From an uncultured Planctomycetota bacterium (lineage in GTDB: Bacteria; Planctomycetota; JAJSAM01; JAKLKS01): 64,000 bases of DNA. This document shows, in pieces, positions 1 through 64,000 of the stretch (position 1 is the first letter of the stretch; the number at the start of each line of letters is the position of its first letter). Both the position numbers and the translations under genes were made by a program. The notes beneath the pieces are model-generated. The model made no database searches. It saw nothing but the letters and a program-made list of their open reading frames with translations, and was not told the origin of the DNA. The stretch is from positions 3,014 through 67,013 of the forward strand of contig CAZSIX010000015.1 of NCBI GenBank assembly GCA_964607145.1, in the 5' to 3' direction.

Positions 1-4
1 GCTG

Positions 5-1741
5 ATGCGGGCGCTGGAGGCCACCGCCCCCCGGCCGATCCTCGTGCGCGCCGCCGTGGACGTCCTCCGCGGCCACCTCGCCCACGCCGACGGGCGGGTC
101 CGATCGGCGGCGCAGTGGTGCCTCGTCCGTCGGGGGGGACTCCCCGCGGCGGAGCAGGTCCGCGAGGTGCTCGAGGCGCTGCGGTCGGGCGATTTCCACC
201 GGTACGACAGCGCCGTCGGGAACGACCTCCTCGCGTACCCGGGGCCGTGGACACCGGAGGTCGCCGCGCTCCTCGCGTCCGGGCTCGGGCGCAGCGGCGG
301 ACCGCTCGCCCATCGGATCGATCTCGCCTACCGCATCGCCGACGACGCGCGCGTCGCGGCGCTCCCCCGCGCCGAGTTCGCCCGGATCTGGGAGACGGTG
401 GCCCGCTGGGGGGAGGAGCGGGCCGGGGAGGCCGGCGGCGACGGGGACGCGGCGGAGGGGCCGACGGTGGGGGACGTGCTGATGCGGCTGCGGGAGAGGT
501 TCCTCGACCCGGTGCGGGACTCCCCCTCGGCCGGTCCCGCGGCGGCGGAGGTGCTGTCCCGCCTCGCGGACCCGCGGGCGCAGCGGGCGTGGATGGGGTT
601 CTGCGAGGGGTACTCGATCTTCCTGCCGGCGGAGGCGGGCATGCCCGGCGCGGTCTCCGGAGAGCCCGCGCTCCGCTGGCTCGGCTACGGAATCCTCCTG
701 AGGGGCGGCGCGCGAGGTCTGCGGGAGGGCGGCGTGGCGCCGGCATCCGCACTGCCTCATCTTGCGACGGACCTCCTGTCCACGTTCCCGCCGGTGACCA
801 CGGGCGAGTGGTCCGACGGCGGCGACCTCGGCCACCGGGCGCTCGCGTTGGCGAGCCTCGCCCCGGATCCGGCGCTGGCTCCGCAACTGCGGCTGCTCAT
901 GGCGGCGCCCGGCGCGGACTGGGATCGCCGCCGGCGCGCGCTCGATGTCCTCGTCGCATGCGCCGGGCGGGAGGCGCTCCCCGACGTGCGGGCCTGCATG
1001 GCGGACGACCGGTGGTCGTACGCCCACCGGCACCTCGTCGCGCTCCTCGGGGACGGCTGCGTGGAGGACCTCGTGGCGCTCGCGCGGAGGCTCGGGAACG
1101 CGGAGGCGCCGCTGCGGCCGGCTCCGCCGGAGCACCAGCCTCCGCCCGACGGGCCCGCGCTGCGCGGCGAGGCGCTGGCGCGCTACCTGGACGGGATACG
1201 GGCGGTGGCCGATGGCGCGGGCCGACCGATCGCCGCGCCGGAGTTCACGCCGGCGCTGGCGGACTACGTGCTTCCGGCGCTGAAGGAGACCGGTCGGGAC
1301 CTGGACCTCCTGGCGTGGTGCGCGGAGGAACGCCGTCCCGCCTTCCACCACGTCGTCGCCAGACGGGCGGTGCGGGTGCTCGGGACCGCCAACGCGCCGG
1401 CGTTCCTGCTGGGGATCCTCGACTCCCCCGACGAGGCTGCCCGCTCCGCCGCGGCGGACGCACTGGCGGGACTGCGGACATTCTCCCGCCTCAAGTCCGA
1501 TTTCGGGAAGTGGCTGGGCGGTGATCCGGACGACGCCTTCCGCAGGTCGGCGGCGATGCTGGCGGATGGGGATCCGATCAAACGGCAGGGCGCGGCCCTC
1601 GCGCTCGCCGCCCTCGGCGACCCGGCGGCCGTCCCGGCGCTCCTCCGCCTGCTCGACGACCCGGAGGAGGACGTGCGCGAAGCGGCGCTGCGCGCCCTGG
1701 ATCGCCTGGGCGCCGCCCGCGCCGGAGAGCGGCAGCGGTAG
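5..1741 (+). CDS. HEAT/PBS-lyase repeat protein (possibly 5'-partial at window edge)
   Basis: ORF 5..1741. C-terminal HEAT-like repeats (PAAVPALLRLLDDPEEDVREAALRALDRLG; IKRQGAALALAALGDPAAV). Composition is protein-like, not the Arg/Pro junk of the alternative frames. Confidence 0.6.
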   Translation: MRALEATAPRPILVRAAVDVLRGHLAHADGRVRSAAQWCLVRRGGLPAAEQVREVLEALRSGDFHRYDSAVGNDLLAYPGPWTPEVAALLASGLGRSGGPLAHRIDLAYRIADDARVAALPRAEFARIWETVARWGEERAGEAGGDGDAAEGPTVGDVLMRLRERFLDPVRDSPSAGPAAAEVLSRLADPRAQRAWMGFCEGYSIFLPAEAGMPGAVSGEPALRWLGYGILLRGGARGLREGGVAPASALPHLATDLLSTFPPVTTGEWSDGGDLGHRALALASLAPDPALAPQLRLLMAAPGADWDRRRRALDVLVACAGREALPDVRACMADDRWSYAHRHLVALLGDGCVEDLVALARRLGNAEAPLRPAPPEHQPPPDGPALRGEALARYLDGIRAVADGAGRPIAAPEFTPALADYVLPALKETGRDLDLLAWCAEERRPAFHHVVARRAVRVLGTANAPAFLLGILDSPDEAARSAAADALAGLRTFSRLKSDFGKWLGGDPDDAFRRSAAMLADGDPIKRQGAALALAALGDPAAVPALLRLLDDPEEDVREAALRALDRLGAARAGERQR

Positions 1742-1800
1742 ATCCGAGCGTCGGCGCCAGGAATCGCCGCACCCACCAGCCTTCCACCGCAAGAACCTTG

Positions 1801-1866
1801 CCCCGGGGTCAGACCCCGTCGGTACCCCGGGGTCAGACCCCGGGGGGGGATGGGGGTCTGACCCCG
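1801..1866. repeat. Array of three 13-nt palindromic units GGGGTCAGACCCC (two direct, one inverted) between convergent genes; hairpin/terminator-like
   Basis: Seen directly: ccccggggtcagacccc at 1801-1817 and 1825-1841, inverted gggggtctgacccc at 1852-1864. Each unit can fold as GGGGTC-A-GACCCC. Confidence 0.6.
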
Positions 1867-3005
1867 ACGAGGCGGTCGGGCAGGAGGGCGGCGGCGTCGG
1901 GGACGGCGGCGGGGCCGTCGAGGCAGAGGGCGGCGAGGGTGTCGCCCACGGCCACCGCCGCGGAGACGCCGTGGCCGCCGAGGGCGGCGGCCCACGCGAA
2001 GCCCGGCAGCCGCGGGTCGGGGCCGAGGACGAACCGCCCGTCCGGCGAGAGCGTGCGGAGGCCGGCGCGCGCGCGCCGGATCCAGAGGCGGCCGAACTCC
2101 GGAAACGCGCGGCCCACTTTCTCGCCGAGGACGGCGCGGAGGGCCGTGCTCACCTTCGGCGACGCCGGGCCGTGGGGGTCCTCGTCGCAGGGGGAGAGCA
2201 GCGCCCCCATGCCGTCGGAGCGCACGTAGACGCCCCGCGCCACGTCCCAGACCGTGGGCGACCCGTGGGGCACCAGCGCGCTGGGCCCCGCGTGGAAGAG
2301 GTGGCGCCGCCGGGGGGAGAGCGCCAGGGGATCGAGGCCCGCCAGCGCCGCCACGCCGTCGGCGAAGGACCCCGCCGCGTCCACGAGGAGCGGCGTCGCA
2401 ATGCGGCCGCGCGCCGTCTCCACCGCGGTCACGCGCCCGCCCTCGACGCGCACGCCGAGCAGCGGGCAGAGCGTGGCGAGGACGGCCCCGCGCTCCCGCG
2501 CCGAGCGGAGGAGGCCGGCGAGGAGGGCCTCCACGTCCACGACGCCGTCCCCGCCGTGCCACGCCGCCGCCGCCGGCGCCGCGCCGCGGAGCACGGGAGC
2601 CCGCCGCAGCGCCGCCGCCGGGTCCAGCGTCTCCACGGGGAGTCCCGCCTCCCGCGCCGCCGCCGCCGCGCGCCGGAGCGCCTCCGCCGCGGGCCCCTCC
2701 GACCCCGCCGTCAGCAGCAGCCCCTGGCCGCCGCAGAGCGGTCCCCCGGCGCCGAGATCGGCGGGAGGCCGCGCCAGCGCCTCGCCGCCCGCCCGCGCCA
2801 TGGCCGCCGTGACGCCGTCGTCGAGGACGCGCCGGAGGATGGCGGCGGAGCGCCCCGACGCGTGGAGCCCCGGCGCCCGATCCCCCTCCAGGATCACCAC
2901 CCGCAGCCCGCGGAGCGCCAGCGACCGCGCCGCCGCCGCGCCCGCGAGCCCCGCCCCCACGACGACGGCGTCGGCGCGGGAAGGGAGGGAGCGGGAATCG
3001 GTCAC
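1833..3005 (-). CDS. FAD-dependent oxidoreductase (DAO/glycine-oxidase-like family)
   Basis: N-terminal Rossmann dinucleotide motif VVVGAGLAGAAAARSLALRGLRVVILE. Full-length ORF with ATG start. Confidence 0.75.
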   Translation of the reverse strand: MTDSRSLPSRADAVVVGAGLAGAAAARSLALRGLRVVILEGDRAPGLHASGRSAAILRRVLDDGVTAAMARAGGEALARPPADLGAGGPLCGGQGLLLTAGSEGPAAEALRRAAAAAREAGLPVETLDPAAALRRAPVLRGAAPAAAAWHGGDGVVDVEALLAGLLRSARERGAVLATLCPLLGVRVEGGRVTAVETARGRIATPLLVDAAGSFADGVAALAGLDPLALSPRRRHLFHAGPSALVPHGSPTVWDVARGVYVRSDGMGALLSPCDEDPHGPASPKVSTALRAVLGEKVGRAFPEFGRLWIRRARAGLRTLSPDGRFVLGPDPRLPGFAWAAALGGHGVSAAVAVGDTLAALCLDGPAAVPDAAALLPDRLVGVRPPSPPGV

Positions 3006-3138
3006 GGGGATCCTCGGCGGGGTCGGCGGAGCGGGCGGCCGGGGAGGCCGCCGCCGATGCCGAGTCTGCGCGCAGGTTGCGCGGTGGTGGAGGTTTCCGC
3101 CGCCGTCCGCGGGCGCGGGAGCCCGTCCCGAGGGGGGC

Positions 3139-4635
3139 CTAGAACGAGATCGTGAACCGCACGTACACCCAGAGCCCGTCGCCGCCGGAGCCGGTGTCCC
3201 GCACGAACGGGCCGTCCCAGAACTGCGCGCCGCCGAAGTCCACGCGGAGGTGCTCGGAGACGGTGTGGGAGAACACGAGGTCGAACTCCGTCCCCACGTA
3301 GGTCGAGCCGCCCGCGGTGCCGGCGCGGAGCGGCGCCCCGCTGGCGGCGTACCACGCGTCGTCGGCGTCCTGCAGGTGGAAGCGGTGGGCGGTCGCGGTG
3401 ATGGTCCAGTCCTTCGCCGGCTTCACGCGGACGCCGAGGGCCACGTCCCGCATGTTCCGCCAGCCCATGGCGTCGAGGATCCCGTAGTGGTTGTGGTTGG
3501 TGGGGAAGAGGTTCTGGAACGTCTGCCGCTCCGCGTCCGTGGGGTCGTGATCGCCGGTGGCGGCGTTCCACTCCAGGCCGAACCGCGGCTGCCAGCCCAG
3601 GTCGGCGAACGTGTAGCCGAGGCCGAGATGGGCGGCCCACGCCCGCAGCGGGTCCCCCGCCACGTGGCCCCGCTGGAGCACGCCCTCGGCGCCCCAGTCG
3701 AGGTCGCCGGTGCCGCCGGCGTACCGCGCGCCCAGCGTGGCGAACTTCGTGTCGCCGGGGAGTCCGTCCTCGCCGAGTGCGTCGACGCGGGTCCGCAGCC
3801 CCAGCAGGTAGAGGTCCAGGTCGCCCCCCGCCAGCGCGCCCGGAGTCCGGGTGTACAGGCCGAAGAAGTCGTCGTCGTCGTCGTCCACTCCCGGCGTCAC
3901 CGTGCCGAGGCCGCGCTCCATGACCCGCGTCGCGAAGAGGTCGAAGCGCGTCCTCCCGAAGGTGCGCGTGAGCAGGGCGCCGTCGAAGGAGCGGCCGTAG
4001 TTGTGCCACTCGAAATCGCCCACCAGGCGGTGGTCCCCGTAGGCGAGGGTCATGCGTCCGCCGCGGAGCGTGACGCCGCTCCCCAGGAAGTCGGCCGCCT
4101 CGAACCACCCCTGCTTCAGGTCGGTGCCGGTGCCGGCGCCGTTGAGCTGCGCGATGGTGGACGGTTCCTCGCCGAAGGCGCGGTCGTCCCGGATCTCGAT
4201 GCGCGCGGTGAGCCCCTGCGCGATGTCGGCGTCCGCCTGGAGCGACGTCCGGAGCCAGCCGATGTCCTCGACCGCGGCGCCGCCGGGGTCGCCGGTGCGG
4301 TACGCCCGGTCCCAGCGCTCCCACCAGAACACCACGTGTCCCGAGAACCGCAGCGCCCGCGCCCCCGGCGCGGAGACGTTCGCGCCCGCCACCTGGCGCC
4401 CGGCGAGGTACTCGTCCACGGCCTTGCCGATGCCCGCGGGTGCCGCGGCGCCGCCGTCCTTCGCCTCCAGGTCGGCGATGCGCTTCTGGAGGGACTCCAC
4501 GAGTTCGCGCGTGCGGCGGAGCTCCTCGCGGACGTCGGCGTCCTCGCCGGCGGGCGCCGGCGACGCGACGACGCAACCGGCGAGCGCCGCGACGGCGAGG
4601 CGGAGGGGAAGGGAGGCGGGACGGGCGGCGCGCAT
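3139..4635 (-). CDS. Outer-membrane beta-barrel protein (putative porin) with signal peptide
   Basis: Internal Met start MRAARPASLPLRLAVAALAGC (signal peptide) at 4635 by codon arithmetic. Coiled-coil N-region, alternating beta-strand composition, C-terminal aromatic ...VRFTISF typical of OM barrels. The upstream part of ORF 3139..4872 is rejected. Confidence 0.6.
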   Translation of the reverse strand: MRAARPASLPLRLAVAALAGCVVASPAPAGEDADVREELRRTRELVESLQKRIADLEAKDGGAAAPAGIGKAVDEYLAGRQVAGANVSAPGARALRFSGHVVFWWERWDRAYRTGDPGGAAVEDIGWLRTSLQADADIAQGLTARIEIRDDRAFGEEPSTIAQLNGAGTGTDLKQGWFEAADFLGSGVTLRGGRMTLAYGDHRLVGDFEWHNYGRSFDGALLTRTFGRTRFDLFATRVMERGLGTVTPGVDDDDDDFFGLYTRTPGALAGGDLDLYLLGLRTRVDALGEDGLPGDTKFATLGARYAGGTGDLDWGAEGVLQRGHVAGDPLRAWAAHLGLGYTFADLGWQPRFGLEWNAATGDHDPTDAERQTFQNLFPTNHNHYGILDAMGWRNMRDVALGVRVKPAKDWTITATAHRFHLQDADDAWYAASGAPLRAGTAGGSTYVGTEFDLVFSHTVSEHLRVDFGGAQFWDGPFVRDTGSGGDGLWVYVRFTISF

Positions 4636-4747
4636 GGGGGGCGTTCCTCCGGGATCGAGGGTGGCTGGGAGTGCCGTCACGATAGCGGGCGGGTCCGACG
4701 GGGCGGACACGGGAACGGGGCGGCGCCGGGCCGCGGGGTGACCTCCG

Positions 4748-5404
4748 TCACGGGGACGGCGGAGGGGGCCCCAGCGCCGCCAGGTGCCGGTCGTGGATCC
4801 GGGAGAGCAGGGCCAGCGCGGCCACCGCGCCGATCCCGCACAGGAACATGTCCCACTGCGTGTCCCAGACATCCCCCTGCGTCCCGAGGAACGCCTCCGC
4901 CGCCTCGCCCGACGCCGCCGCCGTCCACCATTCGAGGATCTCGTACACGGCGCTCACCGCGAGGCACGTGCAGACGACGAGGAACCGGAGCCACCCCCCC
5001 GGTCGCAGCGGGGAGGTCCGCAGCAGCACCTCCCGCGCGAGGATGGCCGGAACGAAGCCCTGCACGAAGTGGCCGAGGCGATCGTAGGGATTGCGGGCGA
5101 GGCCGAGGGCGTCGCGCACCCAGTGTCCCGCGGGCACCTCCGCGTAGGTCCAGTGCCCGCCCACCATGAGGATGGCCGCGTGGAGGAGCAGGAGGCGCGC
5201 CAGCAGCGGGGTCAGGGGGAACCGGTGCCGCGTCGCCACGAGCACCGGCGCCGCCACCAGCACGGGGGCGTTCTCCAGGAACCAGGTGAACCGGTCCGCC
5301 ACCGGGTCCGCGCCCAGCAGGACGAACAGCGCGGCGGCCACGGCCAGGAGAATCCCCTGCTCGCGGGAGACCGGGGACGGCGCGTCTCCGTGGGCCGGTT
5401 CCAT
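4748..5404 (-). CDS. Integral membrane protein, DUF2238/YjdF-like
   Basis: Hydrophobic multi-TM sequence (LAVAAALFVLLGADPVADRFTWFLENAPVLVAAPVLVATRHRFPLTP...). Start MEPAHGD at 5404 (cat at 5402-5404). The N-terminal 160 aa of the ORF is Arg/Ser junk. Confidence 0.55.
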   Translation of the reverse strand: MEPAHGDAPSPVSREQGILLAVAAALFVLLGADPVADRFTWFLENAPVLVAAPVLVATRHRFPLTPLLARLLLLHAAILMVGGHWTYAEVPAGHWVRDALGLARNPYDRLGHFVQGFVPAILAREVLLRTSPLRPGGWLRFLVVCTCLAVSAVYEILEWWTAAASGEAAEAFLGTQGDVWDTQWDMFLCGIGAVAALALLSRIHDRHLAALGPPPPSP

Positions 5405-5627
5405 GGGTCCGCTCCCTCCCGCACCGGGCGCCCCGCAGGGCGTGGCCGTCACCGCCTGTGCTATGCTGACGCGCCGGAGAGCGTATCGGACTCTCTCCGC
5501 GATCCGGGGTTCCGACGACCCCGGGAAGGGAAAAGGGGGTTCCGCGCGGCCCCGCCGTGCAGTGAACGGGAATCGGTCGGACGCCCGGCCCGATCGGACT
5601 CCCGCCGCGTGCCGGTTCGGAGGGGCG

Positions 5628-6062
5628 ATGCCGCGGGTGCTGCTCGTGGAGGACGACGACGCCTTCCGCATCTTCTGCCGCGTGGCCCTCCAGGCGGAGG
5701 GCTTCGAGGTCCTCGAGGCGCGGGACGGCACCGTGGGGCTGGCCCTGGCCCAGCGGGAGATCCCCGATCTCCTCATCCTCGACCTCTGGCTGCCCGGCCT
5801 GACGGGCTCCGGCGTGCTCCGCACCGTCCGCGCCGACACGCGCCTCGACCACGTGCCCGTGCTCGTCCTTTCCGGCGTGCCCGAGGTCAAGGACCGCGAC
5901 GGGCTCTACACCTACGGCGCCGACGACGTGCTGGAGAAGCCCATTTCCCCGGAACTCCTCGTGGCGGCGGTGAAGACGCGCCTGCGACTGGGCCGGTCGT
6001 GGGTGGGGCGGCGGCGCCGCGGGGTCGGCGAGTCGCAGCCCGACGGAAACCCGTCGGTGTGA
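5628..6062 (+). CDS. Single-domain response regulator (CheY-like receiver)
   Basis: MPRVLLVEDDDAFRIFCRVALQAEGFEVLEARDG...DLLILDLWLPGLTG...PVLVLSG. ATG at 5628. The upstream part of ORF 5166..6062 is junk. Confidence 0.75.
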   Translation: MPRVLLVEDDDAFRIFCRVALQAEGFEVLEARDGTVGLALAQREIPDLLILDLWLPGLTGSGVLRTVRADTRLDHVPVLVLSGVPEVKDRDGLYTYGADDVLEKPISPELLVAAVKTRLRLGRSWVGRRRRGVGESQPDGNPSV

Positions 6063-7453
6063 CCGTGCGTCGCGCGGGCGCACCGCCGCCCCCCGGGCGC
6101 GTCGCGCGGCGGAGGCCCGTCGCCGCGGCCCTCGCCCTCCTCGCCCTCCTCCCGCCCGCCGGGCTCGCCGACGGCGCGCGTCCGGCGCCCCTCCGGGACG
6201 GCCTCGCGTCGTGGGTGCCCGCCAACGCGGCGGCGGTGTTCTTCCCGTCCCTCGAGGCCGCGGCGTCGGCGGCGGAGATCCTCGCGCGGCGCCTGCCCGA
6301 GGTCCTCCCCGGCCTCTGCGCCGCGGCGCCCGACGGATCCCGGGAGCCGCTCTCCCGCATGATCGACATGCTCCTCCTCCCCACCATCTGGCGGACCAAT
6401 CCCAACGTGAAGACGGGCACGCGCGCCGTGGCGCTCGTGGTGGCGGACCCCGACGTGGCGCGCGCCCCGGACGTGGCGCTGGTGTGCGAGGTGGAGGACG
6501 CCACCCGCGTCCGGGGCCACCGCAGCGCCTCGCTGGTCTTCGAGGACCGGGCCCGCGCCCGGTTCCGCACGGACGACCTGGACGCGTGGTCCGACGACGG
6601 GGCGGTCCGCTCGTTCTTCGCGCTGGAGGGCGGCGTGGCGGTCCTCTCCACGACGCGCGACCTGCGCGAGCGCATCCTCGCCGCCGGCGCCGGGCGCGCG
6701 CCGTCCCTGGCCTCGGCGGCCCCCGACGACCTCGAGGCGGCGCGCACCGCGTTCCCCGCCGAGGAAGGGGACGGACTGCTCGTCGTCCCCGCGGCGTTCC
6801 TCGTGCGGGCGAACTCCCGGGAACTGCGTGCGCGGCACGCCCTGTCGCGCGGTTGCGAGGCGGCGCGGGTCGGCCTGTACGGGGCGGACCTCCGCAGGAG
6901 GGCCGTTCCCGGAGCGGGGGAGTCGCGCCTGACCGACCACCGGTGCCCCGCGGGCGGCACGGTCTCCGCCGGCGGGCCGGCGGGCCCCGTGTGCGCGCTC
7001 CACGGCACGACGGCGTGGCCCGTTCCGCTGGGCGACCTGCCCGGGGCGCGGGGGTCCGCGGAGCCGGGCCCCTGGGACGGATGGGAGTCCCTGCTGGCGG
7101 AGGCGGAAGCCTTCGTCGCGCACCTGCGCGGCGGGACCGCCGCCCCGGTCCTGTCCCTCCTCCTGCCCCCGGGGGCCCGGGGGGCGGCCCTCGACGGGGC
7201 CGCGCGCCGCTGGGCCACGGCGCCCGCGGCCGACGCCGGCGCCGCGGCGCGGGCCCGCGAGCGGCTGGCTCTCCTGGGGGAAGCCGGCTTCCGGAACGAG
7301 GGGCTTTCCGCCGCGTACGTCGCGTGGACCGGCCGCGTCCCCCCCGATCCGTCAACCCCCGCCCCGCGCGACGGGATCCGGGTCCCGCCGCGGCCCGCCG
7401 AGGCGCGCGTCCTCTCGCTCCGCCTCGCCGGCGGCGCGGCGGCGTGGCGGTAG
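6059..7453 (+). CDS. Hypothetical secreted protein (signal peptide)
   Basis: GTG start overlapping the stop of the response regulator (GTGA). N-term VTVRRAG...RRPVAAALALLALLPPAGLADG is signal-like. The antisense ORFs 4677..7478 and 5887..8010 are Arg/Pro-rich artefacts. Confidence 0.5.
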   Translation: MTVRRAGAPPPPGRVARRRPVAAALALLALLPPAGLADGARPAPLRDGLASWVPANAAAVFFPSLEAAASAAEILARRLPEVLPGLCAAAPDGSREPLSRMIDMLLLPTIWRTNPNVKTGTRAVALVVADPDVARAPDVALVCEVEDATRVRGHRSASLVFEDRARARFRTDDLDAWSDDGAVRSFFALEGGVAVLSTTRDLRERILAAGAGRAPSLASAAPDDLEAARTAFPAEEGDGLLVVPAAFLVRANSRELRARHALSRGCEAARVGLYGADLRRRAVPGAGESRLTDHRCPAGGTVSAGGPAGPVCALHGTTAWPVPLGDLPGARGSAEPGPWDGWESLLAEAEAFVAHLRGGTAAPVLSLLLPPGARGAALDGAARRWATAPAADAGAAARARERLALLGEAGFRNEGLSAAYVAWTGRVPPDPSTPAPRDGIRVPPRPAEARVLSLRLAGGAAAWR

Positions 7454-7455
7454 CC

Positions 7456-8193
7456 GTGGATCTCCGCGAACGCGTCACCGTGGAGACGCCGGAGCGGGTG
7501 GAGTTCTCCTACGAGGTGGCCGGCCTCGGGAGCCGGTTCGCGGCGGGCGTGGTGGACACGTTCATCGTGGGCTTCCTGGTGGTCGGGCTCCTGGCCGTGT
7601 TCTGGCTCGGCGGCGAGGCCATCCCCTTCGCGACGTTCGCCGTCTCGGCGCTCCGCGGCATCGCGCTCCTCTCGGTGTTCGTCCTGCTCTGGGGGTTCCA
7701 CCTCTACTTCGAGACCTTCCGCGGGGGCCGCTCGCCGGGCAAGCGCCTGCTGGGACTGCGCGTGGTGTCCGAGGGGGGCCTCCCCTGCACGCTGTCCCGG
7801 GCGGCGGTCCGCAACCTGCTGCGCGTCGTGGACGTCTTCCCGCCGCCGTTCTACGGGCTGGGCGGCGTCGTGATGTTCCTGGATCCCCGCGCGCGCCGCA
7901 TCGGGGACCTGGCCGCGGGGACGGTGGTGGTGCGGGAGCGGGCGCTGGCGGCGCCCGCATCGGTGGCCCGGGCCCGCGCCCCCGACCGGGCGACGCGGGA
8001 GCGGGGCCACGCGCTCTCCGCGGCGGAGGCCGGCGTGCTGGGGGCGTTCCTCGCGCGCCGCGACGAACTGGCGCCGGAAGTGCGGGACCGCCTCGCCGTG
8101 TCCGTGGCGGAGCGCGTGGCGCGACGGCGCGAGGAGCCGACGCCCGCCGACCCGGAGGCCTACCTGGAGCGCGTCGCGGAGGCGGTCCGGTGA
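7456..8193 (+). CDS. RDD family membrane protein
   Basis: GTG start just after the TAG of the upstream gene. TM segments plus the RDD-like pattern (FRGGRSPGKRLLGLRVVSEGG). Confidence 0.65.
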   Translation: MDLRERVTVETPERVEFSYEVAGLGSRFAAGVVDTFIVGFLVVGLLAVFWLGGEAIPFATFAVSALRGIALLSVFVLLWGFHLYFETFRGGRSPGKRLLGLRVVSEGGLPCTLSRAAVRNLLRVVDVFPPPFYGLGGVVMFLDPRARRIGDLAAGTVVVRERALAAPASVARARAPDRATRERGHALSAAEAGVLGAFLARRDELAPEVRDRLAVSVAERVARRREEPTPADPEAYLERVAEAVR

Positions 8194-9257
8194 GCGCCGA
8201 CGCCCTCGTCGTCGCGCGCCGACAGCGCTGGGCGCGGCTCGGCGAACTGGTGGGCCGCGGGCAGGCCCGCGGCGCCGAGAGCCTCGCGCCGGAGGACGTG
8301 CGGGAGGCGGCGCGCCTCTACCGCGAGACCGCCGCCGACCTCGCCCGCCTGCGCACCGCCGGCGCGGCCCCCGAGATCGAGGACTACGTGGAGCGCCTCG
8401 TGGCGGGCGGGCACAACCTCCTCTACCGCTCCCGCGCGGAGGGGCCCGGCGCGCCGGGCGTCGTGGCGTTCCTCGTGCGCGAGTTCCCGACGCTGGTCCG
8501 CCGGTCCGGCGGCGCGCTGGCGCTGGCGGCGCTCCTCTGGGCGGTCGCCGCGGCGGGGGCCTTCACCGGCGCCACGCTCCGCCCCGACGTGGCGCGGGAC
8601 GTCTGTCCGCAGCGGTTCCTCGATCGCATCGAGGTGGCCGCCGCCAACCGCGCCCTCGGGCTGCCGGCGACGTACATCTCCATGGACGGCGCGTTCGTGC
8701 CCGTCTTCTCGGGGACGGTCATCGCCAACAACGTGCAGGCCACCTTCGTGGCCTTCGCGCTGGGCGTGACCGCCGGGTTCGGGACCGCCGCCGTCCTGCT
8801 GCTCAACGGGGCCCTCTTCGGACTCCTCGCCGGCGTGTACGGCAACGAGGGCGTCCCGGACGTGTTCTGGGCCTTCGTCGGGACCCACGGCTGGGTGGAG
8901 ATCCCCGCGTTCCTCATCGCCGCCGCCGCGGGCCTGCGACTGGGCGGAGCGCTGCTGCGTCCCGGCGAGCGGACCCGCCGGGACGCCCTCGCCGCGGAGG
9001 CCGTGGACGCCGGCCGCCTCCTCGGCGGGACGACGGTGCTCCTCGTGCTGGCGGGGGTGGTCGAGGGCGCCGTCGCGCCGCTGCCCGTGTCCCCCCTCCT
9101 CCGTGTCGGCACCGGTCTCGCCATCGGGCTCCTCGTCGGAGCCTGGCTGCTGCTGGGCGGGCGCGGCGGCGCGGAAGGGGAGGGGCCCGTCGACCCCGCG
9201 CTGGACGACGTCGCGCACGGGCCTGCATCGGTGCTGGGTCCGGCGCGGAGGGGGTGA
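8190..9257 (+). CDS. Stage II sporulation protein M-like / DUF95 membrane protein
   Basis: GTGA overlap with the RDD gene. Multi-TM; conserved neighbourhood partner of RDD, DUF58 and MoxR. Confidence 0.6.
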   Translation: MSADALVVARRQRWARLGELVGRGQARGAESLAPEDVREAARLYRETAADLARLRTAGAAPEIEDYVERLVAGGHNLLYRSRAEGPGAPGVVAFLVREFPTLVRRSGGALALAALLWAVAAAGAFTGATLRPDVARDVCPQRFLDRIEVAAANRALGLPATYISMDGAFVPVFSGTVIANNVQATFVAFALGVTAGFGTAAVLLLNGALFGLLAGVYGNEGVPDVFWAFVGTHGWVEIPAFLIAAAAGLRLGGALLRPGERTRRDALAAEAVDAGRLLGGTTVLLVLAGVVEGAVAPLPVSPLLRVGTGLAIGLLVGAWLLLGGRGGAEGEGPVDPALDDVAHGPASVLGPARRG

Positions 9258-9386
9258 ACCATGGCGGACACGCGGGACCGCCCTGTCGGGAGCGCGGTCC
9301 CGCTCCGGGAAGTGGCGATCGGCGGGGCCCGGGCTCTCGTGACGCGAGGGCGACCGACGGCCTCGAGGTGATCCGCCCGGGTCGGG

Positions 9387-10826
9387 CTACAGCAGCATCC
9401 GCGCCTTCATCTCCAGGTACCGGTCGATGACCGCCGCCGTGAGGCCCCGCGGGGAGGCGTCGAGGACGGCGACGCCGTGGCGGCGGAGGAGCGCGAGGGC
9501 CTGCTCGCGCTGCTGGAGGAGTTCCGCGGCCGCGGCCTTGCGGTAGGCGCCGTCGGCGTCCCCGGGGACGGCCCGCTCCATCGCCTCCAGCGCGAGGTCG
9601 CGCAGGGTGACGACGAGGGCGAGGTGGCGGCCCGCGGCCCGGGACGCGTGGGCGATGAGGGGGGCGGAGATCTCCGCGTCGACGACCTCGGTGAAGAGCA
9701 CGAGGAGGCTCCGCTTGCGTCCCCGGGACGCGAGCTGGCGGAAGGCGGCGCCGACGTCCGGCTCCACGAGCCTGCCCTCCGCCGCGGCGAGGATGGACGT
9801 GACGCGGTCGAGCGCGCCGCGCCCGCGGTCCGGCGGCGAGAACCCCTGCACGCGGTCGGCGTAGACGAGGGCGCCCACGCGGTCGTCGCGGGAGACCGCG
9901 ACGTGAGCGAGGACGAGCGCCGCGTTGAGCGCGTACTCCAGCCGCGGGAATCCGCGATCCACCTCGGCGGTCATGAGCCGGCCGGCGTCCACCATGAGCA
10001 CCACGGACTGGCTCCGCTCGACCTCGTAGTTGCGCGCGATGAGGCGGCCCCGGCGGGCCGTCGCCTTCCAGTCCACGCGGCGCCGATCCTCCCCGGGGAG
10101 GTGCTCCCGGAGGCTCTCGAACGCGGTGCCCGCGCCGCGGAGGCGGAGGTGGCGGTGCCCCGCCTCCCGCAGCCGCCCGCGGAGCGCGAGGAGCCGGTAG
10201 TGGGTCACCCCCGCGAGGTTCGGGAAGACCTTCCACTCGCCGGGCGCGTCGAAGGTGTACTGCCGCTGCGCGAGGCCGAGGGGACCGGAGAGGCGCAGGT
10301 GGACCTCCGCCGCGCGGAACCGTCCGCGCCGCAGCGGGACGACCTCGGTGCGGAACGGCGTGACCTCCCCCGGGGCGAGCGATGCCGGTGGGGGCCGGAG
10401 AGCCACGCCGAGGTCCGGCGGGACGTCCTCCCGGAGGAGCGCCGCGGGCACCGGCGCCGCGTCGGCGGCGAGGCGCACGGTGCACTCCAGTCCCGCGCGC
10501 GCGCCCAGCGAGAGGACGGGCCGCGGGACGCGGCGCACCTCCACCTGGCGCCGCCGCGGCAACCGCAGCGCCTCCATCAGCGCGAGGCCGAGGAGGATCC
10601 CGTCCGCCGCCGCCGCCGCACCGGCGGCCACGCGTCCCCCGAGCAGGATGAGGGGGACCGGCACGAGGAGGAGGAGGCCGAGCCGCCGCGTCGGCAGGAA
10701 CGAAAGGGCGCCCCGCCACGCCCGCCGCGGCGCGTCCCCGAGGCCGGGCGGGGCGACCGGCCCCGGCGTCCCCGTCGGCGCCGCGGCGGCCGCCGGGGGA
10801 CGGGTCCCCGCGGAGGCGACCGTCAC
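9387..10826 (-). CDS. DUF58 domain protein (vWA-like, MoxR partner)
   Basis: GTG at 10826..10824 overlaps the MoxR stop (GTGA). N-terminal TM pair, then DUF58-like core (VVLMVDAGRLM...ALVYADRVQGFSPP). The N-terminal part of ORF 9387..11993 overlaps MoxR and is rejected. Confidence 0.65.
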   Translation of the reverse strand: MTVASAGTRPPAAAAAPTGTPGPVAPPGLGDAPRRAWRGALSFLPTRRLGLLLLVPVPLILLGGRVAAGAAAAADGILLGLALMEALRLPRRRQVEVRRVPRPVLSLGARAGLECTVRLAADAAPVPAALLREDVPPDLGVALRPPPASLAPGEVTPFRTEVVPLRRGRFRAAEVHLRLSGPLGLAQRQYTFDAPGEWKVFPNLAGVTHYRLLALRGRLREAGHRHLRLRGAGTAFESLREHLPGEDRRRVDWKATARRGRLIARNYEVERSQSVVLMVDAGRLMTAEVDRGFPRLEYALNAALVLAHVAVSRDDRVGALVYADRVQGFSPPDRGRGALDRVTSILAAAEGRLVEPDVGAAFRQLASRGRKRSLLVLFTEVVDAEISAPLIAHASRAAGRHLALVVTLRDLALEAMERAVPGDADGAYRKAAAAELLQQREQALALLRRHGVAVLDASPRGLTAAVIDRYLEMKARMLL

Positions 10827-11818
10827 CCCGTCCCCCCGGACGCCGCCCTCCAGCCGCCGGGCGCCTCCGGGACCTCGACGCGATCGAGGATGCGGCCCAC
10901 GGCCCCGTCCGCGGTGTCGCCCTCGATCTCCGCCTCCGGCGTGAGCGCGATCCGGTGGCGGAGCACCGCGGGGGCGATGTCCTTCACGTCGTCCGGCGTC
11001 GCGAAGTCGCGGCCCCGCATGGCGGCCCCGGCCCGCGCCATCTTGAAAAGCGCGACCGCGGCGCGCGGGGACGCGCCCAGCGCCAGCACCCCGGGCTCGC
11101 GCGTGGCGCGGACGATGGACACCACGTAGGCGCGCACCGCCGGCTCCATGTGGATGCGGTCGACCGCGGTCCGGGCCTCCTCCACCTCGGCGGGCGCCAG
11201 CACGGGCTCGATGCCGAAGGTCTCCACGCGCTCCGCGTCGAATCCGCCGGCGTAGCGGTCGAGGATGCCCCGCTCCTCCTCCTCCGACGGGTAGCCGACG
11301 ACGACCTTCGCGAGGAAGCGATCGAGTTCCGCCTCGGGCAGCGGGTAGGTCCCCTCGTACTCCACGGGGTTCTGGGTGGCGAAGGTCGTGAAGAGCGAGG
11401 GCAGCGCGTGCTCCGTGCCGTCCACGGTGACGTGGCGCTCCTGCATCGCCTCCAGGAGCGCCGCCTGCGTCTTCGCGGGGGCCCGGTTGATCTCGTCCGC
11501 CAGCAGCAGGTCGGTGAACACGGGGCCGGCGTGGAAGCGGAACTCGTGGTCGTCGGCGTGGAAGATGTTCACGCCGGTCACGTCCGCGGGCATGAGGTCG
11601 GGCGTGAACTGGATGCGCGAGAAGCGCGCTTCGAGGGCGCGGGCGAGGGACCGCACGAGCAGGGTCTTCGCGGTCCCCGGCACGCCCTCCAGGAGCACGT
11701 GGCCCCGCGCCAGGAAGCAGGCGGTCACGTGGCGGAGCACCCGCTCCTGTCCGAGGACCACCTTCCGCAACTCCCCCAGCAGTGCCTCCGAGGCCCGTCC
11801 CACCGCTCCGACGTCCAT
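10823..11818 (-). CDS. MoxR-family AAA+ ATPase
   Basis: MDVGAVG... start at 11818 (cat 11816-11818). Walker A LLEGVPGTAKT, Walker B LLADEINRAPAKTQ. 331 aa, typical MoxR size. Confidence 0.85.
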   Translation of the reverse strand: MDVGAVGRASEALLGELRKVVLGQERVLRHVTACFLARGHVLLEGVPGTAKTLLVRSLARALEARFSRIQFTPDLMPADVTGVNIFHADDHEFRFHAGPVFTDLLLADEINRAPAKTQAALLEAMQERHVTVDGTEHALPSLFTTFATQNPVEYEGTYPLPEAELDRFLAKVVVGYPSEEEERGILDRYAGGFDAERVETFGIEPVLAPAEVEEARTAVDRIHMEPAVRAYVVSIVRATREPGVLALGASPRAAVALFKMARAGAAMRGRDFATPDDVKDIAPAVLRHRIALTPEAEIEGDTADGAVGRILDRVEVPEAPGGWRAASGGTG

Positions 11819-11977
11819 GCATTCCTCCCTCGTACACCGGAGCGGCAAGCGTACGCCGCGGCGACGGGGGAGCGCCGGAGCATTCCGCCGTCGGTGCCGG
11901 GCTCCCGCGGCCCGTCGCCCGGCCGGTGATATCCTCGCCGCACACAGCGCCCGGGGCCGGCGCCGGAGGCGGGAACC

Positions 11978-13912
11978 ATGATCCGACGCGCACGCATCGC
12001 CGGGGCCGCCGCGCTGGCGGCCTTCCTCGCGGCGGGGGTTCCGGCGGAGGGGGCGCCGGCGCCCTTCCGCATCGCCTTCGTCGGCGCGGCGTCGGGTCCC
12101 GGGGCCCGGGCCGCCGCGGAGTCGCTGGGCGGCCTCCGCCTGGCGACCTCGCTCCGCAACGTCTCCGGCGGCCTCACGGCGCAGAAGAGGACCGTGGAGG
12201 TCGTGCCCTACGACGACGGGGACTCCGCGGAGGGAGTGGCCGCGGCGCTGGATCGCGCGGCGAAGGAGAAGGTGGACGCCGTGGTGGCCGTCGCCACGGG
12301 GGTCACCGCGGAGGCGCTGGGGCAGAAGGCGCGCGCCGGACGGCTGCCGGTCCTCGTCCTCGGCACCGCGGCCCCGGCGCCGGTGCTCGACCCCGCGTCG
12401 CCCGTGCTCTCGCTGGTCCCTTCGCACGTGGATCACGCGCGCGCGCTGGCGAACCTCCTGGCGCTGCGCTCGACGAAGCCGCTGGTGGGGATCACCGGCG
12501 AGACCCGGAAGGTCGGCGTGGTGGCGGAGGACTCCGCGGCGGGACGGGCCCTCGCGGACGCCCTGGAGCGCAACCTCGGCCGCGCGCAATCCGTGGCCGC
12601 CCGCGTCCTCGTCCCGCCCCGGGGGCGGCCCGACGGCGCCGCCATCGCCGCGCTCCGTACGGCGCAGGCGGACCGCCTCGTCGTGCTCGGCGAGCCGGAC
12701 CTCCTCGACGGGCTCGCCGACGCGCTGGCGGAGGCGAAGTGGCGGATTCCCGTGCTCGGCGGCGCCGGCACGCTGTCCGACGCCGCGGGGAGCCTCCGCG
12801 ACGGCCGCCTGCGGGACGCGACCCTCGTCGCGGCGCTGCCGCAGCGGGTCCTGGAGCCGCCCACCTCGCTGGCCGCCGGCTGGGGCCGGGAGCACGAGGG
12901 GCGCCTGCCGGGCCCGCGGGCGACGCTGGGCTGGCTCGCCGCCGACCTCCTGTTCGCCGCCGTCGAGGCGCCGAAGCCGGCCAAGGGGGGGGACCTCCTC
13001 GCGGCGCTCCGCGACGTGCGCTACGGAGCCGACGAGGCCTCGATGCCGGTGTTCGACGGGGCGGGCCGCGCGGCGCTGTTCCGTTTCCTCACGTGGCGGG
13101 TGGCGGAGAAGGGGCCGGAGCCGGTCAACCGGACCTACCTCCCGTTCGACACGGCGGGGCCGCTGCTCGGGATGCACGGGGCGCCCCGCGCGGCGCCCCC
13201 GCCCGGGGGCAAGGTCGCGTGGGTGACCTTCGGCGACGAGAAGTCCCGCGATCCGCGCAGCATCGAGAAGGACCTCGTCACGCTCGGCCTCTGCGATCCC
13301 GCCGGCGGGGCGAAGGAGGTGGACGGCGCCGTCCTCGACGAACTGCTGGCCCGCACCGTCGGCAAGTTCCACCAGTTGTTCCTCAAGGAGTACGACGGCA
13401 GCGCCGTGCCGGGCGTGTCCTTCAACGTGACCTTCACGGCGACGAAGCCCGAGGGCGTCGACAAGGCGCACCTCTGGACCGTCCTCATCGCCGGCACCGG
13501 AAACCCCGCGCGCAAGGGGGGCTCCGGCTATCCCGCGGAGGGCGCGGTGACGGTCCACTCCTCATGGCTGACGAAGAACCTGCCCGCGCTGTCCCGCGGC
13601 CGGCTCTATCCCCCGCTCGGTCCCGGCGACCTCCCGTTCCTCCGCGGCGAGTACCCCTGGTCGCGCACGCTGGAGGAGAACCAGCGGGCCGACGGCACCC
13701 GCGGCCTCGTGGACGCGCTGGCCGGCGCGTTCGCCATGAAGGGCGCCAAGGAACTGGGTCTTCTCGCCGGCCTCAGCCTCGAGCACGGCGACGACATCCG
13801 CTCCATCATGAACGTGAACGGCGGCGAGGGTCTCCGGGAGACGAACGTGTACTACACGCCCAGGGAGGCGAAGATCCTGGAGCGCACCCTCGGCCGGGTC
13901 GCCGCGCGGTAG
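11978..13912 (+). CDS. Periplasmic solute-binding protein (type I PBP / branched-chain amino acid-binding family) with C-terminal extension
   Basis: Signal peptide MIRRARIAGAAALAAFLAAGVPAEG, then Peripla_BP_6-like architecture (FRIAFVGAASGPG...). Divergent from MoxR. Confidence 0.6.
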   Translation: MIRRARIAGAAALAAFLAAGVPAEGAPAPFRIAFVGAASGPGARAAAESLGGLRLATSLRNVSGGLTAQKRTVEVVPYDDGDSAEGVAAALDRAAKEKVDAVVAVATGVTAEALGQKARAGRLPVLVLGTAAPAPVLDPASPVLSLVPSHVDHARALANLLALRSTKPLVGITGETRKVGVVAEDSAAGRALADALERNLGRAQSVAARVLVPPRGRPDGAAIAALRTAQADRLVVLGEPDLLDGLADALAEAKWRIPVLGGAGTLSDAAGSLRDGRLRDATLVAALPQRVLEPPTSLAAGWGREHEGRLPGPRATLGWLAADLLFAAVEAPKPAKGGDLLAALRDVRYGADEASMPVFDGAGRAALFRFLTWRVAEKGPEPVNRTYLPFDTAGPLLGMHGAPRAAPPPGGKVAWVTFGDEKSRDPRSIEKDLVTLGLCDPAGGAKEVDGAVLDELLARTVGKFHQLFLKEYDGSAVPGVSFNVTFTATKPEGVDKAHLWTVLIAGTGNPARKGGSGYPAEGAVTVHSSWLTKNLPALSRGRLYPPLGPGDLPFLRGEYPWSRTLEENQRADGTRGLVDALAGAFAMKGAKELGLLAGLSLEHGDDIRSIMNVNGGEGLRETNVYYTPREAKILERTLGRVAAR

Positions 13913-14013
13913 ACGCGCGCGGTTCGCGTGTCGCCGGGTCCCGTGCGCGCGCCGGCCGGCGGCGGGCCGCGAGGAGACGGAAGGAATCCCGTGGGGCGCG
14001 CGAGCGCGTGCCC

Positions 14014-15228
14014 CTACGCGGCCCCGGTGCCGAGGGCGCGTTCGACGTCCCGGGCGGCGCGCTCCAGGCGGCTGTCGGCCCGGCGACCGCCGGCGGGCAC
14101 GGTGGCGAGGTCGTCGAGGGCGTCGGCGAGCCGCACCGCGGCGGGGACGCGGCGACCCCGGAGGCGGGCGGAGAACTCCGCGGGGTCCAGCGTGTAGGGG
14201 ATGCCGAACCGCGGTCCCGCCCGGCGGCGGGCCGCGTGGGCCAGGGTCTCCGCCGCCAGCGCGGAACCGCCGGAGGCGCGGTACGCGGCGCCCAGGGCCT
14301 CGGCGGCCTCGGTGCCCGAGCGCCGGCGCGCCCGCGGCGCGGGGAGCGGCGCGCCGAAGCGCCGCCCCGAGAGGTAGAGGAGCAGTGCCGCGGCCAGCCC
14401 CGCCTGCAGCAGCGCCCACCCGACGCCGGACGCCGCCAGCGCGCCCGCCAGCCGCGCCGCCGCGTCCCCCTCGTCGCCGTACCCCTGGTGGCGCTCGTCG
14501 ATGAGGATGGCGCCCCGCGGGTCCGCCGGCGCCGCCAGCCGCACGAGCAGCAGCGCGTTGTCCGGGTGGCGCACGAGGCGGTTCGTGAGGAACGTGTCGT
14601 CGGCGAACACGATGGCGCGCCCCCGCCCCCGGCGGATCTCCGCCGCCACCGTGCCGAACCGGTTCCGCACGAGGGGAAGGAAGTTCGCGAAGTGGACGCC
14701 GTCGCCGTCCAGCACGCGCCCCCCCTGGAACCGCAGCGAGGGAGACTCGCGGCCGAGGGGACCGAGGGTCTCCACGAGGTACTGGGTCGTGGGTGTGCGC
14801 CGCACGCGGAGGCCGAGTTCGTGGGCGATGCCGGCGTCCGACCCGTCCCGCCCGTCGGACACCGTCGGCGCGAGCCGGCCCCCGCCGAGCGTCAGGAGGA
14901 GCGTCCCGCCGGCCTCCACCCACGCGACGACGCCGCGCGCCTCGTCCGCCCCCAGCGGGATGGGGGGAGAGAGCAGGAGCAGCGTGCGCGCGTCCGGCGG
15001 GAGGGAGCGGAGGCTCGCCCGGTTCCGCCGCACGACGTACCCCAGTTCGTCCAGCGCGTGGTGGAGGACGCGCGTGCCCGTCGGCGTGGCGAGGAAGGAG
15101 GATCGGCGGACCTCGAAGGGATCCGCGCCGCGCCGGCCCGCCGTGCCCAGCACGATGACGCCGCCCACGAGCAGCAGGAGCAGCAGCGCGGCCACGAGGC
15201 TCCCGGCGCGCCCTCCGCGCGCCTTCAC
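14014..15228 (-). CDS. DUF4350 domain protein
   Basis: GTG at 15228..15226 overlapping the upstream stop (GTGA). N-terminal TM (LVAALLLLLLVGGVIVLG), then the DUF4350-like region. ORF 13562..14923 in another frame is rejected. Confidence 0.6.
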   Translation of the reverse strand: MKARGGRAGSLVAALLLLLLVGGVIVLGTAGRRGADPFEVRRSSFLATPTGTRVLHHALDELGYVVRRNRASLRSLPPDARTLLLLSPPIPLGADEARGVVAWVEAGGTLLLTLGGGRLAPTVSDGRDGSDAGIAHELGLRVRRTPTTQYLVETLGPLGRESPSLRFQGGRVLDGDGVHFANFLPLVRNRFGTVAAEIRRGRGRAIVFADDTFLTNRLVRHPDNALLLVRLAAPADPRGAILIDERHQGYGDEGDAAARLAGALAASGVGWALLQAGLAAALLLYLSGRRFGAPLPAPRARRRSGTEAAEALGAAYRASGGSALAAETLAHAARRRAGPRFGIPYTLDPAEFSARLRGRRVPAAVRLADALDDLATVPAGGRRADSRLERAARDVERALGTGAA

Positions 15229-15977
15229 GCCCGCCCCCCGCCCGCGGGTTCCACCGGCTCCGCCGCCGCCGCGCGCATCCGCGCGAGCGCGTCGTCCCCG
15301 CACGGCCGGCCCCCGAACACGACCGGGTCGTGGTCCCCGAGGAAGGCGAGCCAGCGGGCGCGGCGCGGTCCGTGCCGCGCCAGCGCGTCGGCGTACTCCA
15401 GCGCCGAACGGGCGGGGTCGAACTCGACCAGCCCGGCCCGCTCCATGCGGAACAGCAGCGCGAGGTAGAGCCACGCGACGGCCTCGCGACGGTCCCCGGA
15501 CCCCAGCGCCGCCTCGGCGCGGCGCAGCATCCGCTCCGGATCCCGACCCGCGCGGGACGCCAGCGCGGGGTCGTCCATGGGTCCCCCCCGCCGCGCGCTG
15601 GCGGTCCCCGCGGCGCCGCCCCGCCACACCGTCCACGCCAGGTGGCCGAGGATGGCGAGCACGGTGAGCGTGAGCCACGAGATGAGCGTCACGTAGATGA
15701 CCGGGTCCGTGCGGCGGAGGTCCTTCACGGAGTCCAGGAAGTCCGAGAGCATGTTCGCCAGCGCCAGGAGGAGGCCCTCCTCCTCCTCCTCGCTGCCCTC
15801 GAACTCCGGGCGGTTGACGATGTCGAGCACCGTCTCCACGACCTCGCGCCGCGTGGGCGGATCCTCCCGGCCGTCGCCCGCGACGGCCCGATCCGCGAGC
15901 AGCGCCGCCGCGCCGACGGCGAGCAGCAGCAGCGCGCGGCGGACGCGAGCCGCGAGCCGGGCGATCGGGTTCCTCAC
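15225..15977 (-). CDS. DUF4129 domain protein
   Basis: GTG AGG AAC CCG ATC (VRNPIARL) verified at 15977..15954, overlapping the upstream stop (GTGA). TM, acidic linker, then DUF4129-like C-terminal region. Confidence 0.6.
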   Translation of the reverse strand: MRNPIARLAARVRRALLLLAVGAAALLADRAVAGDGREDPPTRREVVETVLDIVNRPEFEGSEEEEEGLLLALANMLSDFLDSVKDLRRTDPVIYVTLISWLTLTVLAILGHLAWTVWRGGAAGTASARRGGPMDDPALASRAGRDPERMLRRAEAALGSGDRREAVAWLYLALLFRMERAGLVEFDPARSALEYADALARHGPRRARWLAFLGDHDPVVFGGRPCGDDALARMRAAAAEPVEPAGGGRA

Positions 15978-16786
15978 GGCTCGCTCCCCAGTTCGTCCGC
16001 CATCCGCCGCAGGTCGAGCCCCTCGCGCCGCACGCGGAGGTCGTAGTACAGGAGCACCGTCGAGATGGCGTCCACGGGTGCGGCCACCAGGGTGAGGACC
16101 TGCGCCGCCAGGAACCGGGAGTCCCCGGGGATGCCCAGGGAGTCGGCCACGACCAGGCCCACCGCCATGCAGACGAGCAGGAACAGCGCGATGAGCAGCC
16201 GCACCGCGGTGACGCGTCCCAGGTTCCCGGACGCGAGCGTGTACGAGCGGCGGAGGCCGTCCACGACCCCCCGCTCCTCCAGCACGACGGCGGGGACCGC
16301 GGCGAAGGACACCAGGAACGCCAGCACGCCGGGCACCACGAAGAACAGGAACCCCGCGATGGAGGCGAACGCCACCACGAGCGAGGCACCGAGCAGCGGG
16401 AGGAGGCGGCGGAAGGCGCGCGCGTAGGACTCCGCCACGCCCACGGTCTCGCCCACGCAGGCGCGGCCCACCAGGTAACAGAGCGCTCCCGTGCTCACGT
16501 GCGTCGCCGCCAGCGAGAGGAACGCCACGGGCAGCACCACGAAGATGGTGTACGTCAGGCCCTCCGTGAGCAGGACGGCGTCGGTGCCCGCGGTCTCGAT
16601 CTTCCTCCACGCGGTCTGCGAGACGAGGGTGTTGACGATGGTCACCGGCAGCTGCACCAGCGCCATGGCCACGAAGCAGGCCACGAAGCGCCTCCGGTAG
16701 AAGACGAAGGAGGCATCGAGGACCTCCTCCACGCCCCCCAGTCGCAGCGACGTCAGCGCCGCCGCAGGCGCCTCGCCGGGGTTCAC
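15974..16786 (-). CDS. Integral membrane protein (6-7 TM) in the DUF4129/DUF4350 operon
   Basis: GTGA overlap with the DUF885 gene. Highly hydrophobic sequence, unlike the alternative frames. Confidence 0.55.
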   Translation of the reverse strand: MNPGEAPAAALTSLRLGGVEEVLDASFVFYRRRFVACFVAMALVQLPVTIVNTLVSQTAWRKIETAGTDAVLLTEGLTYTIFVVLPVAFLSLAATHVSTGALCYLVGRACVGETVGVAESYARAFRRLLPLLGASLVVAFASIAGFLFFVVPGVLAFLVSFAAVPAVVLEERGVVDGLRRSYTLASGNLGRVTAVRLLIALFLLVCMAVGLVVADSLGIPGDSRFLAAQVLTLVAAPVDAISTVLLYYDLRVRREGLDLRRMADELGSEP

Positions 16787-18498
16787 GCGTCGCGCGCGGC
16801 GGCCCCGCCCCCGCGGGCGGCCCAGGACCGCACGACGTCCCCGAGCACGGACAGCGGGAGCGCCCCGTGGCGGAGGACCTCGTCGTGGAACGCGCGGAGG
16901 TCGAACGCGTCGCCCAGCGCGGCCCGCGCCTCCTCGCGCAGTCCGTGGATCGTGCGGTGGCCGATCTTGTACGCCAGCGCCTGGCCGGGCCAGACGATGT
17001 AGCGGTCGATCTCGTTCTGCACGTCGGCGTCGGGGCCCACCTTGATGGAGCGGAGCAGTTCCACCGCGCGATCCCTCGTCCAGCCGAGGTGGTGCATGCC
17101 CGTGTCCACGACGAGTCGCGCGGCGCGCCACGCCTGGCCCAGGAGCATGCCCACGCGATCCTCGTCCGTGCTGAACATGCCCATCTCGTCGGCGAGGCGC
17201 TCCGAGTAGTGCGCCCATCCCTCCACGTAGGCCGTGGGCAGCGCGTGGCGACGGAGCGCGGGGAGGTCGGGCCGCTCCTGCGCGATGGCGATCTGCAGGT
17301 GGTGGCCGGGCACCGCCTCGTGGTAGGTGAGCGTCTCCATCTCGAAGGTCGGCCAGGACGGCGGGTCGTGCAGGTTGGCGAAGAACGTCCCCGGCCGCGA
17401 GCCGTCCTGCGACGGCGGGTAGTAGTACGCCGCGGGGGCGTCCTTCTCCTTGTACGCGGGCAGCGGCTCGATGCGGCACCGCCCCGCGGGGAGCAGCCCG
17501 AACGCGCGGGGCAGGGCCGCCTCCATGCGGGCGAGGATGGCGCCGTAGCGCTCCAGCAGCGCCTCCCGGGTCGCGAGGCGGTACCGCCCATCGGAGGAGA
17601 GCGCGTCGAGGTAGGTCCGGAGGTCCCCCCCGTGGCCGCGGCGGCGCGCCACCTCGAGGATCTCCGCGCGGTTTCGCTCCAGTTCCTCCAGGCCGATGGC
17701 GTGGATGGCGTCGGGCGACAGGTCGGTGGTCGTCTCCACGCGCACGCGGAAGGCGTAGGCCTCGCGTCCGCCGGGCACCGCGTGCACGCCGACCGTCTCC
17801 CGCGCGTGCCCCGCGTACTCGCGCCGGAGGAAGTCGCGGAGCCGCGCGTAGGCGGGGAACACGCTGCGCTCGACGGCGCCCATGAGGTCCGCGGCCAGGG
17901 CCTCGCGCGCCGGCGACGGCAGCGTGGCGGGGATGCCGGAGAGCGGGCGGCCGAAGGGCGTGTCCGCGGGCGGCGTGCGGAGGAACGTCTCCAGTTGCGC
18001 GGTCACGCGGTCGAACGCCACGCGGGGCGCGGTGCGCCCGTGGGCGAGGCCGTCGCGCAGGTCCGCCATCCACTGATCCATCGCGGCGGGCACGGCCTCG
18101 TAGCGGGCGAGGAGATCGCGGAGGCCCTTCTCGTCCTCCTTCGGGTGGAACGCCACGACGTCCTGCAGTTCCACGTGGACGCCGTTGAGCGGGTTCAGAT
18201 CCCACTCCCACGAGAGGTGATCGAGGGACTCGATGTCCTCCGCGAGGGAGCGGCGGAGGATGGCGCGCGTGATGGCGTCCTCGGGGCCGTCCGCGGCCGC
18301 GGGCGCGGCCTCCAGTCGCGCGAGGAACGAGCGGGAGGCGTCTCCGCGCCGCTCCCGCGCGGCGGGCCCGCGCTCCTCCAGCAGGTGGTCGTACCGGTGG
18401 TCCCCCAGGAACGTGGCCCACCACGGGGACTCGCGCATCCGGAACTCCCAGACCTCGTCGGCGAGGGCGCGGACGGGCGACGGCGCGGCGTTTTCCAT
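16783..18498 (-). CDS. DUF885 family protein (putative metallopeptidase-like, HExxH/PGHH motif)
   Basis: Start MENAAPSP at 18498 (cat 18496-18498). LTYHEAVPGHHLQIAIAQE motif. 571 aa. Confidence 0.7.
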   Translation of the reverse strand: MENAAPSPVRALADEVWEFRMRESPWWATFLGDHRYDHLLEERGPAARERRGDASRSFLARLEAAPAAADGPEDAITRAILRRSLAEDIESLDHLSWEWDLNPLNGVHVELQDVVAFHPKEDEKGLRDLLARYEAVPAAMDQWMADLRDGLAHGRTAPRVAFDRVTAQLETFLRTPPADTPFGRPLSGIPATLPSPAREALAADLMGAVERSVFPAYARLRDFLRREYAGHARETVGVHAVPGGREAYAFRVRVETTTDLSPDAIHAIGLEELERNRAEILEVARRRGHGGDLRTYLDALSSDGRYRLATREALLERYGAILARMEAALPRAFGLLPAGRCRIEPLPAYKEKDAPAAYYYPPSQDGSRPGTFFANLHDPPSWPTFEMETLTYHEAVPGHHLQIAIAQERPDLPALRRHALPTAYVEGWAHYSERLADEMGMFSTDEDRVGMLLGQAWRAARLVVDTGMHHLGWTRDRAVELLRSIKVGPDADVQNEIDRYIVWPGQALAYKIGHRTIHGLREEARAALGDAFDLRAFHDEVLRHGALPLSVLGDVVRSWAARGGGAAARDA

Positions 18499-18571
18499 GC
18501 CTGCGATCTCCGGGGCCGACGCGCATGATAGCGGGAGGCGGCGCCGCCGGCCCGTCGCCCGGGAGGGATCC

Positions 18572-18742
18572 ATGGACGAAGACGGGGACTGGGAGGAGAT
18601 CACCGCGGGGAAGAGCCCCCACCACGGACACCTCGAGAGCACCCACCGGCTGCGCGTGCCGGGCGGCTACATCTACCGCGTGCTCGTGGAGGGCGCCGAT
18701 CGCACGGCGGTGTCGCTGGTGTTCGTGCCGGACCCGAAGTAG
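18572..18742 (+). CDS. Small hypothetical protein (56 aa)
   Basis: Strong SD GGGAGGG 5 nt before ATG 18572. Sequence MDEDGDWEEITAGKSPHHGHLESTHRLRVPGGYIYRVLVEG... is not low-complexity. Confidence 0.45.
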   Translation: MDEDGDWEEITAGKSPHHGHLESTHRLRVPGGYIYRVLVEGADRTAVSLVFVPDPK

Positions 18743-18772
18743 GCGGTCGCCCCGCCCGCGGCGGAGCGGCGG

Positions 18773-19585
18773 CTACCCGGCCGTCGGCGCCAGCCGCGCC
18801 GCCAGCCACTCCCGCAGGGTCGCGAAGAACGGCTCCCGCGCGGCGCGCTCGATCCACGGGTAGTGCCCGCAGCGCGGCCACTCCCTGTACTCCAGCCGCG
18901 GGAGGTGGGGGAGCAGGGAGTCCCGCACCATGGCCCCGGGGTGGGGATCGTCGGCCCCGTGGAGCATGAGGACCGGCGCGGTGATCGCGGCGAACGCGGC
19001 CGGATAGACGCCGGAGCGCTGGAGCCGCAGCATGTCCGACCAGGTCTCCCGGTTCGCCCGGTCGCTGCACCGCCGGCAGCCCAGGTCCGTCGTGACCGGG
19101 TCCACGGCGTAGGCCGGGAGCAGCAGGTCGCCCAGCCGCCGGAGGCGCTCGTCGGGGTCGGCCACCTCGCCGGCCAGGGCCGCCGCGCGGCGCCGGTCCC
19201 CGTCGCTTCGTCGCGCGTCCAGCGCCCGCAGGAACGCCGCCCGCGAACGCGCGTCGAAGGTCCCGCAGCCCACCAGCACCAGCGGCGTCGCGGGAACCGG
19301 GTGGGCCGCCGCCCACGCCAGCGCCAGCATCGCGCCCCACGACGAGCCCACCACCGCCCGCGGTCCCGGCCCCGCCACCTCCTCCAGGAACTCCCGCAGA
19401 TCCTCCACGTGGCGCGCCACCGTGAGCGGCTCCGCCCCGCCGTCCCGCTGGAACGGTTCCAGCACCCGGAACCGATCCGCCAGCCCCGCCGCCACTCCCC
19501 CCATCACCCCCGGCGCCCCGGGACCCCCGTGGAGCAGGACGACCGTGGGGCCGGAGGTGCCGTGGATGCGGTGGGGGAGGGTCAC
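18773..19585 (-). CDS. Alpha/beta hydrolase fold protein
   Basis: HGGPG oxyanion motif (VVLLHGGPGAPG) and nucleophile elbow GSSWGA. GTG start overlapping the upstream stop (GTGA). Confidence 0.7.
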   Translation of the reverse strand: MTLPHRIHGTSGPTVVLLHGGPGAPGVMGGVAAGLADRFRVLEPFQRDGGAEPLTVARHVEDLREFLEEVAGPGPRAVVGSSWGAMLALAWAAAHPVPATPLVLVGCGTFDARSRAAFLRALDARRSDGDRRRAAALAGEVADPDERLRRLGDLLLPAYAVDPVTTDLGCRRCSDRANRETWSDMLRLQRSGVYPAAFAAITAPVLMLHGADDPHPGAMVRDSLLPHLPRLEYREWPRCGHYPWIERAAREPFFATLREWLAARLAPTAG

Positions 19586-20490
19586 CGGACTCTCGCGCGG
19601 TACACCGATGGCGAGAGGTCGCAGGAGCGGTCCATCTGCCCCGACAGGCTGAACAGCCGCGGACGGCGCAGGCGTACGGCCGCGGCGGTGCGGGGTCGCG
19701 GGAAGTCGAAGACCCGGAGCAGGTGGTACCGGTCGGCTTCGCGCGTGGACACGTCGAGCTCGTTGGCGGTCACGTAGAACGGCGTCTCCGCGGCGTACCC
19801 CGTGGTCTTGACCTCCACGAACCGCTCCCGCGAGTCGGGCTCGTAGGAGAGGATGTCGAAGCCGAGCCCGTCCCCGCGCGTCCGGGCCACGTGCTCCACC
19901 CTTCCCGCGAGGCTCTCGCGACCGGCGGCGAGCAGGCGCGCGATCTCGTACCGGAGCGCGAACTCCTCCCCCGCCGCGCCGAGGCTCCGGTTCGCGGCCT
20001 CCATCGCGAGATAGTCCACGCCCACGCGCGGCGCACGCCCCGCGACCCGGTCCGCGCGACCGGGACGCGCGGCCGCGGACCGCGGCGGCGGCACCGCGAC
20101 GGAGGCGAGATCGCCGGCCAGTTCCTCCGCGGACGGCAGGAGCGCCGCCACCGCGCCCGCGTCGCGCTCCGCGGCGTCGCGGAACGCCTGATCCCAGTCC
20201 GGGTGGGCGGCGAGGTACCGCTCCAGTTCCTCGATGACCAGCGCCTGCAGGTTCGCCGCGGGCGCGAGGCCGGGCAGGAAGGGTCGTCGCAGGAGGAGGA
20301 GCGCCGCGCTCACGTTCTGCGCCTTCCACTCGAACGCCTTCCACGTGCGCCCGGGGAACCGGGCGGCGAGCGTCCGGTAGCGATCCGTCTTCGTGAACCC
20401 GGCGCCGTCGAGATGCAGCCGGAACATCTCGAAGTAGTCCGCGATGGTCGCGCGGACCTCCTCGGCGCTCCAGGGGTCGCCTCTCGCCAC
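19582..20490 (-). CDS. DUF3883 domain protein (restriction-endonuclease-like fold C-terminal domain)
   Basis: C-terminal GFDILSYEPDSRERFVEVKTT...ETPFYVTANE...YHLLRV resembles DUF3883. GTG start (track shows M). Confidence 0.55.
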   Translation of the reverse strand: MARGDPWSAEEVRATIADYFEMFRLHLDGAGFTKTDRYRTLAARFPGRTWKAFEWKAQNVSAALLLLRRPFLPGLAPAANLQALVIEELERYLAAHPDWDQAFRDAAERDAGAVAALLPSAEELAGDLASVAVPPPRSAAARPGRADRVAGRAPRVGVDYLAMEAANRSLGAAGEEFALRYEIARLLAAGRESLAGRVEHVARTRGDGLGFDILSYEPDSRERFVEVKTTGYAAETPFYVTANELDVSTREADRYHLLRVFDFPRPRTAAAVRLRRPRLFSLSGQMDRSCDLSPSVYRARVR

Positions 20491-20527
20491 TCCGCGTGCC
20501 TCCGCGTGACTCCGGTCCCCTTCGACT

Positions 20528-21040
20528 CTATCCCCCCAGCAGCCCCGCCAGCACGGGGAGGATGCTGTCCCGGGGATCGTCCGCGCGGTGGAGGACGGGG
20601 ACGGGGGCGCCGGGGGAGACGGGGGCGGCGGGGGCGTCGTAGACGACGGTCTCGGCGTCCACGGGGGAACCGTCGGGGGCGGGGAAACGGTAGCGGAGGA
20701 CCCAGGTCTCCTCGCCGGCGCGCTCCACGGAGACGACCGCGCCCATGACGGCGGTGCCGTGGATGTAGTACGAGAGGACGCCGCGCCGGATGGCCCAGGA
20801 CCGGAACGGGGCGGTGGCGAGGATGACGGAGCCGGACGCGATCCAGAGCGGCCAGTGCCAGCGCGCCGCGAGGAAGAACGGCATCAGGAAGAGCACGATG
20901 GCGACGGTGAGGCAGGTGATGAAGACGCCCGCGTAGGCGCGGTAGGCGGGCGCGTTGCGGACCTCCGGCGTCGGCTGGCGGGGGACGGGGAGGCGCAGGG
21001 CGTCGGGAAGCCCGGCGGTCGCGGCGGGATCTGGCTCCAC
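20528..21040 (-). CDS. Small membrane protein, DUF3592-like (two TM + beta-rich domain); start uncertain
   Basis: C-terminal segment of ORF 20528..23401 is hydrophobic (VFITCLTVAIVLFLMPFFLAARWHWPLWIASGSVILATAPF), then YYIHGTAVMGAVVSVERAGEETWVLRYRF. The rest of that ORF is Arg/Pro junk. GTG candidate at 21040, 12 nt after the TPR gene stop. Confidence 0.35.
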   Translation of the reverse strand: MEPDPAATAGLPDALRLPVPRQPTPEVRNAPAYRAYAGVFITCLTVAIVLFLMPFFLAARWHWPLWIASGSVILATAPFRSWAIRRGVLSYYIHGTAVMGAVVSVERAGEETWVLRYRFPAPDGSPVDAETVVYDAPAAPVSPGAPVPVLHRADDPRDSILPVLAGLLGG

Positions 21041-21051
21041 GTGCGCCCGCG

Positions 21052-23715
21052 CTACCGCTCGAACCCGACGTCGTCCACGAACAGGATCGTCCCCGCGGGA
21101 TTCCCCACGTCCCCGCCGAACTCGAACACGAGCGCCGCGAGGGCGGCGAAGTCCACGTCCGGGTAGGCGTCGAGGGGGATGCGGTAGCGGCGCCACCGCC
21201 GCTCCAGCGTGAGGGCGCCGTCCGCCCCGCCGTTCCGCGGGAACACGGCCGGGGTCGCAGCCGCCGCGGGGAGGTACGCCCGCCGTTCGTGGTCGAGGGC
21301 GTCCTCGATGCGGACGCGGACCCGCTCCCCTCCCGCGGTGCCGCGCGCGAGGAACGTGATGGCGCGGAACCGCAGCACGTCCCGGTCGGGATTGAGGAGC
21401 AGGGTGGCGGAGGCGGAGGTCCCCGGGGGCGGCGGCGGTGCCACCGGCGGGGCGCCGGCCGGCCGGGGCGGGACCGACAGCGTCTCCCCGTGGTGGAGCC
21501 GCAGCGCGCCCACGCCCCCGCCCACCATGGCCCCGTCGAACGCGGGTCCCAGGATGGACGGCGTGACGGGGGTCGTCCCCGGGGGCGAGAACCCGTCCAC
21601 GTCCTCGGGCCGCGAGAGTGTGCGCACGAAGGGCACGCAGGTCCCGTCGTAGAGGAGGAGGACCTCCGCCGGCGGGGCCTCGAAGTCGGCCAGCGGGAGC
21701 GGCTCCCGCTTCGCCCCCGCGGGACCGTGCAGGGCCAGGTCGTCCAGCAGCACCGCGGGCGAGGCCGCCTCGGCGCCCGGCTCCACGGCGACGAGGAGCG
21801 CGCGGATGCGGGAGAGGAGCGGCGGCAGGGGCCTGAACTCGATGAAGCCCGCGATCTCCGCCAGCGGGACGACGACCTCGACGGGCTCGGGGCCCACGGC
21901 GATGCCCTCGCCGGTCGCCGGCCAGCGGCTCCGCACGGCGGCGGAGGACATCTCGTCGTAGCCGTCGAGGATGCGCACGCGCAGGCGCGCCGCGCGGGAC
22001 TCGGTGCGCGCCCGGAACCGCAGCGTCGCGTGGGCGGTGCCGTCGAGGTCCGGGAGGAAGTCCATGCGGAGCGCCGTGTCGGCCCCGCCGGGCCCCCAGC
22101 CGCGGCCGCCGCGCGCGTCGGCGGGAGACGGCGGGGCGGCGGGCGTCGGAGGGAGGCGCATCTCCCCGCGCACGACGCGGGCGGGTTCGGCGGCGCGCGA
22201 CCCCTCGGCGCGGACGTAGACCAGGGGCCGGTCGAAGTCGAGGAGCGGCTCCCCCGGCGGCGCCGGATCGAGGGGCTCCCCGGCGGTCGCCGGGATCGCG
22301 GGCCCTTCCGGCGGGGACGCCCCGCTCCTCCCGAGCGCCAGGGCCGCCCGCGCGGCGCGGGCCGGCGGCGACGTGGCGAACGGGGAACCCTCCCCGGCGC
22401 CGAGGAAGAACGCCAGCGCGGCGGCGGCGTCCCCGCGGGCGAGGGCGGCCTCCCCGGAGAGGAGGAGCGCGTCGGTGGCGTCGGGCCAGGCGGCCCGCGC
22501 GCGGGCGAGGAGCGCCTCCGCGCCGGCGGCGTTCCGGGAGCGGAGGAGGCGGGCGGCCAGCGCGGTGACCGCGTCGGCGGCGCCCTCGGCGTCGGCGGCG
22601 CGCTCGATGCAGTCCAGCGCGGCGACCTCCGCGGCGGGCAGGTCGTCGGCGGCGGTGAGGGCGGCGACGCGCTTCACGCGGGCCGCGGGGATGTCGGCGA
22701 CGGCGAGGGCCCGAGCCCACGCCTCCGCGGCGCCGGCGGCATCGCCGCGGAAGGAGCGGAGGTTGCCCAGCATGTACGCGGGACCGGACCGATCGGTGTG
22801 GGCGTCGGCCAGCGCGCGGAGGGCCTCCTCCCCGGCGGCGTAGTCCCGCCGCATCACCGTGACCTCCCACACCTTCTCCAGCGCGCGGCGCGCGTCGTCG
22901 CCGTCGGCGCGGCCGGCGGCCACCTCGGCGGCGTAGTGATCCGCCAGCGAGCGGACCGCTCCGGGCCGATCGCCGAGCCGCTCCAGGCACGTGGCCACGT
23001 TCAGCACGATGCGCGCCTGCGGGCCCAGGGCCGCCTCCGCCTCGCGGAAGAGCGGGAGCGCCTCGTCGAAGCGCTCGCGGTAGCCGAGGCAGTGGGCGAG
23101 GTCGTAGGCGATCTCCGGGTCCGGGGCGAGGCCGTCCTCCCGCTCCACGGCGCGGGCGCGGCGGAGGACGTCGGCGGCGCGCTCGAACTCCCACGCGTCG
23201 CGCAGCGCGAGGGCCCACTCGTGCAGCGTCGCGCGGTCCCGGGGCCGGAGCGCCGACGCGGTCTCCAGCGTCTTCACCGCGTCGAGCATCCGGAGGCCGG
23301 CGGCGGTCCCGTTGCCGGCGGCGGCGAGGGCGCCTCCGGAGAGCCGCTCCGCGCGGCCGCGGAGGACGAGCGCGTCCACGTCGTCCGGGTCCAGCGCGCA
23401 CGCCTCGTCGGCGGCGGCGGCGGCCTCGTCGAAGGCGCCCGATGCGAGCAGCACCGCTGCGCGGACGCGCGCGGGGGGCGCCTCCGGGGAGCCGGACGAT
23501 CCCGTCCCCGCGGAGGCCCGGCCCGCGGCGTCGGCAGCGGGCGCGGGGCGGGGATCGGCGATGGCTCCTCCCGGCGCGAGGGGACCCGTGGCCCTCGACG
23601 GGGGGGGCGCGGCGCGGGGCTCCGGTGGCGGCGGCGGCGCGGCGCAGGAGGCCGCCAGCGCGAGCAGGGAGAGCGTCGCCGCGGGCCTCGTGCCGTCGGG
23701 AAACCGTATCCTCAC
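21052..23715 (-). CDS. TPR-repeat lipoprotein (large, secreted)
   Basis: C-terminal 887 aa of the chimeric 2135-aa ORF. GTG at 23715 before the lipoprotein-like signal RIRFPDGTRPAATLSLLALAASC. Multiple TPR-like Ala/Leu-rich repeats. The upstream 1250 aa of that ORF is antisense to topA and is rejected. Confidence 0.6.
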   Translation of the reverse strand: MRIRFPDGTRPAATLSLLALAASCAAPPPPPEPRAAPPPSRATGPLAPGGAIADPRPAPAADAAGRASAGTGSSGSPEAPPARVRAAVLLASGAFDEAAAAADEACALDPDDVDALVLRGRAERLSGGALAAAGNGTAAGLRMLDAVKTLETASALRPRDRATLHEWALALRDAWEFERAADVLRRARAVEREDGLAPDPEIAYDLAHCLGYRERFDEALPLFREAEAALGPQARIVLNVATCLERLGDRPGAVRSLADHYAAEVAAGRADGDDARRALEKVWEVTVMRRDYAAGEEALRALADAHTDRSGPAYMLGNLRSFRGDAAGAAEAWARALAVADIPAARVKRVAALTAADDLPAAEVAALDCIERAADAEGAADAVTALAARLLRSRNAAGAEALLARARAAWPDATDALLLSGEAALARGDAAAALAFFLGAGEGSPFATSPPARAARAALALGRSGASPPEGPAIPATAGEPLDPAPPGEPLLDFDRPLVYVRAEGSRAAEPARVVRGEMRLPPTPAAPPSPADARGGRGWGPGGADTALRMDFLPDLDGTAHATLRFRARTESRAARLRVRILDGYDEMSSAAVRSRWPATGEGIAVGPEPVEVVVPLAEIAGFIEFRPLPPLLSRIRALLVAVEPGAEAASPAVLLDDLALHGPAGAKREPLPLADFEAPPAEVLLLYDGTCVPFVRTLSRPEDVDGFSPPGTTPVTPSILGPAFDGAMVGGGVGALRLHHGETLSVPPRPAGAPPVAPPPPPGTSASATLLLNPDRDVLRFRAITFLARGTAGGERVRVRIEDALDHERRAYLPAAAATPAVFPRNGGADGALTLERRWRRYRIPLDAYPDVDFAALAALVFEFGGDVGNPAGTILFVDDVGFER

Positions 23716-23856
23716 GACGGGGGAGTGTACGGCCCGCGTCACCGGTCCGGCGTCCCAGATCGCGGCGCGGGCGGCGGAGAGCGCGGGTCGATTCCTTGTC
23801 CCCGCCGAGGGCGCCGGTACTAGCATCCCCCCCCGCGATCGGCGGACAGGAGCGAC

Positions 23857-26547
23857 ATGGCCACGAAGAAGGGACCCGCGACCCGGACGACCCGCGGGGG
23901 TGGGACGAAGAAGGCGAAGGCCCCCGCGAAGACGGCGGGGAAGTCCGCCGCGAAGGCCGCCAGGCGCGCGCCCGCGTCGGCGGGGCGCAAGGCCGCGGCG
24001 GCGGCTCCCGAAGGAGCGGCGACCGGGGGCCGCGGACGCAACCTCGTGGTCGTGGAGTCGCCGGCCAAGGCGAAGACCATCCTCAAGTACCTCGGCCGCG
24101 GGTACGTCGTGAAGGCCTCCATGGGCCACGTGCGCGACCTGCCGTCGAAGAAGTTCGGCTTCGACCCGGACAAGGACTTCGAGGCCGACTACGAGGTCAT
24201 CCCGGCGAAGAAGAAGGTCGTGGCGGAACTGCGCAAGCTGGCCAAGGCGGCGCCGCGCGTCTACCTCGCGACGGACCTCGATCGCGAGGGGGAGGCCATC
24301 GCGTGGCACCTCGCGGAGGCGCTCGACGTCCCCGCGGAGAAGCAGGCGCGCGTCACGTTCAACGAGATCACGAAGAAGGCCATCGCCGAGGCGTTCGCGA
24401 CTCCCCGCGCCATCGACCGGAACAAGGTGGACGCGCAGCAGGCCCGGCGGTTCCTCGATCGCATGGTCGGCTACAAGCTCTCCCCGCTGCTCTGGCGCCG
24501 CGCCGCGCGGGGCACCTCCGCCGGGCGCGTGCAGTCCGTGGCGCTGCGGCTCATCGTCGAGCGCGAGCGGGAGATCCGCGCGTTCGTCGCCGAGGTCTAC
24601 TGGACCGTCGAGGCGCGGTTCGCGAAGGAGGGCTCGCCTCCCACGCCGCCGGCGCCGGAACCGGTGGAGGGCAAGCCGCCCGCGCCGCCTCCCTTCGCGC
24701 CCGGCGAGTTCCCCGCCACGCTCGTCGCCGTGGACGGCGTGAAGGCGGACCTCCGGGACGAGGAGACGGGGCGCGCCGTCGTCGCCCGCCTCGCCGGCGC
24801 GGCGTTCCGCGTGGCCTCCGTGGGGCGCGAGCGCAAGGAGGAGCGGGCCCCGCCTCCGTTCACGACGTCCACGCTCCAGCAGCAGGCGTCCATCCGCCTC
24901 CACTTCTCCGCGAAGCGCACGATGAACGTGGCGCAGCGGCTCTACCAGGGCGTGGAACTGGGCGACGAGGGACAGGTCGCGCTCATCACGTACATGCGGA
25001 CGGACTCCGTGGCGCTGTCCGACGATGCCGTCGCGGCGGGCCGCGCCGTCGTCGCGCGCCGGTTCGGCGCCGATCACCTCCCCGAGAGCCCGAACCGGTT
25101 CCGCGCGGGCAAGCGGGCGCAGGAGGCGCACGAGGCCATCCGGCCCACGGACCCGGCGCGGACTCCCGACGAGGTCGCGAGGCTCGTCGATCGCGACGAG
25201 GCGCGGCTCTACGAGCTCATCTGGCGGCGGTTCATGGCGTGCCAGATGAAGCCGTCGGTCACGGACGTGACGAGGGTGCGCGTGGAGGCGGCGGGCTGCG
25301 CGTTCGAGGCGCGCGGGCGCACGCCGGCGTTCGCGGGCTGGCGCGCGGCGTGGCCCGCGCGGGAGAAGGACGACGAGCCGGAACTCCCGCCGCTGGCGGA
25401 GGGCGAGACCGTGGAGGACCGGGGCGTGCGCTCCGACCGGCACGAGACGCAGCCGCCCCCGCGCTTCACGGAGGCCTCCCTCGTCAAGACGCTGGAGAAG
25501 GAGGGCATCGGGCGGCCCTCCACCTACGCCGCCATCATCACGACCATCGTGGACCGCAACTACGTGCTCAAGGAGAAGACGCGGTTCCGGCCCACGGCGC
25601 TGGGGGAGGTCGTGAACGACCTGCTCGTGCCCTTCTTCGACGACCTCATCAACGTGAAGTACACGTCGCGGATGGAGGAGGAACTGGACGAGGTCGAGGC
25701 CGCCCAGGTCCCGTGGAAGCAGGTGCTCCGCGGATTCTGGGAGGCGTTCTCGCGCGACCTCGCGCGGGCCGAGAAGGACATGAAGCCCGTGAAGTTCCTG
25801 CCCGCGGCGGAGGGCACGCCTCCGTGCGAGAAGTGCGGCAGCGACATGGTGCGGAAACTGTGGAAGGGGCGGGAGTTCCTCGGCTGCTCCAAGTACCCCG
25901 ACTGCAAGAACACGAGGCGGCTCGCCGCCGACGGGACGGCGGTGCCGGCGGCCGAGGCCACGGACCAGGTCTGCGAGAAGTGCGGGAAGCCCATGGTCAT
26001 CCGCTCCGGGCGCCGCGGGCGGTTCCTCGCGTGCAGCGGGTACCCCGACTGCAGGAACGCGAAGGATCTCGCGGAGGACGGGTCCGTGCTCGCGCTCCCG
26101 GAGAGCGACGAGAAGTGCGAGAAGTGCGGCTCGGAGATGCGGGCGCGGATGGGCCGCCGCGGGCCGTTCCTCGCGTGCACGGCGTACCCGAAGTGCCGGA
26201 ACGCGCGGGACATCGGCCCCGACGGCAAGGCCGCCCCTCCGGCTCCGGCGCTGGACGTGAAGTGCGACAAGTGCGGGTCCGACATGACCATCCGGCGCGG
26301 TCGCCGGGGACCGTTCATGGCGTGCACGGCGTATCCCAAGTGCCGCAACGCCAAGGACCTCCCCGAGGATCATCCCGCGCGGGAGGCGCGCCGTCCCGCC
26401 GCCGAGCCCGCCGGCGTGGACTGCCCCGACTGCGGGGGCCCCATGCTCGTCCGCTTCAGTCGCCGGGGCCCCTTCGCCGGGTGCGCCGCCTACCCCAAGT
26501 GCAAGGGCACCCGCCCCCTCTCCGACCGCCCGGCCCCTTCCGCCTGA
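23857..26547 (+). CDS. topA: DNA topoisomerase I, with N-terminal Lys/Ala-rich basic tail and four C-terminal C4 zinc ribbons
   Basis: Toprim start NLVVVESPAKAKTI. Catalytic region with the expected active-site Tyr (around RTDS). Four CxxC...CxxC zinc ribbons at the C-terminus. Low-complexity basic N-terminal region of about 60 aa. Confidence 0.95.
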   Translation: MATKKGPATRTTRGGGTKKAKAPAKTAGKSAAKAARRAPASAGRKAAAAAPEGAATGGRGRNLVVVESPAKAKTILKYLGRGYVVKASMGHVRDLPSKKFGFDPDKDFEADYEVIPAKKKVVAELRKLAKAAPRVYLATDLDREGEAIAWHLAEALDVPAEKQARVTFNEITKKAIAEAFATPRAIDRNKVDAQQARRFLDRMVGYKLSPLLWRRAARGTSAGRVQSVALRLIVEREREIRAFVAEVYWTVEARFAKEGSPPTPPAPEPVEGKPPAPPPFAPGEFPATLVAVDGVKADLRDEETGRAVVARLAGAAFRVASVGRERKEERAPPPFTTSTLQQQASIRLHFSAKRTMNVAQRLYQGVELGDEGQVALITYMRTDSVALSDDAVAAGRAVVARRFGADHLPESPNRFRAGKRAQEAHEAIRPTDPARTPDEVARLVDRDEARLYELIWRRFMACQMKPSVTDVTRVRVEAAGCAFEARGRTPAFAGWRAAWPAREKDDEPELPPLAEGETVEDRGVRSDRHETQPPPRFTEASLVKTLEKEGIGRPSTYAAIITTIVDRNYVLKEKTRFRPTALGEVVNDLLVPFFDDLINVKYTSRMEEELDEVEAAQVPWKQVLRGFWEAFSRDLARAEKDMKPVKFLPAAEGTPPCEKCGSDMVRKLWKGREFLGCSKYPDCKNTRRLAADGTAVPAAEATDQVCEKCGKPMVIRSGRRGRFLACSGYPDCRNAKDLAEDGSVLALPESDEKCEKCGSEMRARMGRRGPFLACTAYPKCRNARDIGPDGKAAPPAPALDVKCDKCGSDMTIRRGRRGPFMACTAYPKCRNAKDLPEDHPAREARRPAAEPAGVDCPDCGGPMLVRFSRRGPFAGCAAYPKCKGTRPLSDRPAPSA

Positions 26548-26580
26548 CCCGCCGCCCCGGCCGTCCCCCGCTCGACGACG

Positions 26581-26641
26581 ACATTCCCGGAACGAATCCG
26601 CCGAGTTCGCGGGTCCAACTCGCACGCAACATTCCGGGAAT
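26581..26641. promoter_or_regulatory. Inverted repeat ATTCCCGGAAC(N33)ATTCCGGGAATG in the topA-sigma intergenic region; contains an ECF-like GGAAC -35 element
   Basis: Seen directly: acattcccggaacg (26581-26594) and acattccgggaatg (26628-26641) are reverse complements. GGAAC is followed about 17-19 nt later by GGGTC. Confidence 0.4.
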
Positions 26642-26787
26642 GATGTCGTCGCGGGGGCGGGAGGGAAGAGGGGGCGGAGGCCGGGGGTTTCCCGGGGGAT
26701 GCGCCAGCCACCGCCGACGCCCGCTCCGCCCCGCGTTCGCGTATCCTCCGCGATGCGGGAGGCGGCCGCCCGCGGGGAGGCGGGCCG

Positions 26788-27525
26788 GTGGACGGGGCGG
26801 ACGGGATCGGGGCGCGGGGCCGGGCCGGGAGCGGCGCGGGCGGGGTCGACGCGGACTCCCCCTCCGCCGCGCCGGGCCGCCGCGACGCCGGAGGTGGCGT
26901 CGACGCGTCCCCCGCGTCCGCCCTCCCCGCGACGACCGCGGACGACGCGCTCCTCGCGCGCCTCCGCGCCGGCGAGGACGCGGCCTTCGCGGATCTGGTC
27001 CGGGAACACGGTCCCCGCCTCCTCGCCACCGCGCGCCGCATCCTGCGGGAGGACGGCGCCGCGCAGGACGCGCTCCAGGACGGGTTCCTCCGGGCCTTCC
27101 GCTCGCTGGGGGAGTTCCGCGGCGAGGCGCGCCTGGGGACCTGGCTCCACCGCATCGTGGTGAACGCCGCCCTCGGCCGCCTCCGCGCCGCGGCGCGTCA
27201 TCCCGAGGAGCCGCTGGACCCGCTCCTCCCGGAGTTCTCCGCCGGCGGCCACTTCCGCGAAGCGCCCGCCGCGTGGGCGCCGCCGCCCGAGGAGGAGGTC
27301 GAGCGCCGGGAACTCCAGCGGAGGGTCCGGGCGGAGGTGGACGCGCTGCCCGACTCCTACCGCGCGGTGCTCGTCCTGCGCGACCTGGAGGGGTTCGACA
27401 CGGAGGAGGCCGCGCGGCTCCTCGGCCTCACGCCGGCCAACGTGAAGGTCCGGCTCCACCGCGCCCGCCAGGCGCTCCGCACGAGGCTCGACCGGATCCT
27501 CGCCCCGGGGGAGGGACGCCCGTGA
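26788..27525 (+). CDS. RNA polymerase sigma-70 factor, ECF subfamily (long N-terminal extension)
   Basis: Region 2 (DDALLARLRAGEDAAFADLVREHGPRL...) and region 4 (YRAVLVLRDLEGFDTEEAARLLGLTPANVKVRLHRARQALR). GTG start with GGGGAGG SD 8 nt upstream. Confidence 0.8.
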   Translation: MDGADGIGARGRAGSGAGGVDADSPSAAPGRRDAGGGVDASPASALPATTADDALLARLRAGEDAAFADLVREHGPRLLATARRILREDGAAQDALQDGFLRAFRSLGEFRGEARLGTWLHRIVVNAALGRLRAAARHPEEPLDPLLPEFSAGGHFREAPAAWAPPPEEEVERRELQRRVRAEVDALPDSYRAVLVLRDLEGFDTEEAARLLGLTPANVKVRLHRARQALRTRLDRILAPGEGRP

Positions 27526-27908
27526 CCTGCGCCGAGACCCTGCGCTCCATGCGCCCCATGCTCGAGGGCACCGCGCCCCCGGAGCGGCGCGCCGACGCCG
27601 AGGCCCACATCGCCGCGTGCGCCGAGTGCGGCCGCATCTGGAAGGTCGCCACGGAGAGCACGTGCCGCGACCTCGCGGAGTTCCTCCACGAGTACCTGGA
27701 GGGGGACCTCGCGGCGGAGCAGCGGGAGGTGTTCGAGCGGCACCTCGCCCTCTGCCGGGAGTGCGTGACGTACCTGGAGACCTACGGGTCCGCGGTGGGA
27801 CTGTGCCGCGAGGCGGCGGCGGCGGAGAAGCCTCCGCGGCTGCCCGACGACCTCGTCGCCGCCATCCTCGCCGCCCGCGCCCGGGGGACGGGACCGCCGG
27901 GCGCGTGA
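27522..27908 (+). CDS. Anti-sigma factor, zf-HC2 (putative zinc-finger) family
   Basis: GTGA overlap with the sigma factor stop. HxxxCxxC motifs: EAHIAACAECGRIW and ERHLALCRECVTYLE. This is the C-terminal 128 aa of the 1488-aa ORF, whose remainder is junk. Confidence 0.7.
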   Translation: MTCAETLRSMRPMLEGTAPPERRADAEAHIAACAECGRIWKVATESTCRDLAEFLHEYLEGDLAAEQREVFERHLALCRECVTYLETYGSAVGLCREAAAAEKPPRLPDDLVAAILAARARGTGPPGA

Positions 27909-27928
27909 CGGCGGCTTCGACGCGCCCT

Positions 27929-28510
27929 TCAGCCCGCGACGTACCCGCGGGCGTCCACGTGCCCCTCGAGGAGCATCCGGGCCTCCCGGCGCGCGCGGTG
28001 GAGGCGGGACATGACGGTCCCCACGGGGATGCCGAGGCGCCCGGCGATGTCCCGGTAGGAGAGCCCCTCCACGGCGAACAGCAGGAACACGCGGCGGTAG
28101 GTGGCGGAGATGCCGTCGACGGCGCGCAGGAGGGGGCCGCTCACGGACTCCCGCGCGCGGGCGAGGTCGCCGACCTCCGACAGCGCGGCGACTTCCACCC
28201 GCGCGGGCGCCTCCAGGACGGCCCGCTCCACGGACTCGTCGCCGGCCGTCCGCGGCGCCAGGCGCGCGCGGCGCCCGCCGTTGATGGCGTGGTTGCGGAG
28301 GATGGTGCGCATCCACGCGGGGAAGTTCGTGCCCGGCTTGAACGAGTGACGGCTGCGGAGCGCCCGCACGACGGCGTCCTGGGCGAGGTCCTCGACGTCC
28401 GCCTGCCGCGAGGCGTAGCGGCGAGCCCACCGGAGGATGTCCCCCCGGTGGGTCTGCACGAGCTCCTCCACCCCCGGCGGGGCGGCCTCGACGGCGGCGG
28501 ACTCCCTCAC
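27929..28510 (-). CDS. RNA polymerase sigma-70 factor, ECF (RpoE-like)
   Basis: GTG at 28510 with SD GGGAGG 6 nt upstream. Region 2 QDAVVRALRSRHSFKPGTNFPAWMRTILRNHAIN, region 4 YRRVFLLFAVEGLSYRDIAGRLGIPVGTVMSRLHRAR. 193 aa. Confidence 0.8.
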   Translation of the reverse strand: MRESAAVEAAPPGVEELVQTHRGDILRWARRYASRQADVEDLAQDAVVRALRSRHSFKPGTNFPAWMRTILRNHAINGGRRARLAPRTAGDESVERAVLEAPARVEVAALSEVGDLARARESVSGPLLRAVDGISATYRRVFLLFAVEGLSYRDIAGRLGIPVGTVMSRLHRARREARMLLEGHVDARGYVAG

Positions 28511-28737
28511 GATGGACCTCCCGGCGGGCGGGGGTTCCAGCGCCTTCCCGCGCCATCCGCAGCCTTGGATGCCGCCGCCGCGCCCGGGGTTACACCGCGC
28601 CGCGGCGCCCGTCGCCGGGAGGGTGAAAAAAGAACCCCCCCGTGGTGGCAGAAGCCGATACTCGCGCCCCTCTCCGGGCCGCCCCAGCGGCGCTCCCGTG
28701 GTCCACCCGTTCCGCGCCGCCTTCGGAGCCATCACCC

Positions 28738-29790
28738 ATGCCGATGACGATCACCGACATCCCCGTCGAGGGCTACGAGCGGGTCGCCCGTGCGGAGGAC
28801 CCCGCCGTCGGCTTCAAGGCCATGATCGCCGTCCATGACACGTCCCTGGGGCGCGCGCTGGGCGGCCTGCGCATGTGGCCCTACGCCTCCGACGAGGAGG
28901 GGCTGACGGACGTCCTCCGCCTCGCCCGCGGGATGACGTACAAGTCCGCCGTCGCGAGGACCGGTCTGGGCGGCGGGAAGTCCGTCATCTTCGGCGACTC
29001 CCGCACGCAGAAGACGCCCGAACTCTTCCGCGCCATGGGTCGCTTCGTCGAGTCCTTCGGCGGCAACTACATCACCGCCGAGGACGTCGGGACCTCCGTG
29101 GCGGACATGAACTGGATCCGCGAGGAGACGCAGTGGGTCACGGGCCGCGCCCGCGAGGACGGCGGCAGCGGCGACCCGTCACCCTACACGGCGTACGGCT
29201 GCTTCCTCGGTGTGAAGGCCCTCGTGGAGGCCGCCCTGGGACGGAAGGACCTCTCCGGGGTCCGCGTCGCGATCCAGGGGGTCGGGCACGTGGGGATCTA
29301 CCTCGGGCAGCGGCTGCGCGACGCCGGCTGCGTGCTCACCGTGTGCGACATCAACCGGGAGAAGGTCGAGGCCGCGGCGGCGGAACTCAACGCGTCGGTC
29401 TGCTCCCCCGATCAGGTCTACTCCCTCGACGTGGACGTGTTCGCGCCGTGCGCCCTGGGGGCCGTCGTCAACGACGGCACCCTCCCGCAGTTCCGCTGCA
29501 GGATCATCGCGGGCGCCGCGAACAACGTCCTCCACCACCTCCGCCACGGGGACGACCTGCGCGCGCGCGGCATCCGCTACGCGCCGGACTACGTCATCAA
29601 CGCCGGCGGGATCATCAACGTGAGCGAGGAGTTCACGCCGGGCGGCTACGACGAGGCCCGGTCGCTGGCGAAGATCGAGATCATCCACGACACGCTGAAG
29701 CGGATCCTCGCGCTCTCCGACGAGAAGGACATCTCCACGGCCCGGGCCGCGGACCTCCTCGCCGAGGAGATCCTCGCCGCCGCGAAGTAG
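28738..29790 (+). CDS. Leucine/valine dehydrogenase (Glu/Leu/Phe/Val dehydrogenase family)
   Basis: ATG at 28738 (MPMTITDIPVEGYERV). Catalytic motif GLGGGKSVIFGD, NAD Rossmann VAIQGVGHVGIYLGQRL. 350 aa. Confidence 0.8.
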   Translation: MPMTITDIPVEGYERVARAEDPAVGFKAMIAVHDTSLGRALGGLRMWPYASDEEGLTDVLRLARGMTYKSAVARTGLGGGKSVIFGDSRTQKTPELFRAMGRFVESFGGNYITAEDVGTSVADMNWIREETQWVTGRAREDGGSGDPSPYTAYGCFLGVKALVEAALGRKDLSGVRVAIQGVGHVGIYLGQRLRDAGCVLTVCDINREKVEAAAAELNASVCSPDQVYSLDVDVFAPCALGAVVNDGTLPQFRCRIIAGAANNVLHHLRHGDDLRARGIRYAPDYVINAGGIINVSEEFTPGGYDEARSLAKIEIIHDTLKRILALSDEKDISTARAADLLAEEILAAAK

Positions 29791-29797
29791 CCGCGCG

Positions 29798-30103
29798 TCA
29801 CCCCTTCGTGCGCAGGTACTCCAGGAGGACGCGCTCGCTGCGGGGGGCCAGCCGCTCGAACTCGATCCCGACCCCGATGTGGCTCCCCGGGAGCGGCACG
29901 TGGCGCATCACCTTGCCCTGCACCTCCACGACGTTCTCGCCGAGCTGCAGATCCACGTTGATGCGGCTGCCCATCGGCGGGGCGATGTTCATCTCCACCT
30001 GCATCCCGTCGCGGGAGATGTCGAGGGTCCGGAAGATGCGGCCCTGGTCGACGACGATGTTCAGGCTGGTGACGCGCGGGAACCGACGACGCTCCTGCCC
30101 CAT
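29798..30103 (-). CDS. PilZ domain protein (c-di-GMP binding, small)
   Basis: Strong SD AAGGAGG 7 nt before ATG 30103. RRRFPR motif (MGQERRRFPRV) and D.S.GG-like motif (LDISRDGMQV). 101 aa. Confidence 0.75.
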   Translation of the reverse strand: MGQERRRFPRVTSLNIVVDQGRIFRTLDISRDGMQVEMNIAPPMGSRINVDLQLGENVVEVQGKVMRHVPLPGSHIGVGIEFERLAPRSERVLLEYLRTKG

Positions 30104-30212
30104 GGGGGGATCCTCCTTCGGGTGGGGCCGGGGAGCGGCACCCCGGCGGCGGGGATCATACGTCGCCCCGGCGCGCGGCGGGAACGTGCTTCGCCCGACG
30201 TAGGATCCCCCC

Positions 30213-31565
30213 ATGGACCCGGCCATCGCCGCCCAGGAGGACGACCGCCCCACGGGCGAGGACCTCCGCGCCGCGTGGCCGCTGCTCACGCCCGCCGATC
30301 GGTTCGACGCGTTCCGGCTCCTCCGCGACCGCCAGGATGCGGAGGACCTCTACCTCGGGCTCAGCGCGGCGGACCAGGCCGACCTGCTGCACCGGCTGCC
30401 CGCGGCGGAGCGCAAGGCGTGGATCCGCGCCCTCGACCCGGACGACGCGGCGGATGTCCTGCAGGCGGTCCCGGAGGAGGAGCGCGAGGCGCTCCTCGCG
30501 CAGATGGAGACGGCGATGCGCAAGGAGGTCACCGCCCTCCTCGCGTTCGCCGAGGACGACGCCGGCGGCCTCATGAACCCCCGCTTCGCGCGGGTGCGGC
30601 CGGACATGCGCGTCGAGGAGGCGCTCCAGTACCTCCGCGTGCAGGCCCGCGAACGGTTGGAGACGATCTACTACGCCTACGTCCTGGACGCCGGGCAGCA
30701 CCTCCTCGGCGTGGTCTCCCTGCGCCAGCTCTTCGTGGCCGCGGGGGATCGGCTCGTGCGGGAGGTGATGCAGGCGGACGTCGTCTCCGTGCGGGAGGAG
30801 ATGGACCAGGAGGCCGTGAGCCGGCTGTTCGCGGAGCACGACCTCGTCGCCATCCCCGTGGTGGACGCGGAGGGGCGCATGCGCGGCATCGTCACGGTGG
30901 ACGACATCGTCGACGTCGTCCAGGAGGAGGCGACGGAGGACATCCAGCGCATGGGCGGCTCCGCGTCGCTGGACGCGCCGTACCTGGAGACGCCCCTCGG
31001 CCAGATGGTGCGCAAGCGGGCGGGCTGGCTCGCCGTGCTCTTCCTCGGCGAGATGCTCACGGCGACCGCCATGGCGCACTTCGAGGAGGAGATCTCCCGC
31101 GCCATGGTGCTGGTGCTGTTCGTCCCGCTCATCGTGAGCAGCGGCGGGAACTCCGGTTCGCAGGCGTCGACGCTCGTGGTGCGGGCCATGGCGCTGGGGG
31201 AGGTCCGCGTCCGGGACTGGTGGCGGGTCGCGCGCCGCGAAGTGGGTGCGGGGCTGGCCCTCGGCCTGGTGCTCGGGTCCCTCGGATTCGGGCGCATCAT
31301 CGTGTGGCAGCAGGTGGGCGGCGCCATGGGGAACGTCGTCTACGGTCCCCACTACGTCGCCGTGGCCGCGGTCGTGGGAGCCAGCGTGGTGGGCGTGGTG
31401 CTGCTGGGGACCGTGGCCGGCTCCATGCTCCCCTTCGTCCTCCGGCGGCTCGGGTTCGACCCCGCCACCGCGTCCGCTCCCTTCGTCGCGACGCTGGTGG
31501 ACGTGGGCGGACTGGTGATCTTCTTCTCCATCGCGAGCCTGATCCTCTCCGGGCGCGTCCTGTAG
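30213..31565 (+). CDS. mgtE: Magnesium transporter MgtE
   Basis: MgtE N-domain, two CBS domains and a C-terminal 5-TM domain (GGNSGSQASTLVVRAMALGEV). Confidence 0.9.
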   Translation: MDPAIAAQEDDRPTGEDLRAAWPLLTPADRFDAFRLLRDRQDAEDLYLGLSAADQADLLHRLPAAERKAWIRALDPDDAADVLQAVPEEEREALLAQMETAMRKEVTALLAFAEDDAGGLMNPRFARVRPDMRVEEALQYLRVQARERLETIYYAYVLDAGQHLLGVVSLRQLFVAAGDRLVREVMQADVVSVREEMDQEAVSRLFAEHDLVAIPVVDAEGRMRGIVTVDDIVDVVQEEATEDIQRMGGSASLDAPYLETPLGQMVRKRAGWLAVLFLGEMLTATAMAHFEEEISRAMVLVLFVPLIVSSGGNSGSQASTLVVRAMALGEVRVRDWWRVARREVGAGLALGLVLGSLGFGRIIVWQQVGGAMGNVVYGPHYVAVAAVVGASVVGVVLLGTVAGSMLPFVLRRLGFDPATASAPFVATLVDVGGLVIFFSIASLILSGRVL

Positions 31566-31568
31566 GAC

Positions 31569-31592
31569 GCGCCCCCTGCCCGCGGGGCGCCG
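31569..31592. terminator. GC-rich hairpin between convergent mgtE and dinG
   Basis: gcgcccc-ctgcccgc-ggggcgc inverted repeat immediately after the mgtE stop. Confidence 0.4.
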
Positions 31593-31601
31593 CCGCCGCG
31601 A

Positions 31602-33566
31602 TCAGGCCTCCTCGCCCACCACCTCGACCTCCACGTCGGGCAGGGACTCGAGGAACACGCGGCCGTACCGCTTGCGGAGGATCCGCGGGTCGAGCACGAC
31701 GACGGTGCCCCGATCCGTCGCCGTGCGGATGAGGCGGCCGACCCCCTGGCGGAACCGCAGCACCGCCTGGGGCAGGGAGTACGCGAGGAACGGATCCTCC
31801 CCGCGCGCCTGGAGCGCCTCGACGCGGGCCTCCACCAGGGGATGGCTGGGGACGGCGAAGGGGAGCCGCGTCACGATCACCAGGCGCAGCGCGTCGCCGG
31901 GCACGTCCACGCCCTGCCAGAACGTGTCGGCGCCGAAGAGCACGGCCCCTTCCGTCGTGCGGAACCGGTCGAGGAGCGCCTCCCGCGGGAGGCCCGCCCC
32001 CTGTCGCATGGGCACCAGTCCGTGGGCGCGGAGGGCCGGCTCGGCGTCGCGGAACACGCGGTCGAGGGCGCCGTAGGACGTGAACAGGACGAACGCGCCC
32101 CCGCGCGCCTCCGCGCAGTACCGGACGACCTCCCGCGCCACTCCCGACTCCCAGGGGCCCGCGTCCCGCGGGTCGGGGATGTCGGCGCGGACCACGACGC
32201 GCATCTGCCGCCGGAAGTCGAAGGGGGACCCCAGCGCGAGGACCTCCGCGTCGTCGAGGCCGAGGCGCCCGCAGAGGGGCCGGAAGTCCCGCTCCCGTCC
32301 CACGGACAGGGTCGCGCTCGTCAGCACCGCCGACCGGAGGGGCCCGAAGAGGGATTCCCGGAGCACGGGACCCACGTCCACGGGGGCGCCGAGGAGGACG
32401 GTGTTGCGCCCGCCCGCCCCCTCCCGCTCCACCCAGTACACGCGTCCCGGCTCCGAGGCCCCGCACCACTCGCGGACCGCCCACGCGGTCTCCGCCGCGC
32501 GGTCCGCCTGGGAGAACAGTTCGATCTCCCTCTCCTTGGTCTCCACCCGCGCCGCCAGTTCCCGCAGCGCGCCGGAGAGCCGCTCCATGTCGTCGGACAG
32601 CGACTCCGTGCGGAACCGGGGCTCCCGGAGGCGCGCGTTGCCGCCGCCCCGTTCCCGCTCCTCCGCCCACGCGGCGACCTCGCCGTAGAGGGAGTCGGCG
32701 GACGCGCGGCAGTCCTCGACGAGGGCGAGGGTCGCGGCGTCGGCCTCCAGCGTCGCCAGCAGCCCCTTCCCGTTCCGACCCACCAGGTGGCCCAGCAGGC
32801 GGGCCGTGCCGGCGCTGCTCAGGCGGAGGCCGAGGTGGGAGCCGGCGACCTCCTCCACCTCGTGGGCCTCGTCGAGGACGAGGTGGGAGTACTCCGGCAG
32901 CAGCGACGCGCCCCGCGTGCGGAGCGCCAGGTCGGCGAACAGGAACGCGTGGTTCGCCACGATGATGTCGGCGTTCTGGAGGCGGCGCCGGCCCGCCTGG
33001 TAGTGGCACTCGGCGTAGAAGTCGGAGCGCCGCCCGAGGCAGTTCCCCGCCTCCGCCTGCACGCGGGACCAGACCGCCCCGGAGGGCTCGAAGGGGAGCG
33101 ATTGCCGCGTCCCGTCCCGGGTCAGCGCCGCCCAGCCGTTGACGCGCTCGACCTCCTCCCGCTCGGCCATGCCCGGGAGCAGCGTGGCGGCGTCGCGGAC
33201 GGTCTCCCGGAGGCGGCGCAGGCAGACGTAGTTGCCGCGACCCTTGGCGAGGACCACGGAGAACTCCTCCGGGAGGCAGCCGGTGAGGAGCGGGACGTCC
33301 TTCCGGAGCAACTGGTCCTGGAGCGCCAGCGTGTGCGTGGCGATGACGACGCGCTCCCCGCGCTCCGCCGCGGCGGCGATGGCCGGGACGAGGTAGGCGA
33401 AGGACTTGCCCACGCCCGTCCCCGCCTCCACCACGAGGCGCCCCCCGTGGCGGAACACGCGGTCCACGGCGGCGGCCATGGTGCGCTGCTCGGCTCGGTC
33501 CTCGTACCGCTCCAGGGCCGCGGAGACGCCCCCGCCGGGTGCGAGGGCCGCGGTGACGTCGAGCAT
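31602..33566 (-). CDS. dinG: ATP-dependent DNA helicase, DinG/Rad3 family
   Basis: Start MLDVTAAL at 33566 (cat 33564-33566). Walker A AGTGVGKS, DEAH-like box VLDEAHEV, C-terminal helicase motifs (TSATL..., QGVGRLIR). The N-terminal 134 aa of the ORF is rejected. Confidence 0.85.
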   Translation of the reverse strand: MLDVTAALAPGGGVSAALERYEDRAEQRTMAAAVDRVFRHGGRLVVEAGTGVGKSFAYLVPAIAAAAERGERVVIATHTLALQDQLLRKDVPLLTGCLPEEFSVVLAKGRGNYVCLRRLRETVRDAATLLPGMAEREEVERVNGWAALTRDGTRQSLPFEPSGAVWSRVQAEAGNCLGRRSDFYAECHYQAGRRRLQNADIIVANHAFLFADLALRTRGASLLPEYSHLVLDEAHEVEEVAGSHLGLRLSSAGTARLLGHLVGRNGKGLLATLEADAATLALVEDCRASADSLYGEVAAWAEERERGGGNARLREPRFRTESLSDDMERLSGALRELAARVETKEREIELFSQADRAAETAWAVREWCGASEPGRVYWVEREGAGGRNTVLLGAPVDVGPVLRESLFGPLRSAVLTSATLSVGRERDFRPLCGRLGLDDAEVLALGSPFDFRRQMRVVVRADIPDPRDAGPWESGVAREVVRYCAEARGGAFVLFTSYGALDRVFRDAEPALRAHGLVPMRQGAGLPREALLDRFRTTEGAVLFGADTFWQGVDVPGDALRLVIVTRLPFAVPSHPLVEARVEALQARGEDPFLAYSLPQAVLRFRQGVGRLIRTATDRGTVVVLDPRILRKRYGRVFLESLPDVEVEVVGEEA

Positions 33567-33725
33567 GGCCGCAGGATACCCCGGGGGCGTCGCCCGCCCC
33601 GACGGGAGGCGCGCGCGCCGGGCCGGGCGCCGCTTCGTGCTTGCCCGCCCGGGACGGGGGGGATAGCATCGCCCCGCGCCACGGTCCCCGGGCTCGCGCC
33701 GCGGACCACCCCCGGAGGGAGATCC

Positions 33726-34196
33726 ATGCTCGCGCGTCCGTCCGCACTGCTCGCCGTCGCGCTGGCGCTGGGCGCCATGGGCTGCCAGTCCAGGGGCGAG
33801 ATGGCCGCCTCCCGGGACGGCTCCGGCGGCGGCGCGGCCCGCACCGGGCCCGCCCTCGCCGAACGCCCCCTCGCCTACCGCGTCGTCTGGGCCAGCGGCA
33901 AGGGCCGCGTCGGGTACGTGGAGACCCGCGAGATGGCGCGCGGGCCCGACCGGCCGGTCACCCGCCACGTCGCCATGGACCTGGAGTTCGTCGAGGTGGG
34001 CTGGTACACGGACGCCGGCGACGGCGTGCGCTACGACTACCCGCAGACCAGCGTGAAGTCCGCCTTCCAGGAGCAGTTCCTCCCGGAGACGCTCCCCGTG
34101 GACACGCTGGACAACCAGGTGCGGCGCATCTTCCGGCTCGACCCCACCACGCCCATCACCCTGGTGCGGGCGACGGAGGCGGACCTCCGCCGGTAG
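33726..34196 (+). CDS. Hypothetical lipoprotein
   Basis: SD GGAGGGAG before ATG 33726. Signal plus lipobox MLARPSALLAVALALGAMGC. This is the C-terminal 156 aa of the 784-aa ORF; the rest is junk antisense to dinG. Confidence 0.6.
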   Translation: MLARPSALLAVALALGAMGCQSRGEMAASRDGSGGGAARTGPALAERPLAYRVVWASGKGRVGYVETREMARGPDRPVTRHVAMDLEFVEVGWYTDAGDGVRYDYPQTSVKSAFQEQFLPETLPVDTLDNQVRRIFRLDPTTPITLVRATEADLRR

Positions 34197-34605
34197 CCCG
34201 GGGCTTCGGCGCGCGCCAGCGGATCTTCCGCCCGTCCCCCCAGAGCATGTCGAGGTCGTAGAGGGACCGGGACTCGGGCTGGAACACGTGGACGACCAGG
34301 GGACCGTAGTCGAGGACCGCCCAGGTGCCGCCCTCGGCGCCCTCCCGGCCCACGGGCCGGATCCCCATGTCGCGGAGGACCCGCTCCGTCTCCTCCACGA
34401 GCGCCCGCACGTGCCGGGGCTGCGTCCCCGTGGCCAGCAGGAAGTACTCCGTGATGGGGCTCACCGCCCCCACGTCGAGGAGGGAGACGTGGTCCGCCTT
34501 CATGGCGTCCAGGGCCCGGGCGGCGGCGATGGCCGCCTTGCGGGCGGGCGTGGGCTTGCGCCTCGGCGCGGCGGTGCGGGCTCGCGGTGTCGCCGTCTTC
34601 GCCAG
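34156..34605 (-). CDS. rsfS: Ribosome silencing factor RsfS (Iojap-like); start uncertain
   Basis: HVSLLDVGAVSPITEYFLLATGTQPRHVRALVEETERVLRDMG...WAVLDYGPLVVHVFQPESRSLYDLDMLWGD. AAGGAGG SD sits in frame just upstream of a CTG. An ATG (MKADHV, at 34503) is the alternative start. Confidence 0.65.
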   Translation of the reverse strand: MAKTATPRARTAAPRRKPTPARKAAIAAARALDAMKADHVSLLDVGAVSPITEYFLLATGTQPRHVRALVEETERVLRDMGIRPVGREGAEGGTWAVLDYGPLVVHVFQPESRSLYDLDMLWGDGRKIRWRAPKPRATGGGPPPSPAPG

Positions 34606-34655
34606 GGAGGCCTCCTTCGGTCGAGGGGGAGGATAGTCGCCTCCCGGCGGACCGC

Positions 34656-35501
34656 CTATTTCCGGTCGTCGCCGGAGGCGCCCCCGGGGCCGTCCCCCTC
34701 CTCCGCCTCGAGGTAGCGCCTGCGGGCGGCGGCGTCCGTTCCCCGGGCCATGGCGCCCCCCTCCTCGGCGGCCTCCGCGAGCCCCCGCAGCGCGGCGGCG
34801 GCGGGCTCCGCCGCCCCGGCGGCCAGCGTGCGGTAGAGGCGCGCCGCCTCGGAGAGGTCCCCGTCGGCGGCGGGGGCCGGCGCGCCCCCGGGCGCCCCGT
34901 GGAGTTCCCGGAGGCCGCGCACGACCAGCGCCTCGGAGAGGGCCCAGACGGAGGCCGTGTCCGCTGAGTCCGCCTCCACCAGCGCGCGGAGGATGGCGAT
35001 GGACTCGCTCACCGGCTCCCGCCCCCGCGCGGCGAGGAGCGCGCGGGCGACCTCGGGCCAGCGGAGCGAGCGGTCGAGCAGGGCCTGCGCCAGGAACCGC
35101 CGGATGCGCCGCGCCCGCGGGTTGCGCGCGGCGCCTTCGTCCAGGGTGCGCAGGCCCCGCACGATCCACGCGCTCCGCTCCGCGGCGTCGGCGGACTCGC
35201 CGGCGAGGTTGTAGGCGAGGTGGAACCCCAGGTACTCGTGGGCGTCCGCCAGGCGGGGCTCGAGGCGGGCGGCGGCCTCGTAGGCGGCCAGCATCTCGGC
35301 GCGCCGATCCTCCGCGAAGAGGGCGTCGGCGCGGAGCCAGAGGAGGTCCAGGGCGAGCAGGTTGACGACGCCGAGGCAGGGCGCCCCGCGGGCCGCCCGC
35401 GCGGGCTCCGGCCGCGCGCGGTCGGCGGCGAGGCAGACGCCCCATCCCGCGGCGAGGAGGAGGACTCCCGCCGCCGCGGGCCCGGCGATGCCCCGCCTCA
35501 C
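34656..35501 (-). CDS. Hypothetical protein with N-terminal TM/signal, Ala/Leu-rich (TPR-like)
   Basis: ATGA overlap with the upstream permease stop. N-term MRRGIAGPAAAGVLLLAAGWGVCLAA. Confidence 0.5.
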   Translation of the reverse strand: MRRGIAGPAAAGVLLLAAGWGVCLAADRARPEPARAARGAPCLGVVNLLALDLLWLRADALFAEDRRAEMLAAYEAAARLEPRLADAHEYLGFHLAYNLAGESADAAERSAWIVRGLRTLDEGAARNPRARRIRRFLAQALLDRSLRWPEVARALLAARGREPVSESIAILRALVEADSADTASVWALSEALVVRGLRELHGAPGGAPAPAADGDLSEAARLYRTLAAGAAEPAAAALRGLAEAAEEGGAMARGTDAAARRRYLEAEEGDGPGGASGDDRK

Positions 35502-36769
35502 GGTCGCCGCGCGGCGCCCATCGCCGCCAGCGCCGAGAAGGCCACGGCCAGCCCGAGCCCCGCGGCCACGGCGCCGCCGACGTCACCGCCGTCGGGCACC
35601 TCCCCCGCCACGATCTCCCGGGAGAGGTCGTACCGCGACGCATCGGGCAGGATGCGGGCCAGGCCGCGGAACACGGGGACGAGGAACGACGGGGGCGCCG
35701 GACCCGGCGGGCCGTGATCGTCGTGGGAGTCGCCGGCGGGGGCGCCGTGGTCCGCCGTGACTCCCTCCAGGGCGCGACCCACGGCCCCCGCATGGGTGGC
35801 CGTGCGGGCGGCCTCCTCGAAGGAGGGCCGGGCGGAGGCGAGGAGGAGGAGCGTGGCCCCGGCGAAGGCGGCGACGCCGGAACCGGTCACCGTGGAGAGC
35901 GCCGCCGTGGCCGCGAGGAGCGCCAGGAGGCCCGCGCCCAGGGCGGCCCCGTGGAGACCTCGGGCCAGGATCCGCGGTCGCGTCCCGTCGAACCGCCGAC
36001 AGGCGGCGGGGTCGAGGCCGATCTCGTAGTTGCCCGGGATCCGCTCCACCCGCACCGTCGTCCCGCCCGCCGGCAGTGCGGCCCGCAGGGGGCGCCCCCA
36101 GGGGGCGGAGGGTTCCTGCGGCACCGCCGCGCCGGGCTCGCCGGGCGTCGACCCGCCCCCGGTGCGGACGCGGACACGGACGCGCCCGGGGAGGCCGGTG
36201 CCGCGGCCCGCACGCGTGAGGGGCGCCAGTTCCAGGTCCCCCGGCGCCCGGTCCGCCGACGGGAAACTCACATCCAGCGGGGGTGCGGCGGCGGCGGTCC
36301 AGCGGCGGTCCGGGCGCGCCGCATCGGCCACGCCGCCGGTCACTGCCGTCGCCCGCACGAACGCCCGTGGCCGGGGCGGGGCCCGCCCCGTTCCCAGTTC
36401 CACCGCCCCCAGGGCGGACGCGAGGAGGGCCACCGTGAGGAGGAGCAGGCCGGCGCCGGCCCCCGCCACGGTGCCCAGCGCCCGCGCCGCCGGGGACACG
36501 GGGCCCGCCAGGAGCGCGAGCCCCCGGGCCCGGCGGCGATCCCCCGGCAGCGGGCCCGCCCCCAGGGCCGCCGCCGCGGCGGCGGCGAGGAGCACCGCCA
36601 GCCCGAGGGAGAGGGAGTCGGCCGCCTCCAGCCGACCCGCCGCGTCGGCCCCGGGAGCCGCCGCCGCCAGCCCCAGCGCCAGGAGGAAGTGGACGGGCAC
36701 GAGCCAGAGGACGCGCCCGGCCACGGCCTCCCGGAACCGGAGCGCGGTCACCGTGGCGAGTCCCCTCAC
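35498..36769 (-). CDS. ABC-transporter-associated integral membrane protein (ABC-2 type permease-like)
   Basis: GTGA overlap with the ABC ATPase stop. Multiple hydrophobic segments. Lower half of the 1022-aa ORF. Confidence 0.5.
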   Translation of the reverse strand: MRGLATVTALRFREAVAGRVLWLVPVHFLLALGLAAAAPGADAAGRLEAADSLSLGLAVLLAAAAAAALGAGPLPGDRRRARGLALLAGPVSPAARALGTVAGAGAGLLLLTVALLASALGAVELGTGRAPPRPRAFVRATAVTGGVADAARPDRRWTAAAAPPLDVSFPSADRAPGDLELAPLTRAGRGTGLPGRVRVRVRTGGGSTPGEPGAAVPQEPSAPWGRPLRAALPAGGTTVRVERIPGNYEIGLDPAACRRFDGTRPRILARGLHGAALGAGLLALLAATAALSTVTGSGVAAFAGATLLLLASARPSFEEAARTATHAGAVGRALEGVTADHGAPAGDSHDDHGPPGPAPPSFLVPVFRGLARILPDASRYDLSREIVAGEVPDGGDVGGAVAAGLGLAVAFSALAAMGAARRP

Positions 36770-37656
36770 GCCCCGCCTCCGCCGCCGGCGGGAGGGGCCG
36801 GGGGCCCTCCCCGATCCCGGCCCAGGAGCCGGAGGAAGACCCGGTCCAGAGGCTCCCGCGCGGGCTGATCCACGGTCACCCGGCCTCCGGCCCCTTCCAC
36901 GGCCCGCCGCGCCGCCTCGCGGGCGCCAGGGTCGCCCTCGATCTCCAGGTTCCAGCGCCCCTCCACCGCGAGCACCCGGTCCAGGGGCCCCTCGGCGGCG
37001 AGGCGGCCTCCGCCGAGGATGGCGACCCGGTCGCACAGCCGTTCCACGTCGGAGAGCACGTGGCTGGAGAGGAGGACCGTGACCCCCCGCCCGCGACCCT
37101 CCTCCAGCAGCGAGAGCAACCCCTCCCGGCCCACCGGGTCCAGCCCCGCCGTGGGCTCGTCCAGGATGAGCAGGTCCGGCGCGTGGACGAGGGCGGCGGC
37201 CAGCCCCACGCGCCGCTTCATCCCCCGGGAGAACCCCTCCGCCCGCCGATCCGCCTCGGGCCCCATCCCCAGCCGCTCCAGCACCGCCGCCGCCGCGGCC
37301 CGGCGCTCCCGGCGGGCCATGCCGTGGAGCGCGCCCACGGTCTCCACCCACTCCCGTGCCGTCAGGAAGGGGTAGAGATCGGCGTCCTCGGGCAGGTAGC
37401 CGGTGCGCCGTCGCGCCTCGCGGTGGCCCGCGGGGTGGCCCAGCACGCGGGCCTCGCCGGAGGTGGGCACGTGTAACCCCAGCAGCAACCGGATCGTGGT
37501 GGACTTCCCCGAACCGTTGGGCCCGAGGAGTCCCGCCACGGCGCCGCGGGGGATGCTCCAGTGGAGGTCGTCGAGGGCGAGCACGTCCGGTCGTCCCCCG
37601 CGGCCGCGATACCGGCGCGTGAGACCCCGCGTCTCCACGGCGGGGAGTTCGGCCAT
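36766..37656 (-). CDS. ABC transporter ATP-binding protein
   Basis: Walker A GPNGSGKST, signature FSRGMKRRVGLAAAL, Walker B LLILDEPTAGLD. Confidence 0.85.
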   Translation of the reverse strand: MAELPAVETRGLTRRYRGRGGRPDVLALDDLHWSIPRGAVAGLLGPNGSGKSTTIRLLLGLHVPTSGEARVLGHPAGHREARRRTGYLPEDADLYPFLTAREWVETVGALHGMARRERRAAAAAVLERLGMGPEADRRAEGFSRGMKRRVGLAAALVHAPDLLILDEPTAGLDPVGREGLLSLLEEGRGRGVTVLLSSHVLSDVERLCDRVAILGGGRLAAEGPLDRVLAVEGRWNLEIEGDPGAREAARRAVEGAGGRVTVDQPAREPLDRVFLRLLGRDRGGPPAPPAGGGGGA

Positions 37657-37806
37657 GGCCGCATGGTACCGCCGCCGACCCGACTCGGCCCCCGGACCTC
37701 GCGCGGGACGGGGGTGGAGGTGGCGGGGCCGGGCCGGGGCTAGAATGCCCCCGCCATGAGGTCGCCACCGGCTGCCGAGGTGCCCCGCGGGGGCGGGGAT
37801 GTGGGC

Positions 37807-38142
37807 ATGCTTCGTCTGCTGCTGGCGGCGGGAACCCTGGCGCTGGTCCCCGCGGCGCTCGCGGGGATCCCGCCGCGGGCGGCGGCGGGTCCCGCGGCCG
37901 GCGACGTCCGTCTCCTGGTGGACCTGGAGCGCGGCGGAGAGGCGGAACTCGCCCTCCTCCCGGGCGTGGGACCGGGGCTCGCCCGCCGCATCCGCGAGGA
38001 GCGGGACTCCGGCGGCCCCTTCGGATCCGCCGAGGCGGTGGCGCGGCGCGTCCGGGGCGTGGGCGCCGCCACGGCGGCCACCTGGGACGGATGGGTCGGG
38101 GGAACGCCGGCGCCGGGGGCGCCGCGGGCGCCGCGGCGGTGA
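37807..38142 (+). CDS. ComEA-like helix-hairpin-helix DNA-binding protein
   Basis: Signal/TM MLRLLLAAGTLALVPAALAG. HhH motif LLPGVGPGLARRIREER. ATG at 37807. Confidence 0.65.
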   Translation: MLRLLLAAGTLALVPAALAGIPPRAAAGPAAGDVRLLVDLERGGEAELALLPGVGPGLARRIREERDSGGPFGSAEAVARRVRGVGAATAATWDGWVGGTPAPGAPRAPRR

Positions 38143-39044
38143 CCGACTCCGTCCCCCCGCCGTCGACCCTTCCTCCGTTCCCCGAGGAGGAGATGGGCCA
38201 CGTCGTCGCCGCCGCGCTGCGGGAGGACGGCGCCTTCGAGGACGTCACGTCGCGGACCTTCGTCCCGACGGCGCGGATGGCCCACGCGACCCTGCGGGTC
38301 AAGCGACCGGGGGTCGTCTGCGGACTCCCGGCGGTGCTCGCGGTCCTGCGTGCGGTCTCCCCGCGCCTCGCGTTCACGCGGCTCGTCCCCGAGGGCGCCG
38401 AGGTCGCCGCGGGGACCGAGGTCGCCGCCGTGGGGGGGCCCGCCCGCTCCCTCCTGGCGGCGGAGCGCGTGGCGCTCAATCTCCTCGGCCACATGGGAGG
38501 CATCGCCACCCTGACGCGCGCCTTCGTCCGCGCCGTGGAGGGCACCGGCGTCACGGTGCATCCCACGCGGAAGACGCTCCCCGGACTGCGCGCGGCGGCC
38601 GTCTACGCGGTGGAGGTCGGGGGCGGCCACCGCCACCGGTCCGGCCTCCACGAGGCGATCCTCGCGAAGGAGAACCACTTCCGCGCGGCGGGCGTCCCCT
38701 TCGGGGAGGCGCTCCGGCTGGCGCGCGCGGCGGCGCCCCCGGGCATCCCCTTCGGCACGGAGGTCGAGACGCTGGGGGAACTCTGCCTGGCGCTGGAGGC
38801 GGGCGCGGACCTGATCCTCCTCGACGATTTCCCCGTGGACCAGGTCCGGCGGGCGGTGGAGGAGCGCAACGTGCGCGGGAAGGGACCCCGCCCGATCCTG
38901 GAGGCCACCGGCGGCATCACGCTGGAGAGCGCCCGCGCGTACGCCGCCACCGGCGTCGAGCGGCTGAGCGTCGGCTCCCTCACCCACTCCGCGCCCTGGC
39001 TGGACTGCTCCCTGAAGATCACCGAGGCGCACGGCGGGGCGTGA
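38139..39044 (+). CDS. nadC: Nicotinate-nucleotide pyrophosphorylase [carboxylating] (quinolinate phosphoribosyltransferase)
   Basis: GTGA overlap with the comEA-like stop; alternative ATG at 38193. Motifs HPTRKTLPGLR, GGGHRHRSGLHEAILAKENH, LDDF. Confidence 0.85.
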   Translation: MTDSVPPPSTLPPFPEEEMGHVVAAALREDGAFEDVTSRTFVPTARMAHATLRVKRPGVVCGLPAVLAVLRAVSPRLAFTRLVPEGAEVAAGTEVAAVGGPARSLLAAERVALNLLGHMGGIATLTRAFVRAVEGTGVTVHPTRKTLPGLRAAAVYAVEVGGGHRHRSGLHEAILAKENHFRAAGVPFGEALRLARAAAPPGIPFGTEVETLGELCLALEAGADLILLDDFPVDQVRRAVEERNVRGKGPRPILEATGGITLESARAYAATGVERLSVGSLTHSAPWLDCSLKITEAHGGA

Positions 39045-39901
39045 GCGACGCGGACGCCCTCGACGGGGAGCGCATCGCCGCCGCGGTCCGCGCCGGCGGC
39101 GGCGGGCGGCGGTTCCTGCTCCGGGACGAAGTGGGGTCCACGCAGGACCTGGCGTTCGCCATGGCGGACGAAGGTGCGCCGGACGGTTCCGTGGTCCTCG
39201 CCGATGGCCAGACCGCGGGCCGGGGCCGTCTCGGCCGGCGCTGGGAGTCGCCGCCCGGCGCGGGCCTCTGGTTCTCCCGCGTGGTGCGACCCGGCGTGCC
39301 TCCGCCGCCGGCGCCCCTCCTGGTGGCCGCCACCGCGGTGGCGCTGGCGGCGGTCCTGGAGCGGGAGACGGGAGTCGTCGCGGCGCTCCGCTGGCCCAAC
39401 GACGTGCTGATGGGCGGCCTGAAGGTGGCGGGCATGCTCATCGAGACGCGGGACTTCGACCCCGGGTCCCCCGTGCTGGTCCTCGGCGTGGGCGTGAACG
39501 TCTCCCAGGCCGAGGGCGGCCTGGCGGAGGACCTTCGCGGGACGGCGACGAGCCTCCGCGGGGCGGGGGGACGGACTCCCGACCGGACCGGCCTCCTCTG
39601 CGGCGTCCTCCGATCCCTGGACGACGGGTTCGCGGACCTGGCCCGACCGGGGGGAGCGGAGCGGCTGGACGCGGCATACGTCCGGCGGGCCGCCTTCGTG
39701 GGGGAGGCCGTGCAACTCCTCGACGGCGACGCCCCCCGGGAGGGCGTCCTCCTGGAGGCGTCCCCCGTGCGGGGAGTGCTCCTCCGGGGCGCCGTCGACC
39801 GCGGAGACATCCGCGTCCGCCCGGAGCACGCCCGTGCTCTCCGCCCGTCGGGGCCTCGCCGGGGCCGGGGTCTCGTTGACCGGCGCCCCCCCGTCGGTTA
39901 G
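39041..39901 (+). CDS. birA: Biotin--[acetyl-CoA-carboxylase] ligase
   Basis: GTGA overlap with the nadC stop. GRGRLGRRWESPPG biotin-binding motif. Confidence 0.8.
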   Translation: MSDADALDGERIAAAVRAGGGGRRFLLRDEVGSTQDLAFAMADEGAPDGSVVLADGQTAGRGRLGRRWESPPGAGLWFSRVVRPGVPPPPAPLLVAATAVALAAVLERETGVVAALRWPNDVLMGGLKVAGMLIETRDFDPGSPVLVLGVGVNVSQAEGGLAEDLRGTATSLRGAGGRTPDRTGLLCGVLRSLDDGFADLARPGGAERLDAAYVRRAAFVGEAVQLLDGDAPREGVLLEASPVRGVLLRGAVDRGDIRVRPEHARALRPSGPRRGRGLVDRRPPVG

Positions 39902-39957
39902 CGTGTCCCCGGCCTGCGGGCAGAGAGTCGGTCGCACTACCACGGAGGGGAAGGATC

Positions 39958-40551
39958 ATGAAGGCACTGCTCATGGCGGCTTGCGGGGGACTGGTCCTGA
40001 CCGCGTCGGCGCTGCTGGCGCCCGCCGCTCCGGCGCCGGAGCCGCTGCCGCTGGACGGGAGCCCGTGGACGGGGCCGGTCGACGCCCGGGTCAGGCTCAA
40101 GTTCGCCAAGGACGGCGTGGCCTTCACGACCTCGCCGACGATCGAGGTCGCCACCGGGGACTTCGTGGTCGCGGACCAGTCCGACGGCCGCGTCTTCTTC
40201 ACCGGGAGCAACTTCGGCGGGTGGAGCGGTGCGATGCACGCGCGCAGCGGCGACCCGCGGTTCTACGACTTCATCCTGGATGACGGCGACGGCGGAGTCC
40301 AGGAGAAGGGCGGCTACCCCGGCGCGCTGCGGGACTGGGCCGCCGGCGTCTACGGCGACGCGGCGGGGTTCGGCGTCGCCGTGACGGAGACGTCCGGAGA
40401 CGGCTCCCTTCGCCTGCGGAAGAGGGACACGGGGGTGAAGATGCGCCAGACCAGCCGATCCTCGGGGGACGCGTTCTACGACGGCGCCACGCGCCGGTTC
40501 AAGGGGAGGTTCTCCTTCTTCGGCGCCCTGGACTCGTTCGCGGAGAACTAG
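39958..40551 (+). CDS. Secreted hypothetical protein, paralog 1 of a tandem three-member family
   Basis: SD GGAGGGGAAGG before ATG. Signal peptide MKALLMAACGGLVLTASALLAPAAP. C-terminal TRRFKGRFSFFGALDSFAEN. Confidence 0.7.
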   Translation: MKALLMAACGGLVLTASALLAPAAPAPEPLPLDGSPWTGPVDARVRLKFAKDGVAFTTSPTIEVATGDFVVADQSDGRVFFTGSNFGGWSGAMHARSGDPRFYDFILDDGDGGVQEKGGYPGALRDWAAGVYGDAAGFGVAVTETSGDGSLRLRKRDTGVKMRQTSRSSGDAFYDGATRRFKGRFSFFGALDSFAEN

Positions 40552-40662
40552 CCCGCGTCGACGGAGGCCCCGCGCGGCGCGGTTTCCGTGTGCCGGGCTG
40601 CCGCCGACTGCGGTAGAGTCCGCTCAGAAGGGGTCGTCGCAGCGCGTGAGCATGGGAGGTGC

Positions 40663-41277
40663 ATGATGCGTATCCTGTCGAAGCTTGTCGTCGGCGCGAT
40701 CGTGATCGGCGCCGCGGGGCTGCTCGCTCCTGCGGCCGACGGGCTGCACGTGGTCCTGGACGGCAGTTCCTACTCCGGCGCCGTCCGGACGCGAACCCAG
40801 ATCCGGGTGAAGCGGTCGGGCTTCCAGTGGCCCGCCGAACTGCCCCGCTCGGGCCAGATCGTGTCGAACCGATCCACGGGCCCCGGCTACTCCGCGTCGC
40901 TGAGCTTCTCCGGCGGAAACGTTTCGTTCAGCAGTGCCGCGCTGGGCGGCGTGACGGTCCCGCTGACGGAGCGTCCCGGCCAGGATCGCTACTACGACTT
41001 CACCGTCGCCTCGGGCCTCTTCGCGGACGGAGCCGCCACGCTGGTGACGACCACGGCGCCCGCCATCGGAACGACCTCGACCGTCGTCATCGAGACCATC
41101 GACGGCGTGGGCCTCGTGCGTGGAGATTGGAGCCTCGACACGGTCATGTTCCGCCACCGGTTCCGGTTCACCGGCACGGCGCCCTACCAGTTGCTCCCGA
41201 AGGACTCCGCGAAGACCCGCCGGTTCAAGGGCAAGACGTCGATCTCCGGTGTCCTCCCCAACTCGTTCGCTCCCTAG
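40663..41277 (+). CDS. Secreted hypothetical protein, paralog 2
   Basis: SD GGGAGGTG before ATGATG 40663. Signal MMRILSKLVVGAIVIGAAGLLAPAA. C-terminal TRRFKGKTSISGVLPNSFAP. Confidence 0.7.
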   Translation: MMRILSKLVVGAIVIGAAGLLAPAADGLHVVLDGSSYSGAVRTRTQIRVKRSGFQWPAELPRSGQIVSNRSTGPGYSASLSFSGGNVSFSSAALGGVTVPLTERPGQDRYYDFTVASGLFADGAATLVTTTAPAIGTTSTVVIETIDGVGLVRGDWSLDTVMFRHRFRFTGTAPYQLLPKDSAKTRRFKGKTSISGVLPNSFAP

Positions 41278-41294
41278 GTGATCCCGGGGAGGGA

Positions 41295-41323
41295 TTGACT
41301 CGGTGGGCGCGGCTGCGTAGACT
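41295..41323 (+). promoter_or_regulatory. Sigma-70-like promoter TTGACT-N17-TAGACT upstream of paralog 3
   Basis: Seen directly: ttgact at 41295-41300, a 17-nt spacer, tagact at 41318-41323, about 75 nt before the ATG at 41399. Confidence 0.4.
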
Positions 41324-41398
41324 GGCTACGGAAAGCGGAAGACTGTGGTCGCCGGGGGCAGGCCCGCCGGCACGTAGGAACTCGGAAGGAGGACGGCG

Positions 41399-41926
41399 AT
41401 GAAGGCATTGGTTGTGGCTCTCTGTGGCGCTCTCGTCATCGGGGCGGCGAGCGTGCTGGCGCCGGCCACGCACGACAACATCGTGCTCGACAACACGTTC
41501 TGGGCCGGGACGATCTACGGCCGCGCCAAGATCTCGACGAAGCCCGGCGTGGACGTGAAGACGACGGACTGGATGAACTCCATGGACATCTCCAGCGGCT
41601 CGATCTCGTTCTCCTCGAGCAACTGGGGTTCCTGGTCCGCCTCCACCAGCCCCCGCGAGGGCAAGATCCGGTTCCACGACTTCTGGCTGAACAACGGCGA
41701 GGGCGAGCTCCAGTCGTGGGCCGCCAACGCCATCGGGAACATCACCGGGTTCTACACCTCCATCGACTCCGCCGAGGGCAGCGGCTACGTCCGCGGCAGC
41801 TGGGACTTGGGCAACATCCTCATGCGGTCCAGCACGCGCGTCCGCGGGTTCGGCACGGTCAACGGTCAGCCGCGGACCTTCCGCGGGAAGCTCTCCATCG
41901 ACGGCATGCTGTTCAACAACGACTAG
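41399..41926 (+). CDS. Secreted hypothetical protein, paralog 3
   Basis: SD GGAAGGAGG before ATG. Signal MKALVVALCGALVIGAASVLAPA. C-terminal RTFRGKLSIDGMLFNND. Visibly lower GC than its neighbours. Confidence 0.7.
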   Translation: MKALVVALCGALVIGAASVLAPATHDNIVLDNTFWAGTIYGRAKISTKPGVDVKTTDWMNSMDISSGSISFSSSNWGSWSASTSPREGKIRFHDFWLNNGEGELQSWAANAIGNITGFYTSIDSAEGSGYVRGSWDLGNILMRSSTRVRGFGTVNGQPRTFRGKLSIDGMLFNND

Positions 41927-41942
41927 CCTCCGATCGCGATCC

Positions 41943-41980
41943 ACAACGGGGCACCCCGTTCGCGCGGGGTGCCCCGTTCG
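41943..41980. terminator. Two tandem palindromic hairpins (CGGGGCACCCCG / CGGGGTGCCCCG) after paralog 3
   Basis: acggggcaccccgttcgcgcggggtgccccgttcga seen directly. Confidence 0.4.
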
Positions 41981-42049
41981 ATTCCCGGAGTGGTGCGGTG
42001 CCGGCGGATGACTCTCCCGTGACCGCTGCGGCTACCATGGCCGATCCAC

Positions 42050-44143
42050 ATGCGGGGCTGGTGGTCCAGGGTGCCGCGCGACGCCAAGGTCGCCGCGGCG
42101 CTGGCGGGGCTGGTGCTGCTGCAGACCGTCGCGCTGGCGGCCTTCGGATTGGCCGTCGCCCGGTCACAGCGAGCGGAAGCGGAACGGGATCTCCGGGCCA
42201 TCGCTGCCCTCTCCCTGGCCCGCGGCCTCGGTGAACCGGCCGCCGCGGCGCTGGCCCGGACGGAGGTCGCCCTGTCCCGTGCGGCCCGGGCCGCGGGCAC
42301 CCCCGCGGCGCCGCCCGATCTCCCCGCCGGACTCGTCGTCCGGCTGTTCCTCCTGGGCGCGGACGGGGCCGTGATCGACGGGGAGGGGCGGATGGTGGTC
42401 CCGCCCCCGCCCTCGCCGGGGGCCGCCCGCTCACCCGCCGTGGACCGTCTCGGGTCGGTGGAGGCCGTCGCCATGCGCGAGGGGGGCCCGGCCGACGCCG
42501 CCCGCGCCGCGTGGGCCGCGGTGGAGTTCGAGGACGACCCGTCCGTGGCGGTGCCGGGACTCCGCATCGTCGCCCGTAACGCGCTCCGTGCGGGGGACGA
42601 CACGCTGGCGCTGCGGGCGGCCTCCCGCATCCTCGAGCGCTGGCCGGAGTTCCGGGTGGAGGGGGAGTATCCGGACGGACCGGGCGCCGCCGCCGTCGCG
42701 GCATCCATCCACCTGCGCCGGCTCGAGGCCGGCGCCCCCGGGGCGGAGGAGGCCTTCGTCGGGGCGGTGGCGGAGTGGCGCCGGACGCTGCTGGCCGGGG
42801 ACCTTCCCGCGGCGGCCGCCCGGGGGGAGACGCAGGCGGTGCAGGAACTCGCCGCCGCGGGCAAGCCCCGGCTCTCCGTGGAGGCGGGGGCGGCGATGGA
42901 GGCGGCGCTGGCCGCGCTGGGGCGCGCCGACGACGAGGCGGCGCCGCTCCGTGACGGCTCCCTCCGCGCGCGACTGGCGGCGGGCGCGCGGGGCGCCCGG
43001 GAGGCGTGGGTCGCCGGGGTCGACGGGCGCGCGCGTCCGCTCCTCTTCCGCGCCGTGGGCCGCCCCGACGGATCCGCCGTCGCGTTCCTCGTCGACCCGG
43101 AGGCGTACCTGGCGGCCGCGGTGCTGCCGCTGCTGCATGGCGCCCACCCGCGGGAGGGGACCGCCGTCCGCCTGCTCACCGCCGATCGCGCGCCCCTCGA
43201 CGGCGGCGGCGCGCCACCGGCGCGCGACGGCGTGCTCGCTTCCGTGGGCGTGCCGCTGCCGATGGCGCGGGCCGTGGGGGAGACGGTCCTCTCCGATCCG
43301 GGGCTCCTCGATCGCGAGGCGGCCCGCTCCCGCGGAGTGGTGGTGCTCGTCTTCGCGCTGGCGGCGGCGGCCCTCGGGCTCGGCGCCGTCCTCGTCCTGC
43401 GCATGGTCCGCACGGAGGTCCGCGTGGCGCGCATGCGCGCCGACTTCGTGGCCTCCGTCTCCCACGAACTGAAGACCCCGCTGACGAGCATCCGCATGTT
43501 CCTGGAGACGCTGCGGGAGGGACGGACGCGCTCCGAGGAGGAGCGGCAGGAGTGCCTCGACGTCGTCGACCGGGAGGCGCAGCGCCTGGGCCGCATGGTG
43601 GAGCGCGTGCTGGAGTTCTCCCGCGTCTCCGCCGGCGTCCGCCGCCTCCGGCCCGAGGCGGCGGATCCGGCGGCGGTCCTGCGGGACGCGGCGGACGCGT
43701 TCCGCGGGCATCTCGTGAACGGCTCCTGCGACTTCCGCATGGAACTGGCCGCGGGGCTTCCCGTCCTCCGCCTGGACCGGGACGCCGTGACCGAGATCGT
43801 GCTGAACCTCCTCGACAACGCGTGGAAGTACACCCCCGCGACGGGCAAGCGCATCGTGCTGCGCGCACGCCCCGCGGACGGCGGCGGCGTCCGCGTGGAG
43901 GTGGAGGACAACGGCCCCGGGGTGCCCGCGGGGGACCGCGAGCGCGTCTTCGAGGAGTTCTTCCGCGGCGAGGATCCCCGCACGGCGTCGGCGGGGGGCA
44001 CGGGTCTCGGCCTCGCCCTCGTGCGGCGGCTGGCCGAGGCCCACGGCGGGAGCGCCGCCGTGGAGAGCGCACCCGGCGGCGGGAGCCGGTTCGTCGTGAC
44101 GCTGCCCGGCGGCGGGGGCGAGGCAGGGGAGGGACGGATCTGA
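42050..44143 (+). CDS. Sensor histidine kinase (large periplasmic/N-terminal region, HisKA + HATPase_c)
   Basis: H-box VSHELKTPLTSIRMF. N-box LLDNAWKYT. G-boxes VEDNGPGVP and GGTGLGLALV. ATG verified at 42050. Confidence 0.85.
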   Translation: MRGWWSRVPRDAKVAAALAGLVLLQTVALAAFGLAVARSQRAEAERDLRAIAALSLARGLGEPAAAALARTEVALSRAARAAGTPAAPPDLPAGLVVRLFLLGADGAVIDGEGRMVVPPPPSPGAARSPAVDRLGSVEAVAMREGGPADAARAAWAAVEFEDDPSVAVPGLRIVARNALRAGDDTLALRAASRILERWPEFRVEGEYPDGPGAAAVAASIHLRRLEAGAPGAEEAFVGAVAEWRRTLLAGDLPAAAARGETQAVQELAAAGKPRLSVEAGAAMEAALAALGRADDEAAPLRDGSLRARLAAGARGAREAWVAGVDGRARPLLFRAVGRPDGSAVAFLVDPEAYLAAAVLPLLHGAHPREGTAVRLLTADRAPLDGGGAPPARDGVLASVGVPLPMARAVGETVLSDPGLLDREAARSRGVVVLVFALAAAALGLGAVLVLRMVRTEVRVARMRADFVASVSHELKTPLTSIRMFLETLREGRTRSEEERQECLDVVDREAQRLGRMVERVLEFSRVSAGVRRLRPEAADPAAVLRDAADAFRGHLVNGSCDFRMELAAGLPVLRLDRDAVTEIVLNLLDNAWKYTPATGKRIVLRARPADGGGVRVEVEDNGPGVPAGDRERVFEEFFRGEDPRTASAGGTGLGLALVRRLAEAHGGSAAVESAPGGGSRFVVTLPGGGGEAGEGRI

Positions 44144-44835
44144 TGGAGACGATTCTCGTCGTGGAGGACGATCCCAGCATCCGGCTGGGGCTCTCCCGCA
44201 ACCTCTCCTTCGAGGGGTTCCGCGTGGTGGTCGCGTCGGACGGGCAGGAGGGGCTGGAGGCGGCGTTCCGGGAGCGGCCCGATCTCGTCCTGGTCGACGT
44301 GATGCTGCCGGGAGCGTCGGGGCTCGAGATCTGCCGCGCGCTCCGGCGCCACGACGCGACGCTCCCCATCCTGATGGTGTCGGCGCGGACGCAGGAACCG
44401 GACCGCGTGCGCGGACTCGAGATCGGAGCCGACGACTACATCACCAAGCCCTTCAGCGTGCGGGAACTGGTGGCCCGTGTCCGCACCGCGCTCCGCCGTC
44501 GCCGCGCCATGGCGGGGGAGGAGGAGCCGTTCCGCTTCGGCGAGTGCGAGGTGGACTTCGCCGCCCGCGTGCTGCGCGTCCGCGGGACCGAGGCGGACTG
44601 CTCCTCCAAGGAGTTCGAACTCCTCCGCTACCTCGTCCGCAACCGGGGGAAGGTGCTCACGCGGGACCAGATCCTGGCCCGCGTCTGGGGGTACGACTAC
44701 GAGGGCACCGCGCGCACCATCGACAACTTCGTGCAGAAGATCCGCCAGAAGATCGAGGACGACCCGGTGAACCCGCGCTGGCTGAAGACCCTGCGCGGCG
44801 TCGGCTATCGCTTCGATCCGGAGAGCGTCGGATGA
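44143..44835 (+). CDS. OmpR-family DNA-binding response regulator
   Basis: TGATG overlap with the kinase stop. Receiver domain (ILVVEDDPSIRLGL...LVLVDVMLPG). Winged-helix output domain (LTRDQILARVWGYDYEGTARTIDNFVQKIRQKI...LKTLRGVGYRF). Confidence 0.9.
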   Translation: METILVVEDDPSIRLGLSRNLSFEGFRVVVASDGQEGLEAAFRERPDLVLVDVMLPGASGLEICRALRRHDATLPILMVSARTQEPDRVRGLEIGADDYITKPFSVRELVARVRTALRRRRAMAGEEEPFRFGECEVDFAARVLRVRGTEADCSSKEFELLRYLVRNRGKVLTRDQILARVWGYDYEGTARTIDNFVQKIRQKIEDDPVNPRWLKTLRGVGYRFDPESVG

Positions 44836-47606
44836 CGACGCGGCGCGCCGTCCGCGGTCTCCCCTCGCTGCTGCTCTTCGCGGCCGCCCTCGCCGCGCCC
44901 GGCGCCGCGGGCGCCGCGGAGGGCGACTCCGCCGACGCCGCCGTGGCGGCGCGGTACCGCGCGCTCCGCCTCGAGCAGGTGCTGGGGGACCTGGAGGGCG
45001 CCGCCGACGCCTGGGCCCGCGCCGCCGCGGCGGCGGATCCCGAACTGCGCGCGGAGGCCCGCCTCCGCGGCGCCGCCGTCCTCGAGCGGCTGGGGCGCAT
45101 GGAGGACGCGCGGGAGATGCTGCGCGCGCTGGTCGCCGACCCGGCGCCTCCCCCCGGCCCGCGGATCGAGGAGGCCCGCCGCAGGCTGGAGGCGCTCACG
45201 CGCGCCGCGGCGCCGGGCACGCGCGTGGACAGCCCCGAGGTGGCGGCCCTCCGCGAGGAGCGCCTCGCCCTGGAGGAGGAGGCGCGCGGGCTCCGCCGCC
45301 GCCTCGACGAGGCGCTCCGCACGACCGCCGACGTCGAGGACCTCCGCATGGAGATCCGCACGCGCGACGCGGACCTCGCGGACCTCCGCGCCCGGCTCCT
45401 CCGCGCGGAGCGCGCCGATCGGGCCGCCGCCGGCGCGGCGACGCCGGGCGAGATCGAGGAGGACCGCCGCCGGGACCGGGAGCAGGCGGTCTACCTCTCC
45501 GCGGAGTACGCGCGCCTCGGCCGGGACTTCCACGCGGCGGGACGGTTCGAGGATGCGCGGCGGCTGCTGCGGGAGGCCGTCGACCTGGACCCGGGCAACG
45601 AGCGCGCCCGCGAACTGCTGGAGCGGGCGACGGCCCCGCTGCCGGAGCGGGAGGGGCTCGCGCGGGGCATCCTCGAACTGCTGGCGCTGGAGCACTCCCT
45701 CCTCGTGGAGCAGGTGCGCGGGGAGGCGGAGGAACTCCTCCGTGCGGGTCGCGACGCCGTGGCCGCCGGGCGCGCCGCGGAGGGGGCCGACCGGTTCGAG
45801 GCGGCCCTCCGCCGGCTGGACGCCCGCCCCGCGGCGCTGGACGCGCTGGACGGGCTGCGCGGGGACCTCGCGCGGAGGTTCGAGGAGGCGAGCCGCGCCG
45901 CGGGGACGCCCCGCGCGGCGCCGGAGCGGCCCGCGGGGGCCGGCGGGGACGCCCGGCTGCCGGAGGCGCTGCGGCAGATCCTCGAGTCCGCCGGCGCGGC
46001 GGGGGAGACCGGGGGCGCCGCGCTCCGCGTCTTCCCCCTCGCCCCCGTGGCCGCGGCGCAGGCGGCCGCGCTCCCGCCCAGCCCCGCTCCCCACCGCCGG
46101 CCCGCGGGGCTCGTGGTCCTCCCCGACGTGCCTCCGGCGGCGGGCGCCTTCCGGGCGGCGATCCGCGGTGCCGTCGAGCCGGAGGCGTGGCGGGCCCCGG
46201 GAGCCGTGCTGGAGTGCGTGGGCGGATCCCTCGTCGCGCGGGCCGGTCCGCGGGCGCTGGCGGCGCTGGAAGCGACCATGGACGCGTCGGGTCGCCCGCC
46301 GCTCCGCTCCGTTCCGCTGGAGATCCTCGTCGTCCCCTGCGCGCCGGAGGCCCTCGCCGCCGCGCTGCGGGATGCGGGTGCCCGCTTCTCGGGGATGGAG
46401 CCGGGATCCGGTGCCGTCGCCGTGGACGCCGGCGCCGTGGCGGTCCTCACGGCCCTGGCGGGGCCCGCGGGGCCGTCCCTGTCCGCCGCCGTGCGCGCCG
46501 CCGAGCGGCGGGGCGCCGTGGTCGCGACGCTCCCGCCGGAGGGCGGCGCGGGCCCGCCGGAGGAGTGCGCGGGCCTGCGCGTGGAAGCGGTCGCGTGGTG
46601 GCTCGGCCCCGGCCGGCTCGCCGCCGGAGCCGTCGTCTCCGCCGCCGTGGAGGCGGTGCCCGGAGTCTCCGCGGCGCTGGGAAGGGCCACGCTCTCGCGC
46701 AGTCGAGCCGCCGGAGGGGGCGACGTCCGGCCCGGGGGCGCGCTCGTGTTCCCCGGGGTCCCCATTCCCGGCGCGGAGCCGGGCTCGCCCCCGCGCCACG
46801 GGGCGGTCCTCGTCGTGGTCGGGGACGTGGCGGCGCCGGTCCCCGCGGCCGTCGCCGGCGAGGGGGCCGCGACCCCCGTGGACCTGGGCGATCTGCCGCG
46901 GCGGGGAGTGGACGCGGCCGGTCCGCTGGCCCCGGCGGGGGAGGACGGCGTGGCGGCGCGCATCGAGGCGCTCCGCGCGTGGCTCCAGATGCGCGCCCCG
47001 GGCGGCACGCGCGTGCGCCTCGCCGGGACCGGGCTCGCGGTGGAGGGGGGCCCGGCGGCGGCGGCCGTGGTGGTCGAGGACCTGGGCCGCCTCGCCGCCG
47101 ACGGGACACCGGTGCCGCTCCTGGTCCGCGTCCACTCCCTGGGTCCCGCGGCGGAGGCCGCCCTGCTGCGGGATCTCCCGCTGCTGTCGCCCTCGGGCGA
47201 GGGGGATCTGCGTTTCGCGGTCCTGCAGGGTCGCGTGCGGGATCGCGTGAGGTTCCTGCTGGCCGGCGACGCGGAGGGGGCGCCGGCGGGCGCTCCCGTC
47301 GCGGCGCTGGCCCAGGCGGCGCAGCGAGCGGTGTTCGCCCGCGTGGAGGAACTGGGGGCCGGGGGCCGGCCCGCCCGCCGCGGCGTCGAAGTCGGCGTGC
47401 GCCCGTGGCCCGGCGATCTGCCCGACGAGCGCTGGATCTGGGCCGACGTCACGCTCCTCCTCGCCGGCGAGGCCGGGCCGCGGCGGGAGCCGCCCGTGAT
47501 GACGGCGATCCGCCGGAACGCGTCCCTGCTGCTGGTGGGCCTCCGCAGTCCCTTCGGCGATCCGGCGCGGACGCGGCTCGTCGTGCTCGTCGAGTGGGGG
47601 TCCTAG
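44832..47606 (+). CDS. Large (924 aa) secreted hypothetical protein, coiled-coil/TPR-like N-region
   Basis: ATGA overlap with the response regulator stop. Signal MTTRRAVRGLPSLLLFAAALAAPGAAGAA. The antisense ORFs 44805..49064 and 45491..47452 are Arg/Pro junk. Confidence 0.6.
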   Translation: MTTRRAVRGLPSLLLFAAALAAPGAAGAAEGDSADAAVAARYRALRLEQVLGDLEGAADAWARAAAAADPELRAEARLRGAAVLERLGRMEDAREMLRALVADPAPPPGPRIEEARRRLEALTRAAAPGTRVDSPEVAALREERLALEEEARGLRRRLDEALRTTADVEDLRMEIRTRDADLADLRARLLRAERADRAAAGAATPGEIEEDRRRDREQAVYLSAEYARLGRDFHAAGRFEDARRLLREAVDLDPGNERARELLERATAPLPEREGLARGILELLALEHSLLVEQVRGEAEELLRAGRDAVAAGRAAEGADRFEAALRRLDARPAALDALDGLRGDLARRFEEASRAAGTPRAAPERPAGAGGDARLPEALRQILESAGAAGETGGAALRVFPLAPVAAAQAAALPPSPAPHRRPAGLVVLPDVPPAAGAFRAAIRGAVEPEAWRAPGAVLECVGGSLVARAGPRALAALEATMDASGRPPLRSVPLEILVVPCAPEALAAALRDAGARFSGMEPGSGAVAVDAGAVAVLTALAGPAGPSLSAAVRAAERRGAVVATLPPEGGAGPPEECAGLRVEAVAWWLGPGRLAAGAVVSAAVEAVPGVSAALGRATLSRSRAAGGGDVRPGGALVFPGVPIPGAEPGSPPRHGAVLVVVGDVAAPVPAAVAGEGAATPVDLGDLPRRGVDAAGPLAPAGEDGVAARIEALRAWLQMRAPGGTRVRLAGTGLAVEGGPAAAAVVVEDLGRLAADGTPVPLLVRVHSLGPAAEAALLRDLPLLSPSGEGDLRFAVLQGRVRDRVRFLLAGDAEGAPAGAPVAALAQAAQRAVFARVEELGAGGRPARRGVEVGVRPWPGDLPDERWIWADVTLLLAGEAGPRREPPVMTAIRRNASLLLVGLRSPFGDPARTRLVVLVEWGS

Positions 47607-48820
47607 CCCTCCACCTCCAGGTCGACGCCGCGGGCGAACCGCTCCACGGCCTTCGCCGCGGCGGCGCCGGCGGCCCGCGCGGGGACGCCCGTGCGCGCCG
47701 CGTCCTCCAGGTGGCGCCGCACGACGCGGAGGCACCCCTCCCGCCGGTGCGCCTTCAGGTCCACCCGGCCCACCAGCCGATCCCCCGCCAGCACGGGGAG
47801 GCAGTAGTAGCCGTACACGCGCTTCGCCGGGGGGACGTAGATCTCGAGCACCTGCCGGAAGCCGAACAGCGCGAGGGCGCGCTCCCGGTCCCAGAGCACG
47901 GGATCGAAGGGGGAGAGCAGCACCGCCCGCTCCGTGGACGGTGCGGCGCGGCGGAGGCGGGTCGCCGTCTCCAGGTCCGCGGGCCGCACCCACCCCGCCG
48001 TACGCACGCCGTCCTCCCCGACGAGGTCGCACGGGAGCACGCGGCCCTCGTCCGCGAGCCGCCGCAGGGCGTCGCGCACGGGCGCGCGGCCCCGGAGCTG
48101 GAACGTCTGCGCCAGCGTCCGCTCCGTGGCCCAGCCGTGCCCGTCCAGCGCGCGATCGAGCAGGACCGCCAGCGCGTCCCCCTTCGCCAGCGGAGCCTCG
48201 CGGAGGGCAGCGGGGATGACCCGCTCCGCCAGGTCGTACACGCGCTGGAAGCCGATGCGCTCCCGGACGGCCAGTTCCCCCGCGAACCAGAGCGCCGAGA
48301 GCACCTGGCGCGCGGGACCGTGGTTCCACATCCCCTCCCGGCGCTCGTCCTCCACGTCCAGCGAGCGCAGCGGGCCGTCGGCGCGGACGCGGGCGAGGAT
48401 CTCCCGGGCCAGCGCCTCGTGGCGGCCCACGACGTCCCCCCACCAGGGGTGACGCCGGAACGCGAGGCGGCGGAACTCGAAGGCGGGATACAGGTCCAGC
48501 GGGATCCACGACGCCGCGTGCCCCCAGTACTCGAAGAGCGGCGCGCCGGGCTTGAGCAGATCCTCGGCCACCGCCATCTCCAGCCCGTCCAGCCGGGAGT
48601 GGAGCACCATGGCGTGGCTGCGCGCCCCCGTGACCGTGATGGTGTCCAGTTGCAGGTAGCCGAAGCGACCGACGACGGCGTGGCACGCCCGCCGTTGCGC
48701 CCCCTCCCCCCGCCCCGCCGACCGCGGCAACCCGCCCCCGCGCCCGGGCCAGAGCCCCGCCCGGAACAGCGCCAGCCGCCGCGCGCCCGTGACGTCGATG
48801 GACTCCCGCGCCGGCGTGGA
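47603..48820 (-). CDS. Winged-helix DNA glycosylase, YcaQ family (DUF1006)
   Basis: Aligns in my reading with E. coli YcaQ across several blocks: FQRVYDL, LSPFDPVLWDRERALALFGF...YVPPAKRVYGYYCLPVL...LVGRVDLKAHR. GTG at 48820 with GGGAG SD. 405 aa, matching the size of YcaQ. Confidence 0.7.
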   Translation of the reverse strand, partial: STPARESIDVTGARRLALFRAGLWPGRGGGLPRSAGRGEGAQRRACHAVVGRFGYLQLDTITVTGARSHAMVLHSRLDGLEMAVAEDLLKPGAPLFEYWGHAASWIPLDLYPAFEFRRLAFRRHPWWGDVVGRHEALAREILARVRADGPLRSLDVEDERREGMWNHGPARQVLSALWFAGELAVRERIGFQRVYDLAERVIPAALREAPLAKGDALAVLLDRALDGHGWATERTLAQTFQLRGRAPVRDALRRLADEGRVLPCDLVGEDGVRTAGWVRPADLETATRLRRAAPSTERAVLLSPFDPVLWDRERALALFGFRQVLEIYVPPAKRVYGYYCLPVLAGDRLVGRVDLKAHRREGCLRVVRRHLEDAARTGVPARAAGAAAAKAVERFARGVDLEVEG

Positions 48821-49090
48821 GCCCGCGCGACCGCGCCCTCCGGCGCGCACGACTCCCGCCTTCCGCTGCCGCCCCTTCGCCACTGCGCTGCCCCCCCGGT
48901 TCGTCGCGGTCGCCGCCCTCCGTCGCCGCGACGGCGCGGCCCATTGTCCCGGACCGCGCGCTCCCGTGCCCAAGGCCGGCCGAGGGTCGGGGAGGGGGTA
49001 CACGCCCTCGCCCGTACTGTCCGGACCGGCGACACGAAGCGGAAGTCGCGCTCGACGACGGCACGCCGGACCCGGGGACAGCGGGTCGCG

Positions 49091-49191
49091 GGACGGGCGC
49101 GGATCGGGCCGCCGGCGGATAGGATGCCCCCGTCGCGAGGACGCGGCCCTGGGTCCCCGTAGCTCAGTAGGATAGAGCGGCTGGTTCCTAA
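49091..49191 (+). repeat. Left inverted repeat: copy of the tRNA-Arg 5' flank (about 62 bp) plus tRNA nucleotides 1-39 (acceptor stem to anticodon loop), truncated after TTCCTAA
   Basis: Sequence ...gccgccggcggataggatgcccccgtcgcgaggacgcggccctgg-GTCCCCGTAGCTCAGTAGGATAGAGCGGCTGGTTCCTAA is the reverse complement of 51901-52001, with about 2 mismatches over 101 bp. Confidence 0.85.
49153..49191 (+). pseudogene. Truncated tRNA-Arg(CCT) 5' half (39 nt), non-functional
   Basis: Identical to nt 1-39 of the intact tRNA at 51863..51939. The downstream sequence (ggcggggg...) cannot pair to close the anticodon stem. Confidence 0.8.
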
Positions 49192-49449
49192 GGCGGGGGT
49201 CGGGTCGAAAGGCTCCCGCGGGCGCGTTCCAACCTCGCCACGACGCGCCACTTGCGGCGCCCCCCGTAGAGCGGCACTTTCCGTTGTGGACCTCAGGTCC
49301 GCAGGAGGTGTCCACGGTTGCTCGTTGCGCTCTGTCGTTGATGGGGGGAGGACGAGTGACGGTGGAGTTGCTCGAAGGACGCGCGAAGCCTCCTACCGCC
49401 CGTAGACTTCACTCCGATCGCTGTAGGCGGCCTGCACAGGAGGGACCCC

Positions 49450-50247
49450 ATGGTCTCCGAGCTCCTCTGTCTCCAGATTGCGAGATGCCTCCATGGTCGC
49501 ACCTCCGTGTTCAGTCGGACGTTCAACCTGGAGGACAACGCGCCGCCGAAGACCGAGCGGTCGGAGGAGAAGAACTCGCTGACGGAAGCAAGCCTGATCA
49601 GGCCCCTCCTCGCGGAGCACGATCTGGCCGACATCGAAGCAGCCATTCGATGGCTTCAACTGGGAGAGTACCTCGGGCGCACGCAGTGGGGACTCGGGGG
49701 CCCTTGGGTACACGTGCTCACCCCGAAGGGGGTCGAGCTATGTGAGCGGGGAGGATTCCCCGAGCAGGAACGACGGCTCTTCTATCACGAGGAGCCTCAC
49801 CAGGTCTTCCTGGCGCACCAGTTTCGATCCGAGGACGAAGGCCTGGAGAGCGCTCTACGAGCGACGCTCTCAGATGCGGGGTACGTCGTCGTGGATGGCC
49901 AGGTCGATGGCCTCGAGCAGTTCCGCCAAGCGATCTTCGCGAAGATCAAGAGGTCACGGTTCTTCGTTTGTCTGCTGACCCAACGCGCGAGGCTTGAGGC
50001 TGGGGGGGCGGTATCGAGCGTCTGGCTCTACCAGGAGATCGGAGCCGCTGTGGCGTTGAAGAAGTCACCGTTGCTCTTCGTCGAAGACGGGATGGACCCT
50101 CACTTCGCCGGAGAGTTGCAGAAGACGTATGAGTACGTTCCGTTCACTCGAGGATCCGCAAGCCCGCAGTGGTGCAAAGCCGTGTCACGACTCAACACTG
50201 ATCTTGCTCGCGAGGGGATCCCCTTGCCCAAGGGCAAGGCCGAGTAG
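49450..50247 (+). CDS. TIR-domain protein (N-terminal unknown domain of about 110 aa + C-terminal TIR-like domain with conserved glutamate)
   Basis: SD CAGGAGGGACCCC before ATG. TIR-like blocks: QVFLAHQFRSEDEG (betaA), LRATLSDAGYVVVDGQ, IFAKIKRSRFFVCLLTQ, and SSVWLYQEIGAAVA (W..E motif with the putative catalytic E). Lower GC than the flanks. Confidence 0.7.
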   Translation: MVSELLCLQIARCLHGRTSVFSRTFNLEDNAPPKTERSEEKNSLTEASLIRPLLAEHDLADIEAAIRWLQLGEYLGRTQWGLGGPWVHVLTPKGVELCERGGFPEQERRLFYHEEPHQVFLAHQFRSEDEGLESALRATLSDAGYVVVDGQVDGLEQFRQAIFAKIKRSRFFVCLLTQRARLEAGGAVSSVWLYQEIGAAVALKKSPLLFVEDGMDPHFAGELQKTYEYVPFTRGSASPQWCKAVSRLNTDLAREGIPLPKGKAE

Positions 50248-50281
50248 CGAACCTCTCACGTCCTCAGGAGATGTGCGCCTC

Positions 50282-51274
50282 CTATTCCTCCTCCGCCCTG
50301 AGTCGCCGCCAGTGCTCCTCGTTGTCCATGAACGGCCTTCCGAGGTCGATGTTCCCAAGGTTCGCTGAGGCGAGTCGATGGAGTACGCGTGCGCCATCTC
50401 GCACGAACAGCCCCAGCCTCTCGGCGAGAACCTGAAAGGTCGGCGTCGACCCGCCCTTCTTCCCAAGAAGCGAGGCGATGTGCTCGCGGTCGGCGGCTCG
50501 GTCGACGTTCTCGATGTTGCTGAACACGGCCTCCATCACGGTGGCGGCACTGACACGATCGCCTCTGCGCCGCACGTTCTTTGGGGCAAACGGCAGGAGA
50601 GTCATGATCTCCTGGTCGAGAGCGTCATCGTCGAGCCAGCCCGGGGGCGTCGGCGTGAACAGGTTGAAGTCCTCTCCGACAACGGGCATCGTCGTTCCGC
50701 GCTGCCACGGGCGGTTGGAGTGGACAACGAACCGGTTGCGATAGAAGCGCATGTTGTAGTGGAGCCAGAGCATGTGGCCCCGACAGTCAGTCCAGAGGTC
50801 GTTGAGGATCTTGGTCCGCCCTGCTTCGAACTCCAGGAGGAGTTCCACGAAGGGGTGCTTCTTCTTCCACGCCGCCGGCTCGATGCACATCGCTTGGAGA
50901 GCGACCTGATCCAGCAGCACACCGCCGAAAACGTAGAGAGACTCGAGGTCCAGCTGCATGAGCCCCGTGAGTGAGTGCTGCTCGCGGAGCGCCTTCTGTA
51001 CCTCCTCAGGATAGGGAGTTCCTCTGGGCCACTCCGCGCGGCGCGTCGCGGAGGTGAGCGCCGCGAGTTCGTTCAATCGCTCTCTGCCGCGGTAGAGGCG
51101 ACCGAGGATCTTCCTGCAGTCGCCAAGCCGTGCGAGCGCGTGGCCGCTGTGATGGAAGAACCCGTACGGTCCGGCCGGGGGCTTCAGACCTTCGAGGACG
51201 GTCTTGCTGAGTCGATGCAGGGCCGCCTCTGCATCGCCGAACAGCTTCTTCATCTCGTCGGGTGGGATGGCCAT
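50282..51274 (-). CDS. Hypothetical protein (330 aa), unknown function, in the TIR cassette
   Basis: SD GGGAGA 5 nt before ATG 51274. Non-repetitive, balanced composition in a lower-GC segment. No recognisable motif. Confidence 0.6.
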   Translation of the reverse strand: MAIPPDEMKKLFGDAEAALHRLSKTVLEGLKPPAGPYGFFHHSGHALARLGDCRKILGRLYRGRERLNELAALTSATRRAEWPRGTPYPEEVQKALREQHSLTGLMQLDLESLYVFGGVLLDQVALQAMCIEPAAWKKKHPFVELLLEFEAGRTKILNDLWTDCRGHMLWLHYNMRFYRNRFVVHSNRPWQRGTTMPVVGEDFNLFTPTPPGWLDDDALDQEIMTLLPFAPKNVRRRGDRVSAATVMEAVFSNIENVDRAADREHIASLLGKKGGSTPTFQVLAERLGLFVRDGARVLHRLASANLGNIDLGRPFMDNEEHWRRLRAEEE

Positions 51275-51295
51275 CCAATCTCCCGCTCTGCCGAT

Positions 51296-51826
51296 TCACT
51301 GCGTGCGCACGGGTACGACGCCGACTCCACCGCCGCCCTTGCTCTGGAACCGCGCGACCAGAGCCCTTTCCATCTCAGGCTTGGTCTCGACGTCTGCGAA
51401 GAAGGCTCTCGATGCCTGAACGAGTGCGGCGAACAGGTCCTCTGCGTTCAGGAGTGTCTGTCCGGTCCCCTGGTCAACCTTCAGGTGCTGGTGCCCATTG
51501 TGGTGGGTGAGAAGGAACCCGCGCGGTGAGAAGGCATGCACGAGACCGTTTCGGAGATCGTAGAGGGCGCTGGCGTGGCCGTGGTACTCGCTCGGAAAGT
51601 ACTCGCGGACAAATGCCGTGAACCGGTTCTCCACGCCCTTCACCTTCTTCGATCCTTCGTAGCGGTAGCCCGCGAGCGCGTCGACTCCCGTGACCATGCA
51701 GACGAAGGACAGGAACGCGCTGTCGTTGTTGATCATCGGGGCGATCCCGCCGAGGTACCACTGGCCGAAGTACTGGCGGACTGCTGCGGACTCCTCAGTC
51801 ACGGCGTTCCCTCCGATCCTCCCCAT
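51296..51826 (-). CDS. Hypothetical protein (168-176 aa), unknown function, first gene of a two-gene operon in the TIR cassette
   Basis: ATG at 51826 lacks an SD. An internal GTG at 51802 is preceded by GGAGGG at 6 nt spacing and is the more likely start. The stop is 21 nt before the next gene start. Confidence 0.55.
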   Translation of the reverse strand: MGRIGGNAVTEESAAVRQYFGQWYLGGIAPMINNDSAFLSFVCMVTGVDALAGYRYEGSKKVKGVENRFTAFVREYFPSEYHGHASALYDLRNGLVHAFSPRGFLLTHHNGHQHLKVDQGTGQTLLNAEDLFAALVQASRAFFADVETKPEMERALVARFQSKGGGGVGVVPVRTQ

Positions 51827-51862
51827 CGATGGAGCGAGCAGGCGAGGACGGGGGAGCGGGGC

Positions 51863-51939
51863 TGGTATCCCCGGCAGGAGTCGAACCTGCGACCTGCTGG
51901 TTAGGAACCAGCCGCTCTATCCTACTGAGCTACGGGGAC
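51863..51939 (-). tRNA. tRNA-Arg (anticodon CCT), 77 nt with encoded CCA
   Basis: Folded by hand: acceptor GTCCCCG/CGGGGAT (G1-U wobble), D arm GCTC-AGTAGGATA-GAGC, anticodon arm GCTGG-TTCCTAA-CCAGC, variable AGGTC, T arm GCAGG-TTCGACT-CCTGC, discriminator A, CCA. Confidence 0.85.
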
Positions 51940-52001
51940 CCAGGGCCGCGTCCTCGCGACGGGGGCATCCTATCCGCCGGCGGCCGGATCCCCGCCCGTC
52001 C
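51901..52001 (-). repeat. Right inverted repeat (5' half of the intact tRNA-Arg plus its upstream flank); partner of 49091..49191
   Basis: Reverse complement of the left repeat. Overlaps the last 30 nt or so of the integrase gene. Confidence 0.85.
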
Positions 52002-53304
52002 CGCGAGGCTCCGCGCCCGGGGCCGGCGCGCCGTAGTCGAGCGCGACGAGGCTCGCGCGCGTCCGGCTGTCCACCATCCTTGCGTAGATCTGCGTCGTCG
52101 AGAGGTCGGCGTGCCCGAGCACGCCCTGCAGGTCGGTCACCGCGGCGCCGCCCTCGAGGAAGTGCACGGCGAACGTGTGCCGGAGCGAGTGGAACGTGAG
52201 CCCCCGCCGTCCGTCGAGCCCGGCCCTCCTGAGCGCGCGCCCGAAGGCCCGCCGCACGGTGACCCACGGCCGCCCGTACCCGGAGAGGAAGATGGGCTCC
52301 GCGTCGGGGATCTCGCGCCTCTCCTTCTCGGCCCGCGCCGCCCGGGTGCGGAGAAGTTCCTCGGCGAGCCGCGGGTGGAGCGGGATCCGCGACGCGTTCC
52401 CGACCTTCGGCCGGAAGAGCGAGAGCGTCCCCGTCCCGAAGTTCACGTCGCCCCAGGTGAGCCGCAGCAGTTCCCCGAGCCGCGCGCCGGTGTAGAGCCC
52501 CGCGGCGACGAGCGGCCGGAGCGCCGGGCCCGTAGCATCGAGGAGCCGGAGCGCTTCCTCCTTCGCGAGCGCGACTCGGGGCTGACGGACCTCGCGGGCC
52601 TTCGTGACGCGGGCGATGGGGTTCTCGCGGAGACGTCCGAGCCGCACGAGGCGGTTGAACGAGGCCCCGAGGACCATCAGCGCCCGGTTCACGGTCGCGT
52701 TGGAGCAGGCCCTCGCGACCTCCCTCACCTCGGGGTGGTCCACACGCCCGGGGCGACGGACGGTCTTCCACGAGCGCTCGATGCGCCACGCGCGGAAGGC
52801 CTCGATGTCGGCCGGCGTCACCGCTTCCGCGGGGAGCCCGGCGAGCGCGCTCCGAGCGATGGTGCTCCGGTGGCCGGCGTAGCCCTCGACAGTGCTCGCA
52901 CAGCGACCCGAGACCCGGCGCGAGTCGATGTACTCGTCGATGGCGTCGAGGACGGAGAACACGCGCGGGGCGCCGTCAGCGGACGGCGCGCCCCCTACGT
53001 TCCCCTCCCGCAGGCCCGCGGCGGAGTGCCCGCCGCCACCGGGCGCGAGGACGGACGGGGGAGGCTCGTATCGCCCCGCGAGGAGCGCCTTGCGCACCTC
53101 GGCCAGGAGGGCCTCCGCCTGGCGCCTGGACGGGACCGCGCGGACGATCTCGCGGACACGGCCGTTGGGCGCGCGGCGACGCTCGGGGTCCGGGTAGCGC
53201 ACGTACCACGAGGACTTCGAGGTGGGTTTGCGGTAGACGCGGCCGAAGAGCCGCCGCCGCCGGCGGCCGCCGGCCCCGTCCGGGGAGTCAGGCGCGGTGT
53301 CCAT
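51970..53304 (-). CDS. Tyrosine-type site-specific recombinase / phage integrase
   Basis: Catalytic region motifs: ARLGELLRLTWGDV, HSLRHTFAVHFL, GHADLSTTQIYAR (R..H..R..Y). ATG at 53304 (MDTAPDSP...FGRVYRKPTSKSSWYVRY); in-frame ATGs at 53346 and 53367 are alternatives. The upstream 214 aa of the ORF is junk. Confidence 0.85.
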   Translation of the reverse strand: MDTAPDSPDGAGGRRRRRLFGRVYRKPTSKSSWYVRYPDPERRRAPNGRVREIVRAVPSRRQAEALLAEVRKALLAGRYEPPPSVLAPGGGGHSAAGLREGNVGGAPSADGAPRVFSVLDAIDEYIDSRRVSGRCASTVEGYAGHRSTIARSALAGLPAEAVTPADIEAFRAWRIERSWKTVRRPGRVDHPEVREVARACSNATVNRALMVLGASFNRLVRLGRLRENPIARVTKAREVRQPRVALAKEEALRLLDATGPALRPLVAAGLYTGARLGELLRLTWGDVNFGTGTLSLFRPKVGNASRIPLHPRLAEELLRTRAARAEKERREIPDAEPIFLSGYGRPWVTVRRAFGRALRRAGLDGRRGLTFHSLRHTFAVHFLEGGAAVTDLQGVLGHADLSTTQIYARMVDSRTRASLVALDYGAPAPGAEPRGTGGDPAAGG

Positions 53305-53366
53305 GACCGCATGAGGGCGAGGGAGGGCGAGCACCTCAAGGGCCATCGCGCCGGCGGCGGCGGCCA

Positions 53367-53660
53367 TCACGGCGCGCGCCGGAGGACCCGGGCCCGGAGG
53401 GCGTCCACGTCCACCGACGGGCGGCCACGGGGGACGGGCGGCGCCGCGTGCCGATAGTGCAGGGCCGCCACGAACGCCTCCAGGCCGTCGCGCCGCACGA
53501 GCAGACGCCCCCGCCGCGACCCGACTGTCGCCACTCGGATGGACGGGATGCTCCCGTCCGCGAGGAGCGAGTACAGCATCGTCCGACCGACGGGGAGGAG
53601 CGCGAGGGCCTGCGCGACAGAGAGGAGATCCCCCGGTCGGAGGGCGGCGCCGGCGTTCAT
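53367..53660 (-). CDS. Excisionase-like / AlpA-type helix-turn-helix DNA-binding protein
   Basis: LLSVAQALALLPVGRTMLYSLLADGSIPSIRVAT...RRGRLLVRRDGLEAFV resembles HTH_17/Xis. ATG at 53660 (cat 53658-53660). Confidence 0.65.
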   Translation of the reverse strand: MNAGAALRPGDLLSVAQALALLPVGRTMLYSLLADGSIPSIRVATVGSRRGRLLVRRDGLEAFVAALHYRHAAPPVPRGRPSVDVDALRARVLRRAP

Positions 53661-54067
53661 CGCCCGGGAACGCTCGCTGCGCAGACGAACCCGTGCGCGA
53701 CGGCCAGCGCCCGCGGCGCGGCACACACGGGGCCGTGGGGGTGGTGTGCCACGACGACCCCGCAGCGGATGCACCGGACGCCGAGGTCGTCGCCCTCGAC
53801 CAGGCCGAACCGCGCGAGGGCCCTCCGGCGGGCACGCGTGCGGGCGGTCGCGGCGGCGCGGATCTCGTCGAAGGGAGTCGTGTCGATGGGCTCGGCGCGG
53901 CCGCCCGGTCGGGGCGACGCGACGGGCAGCGGAAGCCCCGCCTCAACGTGCAGGTACACGACCACGCGGCGCCGCTGCTCGCGCGTCGTCCGTGGCGGCG
54001 CGTAGCCGAGCCGCAGGAGGTCGAGGATCCTCCGTCGCTGCTCGCGTGTCGGGCCCATGGCGCGCAT
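53657..54067 (-). CDS. Hypothetical protein (136 aa) with Cys/His cluster
   Basis: TAATG overlap with the upstream gene (verified). CxxC...HHPHGPVC near the C-terminus. The stop abuts the excisionase start. Confidence 0.45.
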   Translation of the reverse strand: MRAMGPTREQRRRILDLLRLGYAPPRTTREQRRRVVVYLHVEAGLPLPVASPRPGGRAEPIDTTPFDEIRAAATARTRARRRALARFGLVEGDDLGVRCIRCGVVVAHHPHGPVCAAPRALAVAHGFVCAASVPGR

Positions 54068-54759
54068 TACCGCGACCTCGGCCGGCCCTCGCGGTCGTAC
54101 TCGACGAGGACGATGGGGCGCGGGTCGCCCTTCGTGGCCGCGATGGCCGCGGCTACTCGCGAGAGCGCCTCCGCGATCTGCTCGTCCGTCGGCTCGGCGA
54201 CGAGCGCGAGCGGCTCGATGGCCGCCTTCGCGACCTCGATGTCGCGGTGGAGAGCGTCGATGCCCGCCTGGTTGCTCCCCGCGCGGCGAACCCAGGACTC
54301 CGTCCCGTTCCACGAGGTCTCCCGCTCGCTCCGCGTCCGGCGGAGCCCGCCGGCGAGGGACGGCCACGCGCGGTGGACGTCGTCCGCCTCCTCGATGGCG
54401 GCGAGCAGGCGCGGGTCGGCGGAGCGGCGGAGGGCGAATTCGGCTCCGCCCAGTCCGTTCCGGACGGAGGAGTCCTCGTGGAACGCCGCCGAGCGGGCGT
54501 CGGACAGCGCGTCCCGCGCCGCGCGCAGCGCCGCCTGTGCCTCCGCGACGACGACCTCGCGCGCCGCCACGCGCTCGCGAAGCCCGGGCAGCACGTCGCG
54601 GCGGCGCCGGAGGAGCGCCTCGCGCTGCGTGGCGAGGTCCCGCCGCGCCTGCACCGCCGCCTCCTTCGCGGCTGCCGCGGCCTCCGCCTCGGCGAGGAAC
54701 CGCTCGCCCGCCGGCGTGCGGAGGAACGTCTCCAGCCGGTTCGTCCCGTTCGTCGTCAT
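54067..54759 (-). CDS. Hypothetical coiled-coil protein (230 aa)
   Basis: SD GGAGGAG 7 nt before ATG 54759 (verified). The N-terminal 136 aa of the ORF is junk. Confidence 0.55.
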   Translation of the reverse strand: MTTNGTNRLETFLRTPAGERFLAEAEAAAAAKEAAVQARRDLATQREALLRRRRDVLPGLRERVAAREVVVAEAQAALRAARDALSDARSAAFHEDSSVRNGLGGAEFALRRSADPRLLAAIEEADDVHRAWPSLAGGLRRTRSERETSWNGTESWVRRAGSNQAGIDALHRDIEVAKAAIEPLALVAEPTDEQIAEALSRVAAAIAATKGDPRPIVLVEYDREGRPRSR

Positions 54760-54869
54760 CGTGCACTCCTCCAGGGGCCCCGGGTCACTCGCGCCGGTGC
54801 GGGCCCGCGCACCGGCCTCCCTCCGCGCGAGGTTCGCGCGTCGCGGAGGCTCGATCCAGCGGTGCCGCG

Positions 54870-55241
54870 TCACGGGCGCGGCCCCGCGGAGCGCCGGAGT
54901 TCCTCGCCCCTTCGGCGATGGGCCTCGCGCTGCGCGGCGGTGAGGCCCGACCAGGCGGCGTTCAGGTCGCAGGCGCGGACCCAGGCTCGCGCGCGGTCCC
55001 ACCGGCGGCGCGCGTACTCCCGTCGGCGCCGGCAGGGAACGCCGCAGTACCGCCGGGACCGCCGGCCGCGCGCCGATGGCGCCCCGAGCGGCGCCCCGCA
55101 CGCCGCACACGCCGGGACCGCGCTTGTCTCCACCGGCCCCCCCTCCCCTTGTTCCGCCGGCGCGCACGCGGGCTTGCGCGCCCGGTCCCGGGGCCGAGAC
55201 CGGTCACGAACGACCTCCCCCCGGGGCTCCGGCCGCTTCAT
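54870..55241 (-). CDS. Small basic zinc-ribbon protein (CxxC...CxxC); tentative
   Basis: ATGA overlap with the primase-helicase stop. PACAACGAPL...RRYCGVPCRRRREYARRRW. High Arg content makes this uncertain. Confidence 0.35.
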   Translation of the reverse strand: MKRPEPRGEVVRDRSRPRDRARKPACAPAEQGEGGPVETSAVPACAACGAPLGAPSARGRRSRRYCGVPCRRRREYARRRWDRARAWVRACDLNAAWSGLTAAQREAHRRRGEELRRSAGPRP

Positions 55242-57382
55242 CCGCCGCACCCGGTCATGCGGGGCTCCTCGTCCGCCGTCGGCCCGGCCGCCGCCGTCCC
55301 GGCGAACAGGATTTCCTCCCATCCCCTCCGCGAGGGACGGGAGACCCGCCCCTCCGCTCCGCCCGTGTCCTCCCGTCCCTCTTCGAGGGAGGGACGGGAG
55401 GACGGGACTCCCGTCCCGGGGTCCGGGGACGGGACCGGGACGGGCGGGACGAGTTCACCGCTCGCGACCGCGTAGCGGTAGGGGCTCCCGGGCTTGCCGG
55501 TGCCCGTGCGGACGATGGCGCCCCGGGAGAGGAGGGCCTTGAGCGCGCGGGCGGTGCACTCCCGCTTGCCGCCGATGCCGGCGCAGACCTCGTCACGGGT
55601 CGCGGGTTCGCGCGTGGCGCGCAGGTGGTCGAGCGTGCGCTCCGAGGCCGCGGCCGCACGCACCTCCGCGGCCCCGCCCTGGCGGAGGACGCTCGCGCCG
55701 CGTAGTTCGAGAATCTGCTCGTCGAGCGGGGTCTCCCGGAACCGGCTGTACGCCTGGAGCGACCGGAACGTGTCCGACGGCATCTCCTTCGCCCGCCGGA
55801 GTTCCAGGACGACATCCATCGCGCCCGCGATGGCGGACGACCCGCGCGCCCCCTGGCCCTCCTCGGCGTCGGACTTGCGCAGGTGGTGGATGAGGAGCAC
55901 CGCCAGGTCCTCCCCGGCCGCGTCGAGCACGGCCCCGAGGGCGTCCTGCATCGCACCCGCGTCCTTCTCCGCGTCGCGCCCGAAGCGCCCCCACGCGGTG
56001 AGCGTGTCGATGCAGAGGAGCACCGCGCGGATGCGGCGGGCCTCGCGCACGCCCTCGAGGAGGAAGTCGCGGAGGGAGAACTCTGGGTGCATCTCGCGGC
56101 GGGTGAGGAAGCGGGTGTCGCGGAGGCCGAAGCGCGATGCCTTCTCGTGGATGGTGGCCGGCCCCTCCTCCGAGAGGACGACCGCCGGCCCCGCCGCCGT
56201 CGCGAACCCGGCGAACGGCTCGCCGCGCTCGAGGGCGCGGAGGATGGCGAACACGAACGTCGACTTGCCGGCCTTCGGATGGCCCGACAGCAGCGTCACC
56301 GCTCCGCGCGCGAGGAGGCCCTCGACGATCCACGGGACTCCCTCCGCAGCCTCCTCCGCGAGGTCCTCCACGCCGCGCCAGCGGAGAAGGCCCGGGGCGT
56401 CGCGGACGGCGCTCGCGAGCGCATCGCGGCGACCGGCGCGGAGCGCGTCCGCGACGTCCTTCGCCCCGTCGAGGTCGGCGAGGACGGCGTCCCATTCGAG
56501 GAGGCGAACGGCGGCCCCGGCGGCGCGGAGATCGCGTGTGGCGCGCTCCATGCCCTCGGCCCCGGCGCGGTCGTCGTGGAGCGCGAGGACCACGTCGCGG
56601 CCGCGGAGGGCGCGGGACCACTCCGCGTCGAACCGGAGCGCCCCCGGGAGGGCCAAGCGGACGTGGTCCCGGGCGACGTCCGCCGCGACGACGGCGAGGA
56701 GGTCGTGGCCACCCTCGAGCAGCAGGACCGGCGCGTCGGGCTCCCGCGCGAGCCGGACCACCTCGCCGAGGACGCCGCCGCGGGAACCGGGGAGGTCCTC
56801 CTCCTTCGAGTGCCGCCCAGGGCGGACCTTGGCGCCAACGACCCCGCCGGCCGGCGCGAACAGCGGGAGGACGAGGCGCGCGGGTTCGCCGCGCTCGTCG
56901 GGGAGCACGCCGCCGCCGATGGCGGCGAGCGCCTCGGGAGTCCCGTCGTACCGGGCGAGGAGGTCCCGGACATCGGCGTCATCCCGGCGATCCCGAAAGT
57001 AGATGCGCGCGTCCTCGACGACCTGCTGGAACCGGCCGGGCGCCTGGGCCGGTTCCGGCTGCAGCTCCGGGGCGCCGAAGTACCTCCGCTCCAGTTCCGC
57101 GGCGGCGGCGGCCGATCCGTCGAGCCCGCGGACCTCGACGGCCAGCGCGAGGAGCCCTCCCGCACCGAACCCGCAGACCCGGCACTCGGCCGACGCGCCG
57201 TCCTTCGCGACGACGAGGGAGGGGTGGCGGTCGCCGTTGCGGTGGCGCTCGCCCCGGGGGCAGCGAACCGCCGCGCCCGGGCGGGGGGCGTCGCGAAGGC
57301 CGATGAGCTCCCCAAGGACCCTGGGCGCGAGGCCCGCGTCTCGGAGCCGATCCACGACGCTCGGCCAGGCGCGGGGGCTCAC
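55238..57382 (-). CDS. Replication primase-helicase fusion: CHC2-like zinc finger + Toprim primase domain + AAA_25/RepA-like (RecA-fold) ATPase
   Basis: GTG at 57382 with GGAGGAG SD. Zn-finger CPRGERHRNGDRHPSLVV...CRVCGFG. Toprim-like VLLLEGGHDLLAV...VVLALHDDRAGAEG. Walker A LLSGHPKAGKSTF, Walker B AVLLCIDTL, and LAVLLIHHLRKSD. Confidence 0.75.
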   Translation of the reverse strand: MSPRAWPSVVDRLRDAGLAPRVLGELIGLRDAPRPGAAVRCPRGERHRNGDRHPSLVVAKDGASAECRVCGFGAGGLLALAVEVRGLDGSAAAAAELERRYFGAPELQPEPAQAPGRFQQVVEDARIYFRDRRDDADVRDLLARYDGTPEALAAIGGGVLPDERGEPARLVLPLFAPAGGVVGAKVRPGRHSKEEDLPGSRGGVLGEVVRLAREPDAPVLLLEGGHDLLAVVAADVARDHVRLALPGALRFDAEWSRALRGRDVVLALHDDRAGAEGMERATRDLRAAGAAVRLLEWDAVLADLDGAKDVADALRAGRRDALASAVRDAPGLLRWRGVEDLAEEAAEGVPWIVEGLLARGAVTLLSGHPKAGKSTFVFAILRALERGEPFAGFATAAGPAVVLSEEGPATIHEKASRFGLRDTRFLTRREMHPEFSLRDFLLEGVREARRIRAVLLCIDTLTAWGRFGRDAEKDAGAMQDALGAVLDAAGEDLAVLLIHHLRKSDAEEGQGARGSSAIAGAMDVVLELRRAKEMPSDTFRSLQAYSRFRETPLDEQILELRGASVLRQGGAAEVRAAAASERTLDHLRATREPATRDEVCAGIGGKRECTARALKALLSRGAIVRTGTGKPGSPYRYAVASGELVPPVPVPSPDPGTGVPSSRPSLEEGREDTGGAEGRVSRPSRRGWEEILFAGTAAAGPTADEEPRMTGCGG

Positions 57383-57576
57383 GACCTCTCCTCCCCGACG
57401 CCCTCGACCTGCACGGTGGCGACGGGAACTCCCCGCTCGTTCGCCTGGAGCCAGGTGCAGCCGTTCTCGTGGGCCAGCTGCACCCCTCGCACGGCACCGG
57501 CCCGGACCCGCGCCCGAGTGGTCGCCCCGCACCCCGGGCACCGGACCACCGCGACCGACTCGTCCCTGTCCGCCAT
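57379..57576 (-). CDS. Small zinc-ribbon protein (65 aa), first gene of the integrase-primase operon
   Basis: SD GAGGAGG 4 nt before ATG 57576 (verified). RCPGCGATT...NGCTW. The stop abuts the primase GTG. Confidence 0.6.
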   Translation of the reverse strand: MADRDESVAVVRCPGCGATTRARVRAGAVRGVQLAHENGCTWLQANERGVPVATVQVEGVGEERS

Positions 57577-57807
57577 CGAGCCTCCTCAGCCGATCGCCCC
57601 CGCACGGCTCCGTCGAGGCTCTGCCCTCACGGAGGCTCGTGCAACCTGTGCGACGGTCTCGAGCGTCGGTCACCGGGAGCGTCGTTCAACACCCGGAGCT
57701 GATCGGGCGTCCTGCTCCGTCAGACTCCGGCAACCCACCCGGGGCGGCGGCTTGCGTCGGTTACCTTCTGGCGTTCTCTCGTGGGATGGACCATCAGGGC
57801 GAACGAG

Positions 57808-60642
57808 ATGACCAGCGAGGAGGAGACCCGGCAGCGGCTCATCGACCGCCAGTTGCGGCTGGCGGGGTGGGACCTCCGCGACCCGACCCAGGTCGTCGAG
57901 GAGCACGAGATCGACCTGGTCAAGGCGGGCGTCGTTCCGCCGTTCGCGGCAGAGGTCGCCCCCGAGCACTACGGGAAGCAGTACGCCGACTACGCGCTGC
58001 TCTGCCGGGGAAAGGTGCTCGCTGTCCTCGAGGCGAAGAAGACCTCCAAGGACGCGCAGCTCGGGCAGGAGCAGGCGCTGCAGTACGCCGAGAACATCCA
58101 GCGACTGCAGGGGGGACGGGTGCCGTTCGTGATGTACTCGAACGGCCACGACTACTTCCTCTGGGAGTCCGACCGTTATCCTCCTGTCGCGATCCTCGGG
58201 CTGCCGAGCCGGTCGGACCTCGAGTGGATGGACCAGAGGCGGGAGAGCCGGAAGCCACTTTCCGTCGAGCTCATCAACCCGACCATCGCCGGGCGTGACT
58301 ACCAGATCGCCGCAATCCGCGCCGTCCTCGAAGGGCTGGAGGCCCGGCGGCGCAAGTTCCTGCTCGTCATGGCCACCGGGACCGGGAAGACCCGCGTGGC
58401 CATGGGGCTCATCGACGCCCTCCAGCGGGCCCACTGGGCGAAGCGGGTGCTCTTCTTGGTCGATCGCATCGCCCTGCGCGATCAGGCCATCGACGCGTTC
58501 CGCGAGAACCTCCCCGACAGCCCGTACTGGCCGCGGACTGAGGGGAAGTCCGTGGAGGCGGAGTGGCGCGGGGACCGTCGGCTCTACTGCACGACCTACC
58601 AGACGATGCTGAACCTCATCGAGTCCGGGAGGACTCCCGAGACGCGCCTCTCGCCCCACTTCTTCGACCTCGTCATCGCCGACGAGAGCCACCGGTCCAT
58701 CTACAATACGTACAAGGCGGTCCTCGACTGGTTTTCCGGCATCCGTCTCGGTCTCACCGCGACACCGCGCGACCACATCGATCACGACACCTTCGCGATC
58801 TTCGACTGCGAGGCGCAGGACCCGACGTACGCGTTCACCTACGACGAGGCGATCGCCCACGAACCGCCGTACCTCTGCGGCTTCCGCGTCCTGAAGGTCC
58901 GCTCGAAGTTCCAGCTCGAGGGCATCCAGGGAGGGACGCTCCCGGAGCCCGTGCAGAAGAAGCTGATCGCGGAGGGGAAGGACCCCTACGAGATCGACTT
59001 CGAGGGGAGCGAGCTTGAGAGGAAGGTCACGAACTCCGGGACCAACGCGGTCATCGTCCGGGAGTTCATGGAGGAGTGCATCAAGGACCCGACGGGGACC
59101 CTTCCCGGGAAGTCGATCTTCTTCGCCATCTCCAAGGACCACGCCCGGCGAATCGCCGCGATTTTCGACCAGCTCTACCCCGAGTACGCCGGACGGCTGG
59201 CCCGCGTCCTGGTCTCCGAGGATTCTCGCGTCCATGGCAAGGGCGGGCTCCTCGACCAGTTCAAGCACAGCGGCATGCCCCGGGTCGCGCTCTCCGTGGA
59301 CATGCTCGACACCGGCATCGATGTGCCGGAGGTGGTGAACCTCGTCTTCGCCAAGCCGGTGTTCAGCTACACGAAGTTCTGGCAGATGATCGGTCGCGGG
59401 ACCCGCGTCCTCCCCGCGCCGGGGAAGAGGAAGTCGTGGTGCCCGGAGAAGGACGAGTTCCTCATCATCGACTGCTGGGGGAACTTCGACTTCTTCAAGA
59501 TGAAGCCCGAGGGGAAGGAGCCCAAGCCCCAGGTCGCGCTCCCCGTGCGGCTCTTCCACGCGAGGCTCGACCTCCTCGACGCCGGGACCTCGAGTGGGCA
59601 ACCTGACGCCACGGCCGTCGCCGTCGAGGGGCTGCGAGCGGACCTCGCCGCGCTCCCGGAGCAGAACGCCATCGTCACCGGGAGCCGGAGGGACCTCGAC
59701 CCCGTCCTTGCCGACGAGTTCTGGCTCCACCTGACGCCCACGAAGGTCGCCGCGCTGCGCAGTTCGGTGGCCCCGCTCCTCCGGGCGCGGTCGGTGCTCG
59801 AACCGAAGGCGATGCGGTTCGAGATGGAGGCGGTCCAGCTCCTGTGCGCCCGGCTCGGGAGCGCCGGGGTCCTGCTAGAGGGACTGCGCGACAGCCTGGT
59901 CGAGCAGGTCGCCGAACTCCCGCTGTCCGTCAACACGGTGGCGGAGGAGCGGGCTTCGGTTGAGCAGGCGCTTCGGCCCGGCTGGTGGGACGAGACGGCG
60001 ATCCCGGAGGTCTGGTCCACCACCAAGAGGCTCGCGCCTCTCATGCGGTTCCGGCAGGCCCCTCGCGATCCGCTCCTGCGCCTCGACCTGGCCGACCTCA
60101 CGGTGATCAAGGAGGGTCTGGAGTTCGGGCCGGGTCACGAGGGCCGCACGAGCACCGGGTTCCGGGCTCGCGTGGAGGCCTACGTCCGTTCGCTCGTCGC
60201 GACGAACCCGGTGATGGCCCGGATCGCGGCCGGCGAGACCCCGGGGGAGGTCGAGCTGGCGGAAGTGGCGGAGATCCTCCGTCAGGGGGATCCGGTCGTC
60301 ACCGAGGACGCCCTCCGGCGTGCCTACGACCTCCGCGCAGCGGGGCTGACGCAGCTCCTCCGGCACGTGCTGGGGTTGGAGCGCCTGCCCTCCTGGGGGG
60401 AAGCGGTCACCGCCGCCGTCGACGGGTTCATCGCGAGGCACACGACTTTGACCCAGCTCCAGATCCGGTTCCTCCAGACCCTCCGCACGTTCCTTCTACA
60501 GAACCGCCAGTTCGATCGGGGCGCCCTCCTCGAGCCCCCCTTTACCCAGCTCCACCCCAGCGGCGCCCGCGGGGTCTTCTCCGGGCCCGAACTCCAGGAG
60601 GTCGTTGCCCTCGCGGAGGGGCTGGTCGCCGGAAGGGGGTAG
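57808..60642 (+). CDS. HsdR-family helicase/nuclease (type I restriction R subunit-like: HSDR_N nuclease domain + ResIII/DEAD-DEAH helicase)
   Basis: N-terminal EEETRQRLIDRQLRLAGW...YADYALL...VLAVLEAKK (Mrr/HsdR_N-like). Walker A LVMATGTGKT. DEAH-like LVIADESHRS. GLTATP. Helicase C MLDTGIDVPEVVNLVF...QMIGRGTR. An in-frame GTG at 57781 is the alternative start. Confidence 0.75.
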   Translation: MTSEEETRQRLIDRQLRLAGWDLRDPTQVVEEHEIDLVKAGVVPPFAAEVAPEHYGKQYADYALLCRGKVLAVLEAKKTSKDAQLGQEQALQYAENIQRLQGGRVPFVMYSNGHDYFLWESDRYPPVAILGLPSRSDLEWMDQRRESRKPLSVELINPTIAGRDYQIAAIRAVLEGLEARRRKFLLVMATGTGKTRVAMGLIDALQRAHWAKRVLFLVDRIALRDQAIDAFRENLPDSPYWPRTEGKSVEAEWRGDRRLYCTTYQTMLNLIESGRTPETRLSPHFFDLVIADESHRSIYNTYKAVLDWFSGIRLGLTATPRDHIDHDTFAIFDCEAQDPTYAFTYDEAIAHEPPYLCGFRVLKVRSKFQLEGIQGGTLPEPVQKKLIAEGKDPYEIDFEGSELERKVTNSGTNAVIVREFMEECIKDPTGTLPGKSIFFAISKDHARRIAAIFDQLYPEYAGRLARVLVSEDSRVHGKGGLLDQFKHSGMPRVALSVDMLDTGIDVPEVVNLVFAKPVFSYTKFWQMIGRGTRVLPAPGKRKSWCPEKDEFLIIDCWGNFDFFKMKPEGKEPKPQVALPVRLFHARLDLLDAGTSSGQPDATAVAVEGLRADLAALPEQNAIVTGSRRDLDPVLADEFWLHLTPTKVAALRSSVAPLLRARSVLEPKAMRFEMEAVQLLCARLGSAGVLLEGLRDSLVEQVAELPLSVNTVAEERASVEQALRPGWWDETAIPEVWSTTKRLAPLMRFRQAPRDPLLRLDLADLTVIKEGLEFGPGHEGRTSTGFRARVEAYVRSLVATNPVMARIAAGETPGEVELAEVAEILRQGDPVVTEDALRRAYDLRAAGLTQLLRHVLGLERLPSWGEAVTAAVDGFIARHTTLTQLQIRFLQTLRTFLLQNRQFDRGALLEPPFTQLHPSGARGVFSGPELQEVVALAEGLVAGRG

Positions 60643-60729
60643 TCGAGGCCGATAAAGGGGTACTCTCGACAACCAGATTACCCCTTTACAGCTGGCCCTT
60701 GCCCGGATAGGCTACGCCCCCGAACGGCC

Positions 60730-61788
60730 ATGCACTCCCTCACACCCGCCTACCTCGACCGCCTCTCCTTCTCTGCGGAGGAGGCCGCCGCTCTGTCCGC
60801 CCTGATGGAGATGCGCGGGCGCCAGGAGCTCTTCGTCAACCAGAAGCCCGAGGTACTGGAGTCCCTGCGCCAAGTCGCCATCATCGAGTCCACGGAGTCG
60901 AGCAACCGCATCGAGGGCATCTCGGCGCCCCGGGACCGGATCGAGGCCATCGTCCTCCGCCCCACGGAGCATCGGAACCGCTCCGAGCAGGAGATCGCCG
61001 GCTACCGGGACGCGCTCGCCCTCATCCACGAGTCCCACGAGCACATGCCGCTCACGGTGAACGTGCTCCTGCAGATCCACCAGATGCTCTACCGCTACCA
61101 CCCCGGTCCCGGGGGGCGGTTCAAGCTCGCGGACAACCGCATCGACCACTACGACGGGAAGGGGAACCTCGTCCGTGTCCGATTCCGTCCCACTCCGGCA
61201 TTCGAGACCCCGGCCGCCATGGATGCGCTCGTCGCGGGGTATCAGGATGCGAACGGCGCCCGGGCGCTGCACCCGCTGGTCGCGGTCCCCCTCACGATCC
61301 TGGACCTGCTCTGCATCCACCCGTTCACGGACGGGAACGGCCGCGTCGCGCGTCTGGCGACGCTCCTGCTCCTCTACCACCACGGGTTCGCGCTCGGGCG
61401 CTACATCAGCCTCGAGCGCATCGTGGAGGAATCGAAAGAGGGATACTACGAGACGCTCGAGGCCAGTTCGAAGGGCTGGCACGAGGGGAAGCACGACGTC
61501 CACCCGTGGCTGAACTACTTCTGGGGCGCGCTGACGCGGGCGGGCCGCGAGTTCGAGGAGCGGGTGGGAAAGGTCGCCGACGCCCCGGGGACCAAGAGCG
61601 AGATGATCCGCGCCGCGGTGATGCGTAGGATCGGCCCGTTCTCCAGTGCGGCGATCGAGAAGGACTGCCCCGGCGTGAGCCACGAGCTTGTTAGGCGCGT
61701 TCTGCGTTCCATGAGAGACGAAGGGATCATCGCGGTTCAAGGACGTGGGCGCGGGGCCAAGTGGCTGCGGTCTGCAGAATCGAGGTGA
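60730..61788 (+). CDS. Fic family protein (Fic/DOC AMPylation-type motif) with C-terminal winged-helix
   Basis: Canonical Fic motif HPFTDGNGRVARL. ATG at 60730. Confidence 0.85.
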   Translation: MHSLTPAYLDRLSFSAEEAAALSALMEMRGRQELFVNQKPEVLESLRQVAIIESTESSNRIEGISAPRDRIEAIVLRPTEHRNRSEQEIAGYRDALALIHESHEHMPLTVNVLLQIHQMLYRYHPGPGGRFKLADNRIDHYDGKGNLVRVRFRPTPAFETPAAMDALVAGYQDANGARALHPLVAVPLTILDLLCIHPFTDGNGRVARLATLLLLYHHGFALGRYISLERIVEESKEGYYETLEASSKGWHEGKHDVHPWLNYFWGALTRAGREFEERVGKVADAPGTKSEMIRAAVMRRIGPFSSAAIEKDCPGVSHELVRRVLRSMRDEGIIAVQGRGRGAKWLRSAESR

Positions 61789-61792
61789 CACG

Positions 61793-63292
61793 ATGCTCAC
61801 AAGACTAGTGGTCAACGGGTTCAAGAACCTGGACGGCATCGATGTCAGGCTCGGTCCGTTCACATGCGTCGCGGGGCCTAACGGCGTCGGCAAGTCGAAC
61901 CTCTTCGACGCCATTGAGTTCCTGGGGGCCCTGGCCGAGCACCCGTTGATGGATGCTGCGCTTGCCGTTCGAGGCGGCGAGGCGCGCCGCGGTGACGTGA
62001 GGAGCCTTTTCAGGCGGACGGGGGACAAGACCGCAGAGTCGATGAAATTCCTCGCGGAGATGATCATCCCCTACACGGGTGTCGATACGCTCGGTCAACC
62101 CGCCAAGGCCTCCATGACGTTCCTTCGGTACGAGTTGGAGCTGGGGTATCGCGATGATCCGTCGGTGCGAGCGATGGGAAAGCTCGAGGTGCGTCGCGAG
62201 ACGATGGTCCACATCAATCGCTCCACCGCCAAGTCCCAACTCCGCTTCCCGCACAAGAAGCCTTGGCGGGACTCCGTAGTGAGGGGGCGCCGGAGCAGCG
62301 ACTACATCTCAACCGAGGACAAGAGCGGCGAGGCGGTCATCTCCCTGCATGCAGACACAAGCGGGGCGAAGGGTGGCGGAAAGCCACGGCGCGCATTGGC
62401 ATCCAGTCTGCCCCGCACGATGCTCTCCAGCGTGACCAACGCGGCCGAGCATCGGACCCTGGTGCTGGCGCGTCAGGAGATGGCTTCGTGGACCCACCTT
62501 CAGCTGGAGCCTTCTGCGCTTAGGGCTCCGGACCCGTTCACCGCAACCCGATCCATTGCCTCGAACGGTGCCCACCTGCCTGCCACGCTCTATGACTTGT
62601 CCCTGCGGGCGGAACGGGGCAAGAAGGGAGGAGCGGAGGACCTGTACGCGCGCGTGTCCAATCGCCTATCGGAACTCGTCGAGAGTGTGCGAGCCCTGAC
62701 GGTGGACGTTGACGAGAAGCGCGAACTCCTCAGCATCGTCCTCACTGACCGCGAAGGCACCCCGCACCTTGCAGGTGCGCTCTCGGATGGCACGTTGCGG
62801 TTCTTGGCGTTGACGGTCATGGAGGAGGATCCAAGGAGCCGGCCTCTCCTGTGTCTCGAGGAACCTGAAAACGGGATGCATCCTTCCCGCATTCCAGCGG
62901 TCATCGAGTTGTTGGACGCTCTCGTGGTCGACGCTGACAGCCCAGTCAACGAGGAGAATCCCCTACGGCAAGTCATTGTCAATACGCACTCGCCCTCCGT
63001 GGTGGGGGGCGTCGTGGACGGCGATCTGCTGCTTGCGCGCGAGACGCGGGTCGCGGTCGAGGGCAAAGAGGAGTCCCGTCTCGCCCTGAGCCCCCTGTCG
63101 GGGACCTGGCGCCTCAAGGACAGCGCTGACGTGTCCCCGGTGACCCGCGGTGAACTGCTCGCCTACCTCAATCCGTTCTACGCCGACGAGGAGGAGAGTG
63201 AGCAGCCGAAGAACCGCCGGCGAGTGCGTGTCAAGGAACGTCCTGACCTCGGTCCGTTCCTGCCATTCCGGGAGCCGGAGACAACCGCATGA
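61793..63292 (+). CDS. ABC/OLD-family AAA ATPase (AAA_15/AAA_21-like, RecF/SMC-like N-terminal Walker A)
   Basis: SD GAGGTGA before ATG 61793. Walker A CVAGPNGVGKSNLFDAIEFL. Distal Walker B / D-loop LLCLEEPENGMHP. Confidence 0.75.
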   Translation: MLTRLVVNGFKNLDGIDVRLGPFTCVAGPNGVGKSNLFDAIEFLGALAEHPLMDAALAVRGGEARRGDVRSLFRRTGDKTAESMKFLAEMIIPYTGVDTLGQPAKASMTFLRYELELGYRDDPSVRAMGKLEVRRETMVHINRSTAKSQLRFPHKKPWRDSVVRGRRSSDYISTEDKSGEAVISLHADTSGAKGGGKPRRALASSLPRTMLSSVTNAAEHRTLVLARQEMASWTHLQLEPSALRAPDPFTATRSIASNGAHLPATLYDLSLRAERGKKGGAEDLYARVSNRLSELVESVRALTVDVDEKRELLSIVLTDREGTPHLAGALSDGTLRFLALTVMEEDPRSRPLLCLEEPENGMHPSRIPAVIELLDALVVDADSPVNEENPLRQVIVNTHSPSVVGGVVDGDLLLARETRVAVEGKEESRLALSPLSGTWRLKDSADVSPVTRGELLAYLNPFYADEEESEQPKNRRRVRVKERPDLGPFLPFREPETTA

Positions 63293-63927
63293 TCCAGGCG
63301 GCGGTGGTGACCGATGGGACCTCAGACCGCGTCTTGATTCCGGTACTCCGGTGGACGCTCGGCGTCGTGACTCCTGCTCCGATCGATGTGCGGTGGGCGG
63401 ACTTGCGGGGGCTTCGGTCCCCGCCGCGAGGCCTGGAGGAACGCATCTCACGCGCGGTCGAGCTCTATCCCTGCCAACTCCTCTTCGTCCATCGCGACGC
63501 TGAGGCCCAGCCACCGCGCTGGAGAGAAGCTGAGATCCAGCGAGCCAATCAGACTCAGGTGCCTCACGTCTGCGTAGTGCCAGTCCGGATGCAGGAGACC
63601 TGGCTCCTCCACAACGAGGCGGCCCTCCGTAGGGCCGCAGGCTGTCCCTCGGGAACCGGGCCACTGGACCTTCCGGCGCTCCGGGATGTCGAGTCGGTGC
63701 CTGATCCGCGAGCGGTCCTCCACACCGCACTGACACTCGCGAGCGAGTTGAGAGGCCGAAAGCTCCGGAAGTTCCGCGCGAATGTCGCTGCTCACCGCTT
63801 GGCCGAGCTTGTCGAGGATTGGTCTCCGCTTCGCGCTCTCCCGGCATTCCAGCGGTTGGAGGAACTCGCACGCGAGGCACTCCAGGCTCTTGGCGTTCCC
63901 CTCTATCTACCACCAGGAGCGAACTGA
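63289..63927 (+). CDS. DUF4276-like (RloB/Toprim-like) small protein, partner of the AAA ATPase
   Basis: ATGA overlap with the ATPase stop. 212 aa, matching DUF4276 size. N-terminal acidic Toprim-like motif AAVVTDGTSDRVLIPVL, then FVHRDAEAQ. Confidence 0.5.
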   Translation: MIQAAVVTDGTSDRVLIPVLRWTLGVVTPAPIDVRWADLRGLRSPPRGLEERISRAVELYPCQLLFVHRDAEAQPPRWREAEIQRANQTQVPHVCVVPVRMQETWLLHNEAALRRAAGCPSGTGPLDLPALRDVESVPDPRAVLHTALTLASELRGRKLRKFRANVAAHRLAELVEDWSPLRALPAFQRLEELAREALQALGVPLYLPPGAN

Positions 63928-64000
63928 CCAGTGCTTACACCCGCCATGCGCAGCCGCATCGACGCCCTCTGGGACCGCTTCTGGTCCGGGGGCATCGCGA

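Follow-up and report, generated by a model that had tools for sequence, protein, structure and literature searches.

Three consecutive genes in the window, the 64,000-nt stretch of DNA from an uncultured planctomycete that we analyzed, encode proteins (P1, P2 and P3) that are, to judge by their sequences, paralogues that have diverged within a single family of small proteins. On the same kind of evidence this family is without prior description, very narrow in its distribution, and limited to a very GC-rich lineage of Planctomycetota. Our best reading of the trio as a whole, which we hold tentatively and with slightly less than even confidence, is that these paralogues are exported by the Sec pathway, form soluble periplasmic or secreted barrels, and share a C-terminal tail that is the last strand of the barrel. 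The features of the locus are collected in Table 1.

Table 1. Positions of the trio genes, their conserved blocks and signals, and the downstream genes within the window
Feature	Position	Strand	Basis
P1, 197 aa	39958..40551	+	ORF and translation; identical to NCBI protein P0001
P2, 204 aa from first ATG (203 aa from 40666)	40663..41277	+	ORF, homology
P3, 175 aa	41399..41926	+	ORF, homology, orthologue P0004
P1 conserved C-terminal block (RRFKGRFSFFGALDSF), last predicted strand	40492..40539	+	Alignments; DNA repeat family D1
P2 conserved C-terminal block (RRFKGKTSISGVLPNSF)	41218..41268	+	Alignments, DNA repeat
P3 conserved C-terminal block (RTFRGKLSIDGMLF), last predicted strand	41873..41914	+	Model, per-column analysis
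P1 candidate promoter TTGACC-17-TAGCGT (lead only)	39876..39904	+	Read from sequence
P3 sigma-70-like promoter TTGACT-17-TAGACT	41295..41323	+	Sole scan match in 39700-42200, 0.0 expected in shuffles
Perfect 14-bp inverted repeat, 6-nt gap, just after P3 stop (probable terminator)	41945..41978	+	Repeat search
Histidine kinase	42050-44143	+	Gene as in the initial annotation
OmpR-type regulator	start 44143 (TGATG overlap), not 44140	+	Corrected start
924-aa TPR protein	44832-47606	+	Overlapping stop and start codons

The trio are real genes. The initial annotation had proposed three plus-strand open reading frames with SD sites, and we confirmed all three at the same coordinates, with the SD sites visible in the sequence as GGAGGGGAAGGA upstream of P1, GGGAGG upstream of P2, and AAGGAGGA upstream of P3. 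The coding frames of P1, P2 and P3 have GC3 values of 0.95, 0.90, and 0.96 (0.92, 0.88, and 0.95 when the longer stop-to-stop ORFs are counted) and a lower GC2, which is the pattern of this genome's real genes, and orthologues elsewhere preserve both the reading frame and the tandem order. For P2 the second ATG is the more likely start, since it lies 6 nt from the SD site (versus 3 nt for the first) and yields the length of NCBI protein P0003. The third copy, described at first as lower in GC, does have the lower value (0.653), but this is no sign of a different origin: the deficit lies wholly in codon positions 1 and 2 (GC1 0.49, GC2 0.52) and is explained by amino acid composition, and a foreign origin of P3 was rejected on the strength of its GC3. 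The mature proteins, all free of cysteine, have masses of about 16.7-19 kDa, with 174 aa and a pI of 5.2 for P1, ∼180 aa and a pI of 10.1 for P2, and 152 aa and a pI of 6.7 for P3, which is Trp-rich (7 W).

That the genes are tandem paralogues, as initially suggested, is borne out over their whole length by BLASTP, with E values of 4e-28 for P1-P3 (33% identity), 1e-17 for P2-P3, and 2e-9 for P1-P2. The similarity extends beyond the signal peptide, with the three proteins alignable end to end and 30 positions of the mature domain invariant, and the C-terminal block and an R[FY][YH]DF block recur at the DNA level as direct repeats with spacings of 726/655 and 729/682 nt. No fourth paralogue was found within the window.

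The signal peptides were predicted by eye and comprise residues 1-23 in P1 (MKALLMAACGGLVLTASALLAPA) and in P3, with that of P2 ending in LLAPA. Read in the same way, P1, P2, P3 and P0004 (the P3 orthologue, 56% identical) share an MK/MMR..K n-region, a run of 15-17 hydrophobic residues, and an L-A-P-A end in which A-P-A at positions -3 to -1 satisfies the A-x-A rule of Sec/signal peptidase I export. These n-, h- and c-regions agree with the Sec-type signal peptides proposed at the outset, and we infer that each protein would be made with a cleavable signal peptide, exported across the cytoplasmic membrane, and cut by signal peptidase I after the conserved LAPA. A lipoprotein assignment was rejected, there being no lipobox ([LVI][ASTVI][GAS]C) to close a signal peptide of normal length. 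The only cysteine lies at residue 9 with an unfit preceding residue (A, L, and L, in P1 after MAA, in P3 after VAL, and in P0004 after GAL), and P2 and a distant homologue, P0010, have none, so that the proteins do not count as lipoproteins.

Sequence databases contain very little that resembles the trio. No Pfam family was matched by P1-P3 or P0010 at an E value of ≤10, and the only hits elsewhere were at chance level: DUF5766 in Pfam for P0004 (E 0.24, 12.1 bits against a 27.4-bit cutoff) and Blc in NCBIfam (E 0.09, 12.4 bits against a 267-bit cutoff). Matches in other family libraries, PHROGs and PADLOC included, were likewise rejected as chance (phrog_11310, E 0.008; E1-E2, E 0.005), as were the Ser-rich Fab heavy chains that were all a PDB profile search returned (E at least 0.085). 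When 1.84 billion cluster representatives were scanned exhaustively with HMMER, only three further members came to light, on two short metagenome contigs, so that the family counts 6 members among about 15 billion public proteins; word-indexed protein searches returned family members only, in 7 clusters in all. Nine other HMMER matches were long repetitive proteins with summed weak matches, and the set was rejected after inspection of three. No further locus was found in GTDB genomes, JGI metagenome contigs, or IMG/VR. One of the relatives' contigs (L002) carries at 3-266 the C-terminal fragment of a P2 orthologue and preserves the P2-P3 tandem order, the P3 promoter, and the P3 SD site. The initial view of an uncharacterized, lineage-restricted family thus stands, and we found no conserved gene neighborhood, ligand, or partner pointing to a function.

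AF2 models of P1 (3 sequences, pLDDT 62.9, 8 strands) and P3 (6 sequences, pLDDT 60.1, 9 strands), obtained in independent runs, agree in architecture but are of low-to-moderate confidence (pLDDT 60-63, pTM 0.50-0.56, alignments of 3-6 sequences), and both consist of long antiparallel strands joined by short turns, with a single amphipathic helix of 13 residues. At that confidence they support the all-beta body read from the sequence earlier, and we infer that the mature domain is an up-and-down beta meander, probably a closed or nearly closed barrel, with the helix predicted between short N-terminal strands and three long C-terminal strands. Foldseek found weak resemblance only, to 8-stranded up-and-down barrels both soluble and outer membrane; matches to both models included YwiB, the NHBA and fHbp C-domains, PsbO, Ail, OmpW, and the Mx8 p58 lipoprotein, with no PDB fold match at an E value of <1e-3 and no TM-score above 0.5. 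The sole BFVD match at an E value of <1e-3 was phage Mx8 p58 (2.7e-4), for which sequence kinship was rejected by hhalign against the family profile (probability 0.3%). Two aspects of the models sit less easily with a soluble protein, namely that the predicted strands, at 15-16 residues, are longer than would suit a soluble barrel of the lipocalin type and that Ail, OmpW, NspA, and Opa-like matches are as frequent as soluble ones.

The shared C-terminal tail singled out in the initial annotation is present in the alignments of all three proteins, and its RxF[KR]G..S[IF]xGxL motif sits in the last strand of each model (E154-168 of mature P1 and E134-149 of mature P3), where hydrophobic and polar residues alternate as in the other strands. 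On these models the tail most likely serves as the final strand of the fold and not as a sorting tag, and RxF[KR]G-x2-S-[IF]-x-G-x-L...F would be conserved for its core residues and two invariant glycines and not as a targeting signal. The suggestion of beta-augmentation survives in the intramolecular sense, the last strand pairing within its own fold, and fails otherwise.

The per-column analysis identified a conserved hydrophobic face (L7, I16, I22, V46, F48, L74, I99, V108, I117, F138, I144, and L148) that is rich in Gly/Ser/Thr and also bears the invariant glycines G14, G104, G140, and G146, and an opposite face that is polar and variable except for the conserved basic residues R19, R109, R120, R124, and K139. 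Since the hydrophobic face is the conserved one and the polar face varies, a soluble core is favored over a membrane location. We suggest that the glycine-rich hydrophobic face points inward in a soluble periplasmic or secreted barrel, that the outer Arg/Lys cluster may bind an anionic partner (for example the head group of a lipid or of LPS, a polysaccharide, or a further protein), and that the remaining surface would evolve fast, the three copies having potentially specialized, as in their pI values.

The main alternative, which we regard as unlikely but worth serious consideration, is that the proteins are small integral outer-membrane barrels of the OmpX/Ail/OmpW type, inserted by BAM, with the C-terminal strand acting as a lineage-specific beta-signal. 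The host is placed by its TopA in Planctomycetota, which are diderms, and the signal peptide, the mature length of about 150-180 aa, and the 8-9 antiparallel strands, long (10-16 residues) and joined by short turns, would all suit such proteins, as would the recurrence of Ail, OmpW, NspA, OmpA-short, and phage "OMP beta-barrel"/Opa-like entries among the weak Foldseek matches. The C-terminus itself can be argued either way. A conserved aromatic residue lies near it, with G at -4 in P3, P0004, and P0008 (G-x-L-F), and non-prototypical barrels are known to carry C-terminal motifs other than the beta-signal consensus LGLGYRF, with its alternating hydrophobics and terminal aromatic (PMC10629564). 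The tails of the trio (...IDGMLFNND, ...ISGVLPNSFAP, and ...FFGALDSFAEN) do not fit that consensus, as they continue for 1-3 residues after the conserved F, which is never C-terminal, and their alternation is out of register with LGLGYRF, the register of the F breaking the hydrophobic alternation of the strand. The side that would face lipid is rich in Gly/Ser/Thr and conserved, and the polar side is variable; in membrane barrels the opposite would generally be expected. The 13-residue amphipathic helix also breaks the meander, the P3 model has nine strands and the P1 model eight, where a membrane barrel would have an even number and a hydrophobic outer face with aromatic girdles, and no OMP model of Pfam or NCBIfam matched even at an E value of ≤10.

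Comparison with known barrels sets the trio apart from each of them. Lipocalin/calycin-like proteins (Blc, YceI, lipocalin-like domains, YwiB/DUF1934, and Mx8 p58) are likewise exported, of about 150-180 aa, with an 8-stranded meander and one helix (predicted in the trio at low-to-moderate confidence, whereas the lipocalin barrel encloses a ligand pocket), and share a conserved aromatic-Gly motif opening the first strand (LDG-x-x-W-x-G in the trio); YwiB (E 1.9e-3) and Mx8 p58 (TM 0.42-0.49) are weak fold matches. They differ in showing no significant sequence or profile match, in the lipocalin signature itself, which is an N-terminal G-x-W on strand A but reads W-x-G in the trio family (LDG-[ST]-x-[WY]-x-G), and in the helix, which is central in the trio and not after strand 8. 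The strands of the trio are also much longer, and Blc and p58 are lipoproteins whereas the trio lacks a lipobox. The 8-stranded outer-membrane barrels (OmpX/Ail, OmpW, NspA/Opa, and the OmpA N-domain) share the signal peptide, size, long strands, and near-C-terminal aromatic, but the trio has no terminal aromatic and its meander is interrupted. The NHBA and fHbp C-domains are 8-stranded barrels of similar size with the lowest rmsd among the PDB matches (7.6-8.8 Å for NHBA-C and 9.7 Å for the fHbp chimera 5nqz; TM 0.31-0.44; Foldseek probability mostly 0.82-0.98), but at E values of >1e-3 and about 10% identity, and the neisserial proteins are domains of Slam-exported lipoproteins, unlike the stand-alone, non-lipoprotein trio.

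A two-component system and a coupled 924-aa protein, with overlapping stop and start codons, lie downstream of the trio as the initial annotation had it, and it is improbable, in our estimation, that the trio serve this OmpR-type system as accessory or target proteins, for instance as periplasmic envelope-stress proteins in the manner of cpxP-cpxRA, acting with the 924-aa TPR protein. Such a role would account for the position of the trio, which directly precedes the kinase, regulator, and 924-aa genes and shares their orientation, and for the lack of a good -35 hexamer in P1 and P2, which is common in activator-dependent promoters. However, P3 has a complete, conserved sigma-70-type promoter, as first proposed, whose hexamers are retained in L002 (TTGACT-18-TAGACT), where the remaining spacer sequence has diverged. 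The inverted repeat after P3 is predicted to form a hairpin with a 15-bp stem (-44.3 kcal/mol, z -3.6; 0/200 shuffles as good) that separates P3 from the kinase gene and is the probable terminator of the trio; it is not followed by a U-tract, and the terminator scanner therefore made no call. No two-component system occurs near the distant homologue P0010, which has a STAS gene on one side and dprA on the other, and the kinase and regulator beside the trio are generic, scoring under every equivalog cutoff. The functional link is thus not upheld, and from the conservation of the P3 promoter and the intervening hairpin we suggest that the trio would be transcribed independently of the two-component system, P3 from its own strong promoter. 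The P1 candidate promoter overlaps the birA stop codon and has a -10 hexamer matching at 3/6 positions, for which reason the promoter scan did not report it. An alignment of the three upstream regions contained nothing convincing as a shared operator, Rfam returned nothing above chance for 39000-42500, and the intergenic regions folded no better than shuffles.

The rate at which the proteins evolve raises the further idea, to our minds quite improbable, that they are fast-evolving exposed proteins engaged in antagonism, such as the masking of phage receptors, superinfection exclusion, or competition and immunity between bacteria. For the mature domain, dN/dS comes to about 1.0 when P3 is compared with P0004 and to about 0.9 for the P2 fragment, against 0.10 for the signal peptide of the same gene, but these values are inflated by an extreme GC3 bias that compresses dS and come from one orthologous pair only. 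The paralogues have also diverged in pI, and among viral proteins the best structural neighbor is Mx8 p58, a lipoprotein of a temperate phage, for which, as noted, a profile relation is absent. No mobile-element or toxin genes adjoin the trio, and its codon usage is host-like.

The proposal that the tail is a detachable sorting or attachment signal, read by a dedicated secretion or anchoring system, is very improbable: it is the best-conserved block and lies at the extreme C-terminus in 6/6 members, but in both models it forms a strand of 15-16 residues within the core sheet, with no linker upstream, the last 20 residues are an amphipathic strand plus 1-3 polar residues and not a hydrophobic helix with a basic tail (as in PEP-CTERM, LPXTG, or GlyGly-CTERM), a T9SS C-terminal domain (∼80 aa) would be far longer, conservation is equally high in the internal R[FY]xDF and MRxxxR blocks, the trio proteins match no Pfam or NCBIfam sorting domain, and the neighboring genes examined include no sortase, exosortase, or secretion gene.

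What remains odd about the trio is the combination of a conserved signal peptide with a near-neutral rate in the mature domain. A more far-reaching possibility, which we consider rather improbable, is that the trio forms a class of planctomycete envelope protein with a new structure, for example a non-prototypical mini outer-membrane barrel that carries a C-terminal insertion signal of its own or a hetero-oligomeric complex of secreted barrels under diversifying surface selection. In either case, the unusual degree of conservation in the signal peptide would be a hint that targeting involves a dedicated step. By itself, unless a culture, further homologues, or a structure of good confidence become available, the trio opens no major question. 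Planctomycete envelopes are poorly understood and a large part of the exported proteome is unannotated, and the trio offers a clean case of an exported family that lacks a description and is a candidate for the family databases.

At the extreme GC content of the window (75% overall, 76-84% around the locus under study and up to 0.86 in local windows), long spurious ORFs arise in every frame, with stop-free ORFs of several hundred codons present in all six, so that ORF length alone is uninformative. Real genes were recognized by a third-position GC (GC3) above 0.85 combined with a lower GC at the second codon position (GC2), and an ORF listing read in this way placed the three tandem genes P1, P2, and P3 exactly where the initial annotation had them, each with a purine-rich Shine-Dalgarno site (SD) upstream. 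P2 would be 203 aa if read from its second ATG at 40666, the start used in its NCBI protein entry (P0003). P3 is indeed lower in GC (0.653 versus 0.72 for P1), and the drop is confined to the first two codon positions (GC1 0.49, GC2 0.52, GC3 0.96), reflecting a Ser/Asn/Thr/Ile/Trp-rich composition. A different origin for this gene is unsupported, with nothing pointing to a foreign source at a GC3 of 0.96.

Pairwise BLASTP alignments (P1-P3, 4e-28; P2-P3, 1e-17; P1-P2, 2e-9) span the proteins from the signal peptide to the final residues, bearing out the proposed paralogy with similarity well beyond the signal peptide. The mature-domain alignment contains 30 invariant positions, the best-conserved blocks being LDG-x-x-W-x-G, R[FY][YH]DF, G-x-G-x-V-R-G-x-W, M-R-x3-R, and the C-terminal RxF[KR]G-x2-S-[IF]-x-G-x-L...F, and two of them recur at the DNA level as direct repeats ~655-729 nt apart. 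A profile search of the six-frame translation revealed no fourth paralogue in the window.

Features of the locus, its surroundings, and related contigs (window coordinates unless a contig is named)
Feature	Position	Strand	Details
P1	39958-40551	+	197 aa; ORF listing and GC3/GC2
P2	40663-41277	+	204 aa from first ATG; ORF listing and GC3/GC2
P3	41399-41926	+	175 aa; ORF listing and GC3/GC2
P1 signal peptide	39958-40026	+
P2 signal peptide	40663-40734	+
P3 signal peptide	41399-41467	+
Signal peptide on L002	L002:400-468
ComEA-like HHH protein	37756-38142
Imperfect inverted repeat	39863-39914		23 nt, 78% complementary, 6-nt gap
Candidate P1 promoter	39876-39904		TTGACC-17-TAGCGT; overlaps birA stop codon; lead only
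Predicted P3 promoter	41295-41323		Sigma-70-like, TTGACT-17-TAGACT
Perfect inverted repeat	41945-41978		14 bp, 6-nt gap; directly after P3 stop codon
Histidine kinase	42050-44143		Downstream of P1-P3
OmpR-type regulator	44143-44835		Downstream of P1-P3
TPR/coiled-coil protein	44832-47606		924 aa, signal peptide; downstream of P1-P3
AAA_25 ATPase	55238-57673	-	Cluster 55238-61785
HsdR, type I restriction R subunit	57781-60639		Cluster 55238-61785
Fic/DOC protein	60730-61785		Cluster 55238-61785
STAS gene, P0010, dprA	L001:2-2762

None of the three proteins matched any Pfam, NCBIfam, PHROGs, or PADLOC model or, by sequence, any PDB entry, and when 5.8 billion clusters were queried by a word-indexed search, only P1, P2, and P3 themselves came back, all without a name and on one NCBI contig of 74,106 bp. 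An exhaustive HMMER scan of 1.84 billion representatives with a mature-domain profile added only three true relatives: P0004 (174 aa, 56% identity to P3), P0008 (81 aa, a C-terminal fragment of a P2 orthologue), and the distant P0010 (204 aa, E 1e-5). The other matches were long repetitive proteins, a set rejected on inspection of three. P0008 and P0004 share a 934-bp JGI contig (L002), where they keep the P2-then-P3 order of the window. P0010, a lone copy flanked by a STAS-domain gene and dprA, is on a 3.5-kb contig (L001). No additional locus turned up when GTDB species genomes, JGI metagenome contigs, and IMG/VR were scanned. Across these searches, the family is thus real but very narrow, comprising six sequences from three sources, in support of the earlier proposal of an uncharacterized, lineage-specific exported family. 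The best match of the window's topoisomerase I, at 75% identity, belongs to a Planctomycetota MAG (JAKLKS01); the next matches (46-55%) come mostly from Planctomycetota MAGs, with some from Verrucomicrobiota, and the rank-3 MAG is labelled class Planctomycetia. These matches identify the host as an uncultured diderm planctomycete, itself absent from the GTDB representatives.

The promoter predicted for P3 is the only sigma-70-like site in a scan of 39700-42200 (0.0 expected in shuffles). L002 keeps both hexamers and the GGGAAGGAGGACG SD amid diverged intervening sequence, with a spacer of 18 nt, and this conservation is good comparative evidence that the P3 promoter is real. The site upstream of P1 overlaps an inverted repeat that spans the end of birA and could be a birA terminator or an operator. 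The hairpin following P3 folds into a 15-bp stem (-44.3 kcal/mol, z = -3.6) and lacks a U-tract; in this high-GC organism it probably serves as a terminator. Beyond it, the kinase, regulator, and 924-aa genes overlap, the stop codon of one with the start of the next (TGATG and ATGA). They are generic and score under every equivalog cut-off; the 924-aa protein had only weak TPR matches in Pfam and none in NCBIfam. Given the intervening hairpin, these generic genes, and a P0010 locus that lacks kinase, regulator, and TPR neighbors, we see no evidence for the suggested link to the two-component system. P1-P3 also lie ~2 kb downstream of the ComEA-like gene and P0010 directly upstream of dprA; the relation to DNA uptake that these neighbors share is probably coincidence. 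Elsewhere in the window, the ATPase, HsdR, and Fic/DOC cluster may be a defense or mobile island.

All members with a complete N-terminus begin with K/R, after which come 15-17 hydrophobic residues, and in four of these five the stretch leads into L-A-P-A, read from the sequence as a predicted classical signal peptidase I site. Cysteine occurs at residue 9 in three members, with unsuitable -1 residues, and is absent from P2 and P0010, and the proteins are therefore predicted not to be lipoproteins.

Conservation is far higher in the signal peptides than in the mature domains (87% versus 51% identity between P3 and P0004; 61% versus 32% between P1 and P3). Nei-Gojobori dN/dS between P3 and P0004 is 0.10 for the signal peptide (23 codons) and 1.0 for the mature domain, with 0.9 for the P2 fragment. 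All these values are rough in that dS is compressed by GC3 bias and the signal peptide is short, yet the difference inside a single gene is striking. Exported proteins usually show the reverse pattern, with the mature domain better conserved. The contrast suggests either an exposed surface whose evolution is fast or diversifying, or an extra role of the N-terminal segment.

AlphaFold2 models of mature P1 (3 sequences; pLDDT 62.9, pTM 0.56) and mature P3 (6 sequences; pLDDT 60.1, pTM 0.50) both contain 8-9 antiparallel meander strands, a central amphipathic helix, and three long C-terminal strands of ~16 residues. The conserved tail forms the last strand in both (mature P1 154-168, mature P3 134-149), and its proposed role as a sorting signal is not supported. 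Foldseek searches of the PDB returned nothing below E 1e-3 (TM-scores 0.2-0.44), with top lists consisting largely of 8-stranded up-and-down barrels, both soluble (YwiB, the NHBA and fHbp C-domains, PsbO, and avidin) and membrane embedded (Ail, OmpW, NspA, and OmpA). Among viral models, p58, a lipoprotein of phage Mx8, matched best (E 2.7e-4, TM 0.42-0.49); hhalign showed no sequence kinship with it (probability 0.3%). From the models, a small meander barrel can reasonably be inferred as the fold class; membership of any specific barrel family is not supported.

Column-by-column analysis identified a conserved hydrophobic strand face (L7, I16, I22, V46, F48, L74, I99, V108, I117, F138, I144, and L148) to which the invariant glycines G14, G104, G140, and G146 also belong; the opposite face is polar and varies outside the conserved basic residues R19, R109, R120, R124, and K139. 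This arrangement is easier to reconcile with a packed soluble core than with a surface facing lipid, and we tentatively favor a soluble barrel. The long strands and the recurrence of outer-membrane proteins among the Foldseek matches would suit a membrane barrel, which stays a credible though less likely rival given the conserved glycine-containing hydrophobic face, the variable polar face, and a C-terminus that departs from the canonical outer-membrane beta-signal (consensus LGLGYRF), having 1-3 residues after the F and a register off this consensus (PMC10629564). No unusual mechanism is indicated so far, and this undescribed and extremely rare family appears to vary a common theme, that of small exported beta-barrels.

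Follow-up and report, generated by a model that had tools for sequence, protein, structure and literature searches.

The tRNA gene and the repeat arms

The window, by which is meant the whole 64,000-nucleotide stretch of DNA that was analysed, contains one tRNA gene recognised by ARAGORN, an intact tRNA-Arg(CCT) at 51863-51939 on the minus strand. It scores 69.3 bits against the Rfam tRNA model and is identical to the tRNA found in loci L001 and L167 of other assemblies. The first 39 nt of this gene occur exactly twice, at 51901-51939(-) in the gene itself and at 49153-49191(+), where shuffled sequences give an expectation of zero. The 3' half occurs once, and the search for the 5' half gave no further copy beyond these two as far as 64 kb, the other end of the integrative element described below lying outside the window.

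The two copies form the inner ends of an inverted repeat. In an ungapped comparison the left arm, 49045-49191(+), and the right arm, 51901-52047(-), are 92.5% complementary over 147 nt; a repeat search of the window delimits the arms at 49045-49202 and 51890-52047 (158 nt, 90% complementary, with 2687 nt between them), and at the protein level the similarity extends out to 49027. The exact core measures 85 nt (49107-49191) and the innermost 105 bp are 98% identical. A preliminary description of this DNA had reported a near-perfect inverted repeat with two mismatches over 49091-49191 and a truncation where the anticodon loop ends, and both statements stand: the ungapped alignment places the mismatches at 49100 and 49106, and identity ceases exactly past the loop, after TTCCTAA. 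No arm-type motif is common to an arm and the DNA beyond the junction. The arms differ at 11 positions, including one divergent 9-nt block, and must therefore be two distinct genomic copies rather than a fold-back artefact.

Each arm is composed of (i) the 3' end of an integrase gene (the last 26-31 codons), (ii) a 30-nt spacer and (iii) the 5' half of tRNA-Arg. The outer part of the left arm, 49027-49122(+), is an integrase remnant of 31 codons ending in ...VALDDGTPDPGTAGRGTGADRAAGG and the stop codon TAG at 49120-49122, as seen by tblastn, translation and alignments; it is 58% identical to residues 435-465 of the integrase P0001 (tblastn, E = 7.6e-5), and no integrase sequence lies upstream of it. 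The spacer copy that follows (49120-49152, plus strand) is identical to 51940-51972 of the minus strand and carries a -10-like hexamer, TAGGAT, overlapping the integrase stop codon. The inner end, 49153-49191(+), matches nucleotides 1-39 of the tRNA exactly, covering the 5' strand of the acceptor, the D arm, the 5' strand of the anticodon stem and the entire anticodon loop. In the right arm the same 39 nucleotides are preceded by the spacer and the last 26 integrase codons (51940-52047, minus strand; repeat search and alignments). The flank of the tRNA is thus repeated, as had been described, yet it is not the simple tRNA promoter region that it had been taken for, consisting instead of the integrase 3' end and the spacer. 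The two arms resemble each other (92-98%) far more than either resembles the same stretch of L001 or L167, which indicates that both derive from one element lineage.

Beyond the left junction, a vestigial stretch resembling a tRNA 3' half, with a broken anticodon stem, occupies 49192-49226(+). The Rfam tRNA model spans 49153-49226 from end to end, with six of the seven acceptor pairs formed and a score of only 14.1 bits against a threshold of 29, and the resemblance of 49192-49226 to the 3' halves of tRNA-Gly genes is marginal (shuffle fraction 0.02-0.06). These 35 nt directly contact a decayed promoter with a leader of ∼110 nt, 49220-49370(-), which faces the left arm head to head. In sister elements the counterpart of this sequence sits between the integrase stop codon and a tRNA-Gly(CCC) gene; blastn and alignments show 83% identity over 81 nt to L083 and 80% to L002-L004 and L012, and the leader is also present in L084.

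The integrase and its element

The right arm runs directly into a tyrosine integrase gene (51970-53367 with the stop codon, minus strand; 465 aa; Pfam Phage_integrase PF00589, E = 1.4e-23), in agreement with the link to such an enzyme that had been drawn from the truncation point. The protein is 100% identical to P0001, its reading frame is whole, and the catalytic residues R296, K321, H393, R396, H419 and Y428 are invariant in an alignment of 21 family members. From the stop codon it is 30 nt to the 5' end of tRNA-Arg and 69 nt to the junction. Upstream lies an excisionase-like gene of HTH_17 type, with a maximal reading frame of 53367-53774(-) and a conserved part at 53460-53660; tblastx gives 75% identity with the L001 HTH_17 gene and 73% with its L083 counterpart, and a gene of this kind also precedes the integrase in L168. 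The core of the element, 54067-57685(-), encodes a conserved protein of 378 aa together with a primase/helicase of 815 aa (Pfam AAA_25, E = 7.4e-21, with matches to PHROG primase/helicase families); it is co-directional with the excisionase-like and integrase genes and has tblastx matches in L083 and L002. Next to the core, cargo genes for a type I restriction HsdR, a Fic protein and an AAA_21 ATPase (57703-63292, plus strand; Pfam) continue to the end of the window, at 64-68% GC against 77% in the core.

An integrase adjoining an intact tRNA gene at one end of an element belongs to the Islander definition of a tRNA-integrating genomic island, and the arrangement recurs in L001, L167, L002, L083 and L084. 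Neither a second integrase nor a repeat of the tRNA 3' end is present in the window, which is part of a 74,106-bp contig with ∼10 kb outside. On its other side the left arm is bordered by a host-type gene for an AlkZ/YcaQ-like DNA glycosylase (47603-48850, minus strand; Pfam PF06224, E = 1.5e-50), whose 415-aa product is 100% identical to P0069 and whose start lies 176 nt from the arm.

The cassette between the arms

The DNA between the arms has a GC content of 60-66% (64% overall) against 74-80% on either side, a gap of ∼13 points that confirms the low-GC cassette of the preliminary description. In GC and 4-mer composition it is closer to the cargo at 57.7-64 kb (r = 0.88) than to host or core DNA (0.73-0.76). 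It begins exactly at the tRNA's 3' end, and its two transcription units start just inside the repeats and read inward, as had been described and as the map of reading frames confirms. Gene 3 (51296-51826, minus strand; 176 aa by translation of its reading frame) is co-directional with the tRNA, starting 36 nt past its 3' end, and inspection by eye shows an Rx4H motif, RNGLVH, in the protein. Next on that strand comes gene 2 (50282-51274; 330 aa), which contains RNRFVVH and whose homolog P0219 is named 'HEPN AbiU2-like domain-containing protein' in UniRef; at the locus of a gene 2 homolog, L165, the neighbours are restriction, methylase, HNH and HD genes. From the left, after 258 nt of decayed foreign sequence, gene 1 (49450-50247, plus strand) encodes 265 aa with a TIR-like C-terminal domain, the Pfam TIR_2 match (E = 1.4e-4) falling below the curated cut-off. 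Its relatives at E <= 1e-30 number 21, and multidomain proteins with weak TIR_2 matches carry the same C-terminal domain. Genes 2 and 3 have no match in Pfam, PADLOC, NCBIfam or PHROG, and PADLOC matches none of the three proteins to an anti-phage defence system. On the best reading, the three genes would be defence-type accessory cargo and not parts of a purpose-built switch.

The compositional step could also betray an assembly problem, in which the segment has been placed in the wrong orientation or a low-GC cassette from another genome has been joined through a conserved tRNA. The 74,106-bp NCBI contig was assembled from a metagenome and comes from an uncultured organism, the identical tRNA occurs in at least three different assemblies, and an assembly graph alone cannot set the orientation of a segment between repeats with an exact core of 85 nt. 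We nevertheless give this explanation a small chance. With 11 differences between them, the arms are two real loci; the cassette has a unique junction at each end; and across the element there is further cargo that matches it in GC. The joining of a tRNA 5' half, spacer and integrase tail to non-tRNA DNA is specific to the element lineage, and any path through the junctions yields an inverted pair; the orientation alone could be in error.

Related loci

The order excisionase-integrase-tRNA is found in seven independent loci of other assemblies, with integrases 69-80% identical and the tRNA 30-160 nt downstream on the same strand. In L001 and L167 this tRNA is the identical tRNA-Arg(CCT), and in L002/L012, L083, L084/L169 and L168 it is tRNA-Gly(CCC). 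Element genes in L001 lie on the integrase side only, with host efflux genes past the tRNA, and the excisionase-integrase-tRNA block is the only part it shares with the window. At L055 a remnant of an integrase tail has been kept in front of tRNA-Met and the rest of the integrase lost. The layout of L001, the remnant in L055 and a copy cut at the anticodon loop in the window together identify these as 5'-side elements: members of this integrase subfamily sit on the 5' side of the tRNA, a habit rare in bacteria, and supply the upstream region and the 5' part, although which strand of which partner is exchanged is something we infer. Since the 5' part is the normal target of the subfamily, its duplication, which had been remarked on as an oddity, is to be expected; what remains odd is the inverted orientation.

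None of the seven independent loci has an inverted tRNA fragment. A canonical distal junction with a well-kept 5' half is likewise absent from every relative examined, the sole candidate being an 18-nt core with two mismatches in L083. The databases contain neither an empty site nor a locus closely related to that of the host (65% identity for the nearest homolog of AlkZ), and no second copy of the locus emerged from look-ups of exact proteins or scans for DNA patterns.

The relatives also bear on promoter capture, the suggestion that gene 1 is transcribed from the tRNA upstream region copied in the left arm, which would have been kept for this reason, and genes 3 and 2 from the promoter of the intact tRNA. 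This is compatible with any other reading of the locus. Both units start just inside the arms and point inward, and no terminator-like site separates gene 3 from the tRNA or gene 1 from the arm. A hexamer at the integrase stop codon, TAGRAT/TACAAT, is conserved in the right arm and four relatives (TAGAAT in L001, L167 and L084; TACAAT in L083), and the tail kept at L055 after loss of the integrase fits the same idea. The hexamer, with its putative promoter function, is the one sign of a promoter; a search for sigma-70-type promoters was negative. Gene 1 is in addition separated from the arm by the 258 nt of decayed foreign DNA, and we regard promoter capture as doubtful, and decidedly so.

Comparison with known systems

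Invertible switches such as the fim switch, the Hin and Gin segments, Bacteroides invertons and hsdS shufflons have short repeats of 9-30 bp, and their flipping alters the connections between promoters and genes or between gene fragments. The window resembles them in having inverted repeats around a segment and a site-specific recombinase gene adjoining. It differs in that the arms are 147-bp copies of an att site and a flip leaves the pairing of units and arms unchanged. The flip of 49192-51900 that had been proposed does hold on paper, rebuilding an intact tRNA at the left end. The tRNA 3' half and genes 3 and 2 would move together, however, these genes staying behind a full tRNA and gene 1 always behind the truncated copy, and only the far upstream context would change (integrase against AlkZ intergenic region).

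The CIMEs of streptococcal ICEs are integrase-less remnants bounded by direct att sites and mobilisable by accretion. The cassette is similarly a short piece of cargo without an integrase of its own, flanked by att-type junctions that belong to a neighbouring element family, but here the junctions are inverted.

Classical tRNA islands and prophages (Williams 2002; Islander, PMC4383910; TIGER, PMC7192596) share with the window a tyrosine integrase beside one end, a tRNA rebuilt by an element-borne fragment and a displaced fragment that marks the junction; at their hot spots, tandem arrays and hybrids form. Most of them replace the 3' part of the tRNA, keep the host promoter and leave direct repeats, whereas in the window it is the 5' part that is replaced. 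Islander accepts a 5' fragment as legitimate when it lies upstream in the same orientation and rejects downstream or oppositely oriented fragments (PMC4383910). The fragment here, 49153-49191, is found downstream, past the tRNA's 3' end, and on the opposite strand (plus, against minus for the tRNA), and both features would be filtered out.

Att sites in the 5' half, with the tRNA expressed from a promoter of the element, are known from pTN3 in archaea and occur 'seldom' in bacteria (PMC8371274). The window shares with pTN3-type integrases the 5'-half site and a rebuilt tRNA that would be expressed from the element side. Those enzymes are archaeal 'suicidal' integrases of SSV type, with attP inside the integrase gene, which is split on insertion; in the window the host is bacterial (with Planctomycetota-type relatives), an excisionase gene is present, and the integrase gene is whole, only its last codons overlapping the arm. 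Int-pTN3 inverts DNA between inverted tRNA att sites, with a minimal site of tRNA-Leu 2-44 (Cossu et al. 2017; PMC5495485), and chromosomal inversions in Thermococcales are bordered by oppositely oriented tRNA genes (PMC5495485; PMC8371274).

This precedent lends some weight to an active invertible segment, in which Int, with or without Xis, would recombine the arms at the anticodon loop and flip 49192-51900, both orientations coexisting in the population, either as a programmed switch of defence-type genes or as a side reaction of the integrase. The exact inverted core ends at the anticodon loop, the classical overlap region of tyrosine integrases (PMC8371274), the adjoining integrase is intact in all catalytic residues and accompanied by xis, and the 98% identity of the inner 105 bp is consistent with continued exchange or conversion. 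Yet the half-site to the right of the loop is GGCGG in the left junction and CCAGC in the tRNA, with no resemblance; exact-protein look-ups and DNA pattern scans retrieved no orientation variant; the arrangement is missing from all seven independent related loci; and keeping each unit behind the same kind of arm has no obvious on/off effect. We consider active inversion, both variants taken together, unlikely. As a programmed switch, the invertible segment raised in the preliminary description finds no support, given that no orientation variant was retrieved, the absence of an inverted copy from the related loci (0/7) and the anatomy of the segment.

In ICE3 of Mesorhizobium, integrated att sites also recombine within the chromosome (Haskett et al. 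2018; PMC5882170), and 'excisive' reactions under the control of recombination directionality factors rearrange rather than excise (PMC5882170). ICE3 differs in having three integrases and three att pairs spread over hundreds of kb, with function demonstrated (PMC5882170), compared with one integrase and one inverted pair read from sequence in the window. A split (bipartite) element on the lines of tripartite ICEs would have entered at the 3' end of tRNA-Arg through a second att/integrase system; its own attP would then have recombined in inverted orientation with the anticodon loop of the same tRNA, turning a 2.7-kb end segment, and Int and Xis, by reversing the step, would put the element together again ahead of excision. 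The exact start of the cassette at the tRNA 3' end fits this scheme, as does its compositional match to the cargo beyond the core, and a flip would bring the core, integrase, junction and cassette together in a single contiguous map of attP type. ICE3 supplies a precedent (PMC5882170), and the tRNA-Gly of L002 is flanked by two different integrases. The scheme requires more components than are seen, as the window has neither another integrase nor a repeat of the tRNA 3' end, and no relative has such a layout; its chance is very small.

Origin of the inverted pair

The reading that we favour, and hold to be somewhat probable, is that the locus is a rearranged pair of att sites at a repeatedly used integration hot spot, with the cassette as accessory cargo. 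The inverted repeat is most likely the scar of a rearrangement rather than a proven genetic switch, and the best fit among the earlier suggestions is that of a scar left by an unusual integration or inversion. The arms would be two copies of the element-borne arm of the tRNA att site, made up of the integrase 3' end, a spacer with a putative tRNA promoter and the tRNA-Arg 5' half up to the anticodon loop. Their owner would be an integrative element with a primase/helicase-xis-int core and defence-type cargo, whose integrase subfamily inserts at the 5' side of the tRNA and brings the upstream region and 5' part with it. The right arm, joined to the tRNA 3' half, would be the working integrase-proximal (attR-like) junction, with the tRNA intact, and the left arm, fused to non-tRNA DNA, an attL/attP-type junction, inverted and only 2.7 kb away. 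At least two types of element would then have left remains at the locus, one of them the Arg type and the other the Gly type, with its decayed promoter and leader.

The simplest route to such a pair would be a normal insertion beside AlkZ, the target tRNA having earlier received its 5' side from a sibling element, followed by a single inversion that turned the rest of the cargo, the core and the tRNA relative to attL and the three cargo genes; we infer both the order of events and the single inversion. The left arm may be the element's own attL or a leftover of a sibling. Against this route, one breakpoint of the inversion must by coincidence fall within ∼36 nt of the tRNA's 3' end, and the scheme does not account for the 35 nt past the left junction or for their contact with the inverted Gly-type leader.

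If the arms are such an attL/attR-like pair in inverted orientation, recombination by Int (with Xis) could in principle turn the cassette around where it would otherwise excise it. A two-state device, in which Int and Xis flip the 2.7-kb segment of defence genes between an attL/attR state, with the tRNA rebuilt beside the integrase, and an attB/attP state, with the tRNA rebuilt beside AlkZ, seems to us distinctly unlikely. If it existed, the flip could be an assembly step of a split element before excision, as in ICE3, or could let a 5'-side tRNA element hold, shuffle or hand over small segments of cargo at one tRNA gene doubling as two attachment sites.

The attachment-site junctions

The only tRNA gene in the window is tRNA-Arg(CCT) (51863-51939, minus strand; Rfam, 69.3 bits). 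Nucleotides 1-39 of this tRNA are present exactly twice, within the gene itself and at 49153-49191 on the plus strand; its 3′ half occurs once, and no direct repeats of the tRNA 3′ end, the sign of a classical 3′-side island around the cassette, were found in the window. The two 5′ copies lie in the inverted repeat noted in the preliminary description, which is real and longer than was claimed, reaching 158 nt at 90% in a repeat search. Ungapped comparison of the left arm (49045-49191, plus strand) with the right arm (51901-52047, minus strand) gives 92.5% identity over 147 nt, with 98% in the inner 105 bp and an exact run of 85 nt at 49107-49191. Over 49091-49191 the two reported mismatches fall at 49100 and 49106, positions with arm-specific bases, and identity stops directly after TTCCTAA, at the end of the anticodon loop, where the truncation had been placed. 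The arms differ at 11 positions, which rules out a fold-back artefact; they are therefore two real copies. Because they resemble each other far more than either resembles the same stretch in L001 or L167, two loci from other assemblies with related integrases, they belong to one element lineage.

The observation thus stands, and its interpretation is partly supported: the 5′ flank, described as a promoter region, is not merely that and contains the 3′ end of an integrase gene. In the right arm, the outer part consists of the final 26 codons of a 465-aa tyrosine integrase (51973-53367, minus strand, stop codon 51970-51972), which conserves all catalytic residues and stops 30 nt short of the tRNA. 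In the left arm the final 31 codons are present as a diverged copy (49027-49119, E = 7.6e-5), with no integrase sequence upstream of it. Joined to the tRNA 3′ half, the right arm forms the working junction next to the integrase (attR-like). The left arm is the same element-borne arm on non-tRNA DNA and so is built like an attL or attP junction. The 2.7 kb enclosed between the arms has a GC content of 60-66%, against 74-80% outside.

Farther from the tRNA, the strand that encodes the integrase also carries genes for an excisionase-like protein, a conserved 378-aa protein and an 815-aa primase/helicase. After this core, lower-GC genes for HsdR (type I restriction), Fic and an AAA_21 ATPase (57703-63292) reach the window end. 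These genes and the drop in GC at 57.7 kb, from 77% to 64-68%, make the stretch look like defence-type cargo of the element. The HsdR gene has no adjacent M or S subunit gene inside the window. The left arm is flanked on its outer side by a host-type AlkZ/YcaQ gene, 176 nt away. Further out, GC rises to 86% at 45800-46100, unusually high even for this genome, within a long TPR-containing ORF (44544-47606).

An integrase subfamily with insertion 5′ of tRNA genes

The closest integrases are 69-80% identical and come from Planctomycetota-type metagenome assemblies. Wherever DNA is available for these relatives, a tRNA gene lies 30-160 nt past the integrase stop on the same strand: tRNA-Arg(CCT), identical to that of the window, in L001/L005 (L001 being contig JAKLKS010000001.1) and L167, and tRNA-Gly(CCC) in L002-L004/L012, L083, L084/L169 and L168. 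More distant relatives (35-47% identical) have the usual layout, with the tRNA 3′ end towards the integrase, and a search of IMG/VR for integrase relatives returned distant ones only, at most 32% identical. In L001 the element genes are confined to the integrase side, with efflux genes past the tRNA, and all that it has in common with the window is the order excisionase-integrase-tRNA. The shared integrase-tRNA order and the one-sided element genes of L001 place the elements of this subfamily 5′ of the tRNA, where they supply its upstream region. That the left-arm copy is cut at the anticodon loop indicates that they also supply the tRNA 5′ half. The anticodon loops of the two targets are one base apart, TTCCTAA for Arg(CCT) and TTCCCAA for Gly(CCC), a difference that fits target switching between close relatives, which at about 70% identity use one tRNA or the other.

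The window and seven independent related loci form a coherent integrase subfamily with 5′-side tRNA integration in Planctomycetota-type metagenome genomes, a rare habit in bacteria: 5′-half sites at which expression of the tRNA starts on the side of the element typify archaeal pTN3 and are ‘seldom’ found in bacteria (PMC8371274). The subfamily shares its 5′-half tRNA site with pTN3, although pTN3 is archaeal and the subfamily bacterial.

Five loci (the window, L001, L167, L083 and L084) have a TAGRAT/TACAAT hexamer that overlaps the integrase stop or comes after it. The stop codon TAG itself opens TAGRAT in the window (51967-51972), L001 (11357-11362), L167 (941-946) and L084 (2035-2040), and the left arm has a copy of the hexamer at 49120-49125. 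In the intact integrase of the window and in three relatives, TAGRAT could serve as the -10 box of the tRNA; if so, the integrase coding sequence and the tRNA promoter would overlap. A promoter scan of the region gave no promoter-like site, and a terminator scan gave one terminator-like site, inside gene 3 of the cassette and within chance. At L055 (10001-10403) a 62-residue C-terminal integrase remnant, 69% identical, is retained in front of tRNA-Met, which suggests that the tail was kept as the tRNA depends on sequences inside it.

Distal att copies, sought within 10 kb in the related loci, were not found. At L083, positions 569-586 (CTCCCAAGGCGAATGTCG) match the anticodon loop, 3′ stem and variable loop of tRNA-Gly with two mismatches over an 18-nt core. 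The match is directly oriented and sits in a 1.2-kb intergenic gap, 9.6 kb upstream of the tRNA. It is a candidate for the distal junction of a compact element of 9.6 kb, but has no recognisable 5′ half of a tRNA next to it. At L002 (7219-10297), tRNA-Gly(CCC) lies between two different integrase genes. The one 5′ of it belongs to this subfamily, and 3′ of it is a convergent gene for another PF00589 integrase (9053-10297), so that one tRNA may serve two elements at two sublocations. The L002, L003 and L004 contigs (117-195 kb, from different assemblies) share an end point at position 1, 7.2 kb upstream of the integrase, which hints at a repeat or variable junction there.

A second element type at the left junction

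The cassette DNA past the left junction also bears traces of tRNA-related sequence. A tRNA model spans 49153-49226 end to end, at only 14.1 bits and with 6/7 acceptor pairs, and the 35 nt past the junction show faint features of a tRNA 3′ half. Their similarity to tRNA-Gly 3′ halves has a shuffle fraction of 0.02-0.06; comparisons of the 28 nt after the junction with the tRNA-Gly 3′ half, the tRNA-Gly 5′ half and the tRNA-Arg 3′ half were marginal or negative. An element-borne arm would carry a vestigial tRNA 3′ part, and this is a candidate reading of the stretch. Arm-type motifs common to the integrase-side arm and the post-junction DNA were no more frequent than in shuffles.

Further in, 49220-49370 (minus strand) is a decayed promoter and leader of about 110 nt, of the kind found between the integrase stop and tRNA-Gly in L083, L084 and L002. 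The remnant is 80-83% identical over 81 nt, in an alignment that runs through the -10 region to the first 7 nt of tRNA-Gly. It is directed at the left tRNA-Arg arm, so two element-borne arms stand head to head, a contact that could not be derived from any single known reaction. This Gly-type trace shows that the locus has been used by both Arg-type and Gly-type elements. A leader hairpin, GCGGACCTSAGGTCCGC, is conserved in all copies (L083 10044-10064, L084 2080-2100, window about 49285-49305). The intact tRNA was the only match in an Rfam scan of the region, with none for the leader or its hairpin.

Origin of the locus and possible inversion

A normal insertion leaves junctions that are direct repeats, one at each end of the element. 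Here the 5′ fragment is downstream of the tRNA and inverted, and the locus is thus read, with slightly better than even confidence, as two attachment-site junctions that have been rearranged into an inverted pair flanking a small defence-type cargo. The arrangement runs against the rule of Islander, which takes a 5′ fragment only where it precedes the tRNA and shares its orientation (PMC4383910). Since island finders of this type discard inverted att pairs by rule, comparable rearranged junctions are probably under-reported.

The simplest route that could be constructed would be an insertion followed by one inversion. A normal insertion beside AlkZ would have entered a tRNA with a 5′ side already contributed by a sibling element; L055 shows that such leftovers exist. 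A single inversion of the block of remaining cargo, core and tRNA would then have followed, its first breakpoint no more than about 36 nt from the tRNA 3′ end and its second outside the window; this route would also account for the presence of low-GC cargo on either side of the high-GC core. The search for an empty site through AlkZ found a nearest homolog of 65% identity, so the searched collections hold no syntenic relative of the host locus. Pattern scans of viral and metagenome DNA for the spacer with tRNA 5′ half, truncated tRNA-Arg copies and the Gly-type leader added one locus only, the Gly-type L084, and exact-protein look-ups of the integrase and cassette genes 1 and 2 for sister contigs returned no record.

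By analogy, the integrase could also flip an inverted attL/attR-like pair in place of excising it: Int-pTN3 inverts DNA between inverted tRNA sites (PMC5495485), and ICE3 elements are rearranged through att recombination (PMC5882170). The contig joins the AlkZ side with GGCGGGGG and the integrase side with CCAGCAGG, and the flipped state would pair AlkZ with CCAGCAGG and the integrase with GGCGGGGG. Three points argue against a purpose-built switch: the layout is missing from all seven independent related loci, the left junction does not conserve the half-site to the right of the loop, and after a flip genes 3 and 2 would still follow a full tRNA and gene 1 the truncated copy. In a metagenome contig whose inverted core is exact over 85 nt, the middle segment may have been oriented arbitrarily; the inverted pair itself holds, because its junctions are unique. 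If the integrase can flip the segment, this would be a bacterial counterpart of the inversion between tRNA sites that integrases drive in Thermococcales; otherwise, the rearranged junction pair would be an ordinary scar at an integration hot spot with defence-type genes.

Genes of the cassette

The three ORFs of the cassette have a coding-type GC3 pattern and read inward from both ends. Gene 1 (49450-50247, plus strand; 265 aa) has a TIR-like C-terminal domain, with a Pfam match below threshold; its family is small, and the domain also occurs in multidomain proteins. Gene 2 (50282-51274, minus strand; 330 aa) belongs to a family named HEPN AbiU2-like by one source. Gene 3 (51296-51826, minus strand; 176 aa) has an Rx4H motif recognised by eye and no library match. 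The profile libraries PADLOC, NCBIfam and PHROGs gave no match to the cassette proteins. A homolog of gene 2, at locus L165, sits among restriction, methylase, HNH and HD genes; these neighbours are unrelated to genes 1 and 3, so a conserved three-gene system was rejected. Genes of 265 and 176 aa downstream of tRNA-Gly in L083 were considered as homologs of genes 1 and 3 and show no similarity, so the equal lengths are coincidental. The cassette is a set of separate defence-type genes and not a described system, and its composition is nearest to that of the cargo at 57.7-64 kb.

Follow-up and report, generated by a model that had tools for sequence, protein, structure and literature searches.

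A 2.4-kb patch of foreign composition beside a tRNA-Arg hotspot in the window (the whole 64,000-nucleotide stretch of DNA that was analysed, from an uncultured Planctomycetota bacterium) is probably a horizontally acquired defence islet made up of three independent single-gene conflict modules. The best reading of these three genes, here called A, B and C (Table 1), is that they encode one NADase and two RNases, all predicted and of the abortive-infection type, and not the three-gene TIR system that the first-pass annotation had put forward as a candidate.

Table 1 Features of the three-gene patch and its surroundings, in order of position in the window.
Feature	Position	Strand	Description and basis
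Left repeat arm	49045..49202	+	Repeat search, alignment, pattern search, translation
Palindrome	49285..49303		TGTGGACCT-C-AGGTCCGCA, ~150 nt upstream of gene A
Gene A	49450..50247	+	265-aa ORF
Gene A, residues 1-110	49450..49779	+	Winged helix-turn-helix domain (MarR/HxlR/PadR/TubR-like, by structure model)
Gene A, residues 111-265	49780..50247	+	TIR / N-(deoxy)ribosyl-hydrolase-fold domain (by structure model)
Gene B	50282..51274	-	330 aa; HEPN-fold protein (by structure model)
Gene C	51296..51826	-	176 aa; small protein
tRNA-Arg	51863..51939	-	Anticodon CCT, intact; ARAGORN; Rfam tRNA 69.3 bits
Right repeat arm	51890..52047	-	5' part of the tRNA, its upstream region and the final 26 codons of the intact integrase gene
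Tyrosine integrase	51970..53340	-	Pfam scan
HTH_17 excisionase-like gene	53367-53774		Next after the integrase; Pfam scan
AAA_25 replication-type ATPase	55238-57673		Pfam scan
HsdR	57781-60642		Pfam scan
AAA_15/AAA_21 ATPase	61745-63292		Pfam scan

The three open reading frames listed in the first-pass annotation are all present, and the four peptide blocks that it quoted occur in the 265-aa translation of gene A. Database homologues at E<=1e-3 numbered 84 for A, 120 for B and 66 for C, with start positions conserved among them, and the three are real genes; for gene C the NCBI gene call gives 168 aa, against 176 aa for the ORF. GC content is 0.61-0.65 over 49250-51750 versus 0.74-0.82 on both flanks; the drop noticed earlier was thus confirmed, and the values given for it (58-62% against 72%) were slightly low. 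The GC3 values of the three genes are alike (0.76-0.81), compared with 0.89-0.96 in the genes on either side (AlkZ-like, integrase and AAA_25), and the association of the patch with an integrase was borne out by the tyrosine integrase gene nearby. Gene C starts 36 nt downstream of tRNA-Arg(CCT) and ends 21 nt upstream of gene B, in an operon-like layout that is convergent with A and in which B is preceded by a ribosome-binding site of its own (GGGAGA). Because of this layout and the common GC3, the three genes may have come in together, and local cooperation is thus possible.

Profile HMMs of the three families were run on ORFs from all six reading frames of 99 genomic and metagenomic loci, of which 20 contain a homologue of A, 70 one of B and 9 one of C (~14, ~60 and ~5 distinct contexts, respectively). 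None of the 99 loci carried two of the families at E<1e-3, in a sample in which many contigs are short and no more than 12 loci with A, 18 with B and 5 with C have at least 1.5 kb on both sides; at E<10 a single, spurious match appeared. Nor was any other neighbour family conserved in these loci, where clustering returned transposases, serine recombinases and kinases only, so that the grouping of the three genes into one cassette or system, as first suggested, has no counterpart elsewhere in the sample. Homologues of A, B and C each occur without the other two, in regions that are variable, mobile and well stocked with genes for toxin-antitoxin, restriction-modification and other defence functions: those of A next to HepT/MNT, next to another TIR gene and transposases, next to GmrSD, HEPN_RiboL-PSP, NYN and AAA_15/21 genes, or next to BrnT/BrnA; those of C next to HicA, Phd/ParE, an Eco29kI restriction-modification system with an integrase, WYL-AAA genes or a Sel1 protein; and those of B adjoining serine recombinases. 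Scans of A, B and C against PADLOC (one of the searches recommended at the outset), NCBIfam and PHROGs gave no match, and PADLOC returned nothing relevant for 68 distant relatives of B and C. Searches with tblastn against plasmid and phage collections gave no match to any of the three genes, and IMG/VR scans gave none for A and none for C; given these results and the near-empty outcome of the IMG/VR scans overall, A, B and C do not appear to be typical phage or plasmid genes.

According to its structure model, gene A encodes a MarR/PadR-like winged helix fused to a TIR / N-glycosidase-fold domain. In the AF2 model (pLDDT 90.1, pTM 0.81), the C-terminal half has a flavodoxin-like beta/alpha fold with five parallel strands; it superposes on TIR domains of known structure and resembles those of SARM1, TIRAP, SPARTA and TIR-STING, in agreement with the first-pass annotation, which had called this half TIR-like from its sequence blocks. 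Pfam TIR_2 (PF13676) gave E=1.4e-4 for A, its score of 22.8 bits falling short of the gathering score (28), and matched 28 of the 59 family members at E<=0.01 (best 3.6e-7); a precomputed PF13676 match exists for four relatives. The motif SSVWLYQEIGAAVA of this domain is invariant. Among the 59 sequences, S190, W192 and E196 are invariant or nearly so, with W192 (codon 50023-50025) and the candidate catalytic E196 (codon 50035-50037) strictly invariant, which upholds the glutamate position noted earlier; both residues align with the W and E of a bona fide Pfam-positive TIR protein, and the S-x-W-x3-E motif sits in a predicted helix (190-202) after strand 169-176. The N-terminal domain, previously described as unknown, was recognised as a winged helix by structure comparison, with an invariant W68 in its recognition helix (AIRWLxLGxY); a PDB sequence-profile search with A gave marginal matches alone, the AspA winged helix among them. 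Homologues are patchily distributed over Acidobacteriota, Desulfobacterales, Planctomycetota, Nitrospiraceae and Chromatiales, and this winged helix-TIR family is uncharacterised.

On the basis of its conserved motif, A is a predicted NADase. In such a scheme the winged helix would keep the enzyme domain inactive, or tether it, until a trigger is bound, most likely an invader nucleic acid but perhaps a protein; the TIR domains would then associate with one another, which would set off hydrolysis of the N-glycosidic bond of NAD+ or a related nucleotide, and this hydrolysis would stop the growth of the infected cell. More specifically, and only tentatively, we suggest that A might be a stand-alone anti-phage sensor-effector whose winged helix binds invader DNA directly and nucleates TIR assembly on it, resulting in hydrolysis of NAD+ or nucleotides. 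If so, A would be a case of nucleic-acid-templated TIR activation without an Argonaute, STING or STAND scaffold.

It is rather doubtful that A is mainly a transcription factor, that is, a winged-helix repressor or activator whose TIR/NDT-like domain serves as a non-catalytic nucleotide sensor and which might control neighbouring defence genes in the way that the wHTH-WYL regulators CapW and BrxR do. The kinship of its N-terminal domain with MarR/HxlR/PadR regulators, the palindrome upstream of the gene, which could be a putative operator for the winged helix, and the variable defence neighbourhoods of the family are all compatible with such a role. However, the residues that never vary, the glutamate among them, are concentrated in the catalytic-type motif SSVWLYQE.G.A, and an enzyme therefore fits better than a sensor; furthermore, the neighbours of A are not conserved and hence offer no constant regulon, and gene A is usually not placed divergently beside a defence operon.

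The first-pass annotation recognised no motif in the two partner proteins, and here the results differ, since both carry the R-x4-6-H signature of HEPN proteins and B has the HEPN fold; its statement that they are not SIR2, SLOG or Macro proteins holds, as judged by Pfam and, for B, by structure comparison, and they are HEPN-type instead, C probably so. In its predicted structure, B is a HEPN-fold protein with a four-helix up-down core that superposes on solved HEPN domains, these matches being mixed with many generic helical bundles of similar Z, followed by a beta-hairpin and a C-terminal helical domain. The conserved motif RFYRNRFVVHSNRPWQRGT contains R-N-x4-H within the stretch RFYRNRFVVH; in the alignment, R179 never varies and N180 and H185 each reach at least 90% conservation, and R179..H185 lies at the end of the predicted helix 158-184. 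This position agrees with the description of the HEPN R-x4-6-H motif, which stands at the end of core helix 3 and has a polar residue after the R (PMC3710099). From this motif B is predicted to be a metal-independent RNase. Pfam searches of 62 relatives of B matched no HEPN model, and a PDB sequence-profile search with B gave marginal matches alone. One distant homologue of B was found in a scan of IMG/VR.

Gene C is probably a small HEPN-type RNase, as suggested by its FRNxxVHAF motif, in which R92-x4-H97 is invariant in 53 sequences. No other polar residues of the protein are as well conserved as R92 and H97, which remain at least 90% conserved in 48 distant sequences; by profile search the family comprises 1121 representatives. 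Pfam, PADLOC and PDB profile searches with C gave no match, Pfam searches of 101 relatives of C matched no HEPN model, and the searches of the relatives of B and C together yielded a single marginal match to HEPN_Apea (E=0.052). In neither B nor C did the searches reveal a sensor domain of the CARF, SAVED or SLOG type. With their R-x4-6-H motifs intact, B and C would each act as a stand-alone, metal-independent RNase, an effector of the Abi or toxin type.

A two-gene module of C and B, either toxin-antitoxin or two-HEPN, with A as an unrelated neighbour, is unlikely. Such a module would be in keeping with the 21-nt gap in front of a B gene that has its own ribosome-binding site, with R-x4-6-H in both proteins, with the 'HEPN AbiU2-like' tag that UniRef (and UniRef alone) gives to one B homologue, and with a parallel in the literature, where a HEPN family is listed in operons with AbiU2 ('Bxe_C0808 in operon with AbiU2'; Table 1 of PMC3710099). 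Yet no C homologue was found in the 70 B loci and no B homologue in the 9 C loci, the profiles of B and C are unrelated, and Pfam HEPN_AbiU2 (PF18734) matches neither B (nor its relatives P0115 and P0412) nor C, even at E=10.

In the last alternative, the locus would be one new TIR-based system: on sensing an infection, A would produce a nucleotide signal or deplete NAD+, and its dedicated partners B and C could be, for instance, HEPN RNases switched on by the signal, much as in Thoeris or in cOA-activated Csm6. This idea is favoured by the established roles of TIR enzymes in generating signals and of HEPN RNases as signal-activated effectors, and also by the contiguity of the three genes within 2.4 kb, their shared atypical GC3, the C-B operon convergent with A, and a HEPN gene of some kind within ~2.5 kb in three A contexts including this window. 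It is nevertheless highly improbable and largely refuted, as it is already contradicted by the co-occurrence test, in which even the closest homologues (~50-65% identity) lacked a second family despite kilobases of flank, the HEPN genes near other A loci are unrelated HepT and RiboL-PSP genes of a kind abundant in all defence islands, and neither B nor C has a sensor of the kinds searched for.

The preferred reading, three independent modules beside a tRNA hotspot, is accompanied by an unusual repeat structure. A repeat search detected two inverted arms of 158 nt with 90% identity, and their alignment is perfect between 49107-49191 and 51901-51985, stopping exactly after the anticodon loop. 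Both arms carry the 3' end of the integrase gene, the sequence upstream of the tRNA and the first 38 positions of the tRNA itself. In the left arm, these correspond to an integrase 3'-end relic at 49048-49122, identified by comparing its translation with the intact integrase, and to positions 1-38 of tRNA-Arg(CCT) at 49153-49191 without the 3' half of the tRNA; ARAGORN and Rfam called no tRNA there, and in an Rfam E-value scan of 48900-52200 tRNA-Arg was the sole match. The duplicated tRNA promoter copies described at first are hence real as a duplication, and their orientation is inverted, not direct. An integrase adjoining a tRNA gene is in part what a tRNA-integrated island shows; direct repeats of the tRNA 3' part would complete the picture, and here the repeat is inverted and consists of the tRNA 5' part and its upstream region. 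In the window we found no second copy of the tRNA 3' half, and no direct repeat or further tRNA fragment that could form a simple att pair. Possibly, the DNA enclosed by the arms is a module that the integrase can invert, with one intact tRNA left in either orientation. The stretch from the integrase to the AAA_15/AAA_21 gene is a neighbouring integrative defence island with type I restriction and lies outside the three-gene patch.

If A works as predicted, a compact architecture of a winged helix and a TIR/N-glycosidase domain would join the NAD+-depleting immune effectors and provide a simple model of TIR activity triggered by DNA binding. The families of B (~120 representatives) and C (>1100) would be two unnamed HEPN-type families for the catalogues of Abi systems and toxins, which current defence-finder HMM sets miss. 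For genome scans, adjacency within a low-GC islet is no evidence for a system, and a co-occurrence test quickly dissolved what had looked like a three-gene cassette.

Among the known systems, Thoeris resembles the locus in having a TIR-fold protein in a defence-type setting beside other putative effector genes. A Thoeris variant was rejected, as the neighbours are HEPN-type and not conserved partners, there is no ThsA (SIR2-SLOG or Macro/TM) and neither ThsA nor ThsB was matched in PADLOC; a retron or CBASS fragment was likewise rejected, as the hallmark components are absent. With SARM1 and the TIR NADase effectors (ThsB, TIR-APAZ/SPARTA, TIR-STING, TIR-SAVED and Cat1) A shares the S-x-W-x3-E motif with its glutamate, invariant in the family, and the architecture of a variable N-terminal domain followed by TIR, in neighbourhoods rich in defence and toxin-antitoxin genes. 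In contrast to these effectors, the locus has no Ago, STING, SAVED, CARF or ThsA partner, and A has a MarR/PadR-like winged helix that is absent from all matched TIR effector structures. As fold kin, we also compared the N-glycosidases NDT (nucleoside 2-deoxyribosyltransferase), the CMP hydrolases MilB and BcmB, and DNPH1; the A motif Y-Q-E-I-G-A-A-V-A...K..LL.V presumably resembles the NDT nucleophile motif E-L-G-x-A. The DUF4062 'NIR' NADase domain has been related to this NDT/MilB/DNPH1 group (bioRxiv 10.64898/2026.09.04.749371). None of the 59 A-family members matched Pfam Nuc_deoxyrib_tr or DUF4062 at E<=0.01, versus 28 for TIR_2, and the group comprises metabolic enzymes and effectors joined to STAND NTPases, whereas A is a winged-helix fusion.

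B and C are closest to the HEPN RNases of Abi and toxin systems (AbiU2-like, HepT and LsoA; Anantharaman et al. 2013, PMC3710099), which likewise occur as stand-alone genes in mobile, restriction-modification and toxin-antitoxin contexts, although neither protein is matched by a HEPN family model of Pfam and no MNT-type antitoxin adjoins them. B shares a HEPN-like helical core with R-N-x4-H ending the third core helix, and it is far larger (330 aa) than minimal HEPN toxins, its extra parts being the conserved RPWQRGT beta-hairpin and the helical domain at the C-terminus. In C the motif reads R-[NC]-x3-H, and in most members the R is followed by a polar residue, as in the superfamily; one C homologue stands in an operon with a Sel1-repeat protein, a link that has been reported for AbiU2 (PMC3710099).

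The three ORFs described in the first-pass annotation, here called A, B and C, and the peptide blocks quoted there were all found in the region, and the low GC content of the patch was reproduced (0.61-0.65 at ~49250-51750 vs 0.74-0.82 on either side). The third-position GC of A, B and C (0.76-0.81) is likewise below that of the flanking AlkZ-like, integrase and AAA_25 genes (0.89-0.96), so the three look like recently imported genes. According to Pfam scans, the left neighbour of the patch is a host-like AlkZ-type glycosylase gene, and past the tyrosine integrase follow an HTH_17 excisionase-like gene, an AAA_25 ATPase, a type I restriction R subunit and an AAA_15/AAA_21 ATPase. This integrase-linked defence island runs beyond the end of the window. 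A second lower-GC stretch (0.63-0.69) spans 57781-63292, and a further local dip to 0.66-0.67 lies at 41000-42000, ~8 kb upstream of the three-gene patch.

Features of the low-GC patch and the adjoining island (window coordinates)
Feature	Coordinates	Strand	Remarks
A	49450..50247	+	265 aa
B	50282..51274	-	330 aa
C	51296..51826	-	176 aa; 168 aa in the public gene call
tRNA-Arg(CCT)	51863..51939	-	intact
Tyrosine integrase	51970..53340	-	upstream of tRNA-Arg, on its strand; Pfam scan
Type I restriction R subunit HsdR	57781-60642		within second lower-GC stretch
AAA_15/AAA_21 ATPase	61745-63292		within second lower-GC stretch; unassigned ORFs between HsdR and ATPase

The first-pass annotation had proposed that TIR gene A and the partners B and C may constitute one system. 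From 100 collected loci, 99 with a homologue of A (n=20, ~14 distinct contexts), B (n=70) or C (n=9, 5 distinct contexts) entered the analysis, and all their six-frame ORFs were searched with a profile HMM of each family. Two families were never found in the same locus (0/99 at E<1e-3; one spurious match at E<10), and a second family was also missing around the closest sampled homologues, whose loci included kilobases of flanking sequence. All-against-all clustering of the genes within 4 kb revealed no conserved partner, the clusters consisting of identical contigs, rve transposases, serine recombinases (5 B loci) and kinases and nothing else. A three-gene system is therefore very improbable, and we retain it at all only because C and B are operonic in the window and the shared composition of A, B and C permits joint arrival. 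Homologues of each of the three genes stand alone amid variable, mobile, conflict-rich surroundings, for example A adjoining HepT/MNT, adjoining another TIR gene between transposases, inside GmrSD-HEPN_RiboL-PSP-NYN-AAA_15/21 or downstream of BrnT/BrnA; C adjoining HicA and Phd/ParE, adjoining an Eco29kI restriction-modification system with Vsr and an integrase, following a WYL-AAA pair or overlapping a Sel1-repeat gene. All three families were absent from plasmid and phage reference collections, and IMG/VR held one distant B homologue only. These results favour a defence islet in which three single-gene modules, independent of one another and acquired by horizontal transfer, lie at a tRNA-Arg integration hotspot next to an integrative element with its own restriction and ATPase genes. 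In an Acidobacteriota MAG (locus L003, 6001-7971), a canonical TIR protein (Pfam TIR/TIR_2) follows the A homologue 145 nt downstream, between transposase genes.

The TIR-like character of the C-terminal region of A was borne out. Pfam TIR_2 scores below threshold on A itself (22.8 bits, E=1.4e-4; threshold 28 bits) and matches 28 of 59 aligned relatives (38-64% identity to the query) at E<=0.01, with a best E of 3.6e-7; Nuc_deoxyrib_tr and DUF4062 gave zero Pfam matches in the family. AlphaFold modelled A with confidence (pLDDT 90.1, pTM 0.81), and the top Foldseek matches in the PDB are the SARM1 and TIR-1 TIR domains (E=6.6e-6), followed at lower ranks by BcmB, DNPH1, SPARTA TIR-APAZ, TIR-STING and Cat1. 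Since both TIR and N-glycosidase structures are among these matches, the modelled domain belongs to the TIR / N-(deoxy)ribosyl-hydrolase fold continuum, within which sequence profiles favour TIR. The glutamate of NADase-type TIRs recognised earlier also held up: the block SSVWLYQE.G.A, including W192 and E196, is invariant in the 59 sequences. E196 is located in helix 190-202 after the third strand, and in a profile-sequence alignment it falls opposite the W..E of a TIR protein recognised by Pfam. The N-terminal part, with an AIRWL helix conserved across the family, had been called unknown and is now read as a winged helix (wHTH). A is a wHTH-TIR protein, predicted to be an NADase or N-glycosidase. 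The winged helix would sense or tether, which would license TIR self-association and, in turn, hydrolysis of NAD+, as the domain architecture, the invariance of the catalytic-type motif and the analogy to other TIR effectors lead us to infer. A near-perfect palindrome, TGTGGACCT-C-AGGTCCGCA, which could be an operator, lies at 49285-49303, ~150 nt upstream of the gene.

In both partners, in which no motif had been recognised, we found one of the HEPN R-x4-6-H type. The B family (62 aligned sequences, 32-54% identity) keeps RFYRNRF.VH.NRPWQRGT, with R179 invariant and H185 >=90% conserved, and in the predicted model (pLDDT 92.9, pTM 0.91) this motif falls at the end of helix 158-184, the position of the R-x4-6-H active site of HEPN (Anantharaman et al. 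2013, PMC3710099). B is predicted to be a large HEPN-fold RNase. A Bradyrhizobium homologue is labelled 'HEPN AbiU2-like' in UniRef; with the cut-off relaxed to E=10, Pfam HEPN_AbiU2 still hit neither this homologue nor B. In the C family (1121 representatives at E<=1e-3 in a profile search), no polar residue is better conserved than R92 and H97 within FRNxxVHAF, a textbook R-x4-H motif. Profile and PDB searches with this family gave no match; judged by the motif, C is probably a small HEPN member and a predicted RNase. The B and C profiles show no detectable relation. In L011 (6001-7730), the gene for a 401-aa Sel1-repeat protein starts within that of a C-family homologue; AbiU2-type HEPN genes are associated with Sel1-repeat genes (PMC3710099, Table 1), which hints that C instead of B may represent the AbiU2-like lineage. 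Distant B-family homologues (~30% identity) occur in ~600-650-aa stop-to-stop ORFs (L057:181-1977, L060:9080-10906, L062, L067 and L073), whose extra ~300-aa N-terminal region, without a Pfam match, may represent a sensor domain joined to the B-type HEPN family.

The duplicated tRNA promoter copies noted previously exist, in inverted orientation. The repeat (49045-49202 vs 51890-52047; 158 nt, 90% identity) is 100% identical in the alignment over 49107-49191 / 51901-51985, and perfect identity stops exactly past the anticodon loop TTCCTAA. Each arm contains the last 24-26 integrase codons, the region upstream of the tRNA and positions 1-38 of tRNA-Arg; the translated relic in the left arm reads VALDDGTPDPGTAGRGTGADRAAGG and the intact integrase C-terminus VALDYGAPAPGAEPRGTGGDPAAGG, each ending in a stop. 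The tRNA 3' half follows the right arm only, with no second copy elsewhere in the window. This geometry is not the direct repeat that a simple integration leaves behind, and it looks like two head-to-head element ends from repeated integrase action at the anticodon loop. The 2.7-kb segment between the arms could be invertible, in which case arm recombination would flip it and leave one intact tRNA. This odd inverted att-site geometry could also be a MAG assembly artefact.

A, B and C are reasonable candidates for single-gene defence screens. PADLOC 2.0 and the Pfam family models contain neither the wHTH-TIR architecture nor the B and C families. TIR effectors that carry a variable N-terminal domain are a well-known kind, and so are HEPN Abi proteins or toxins that stand alone; the three families are uncharacterised variants and not categorically new.
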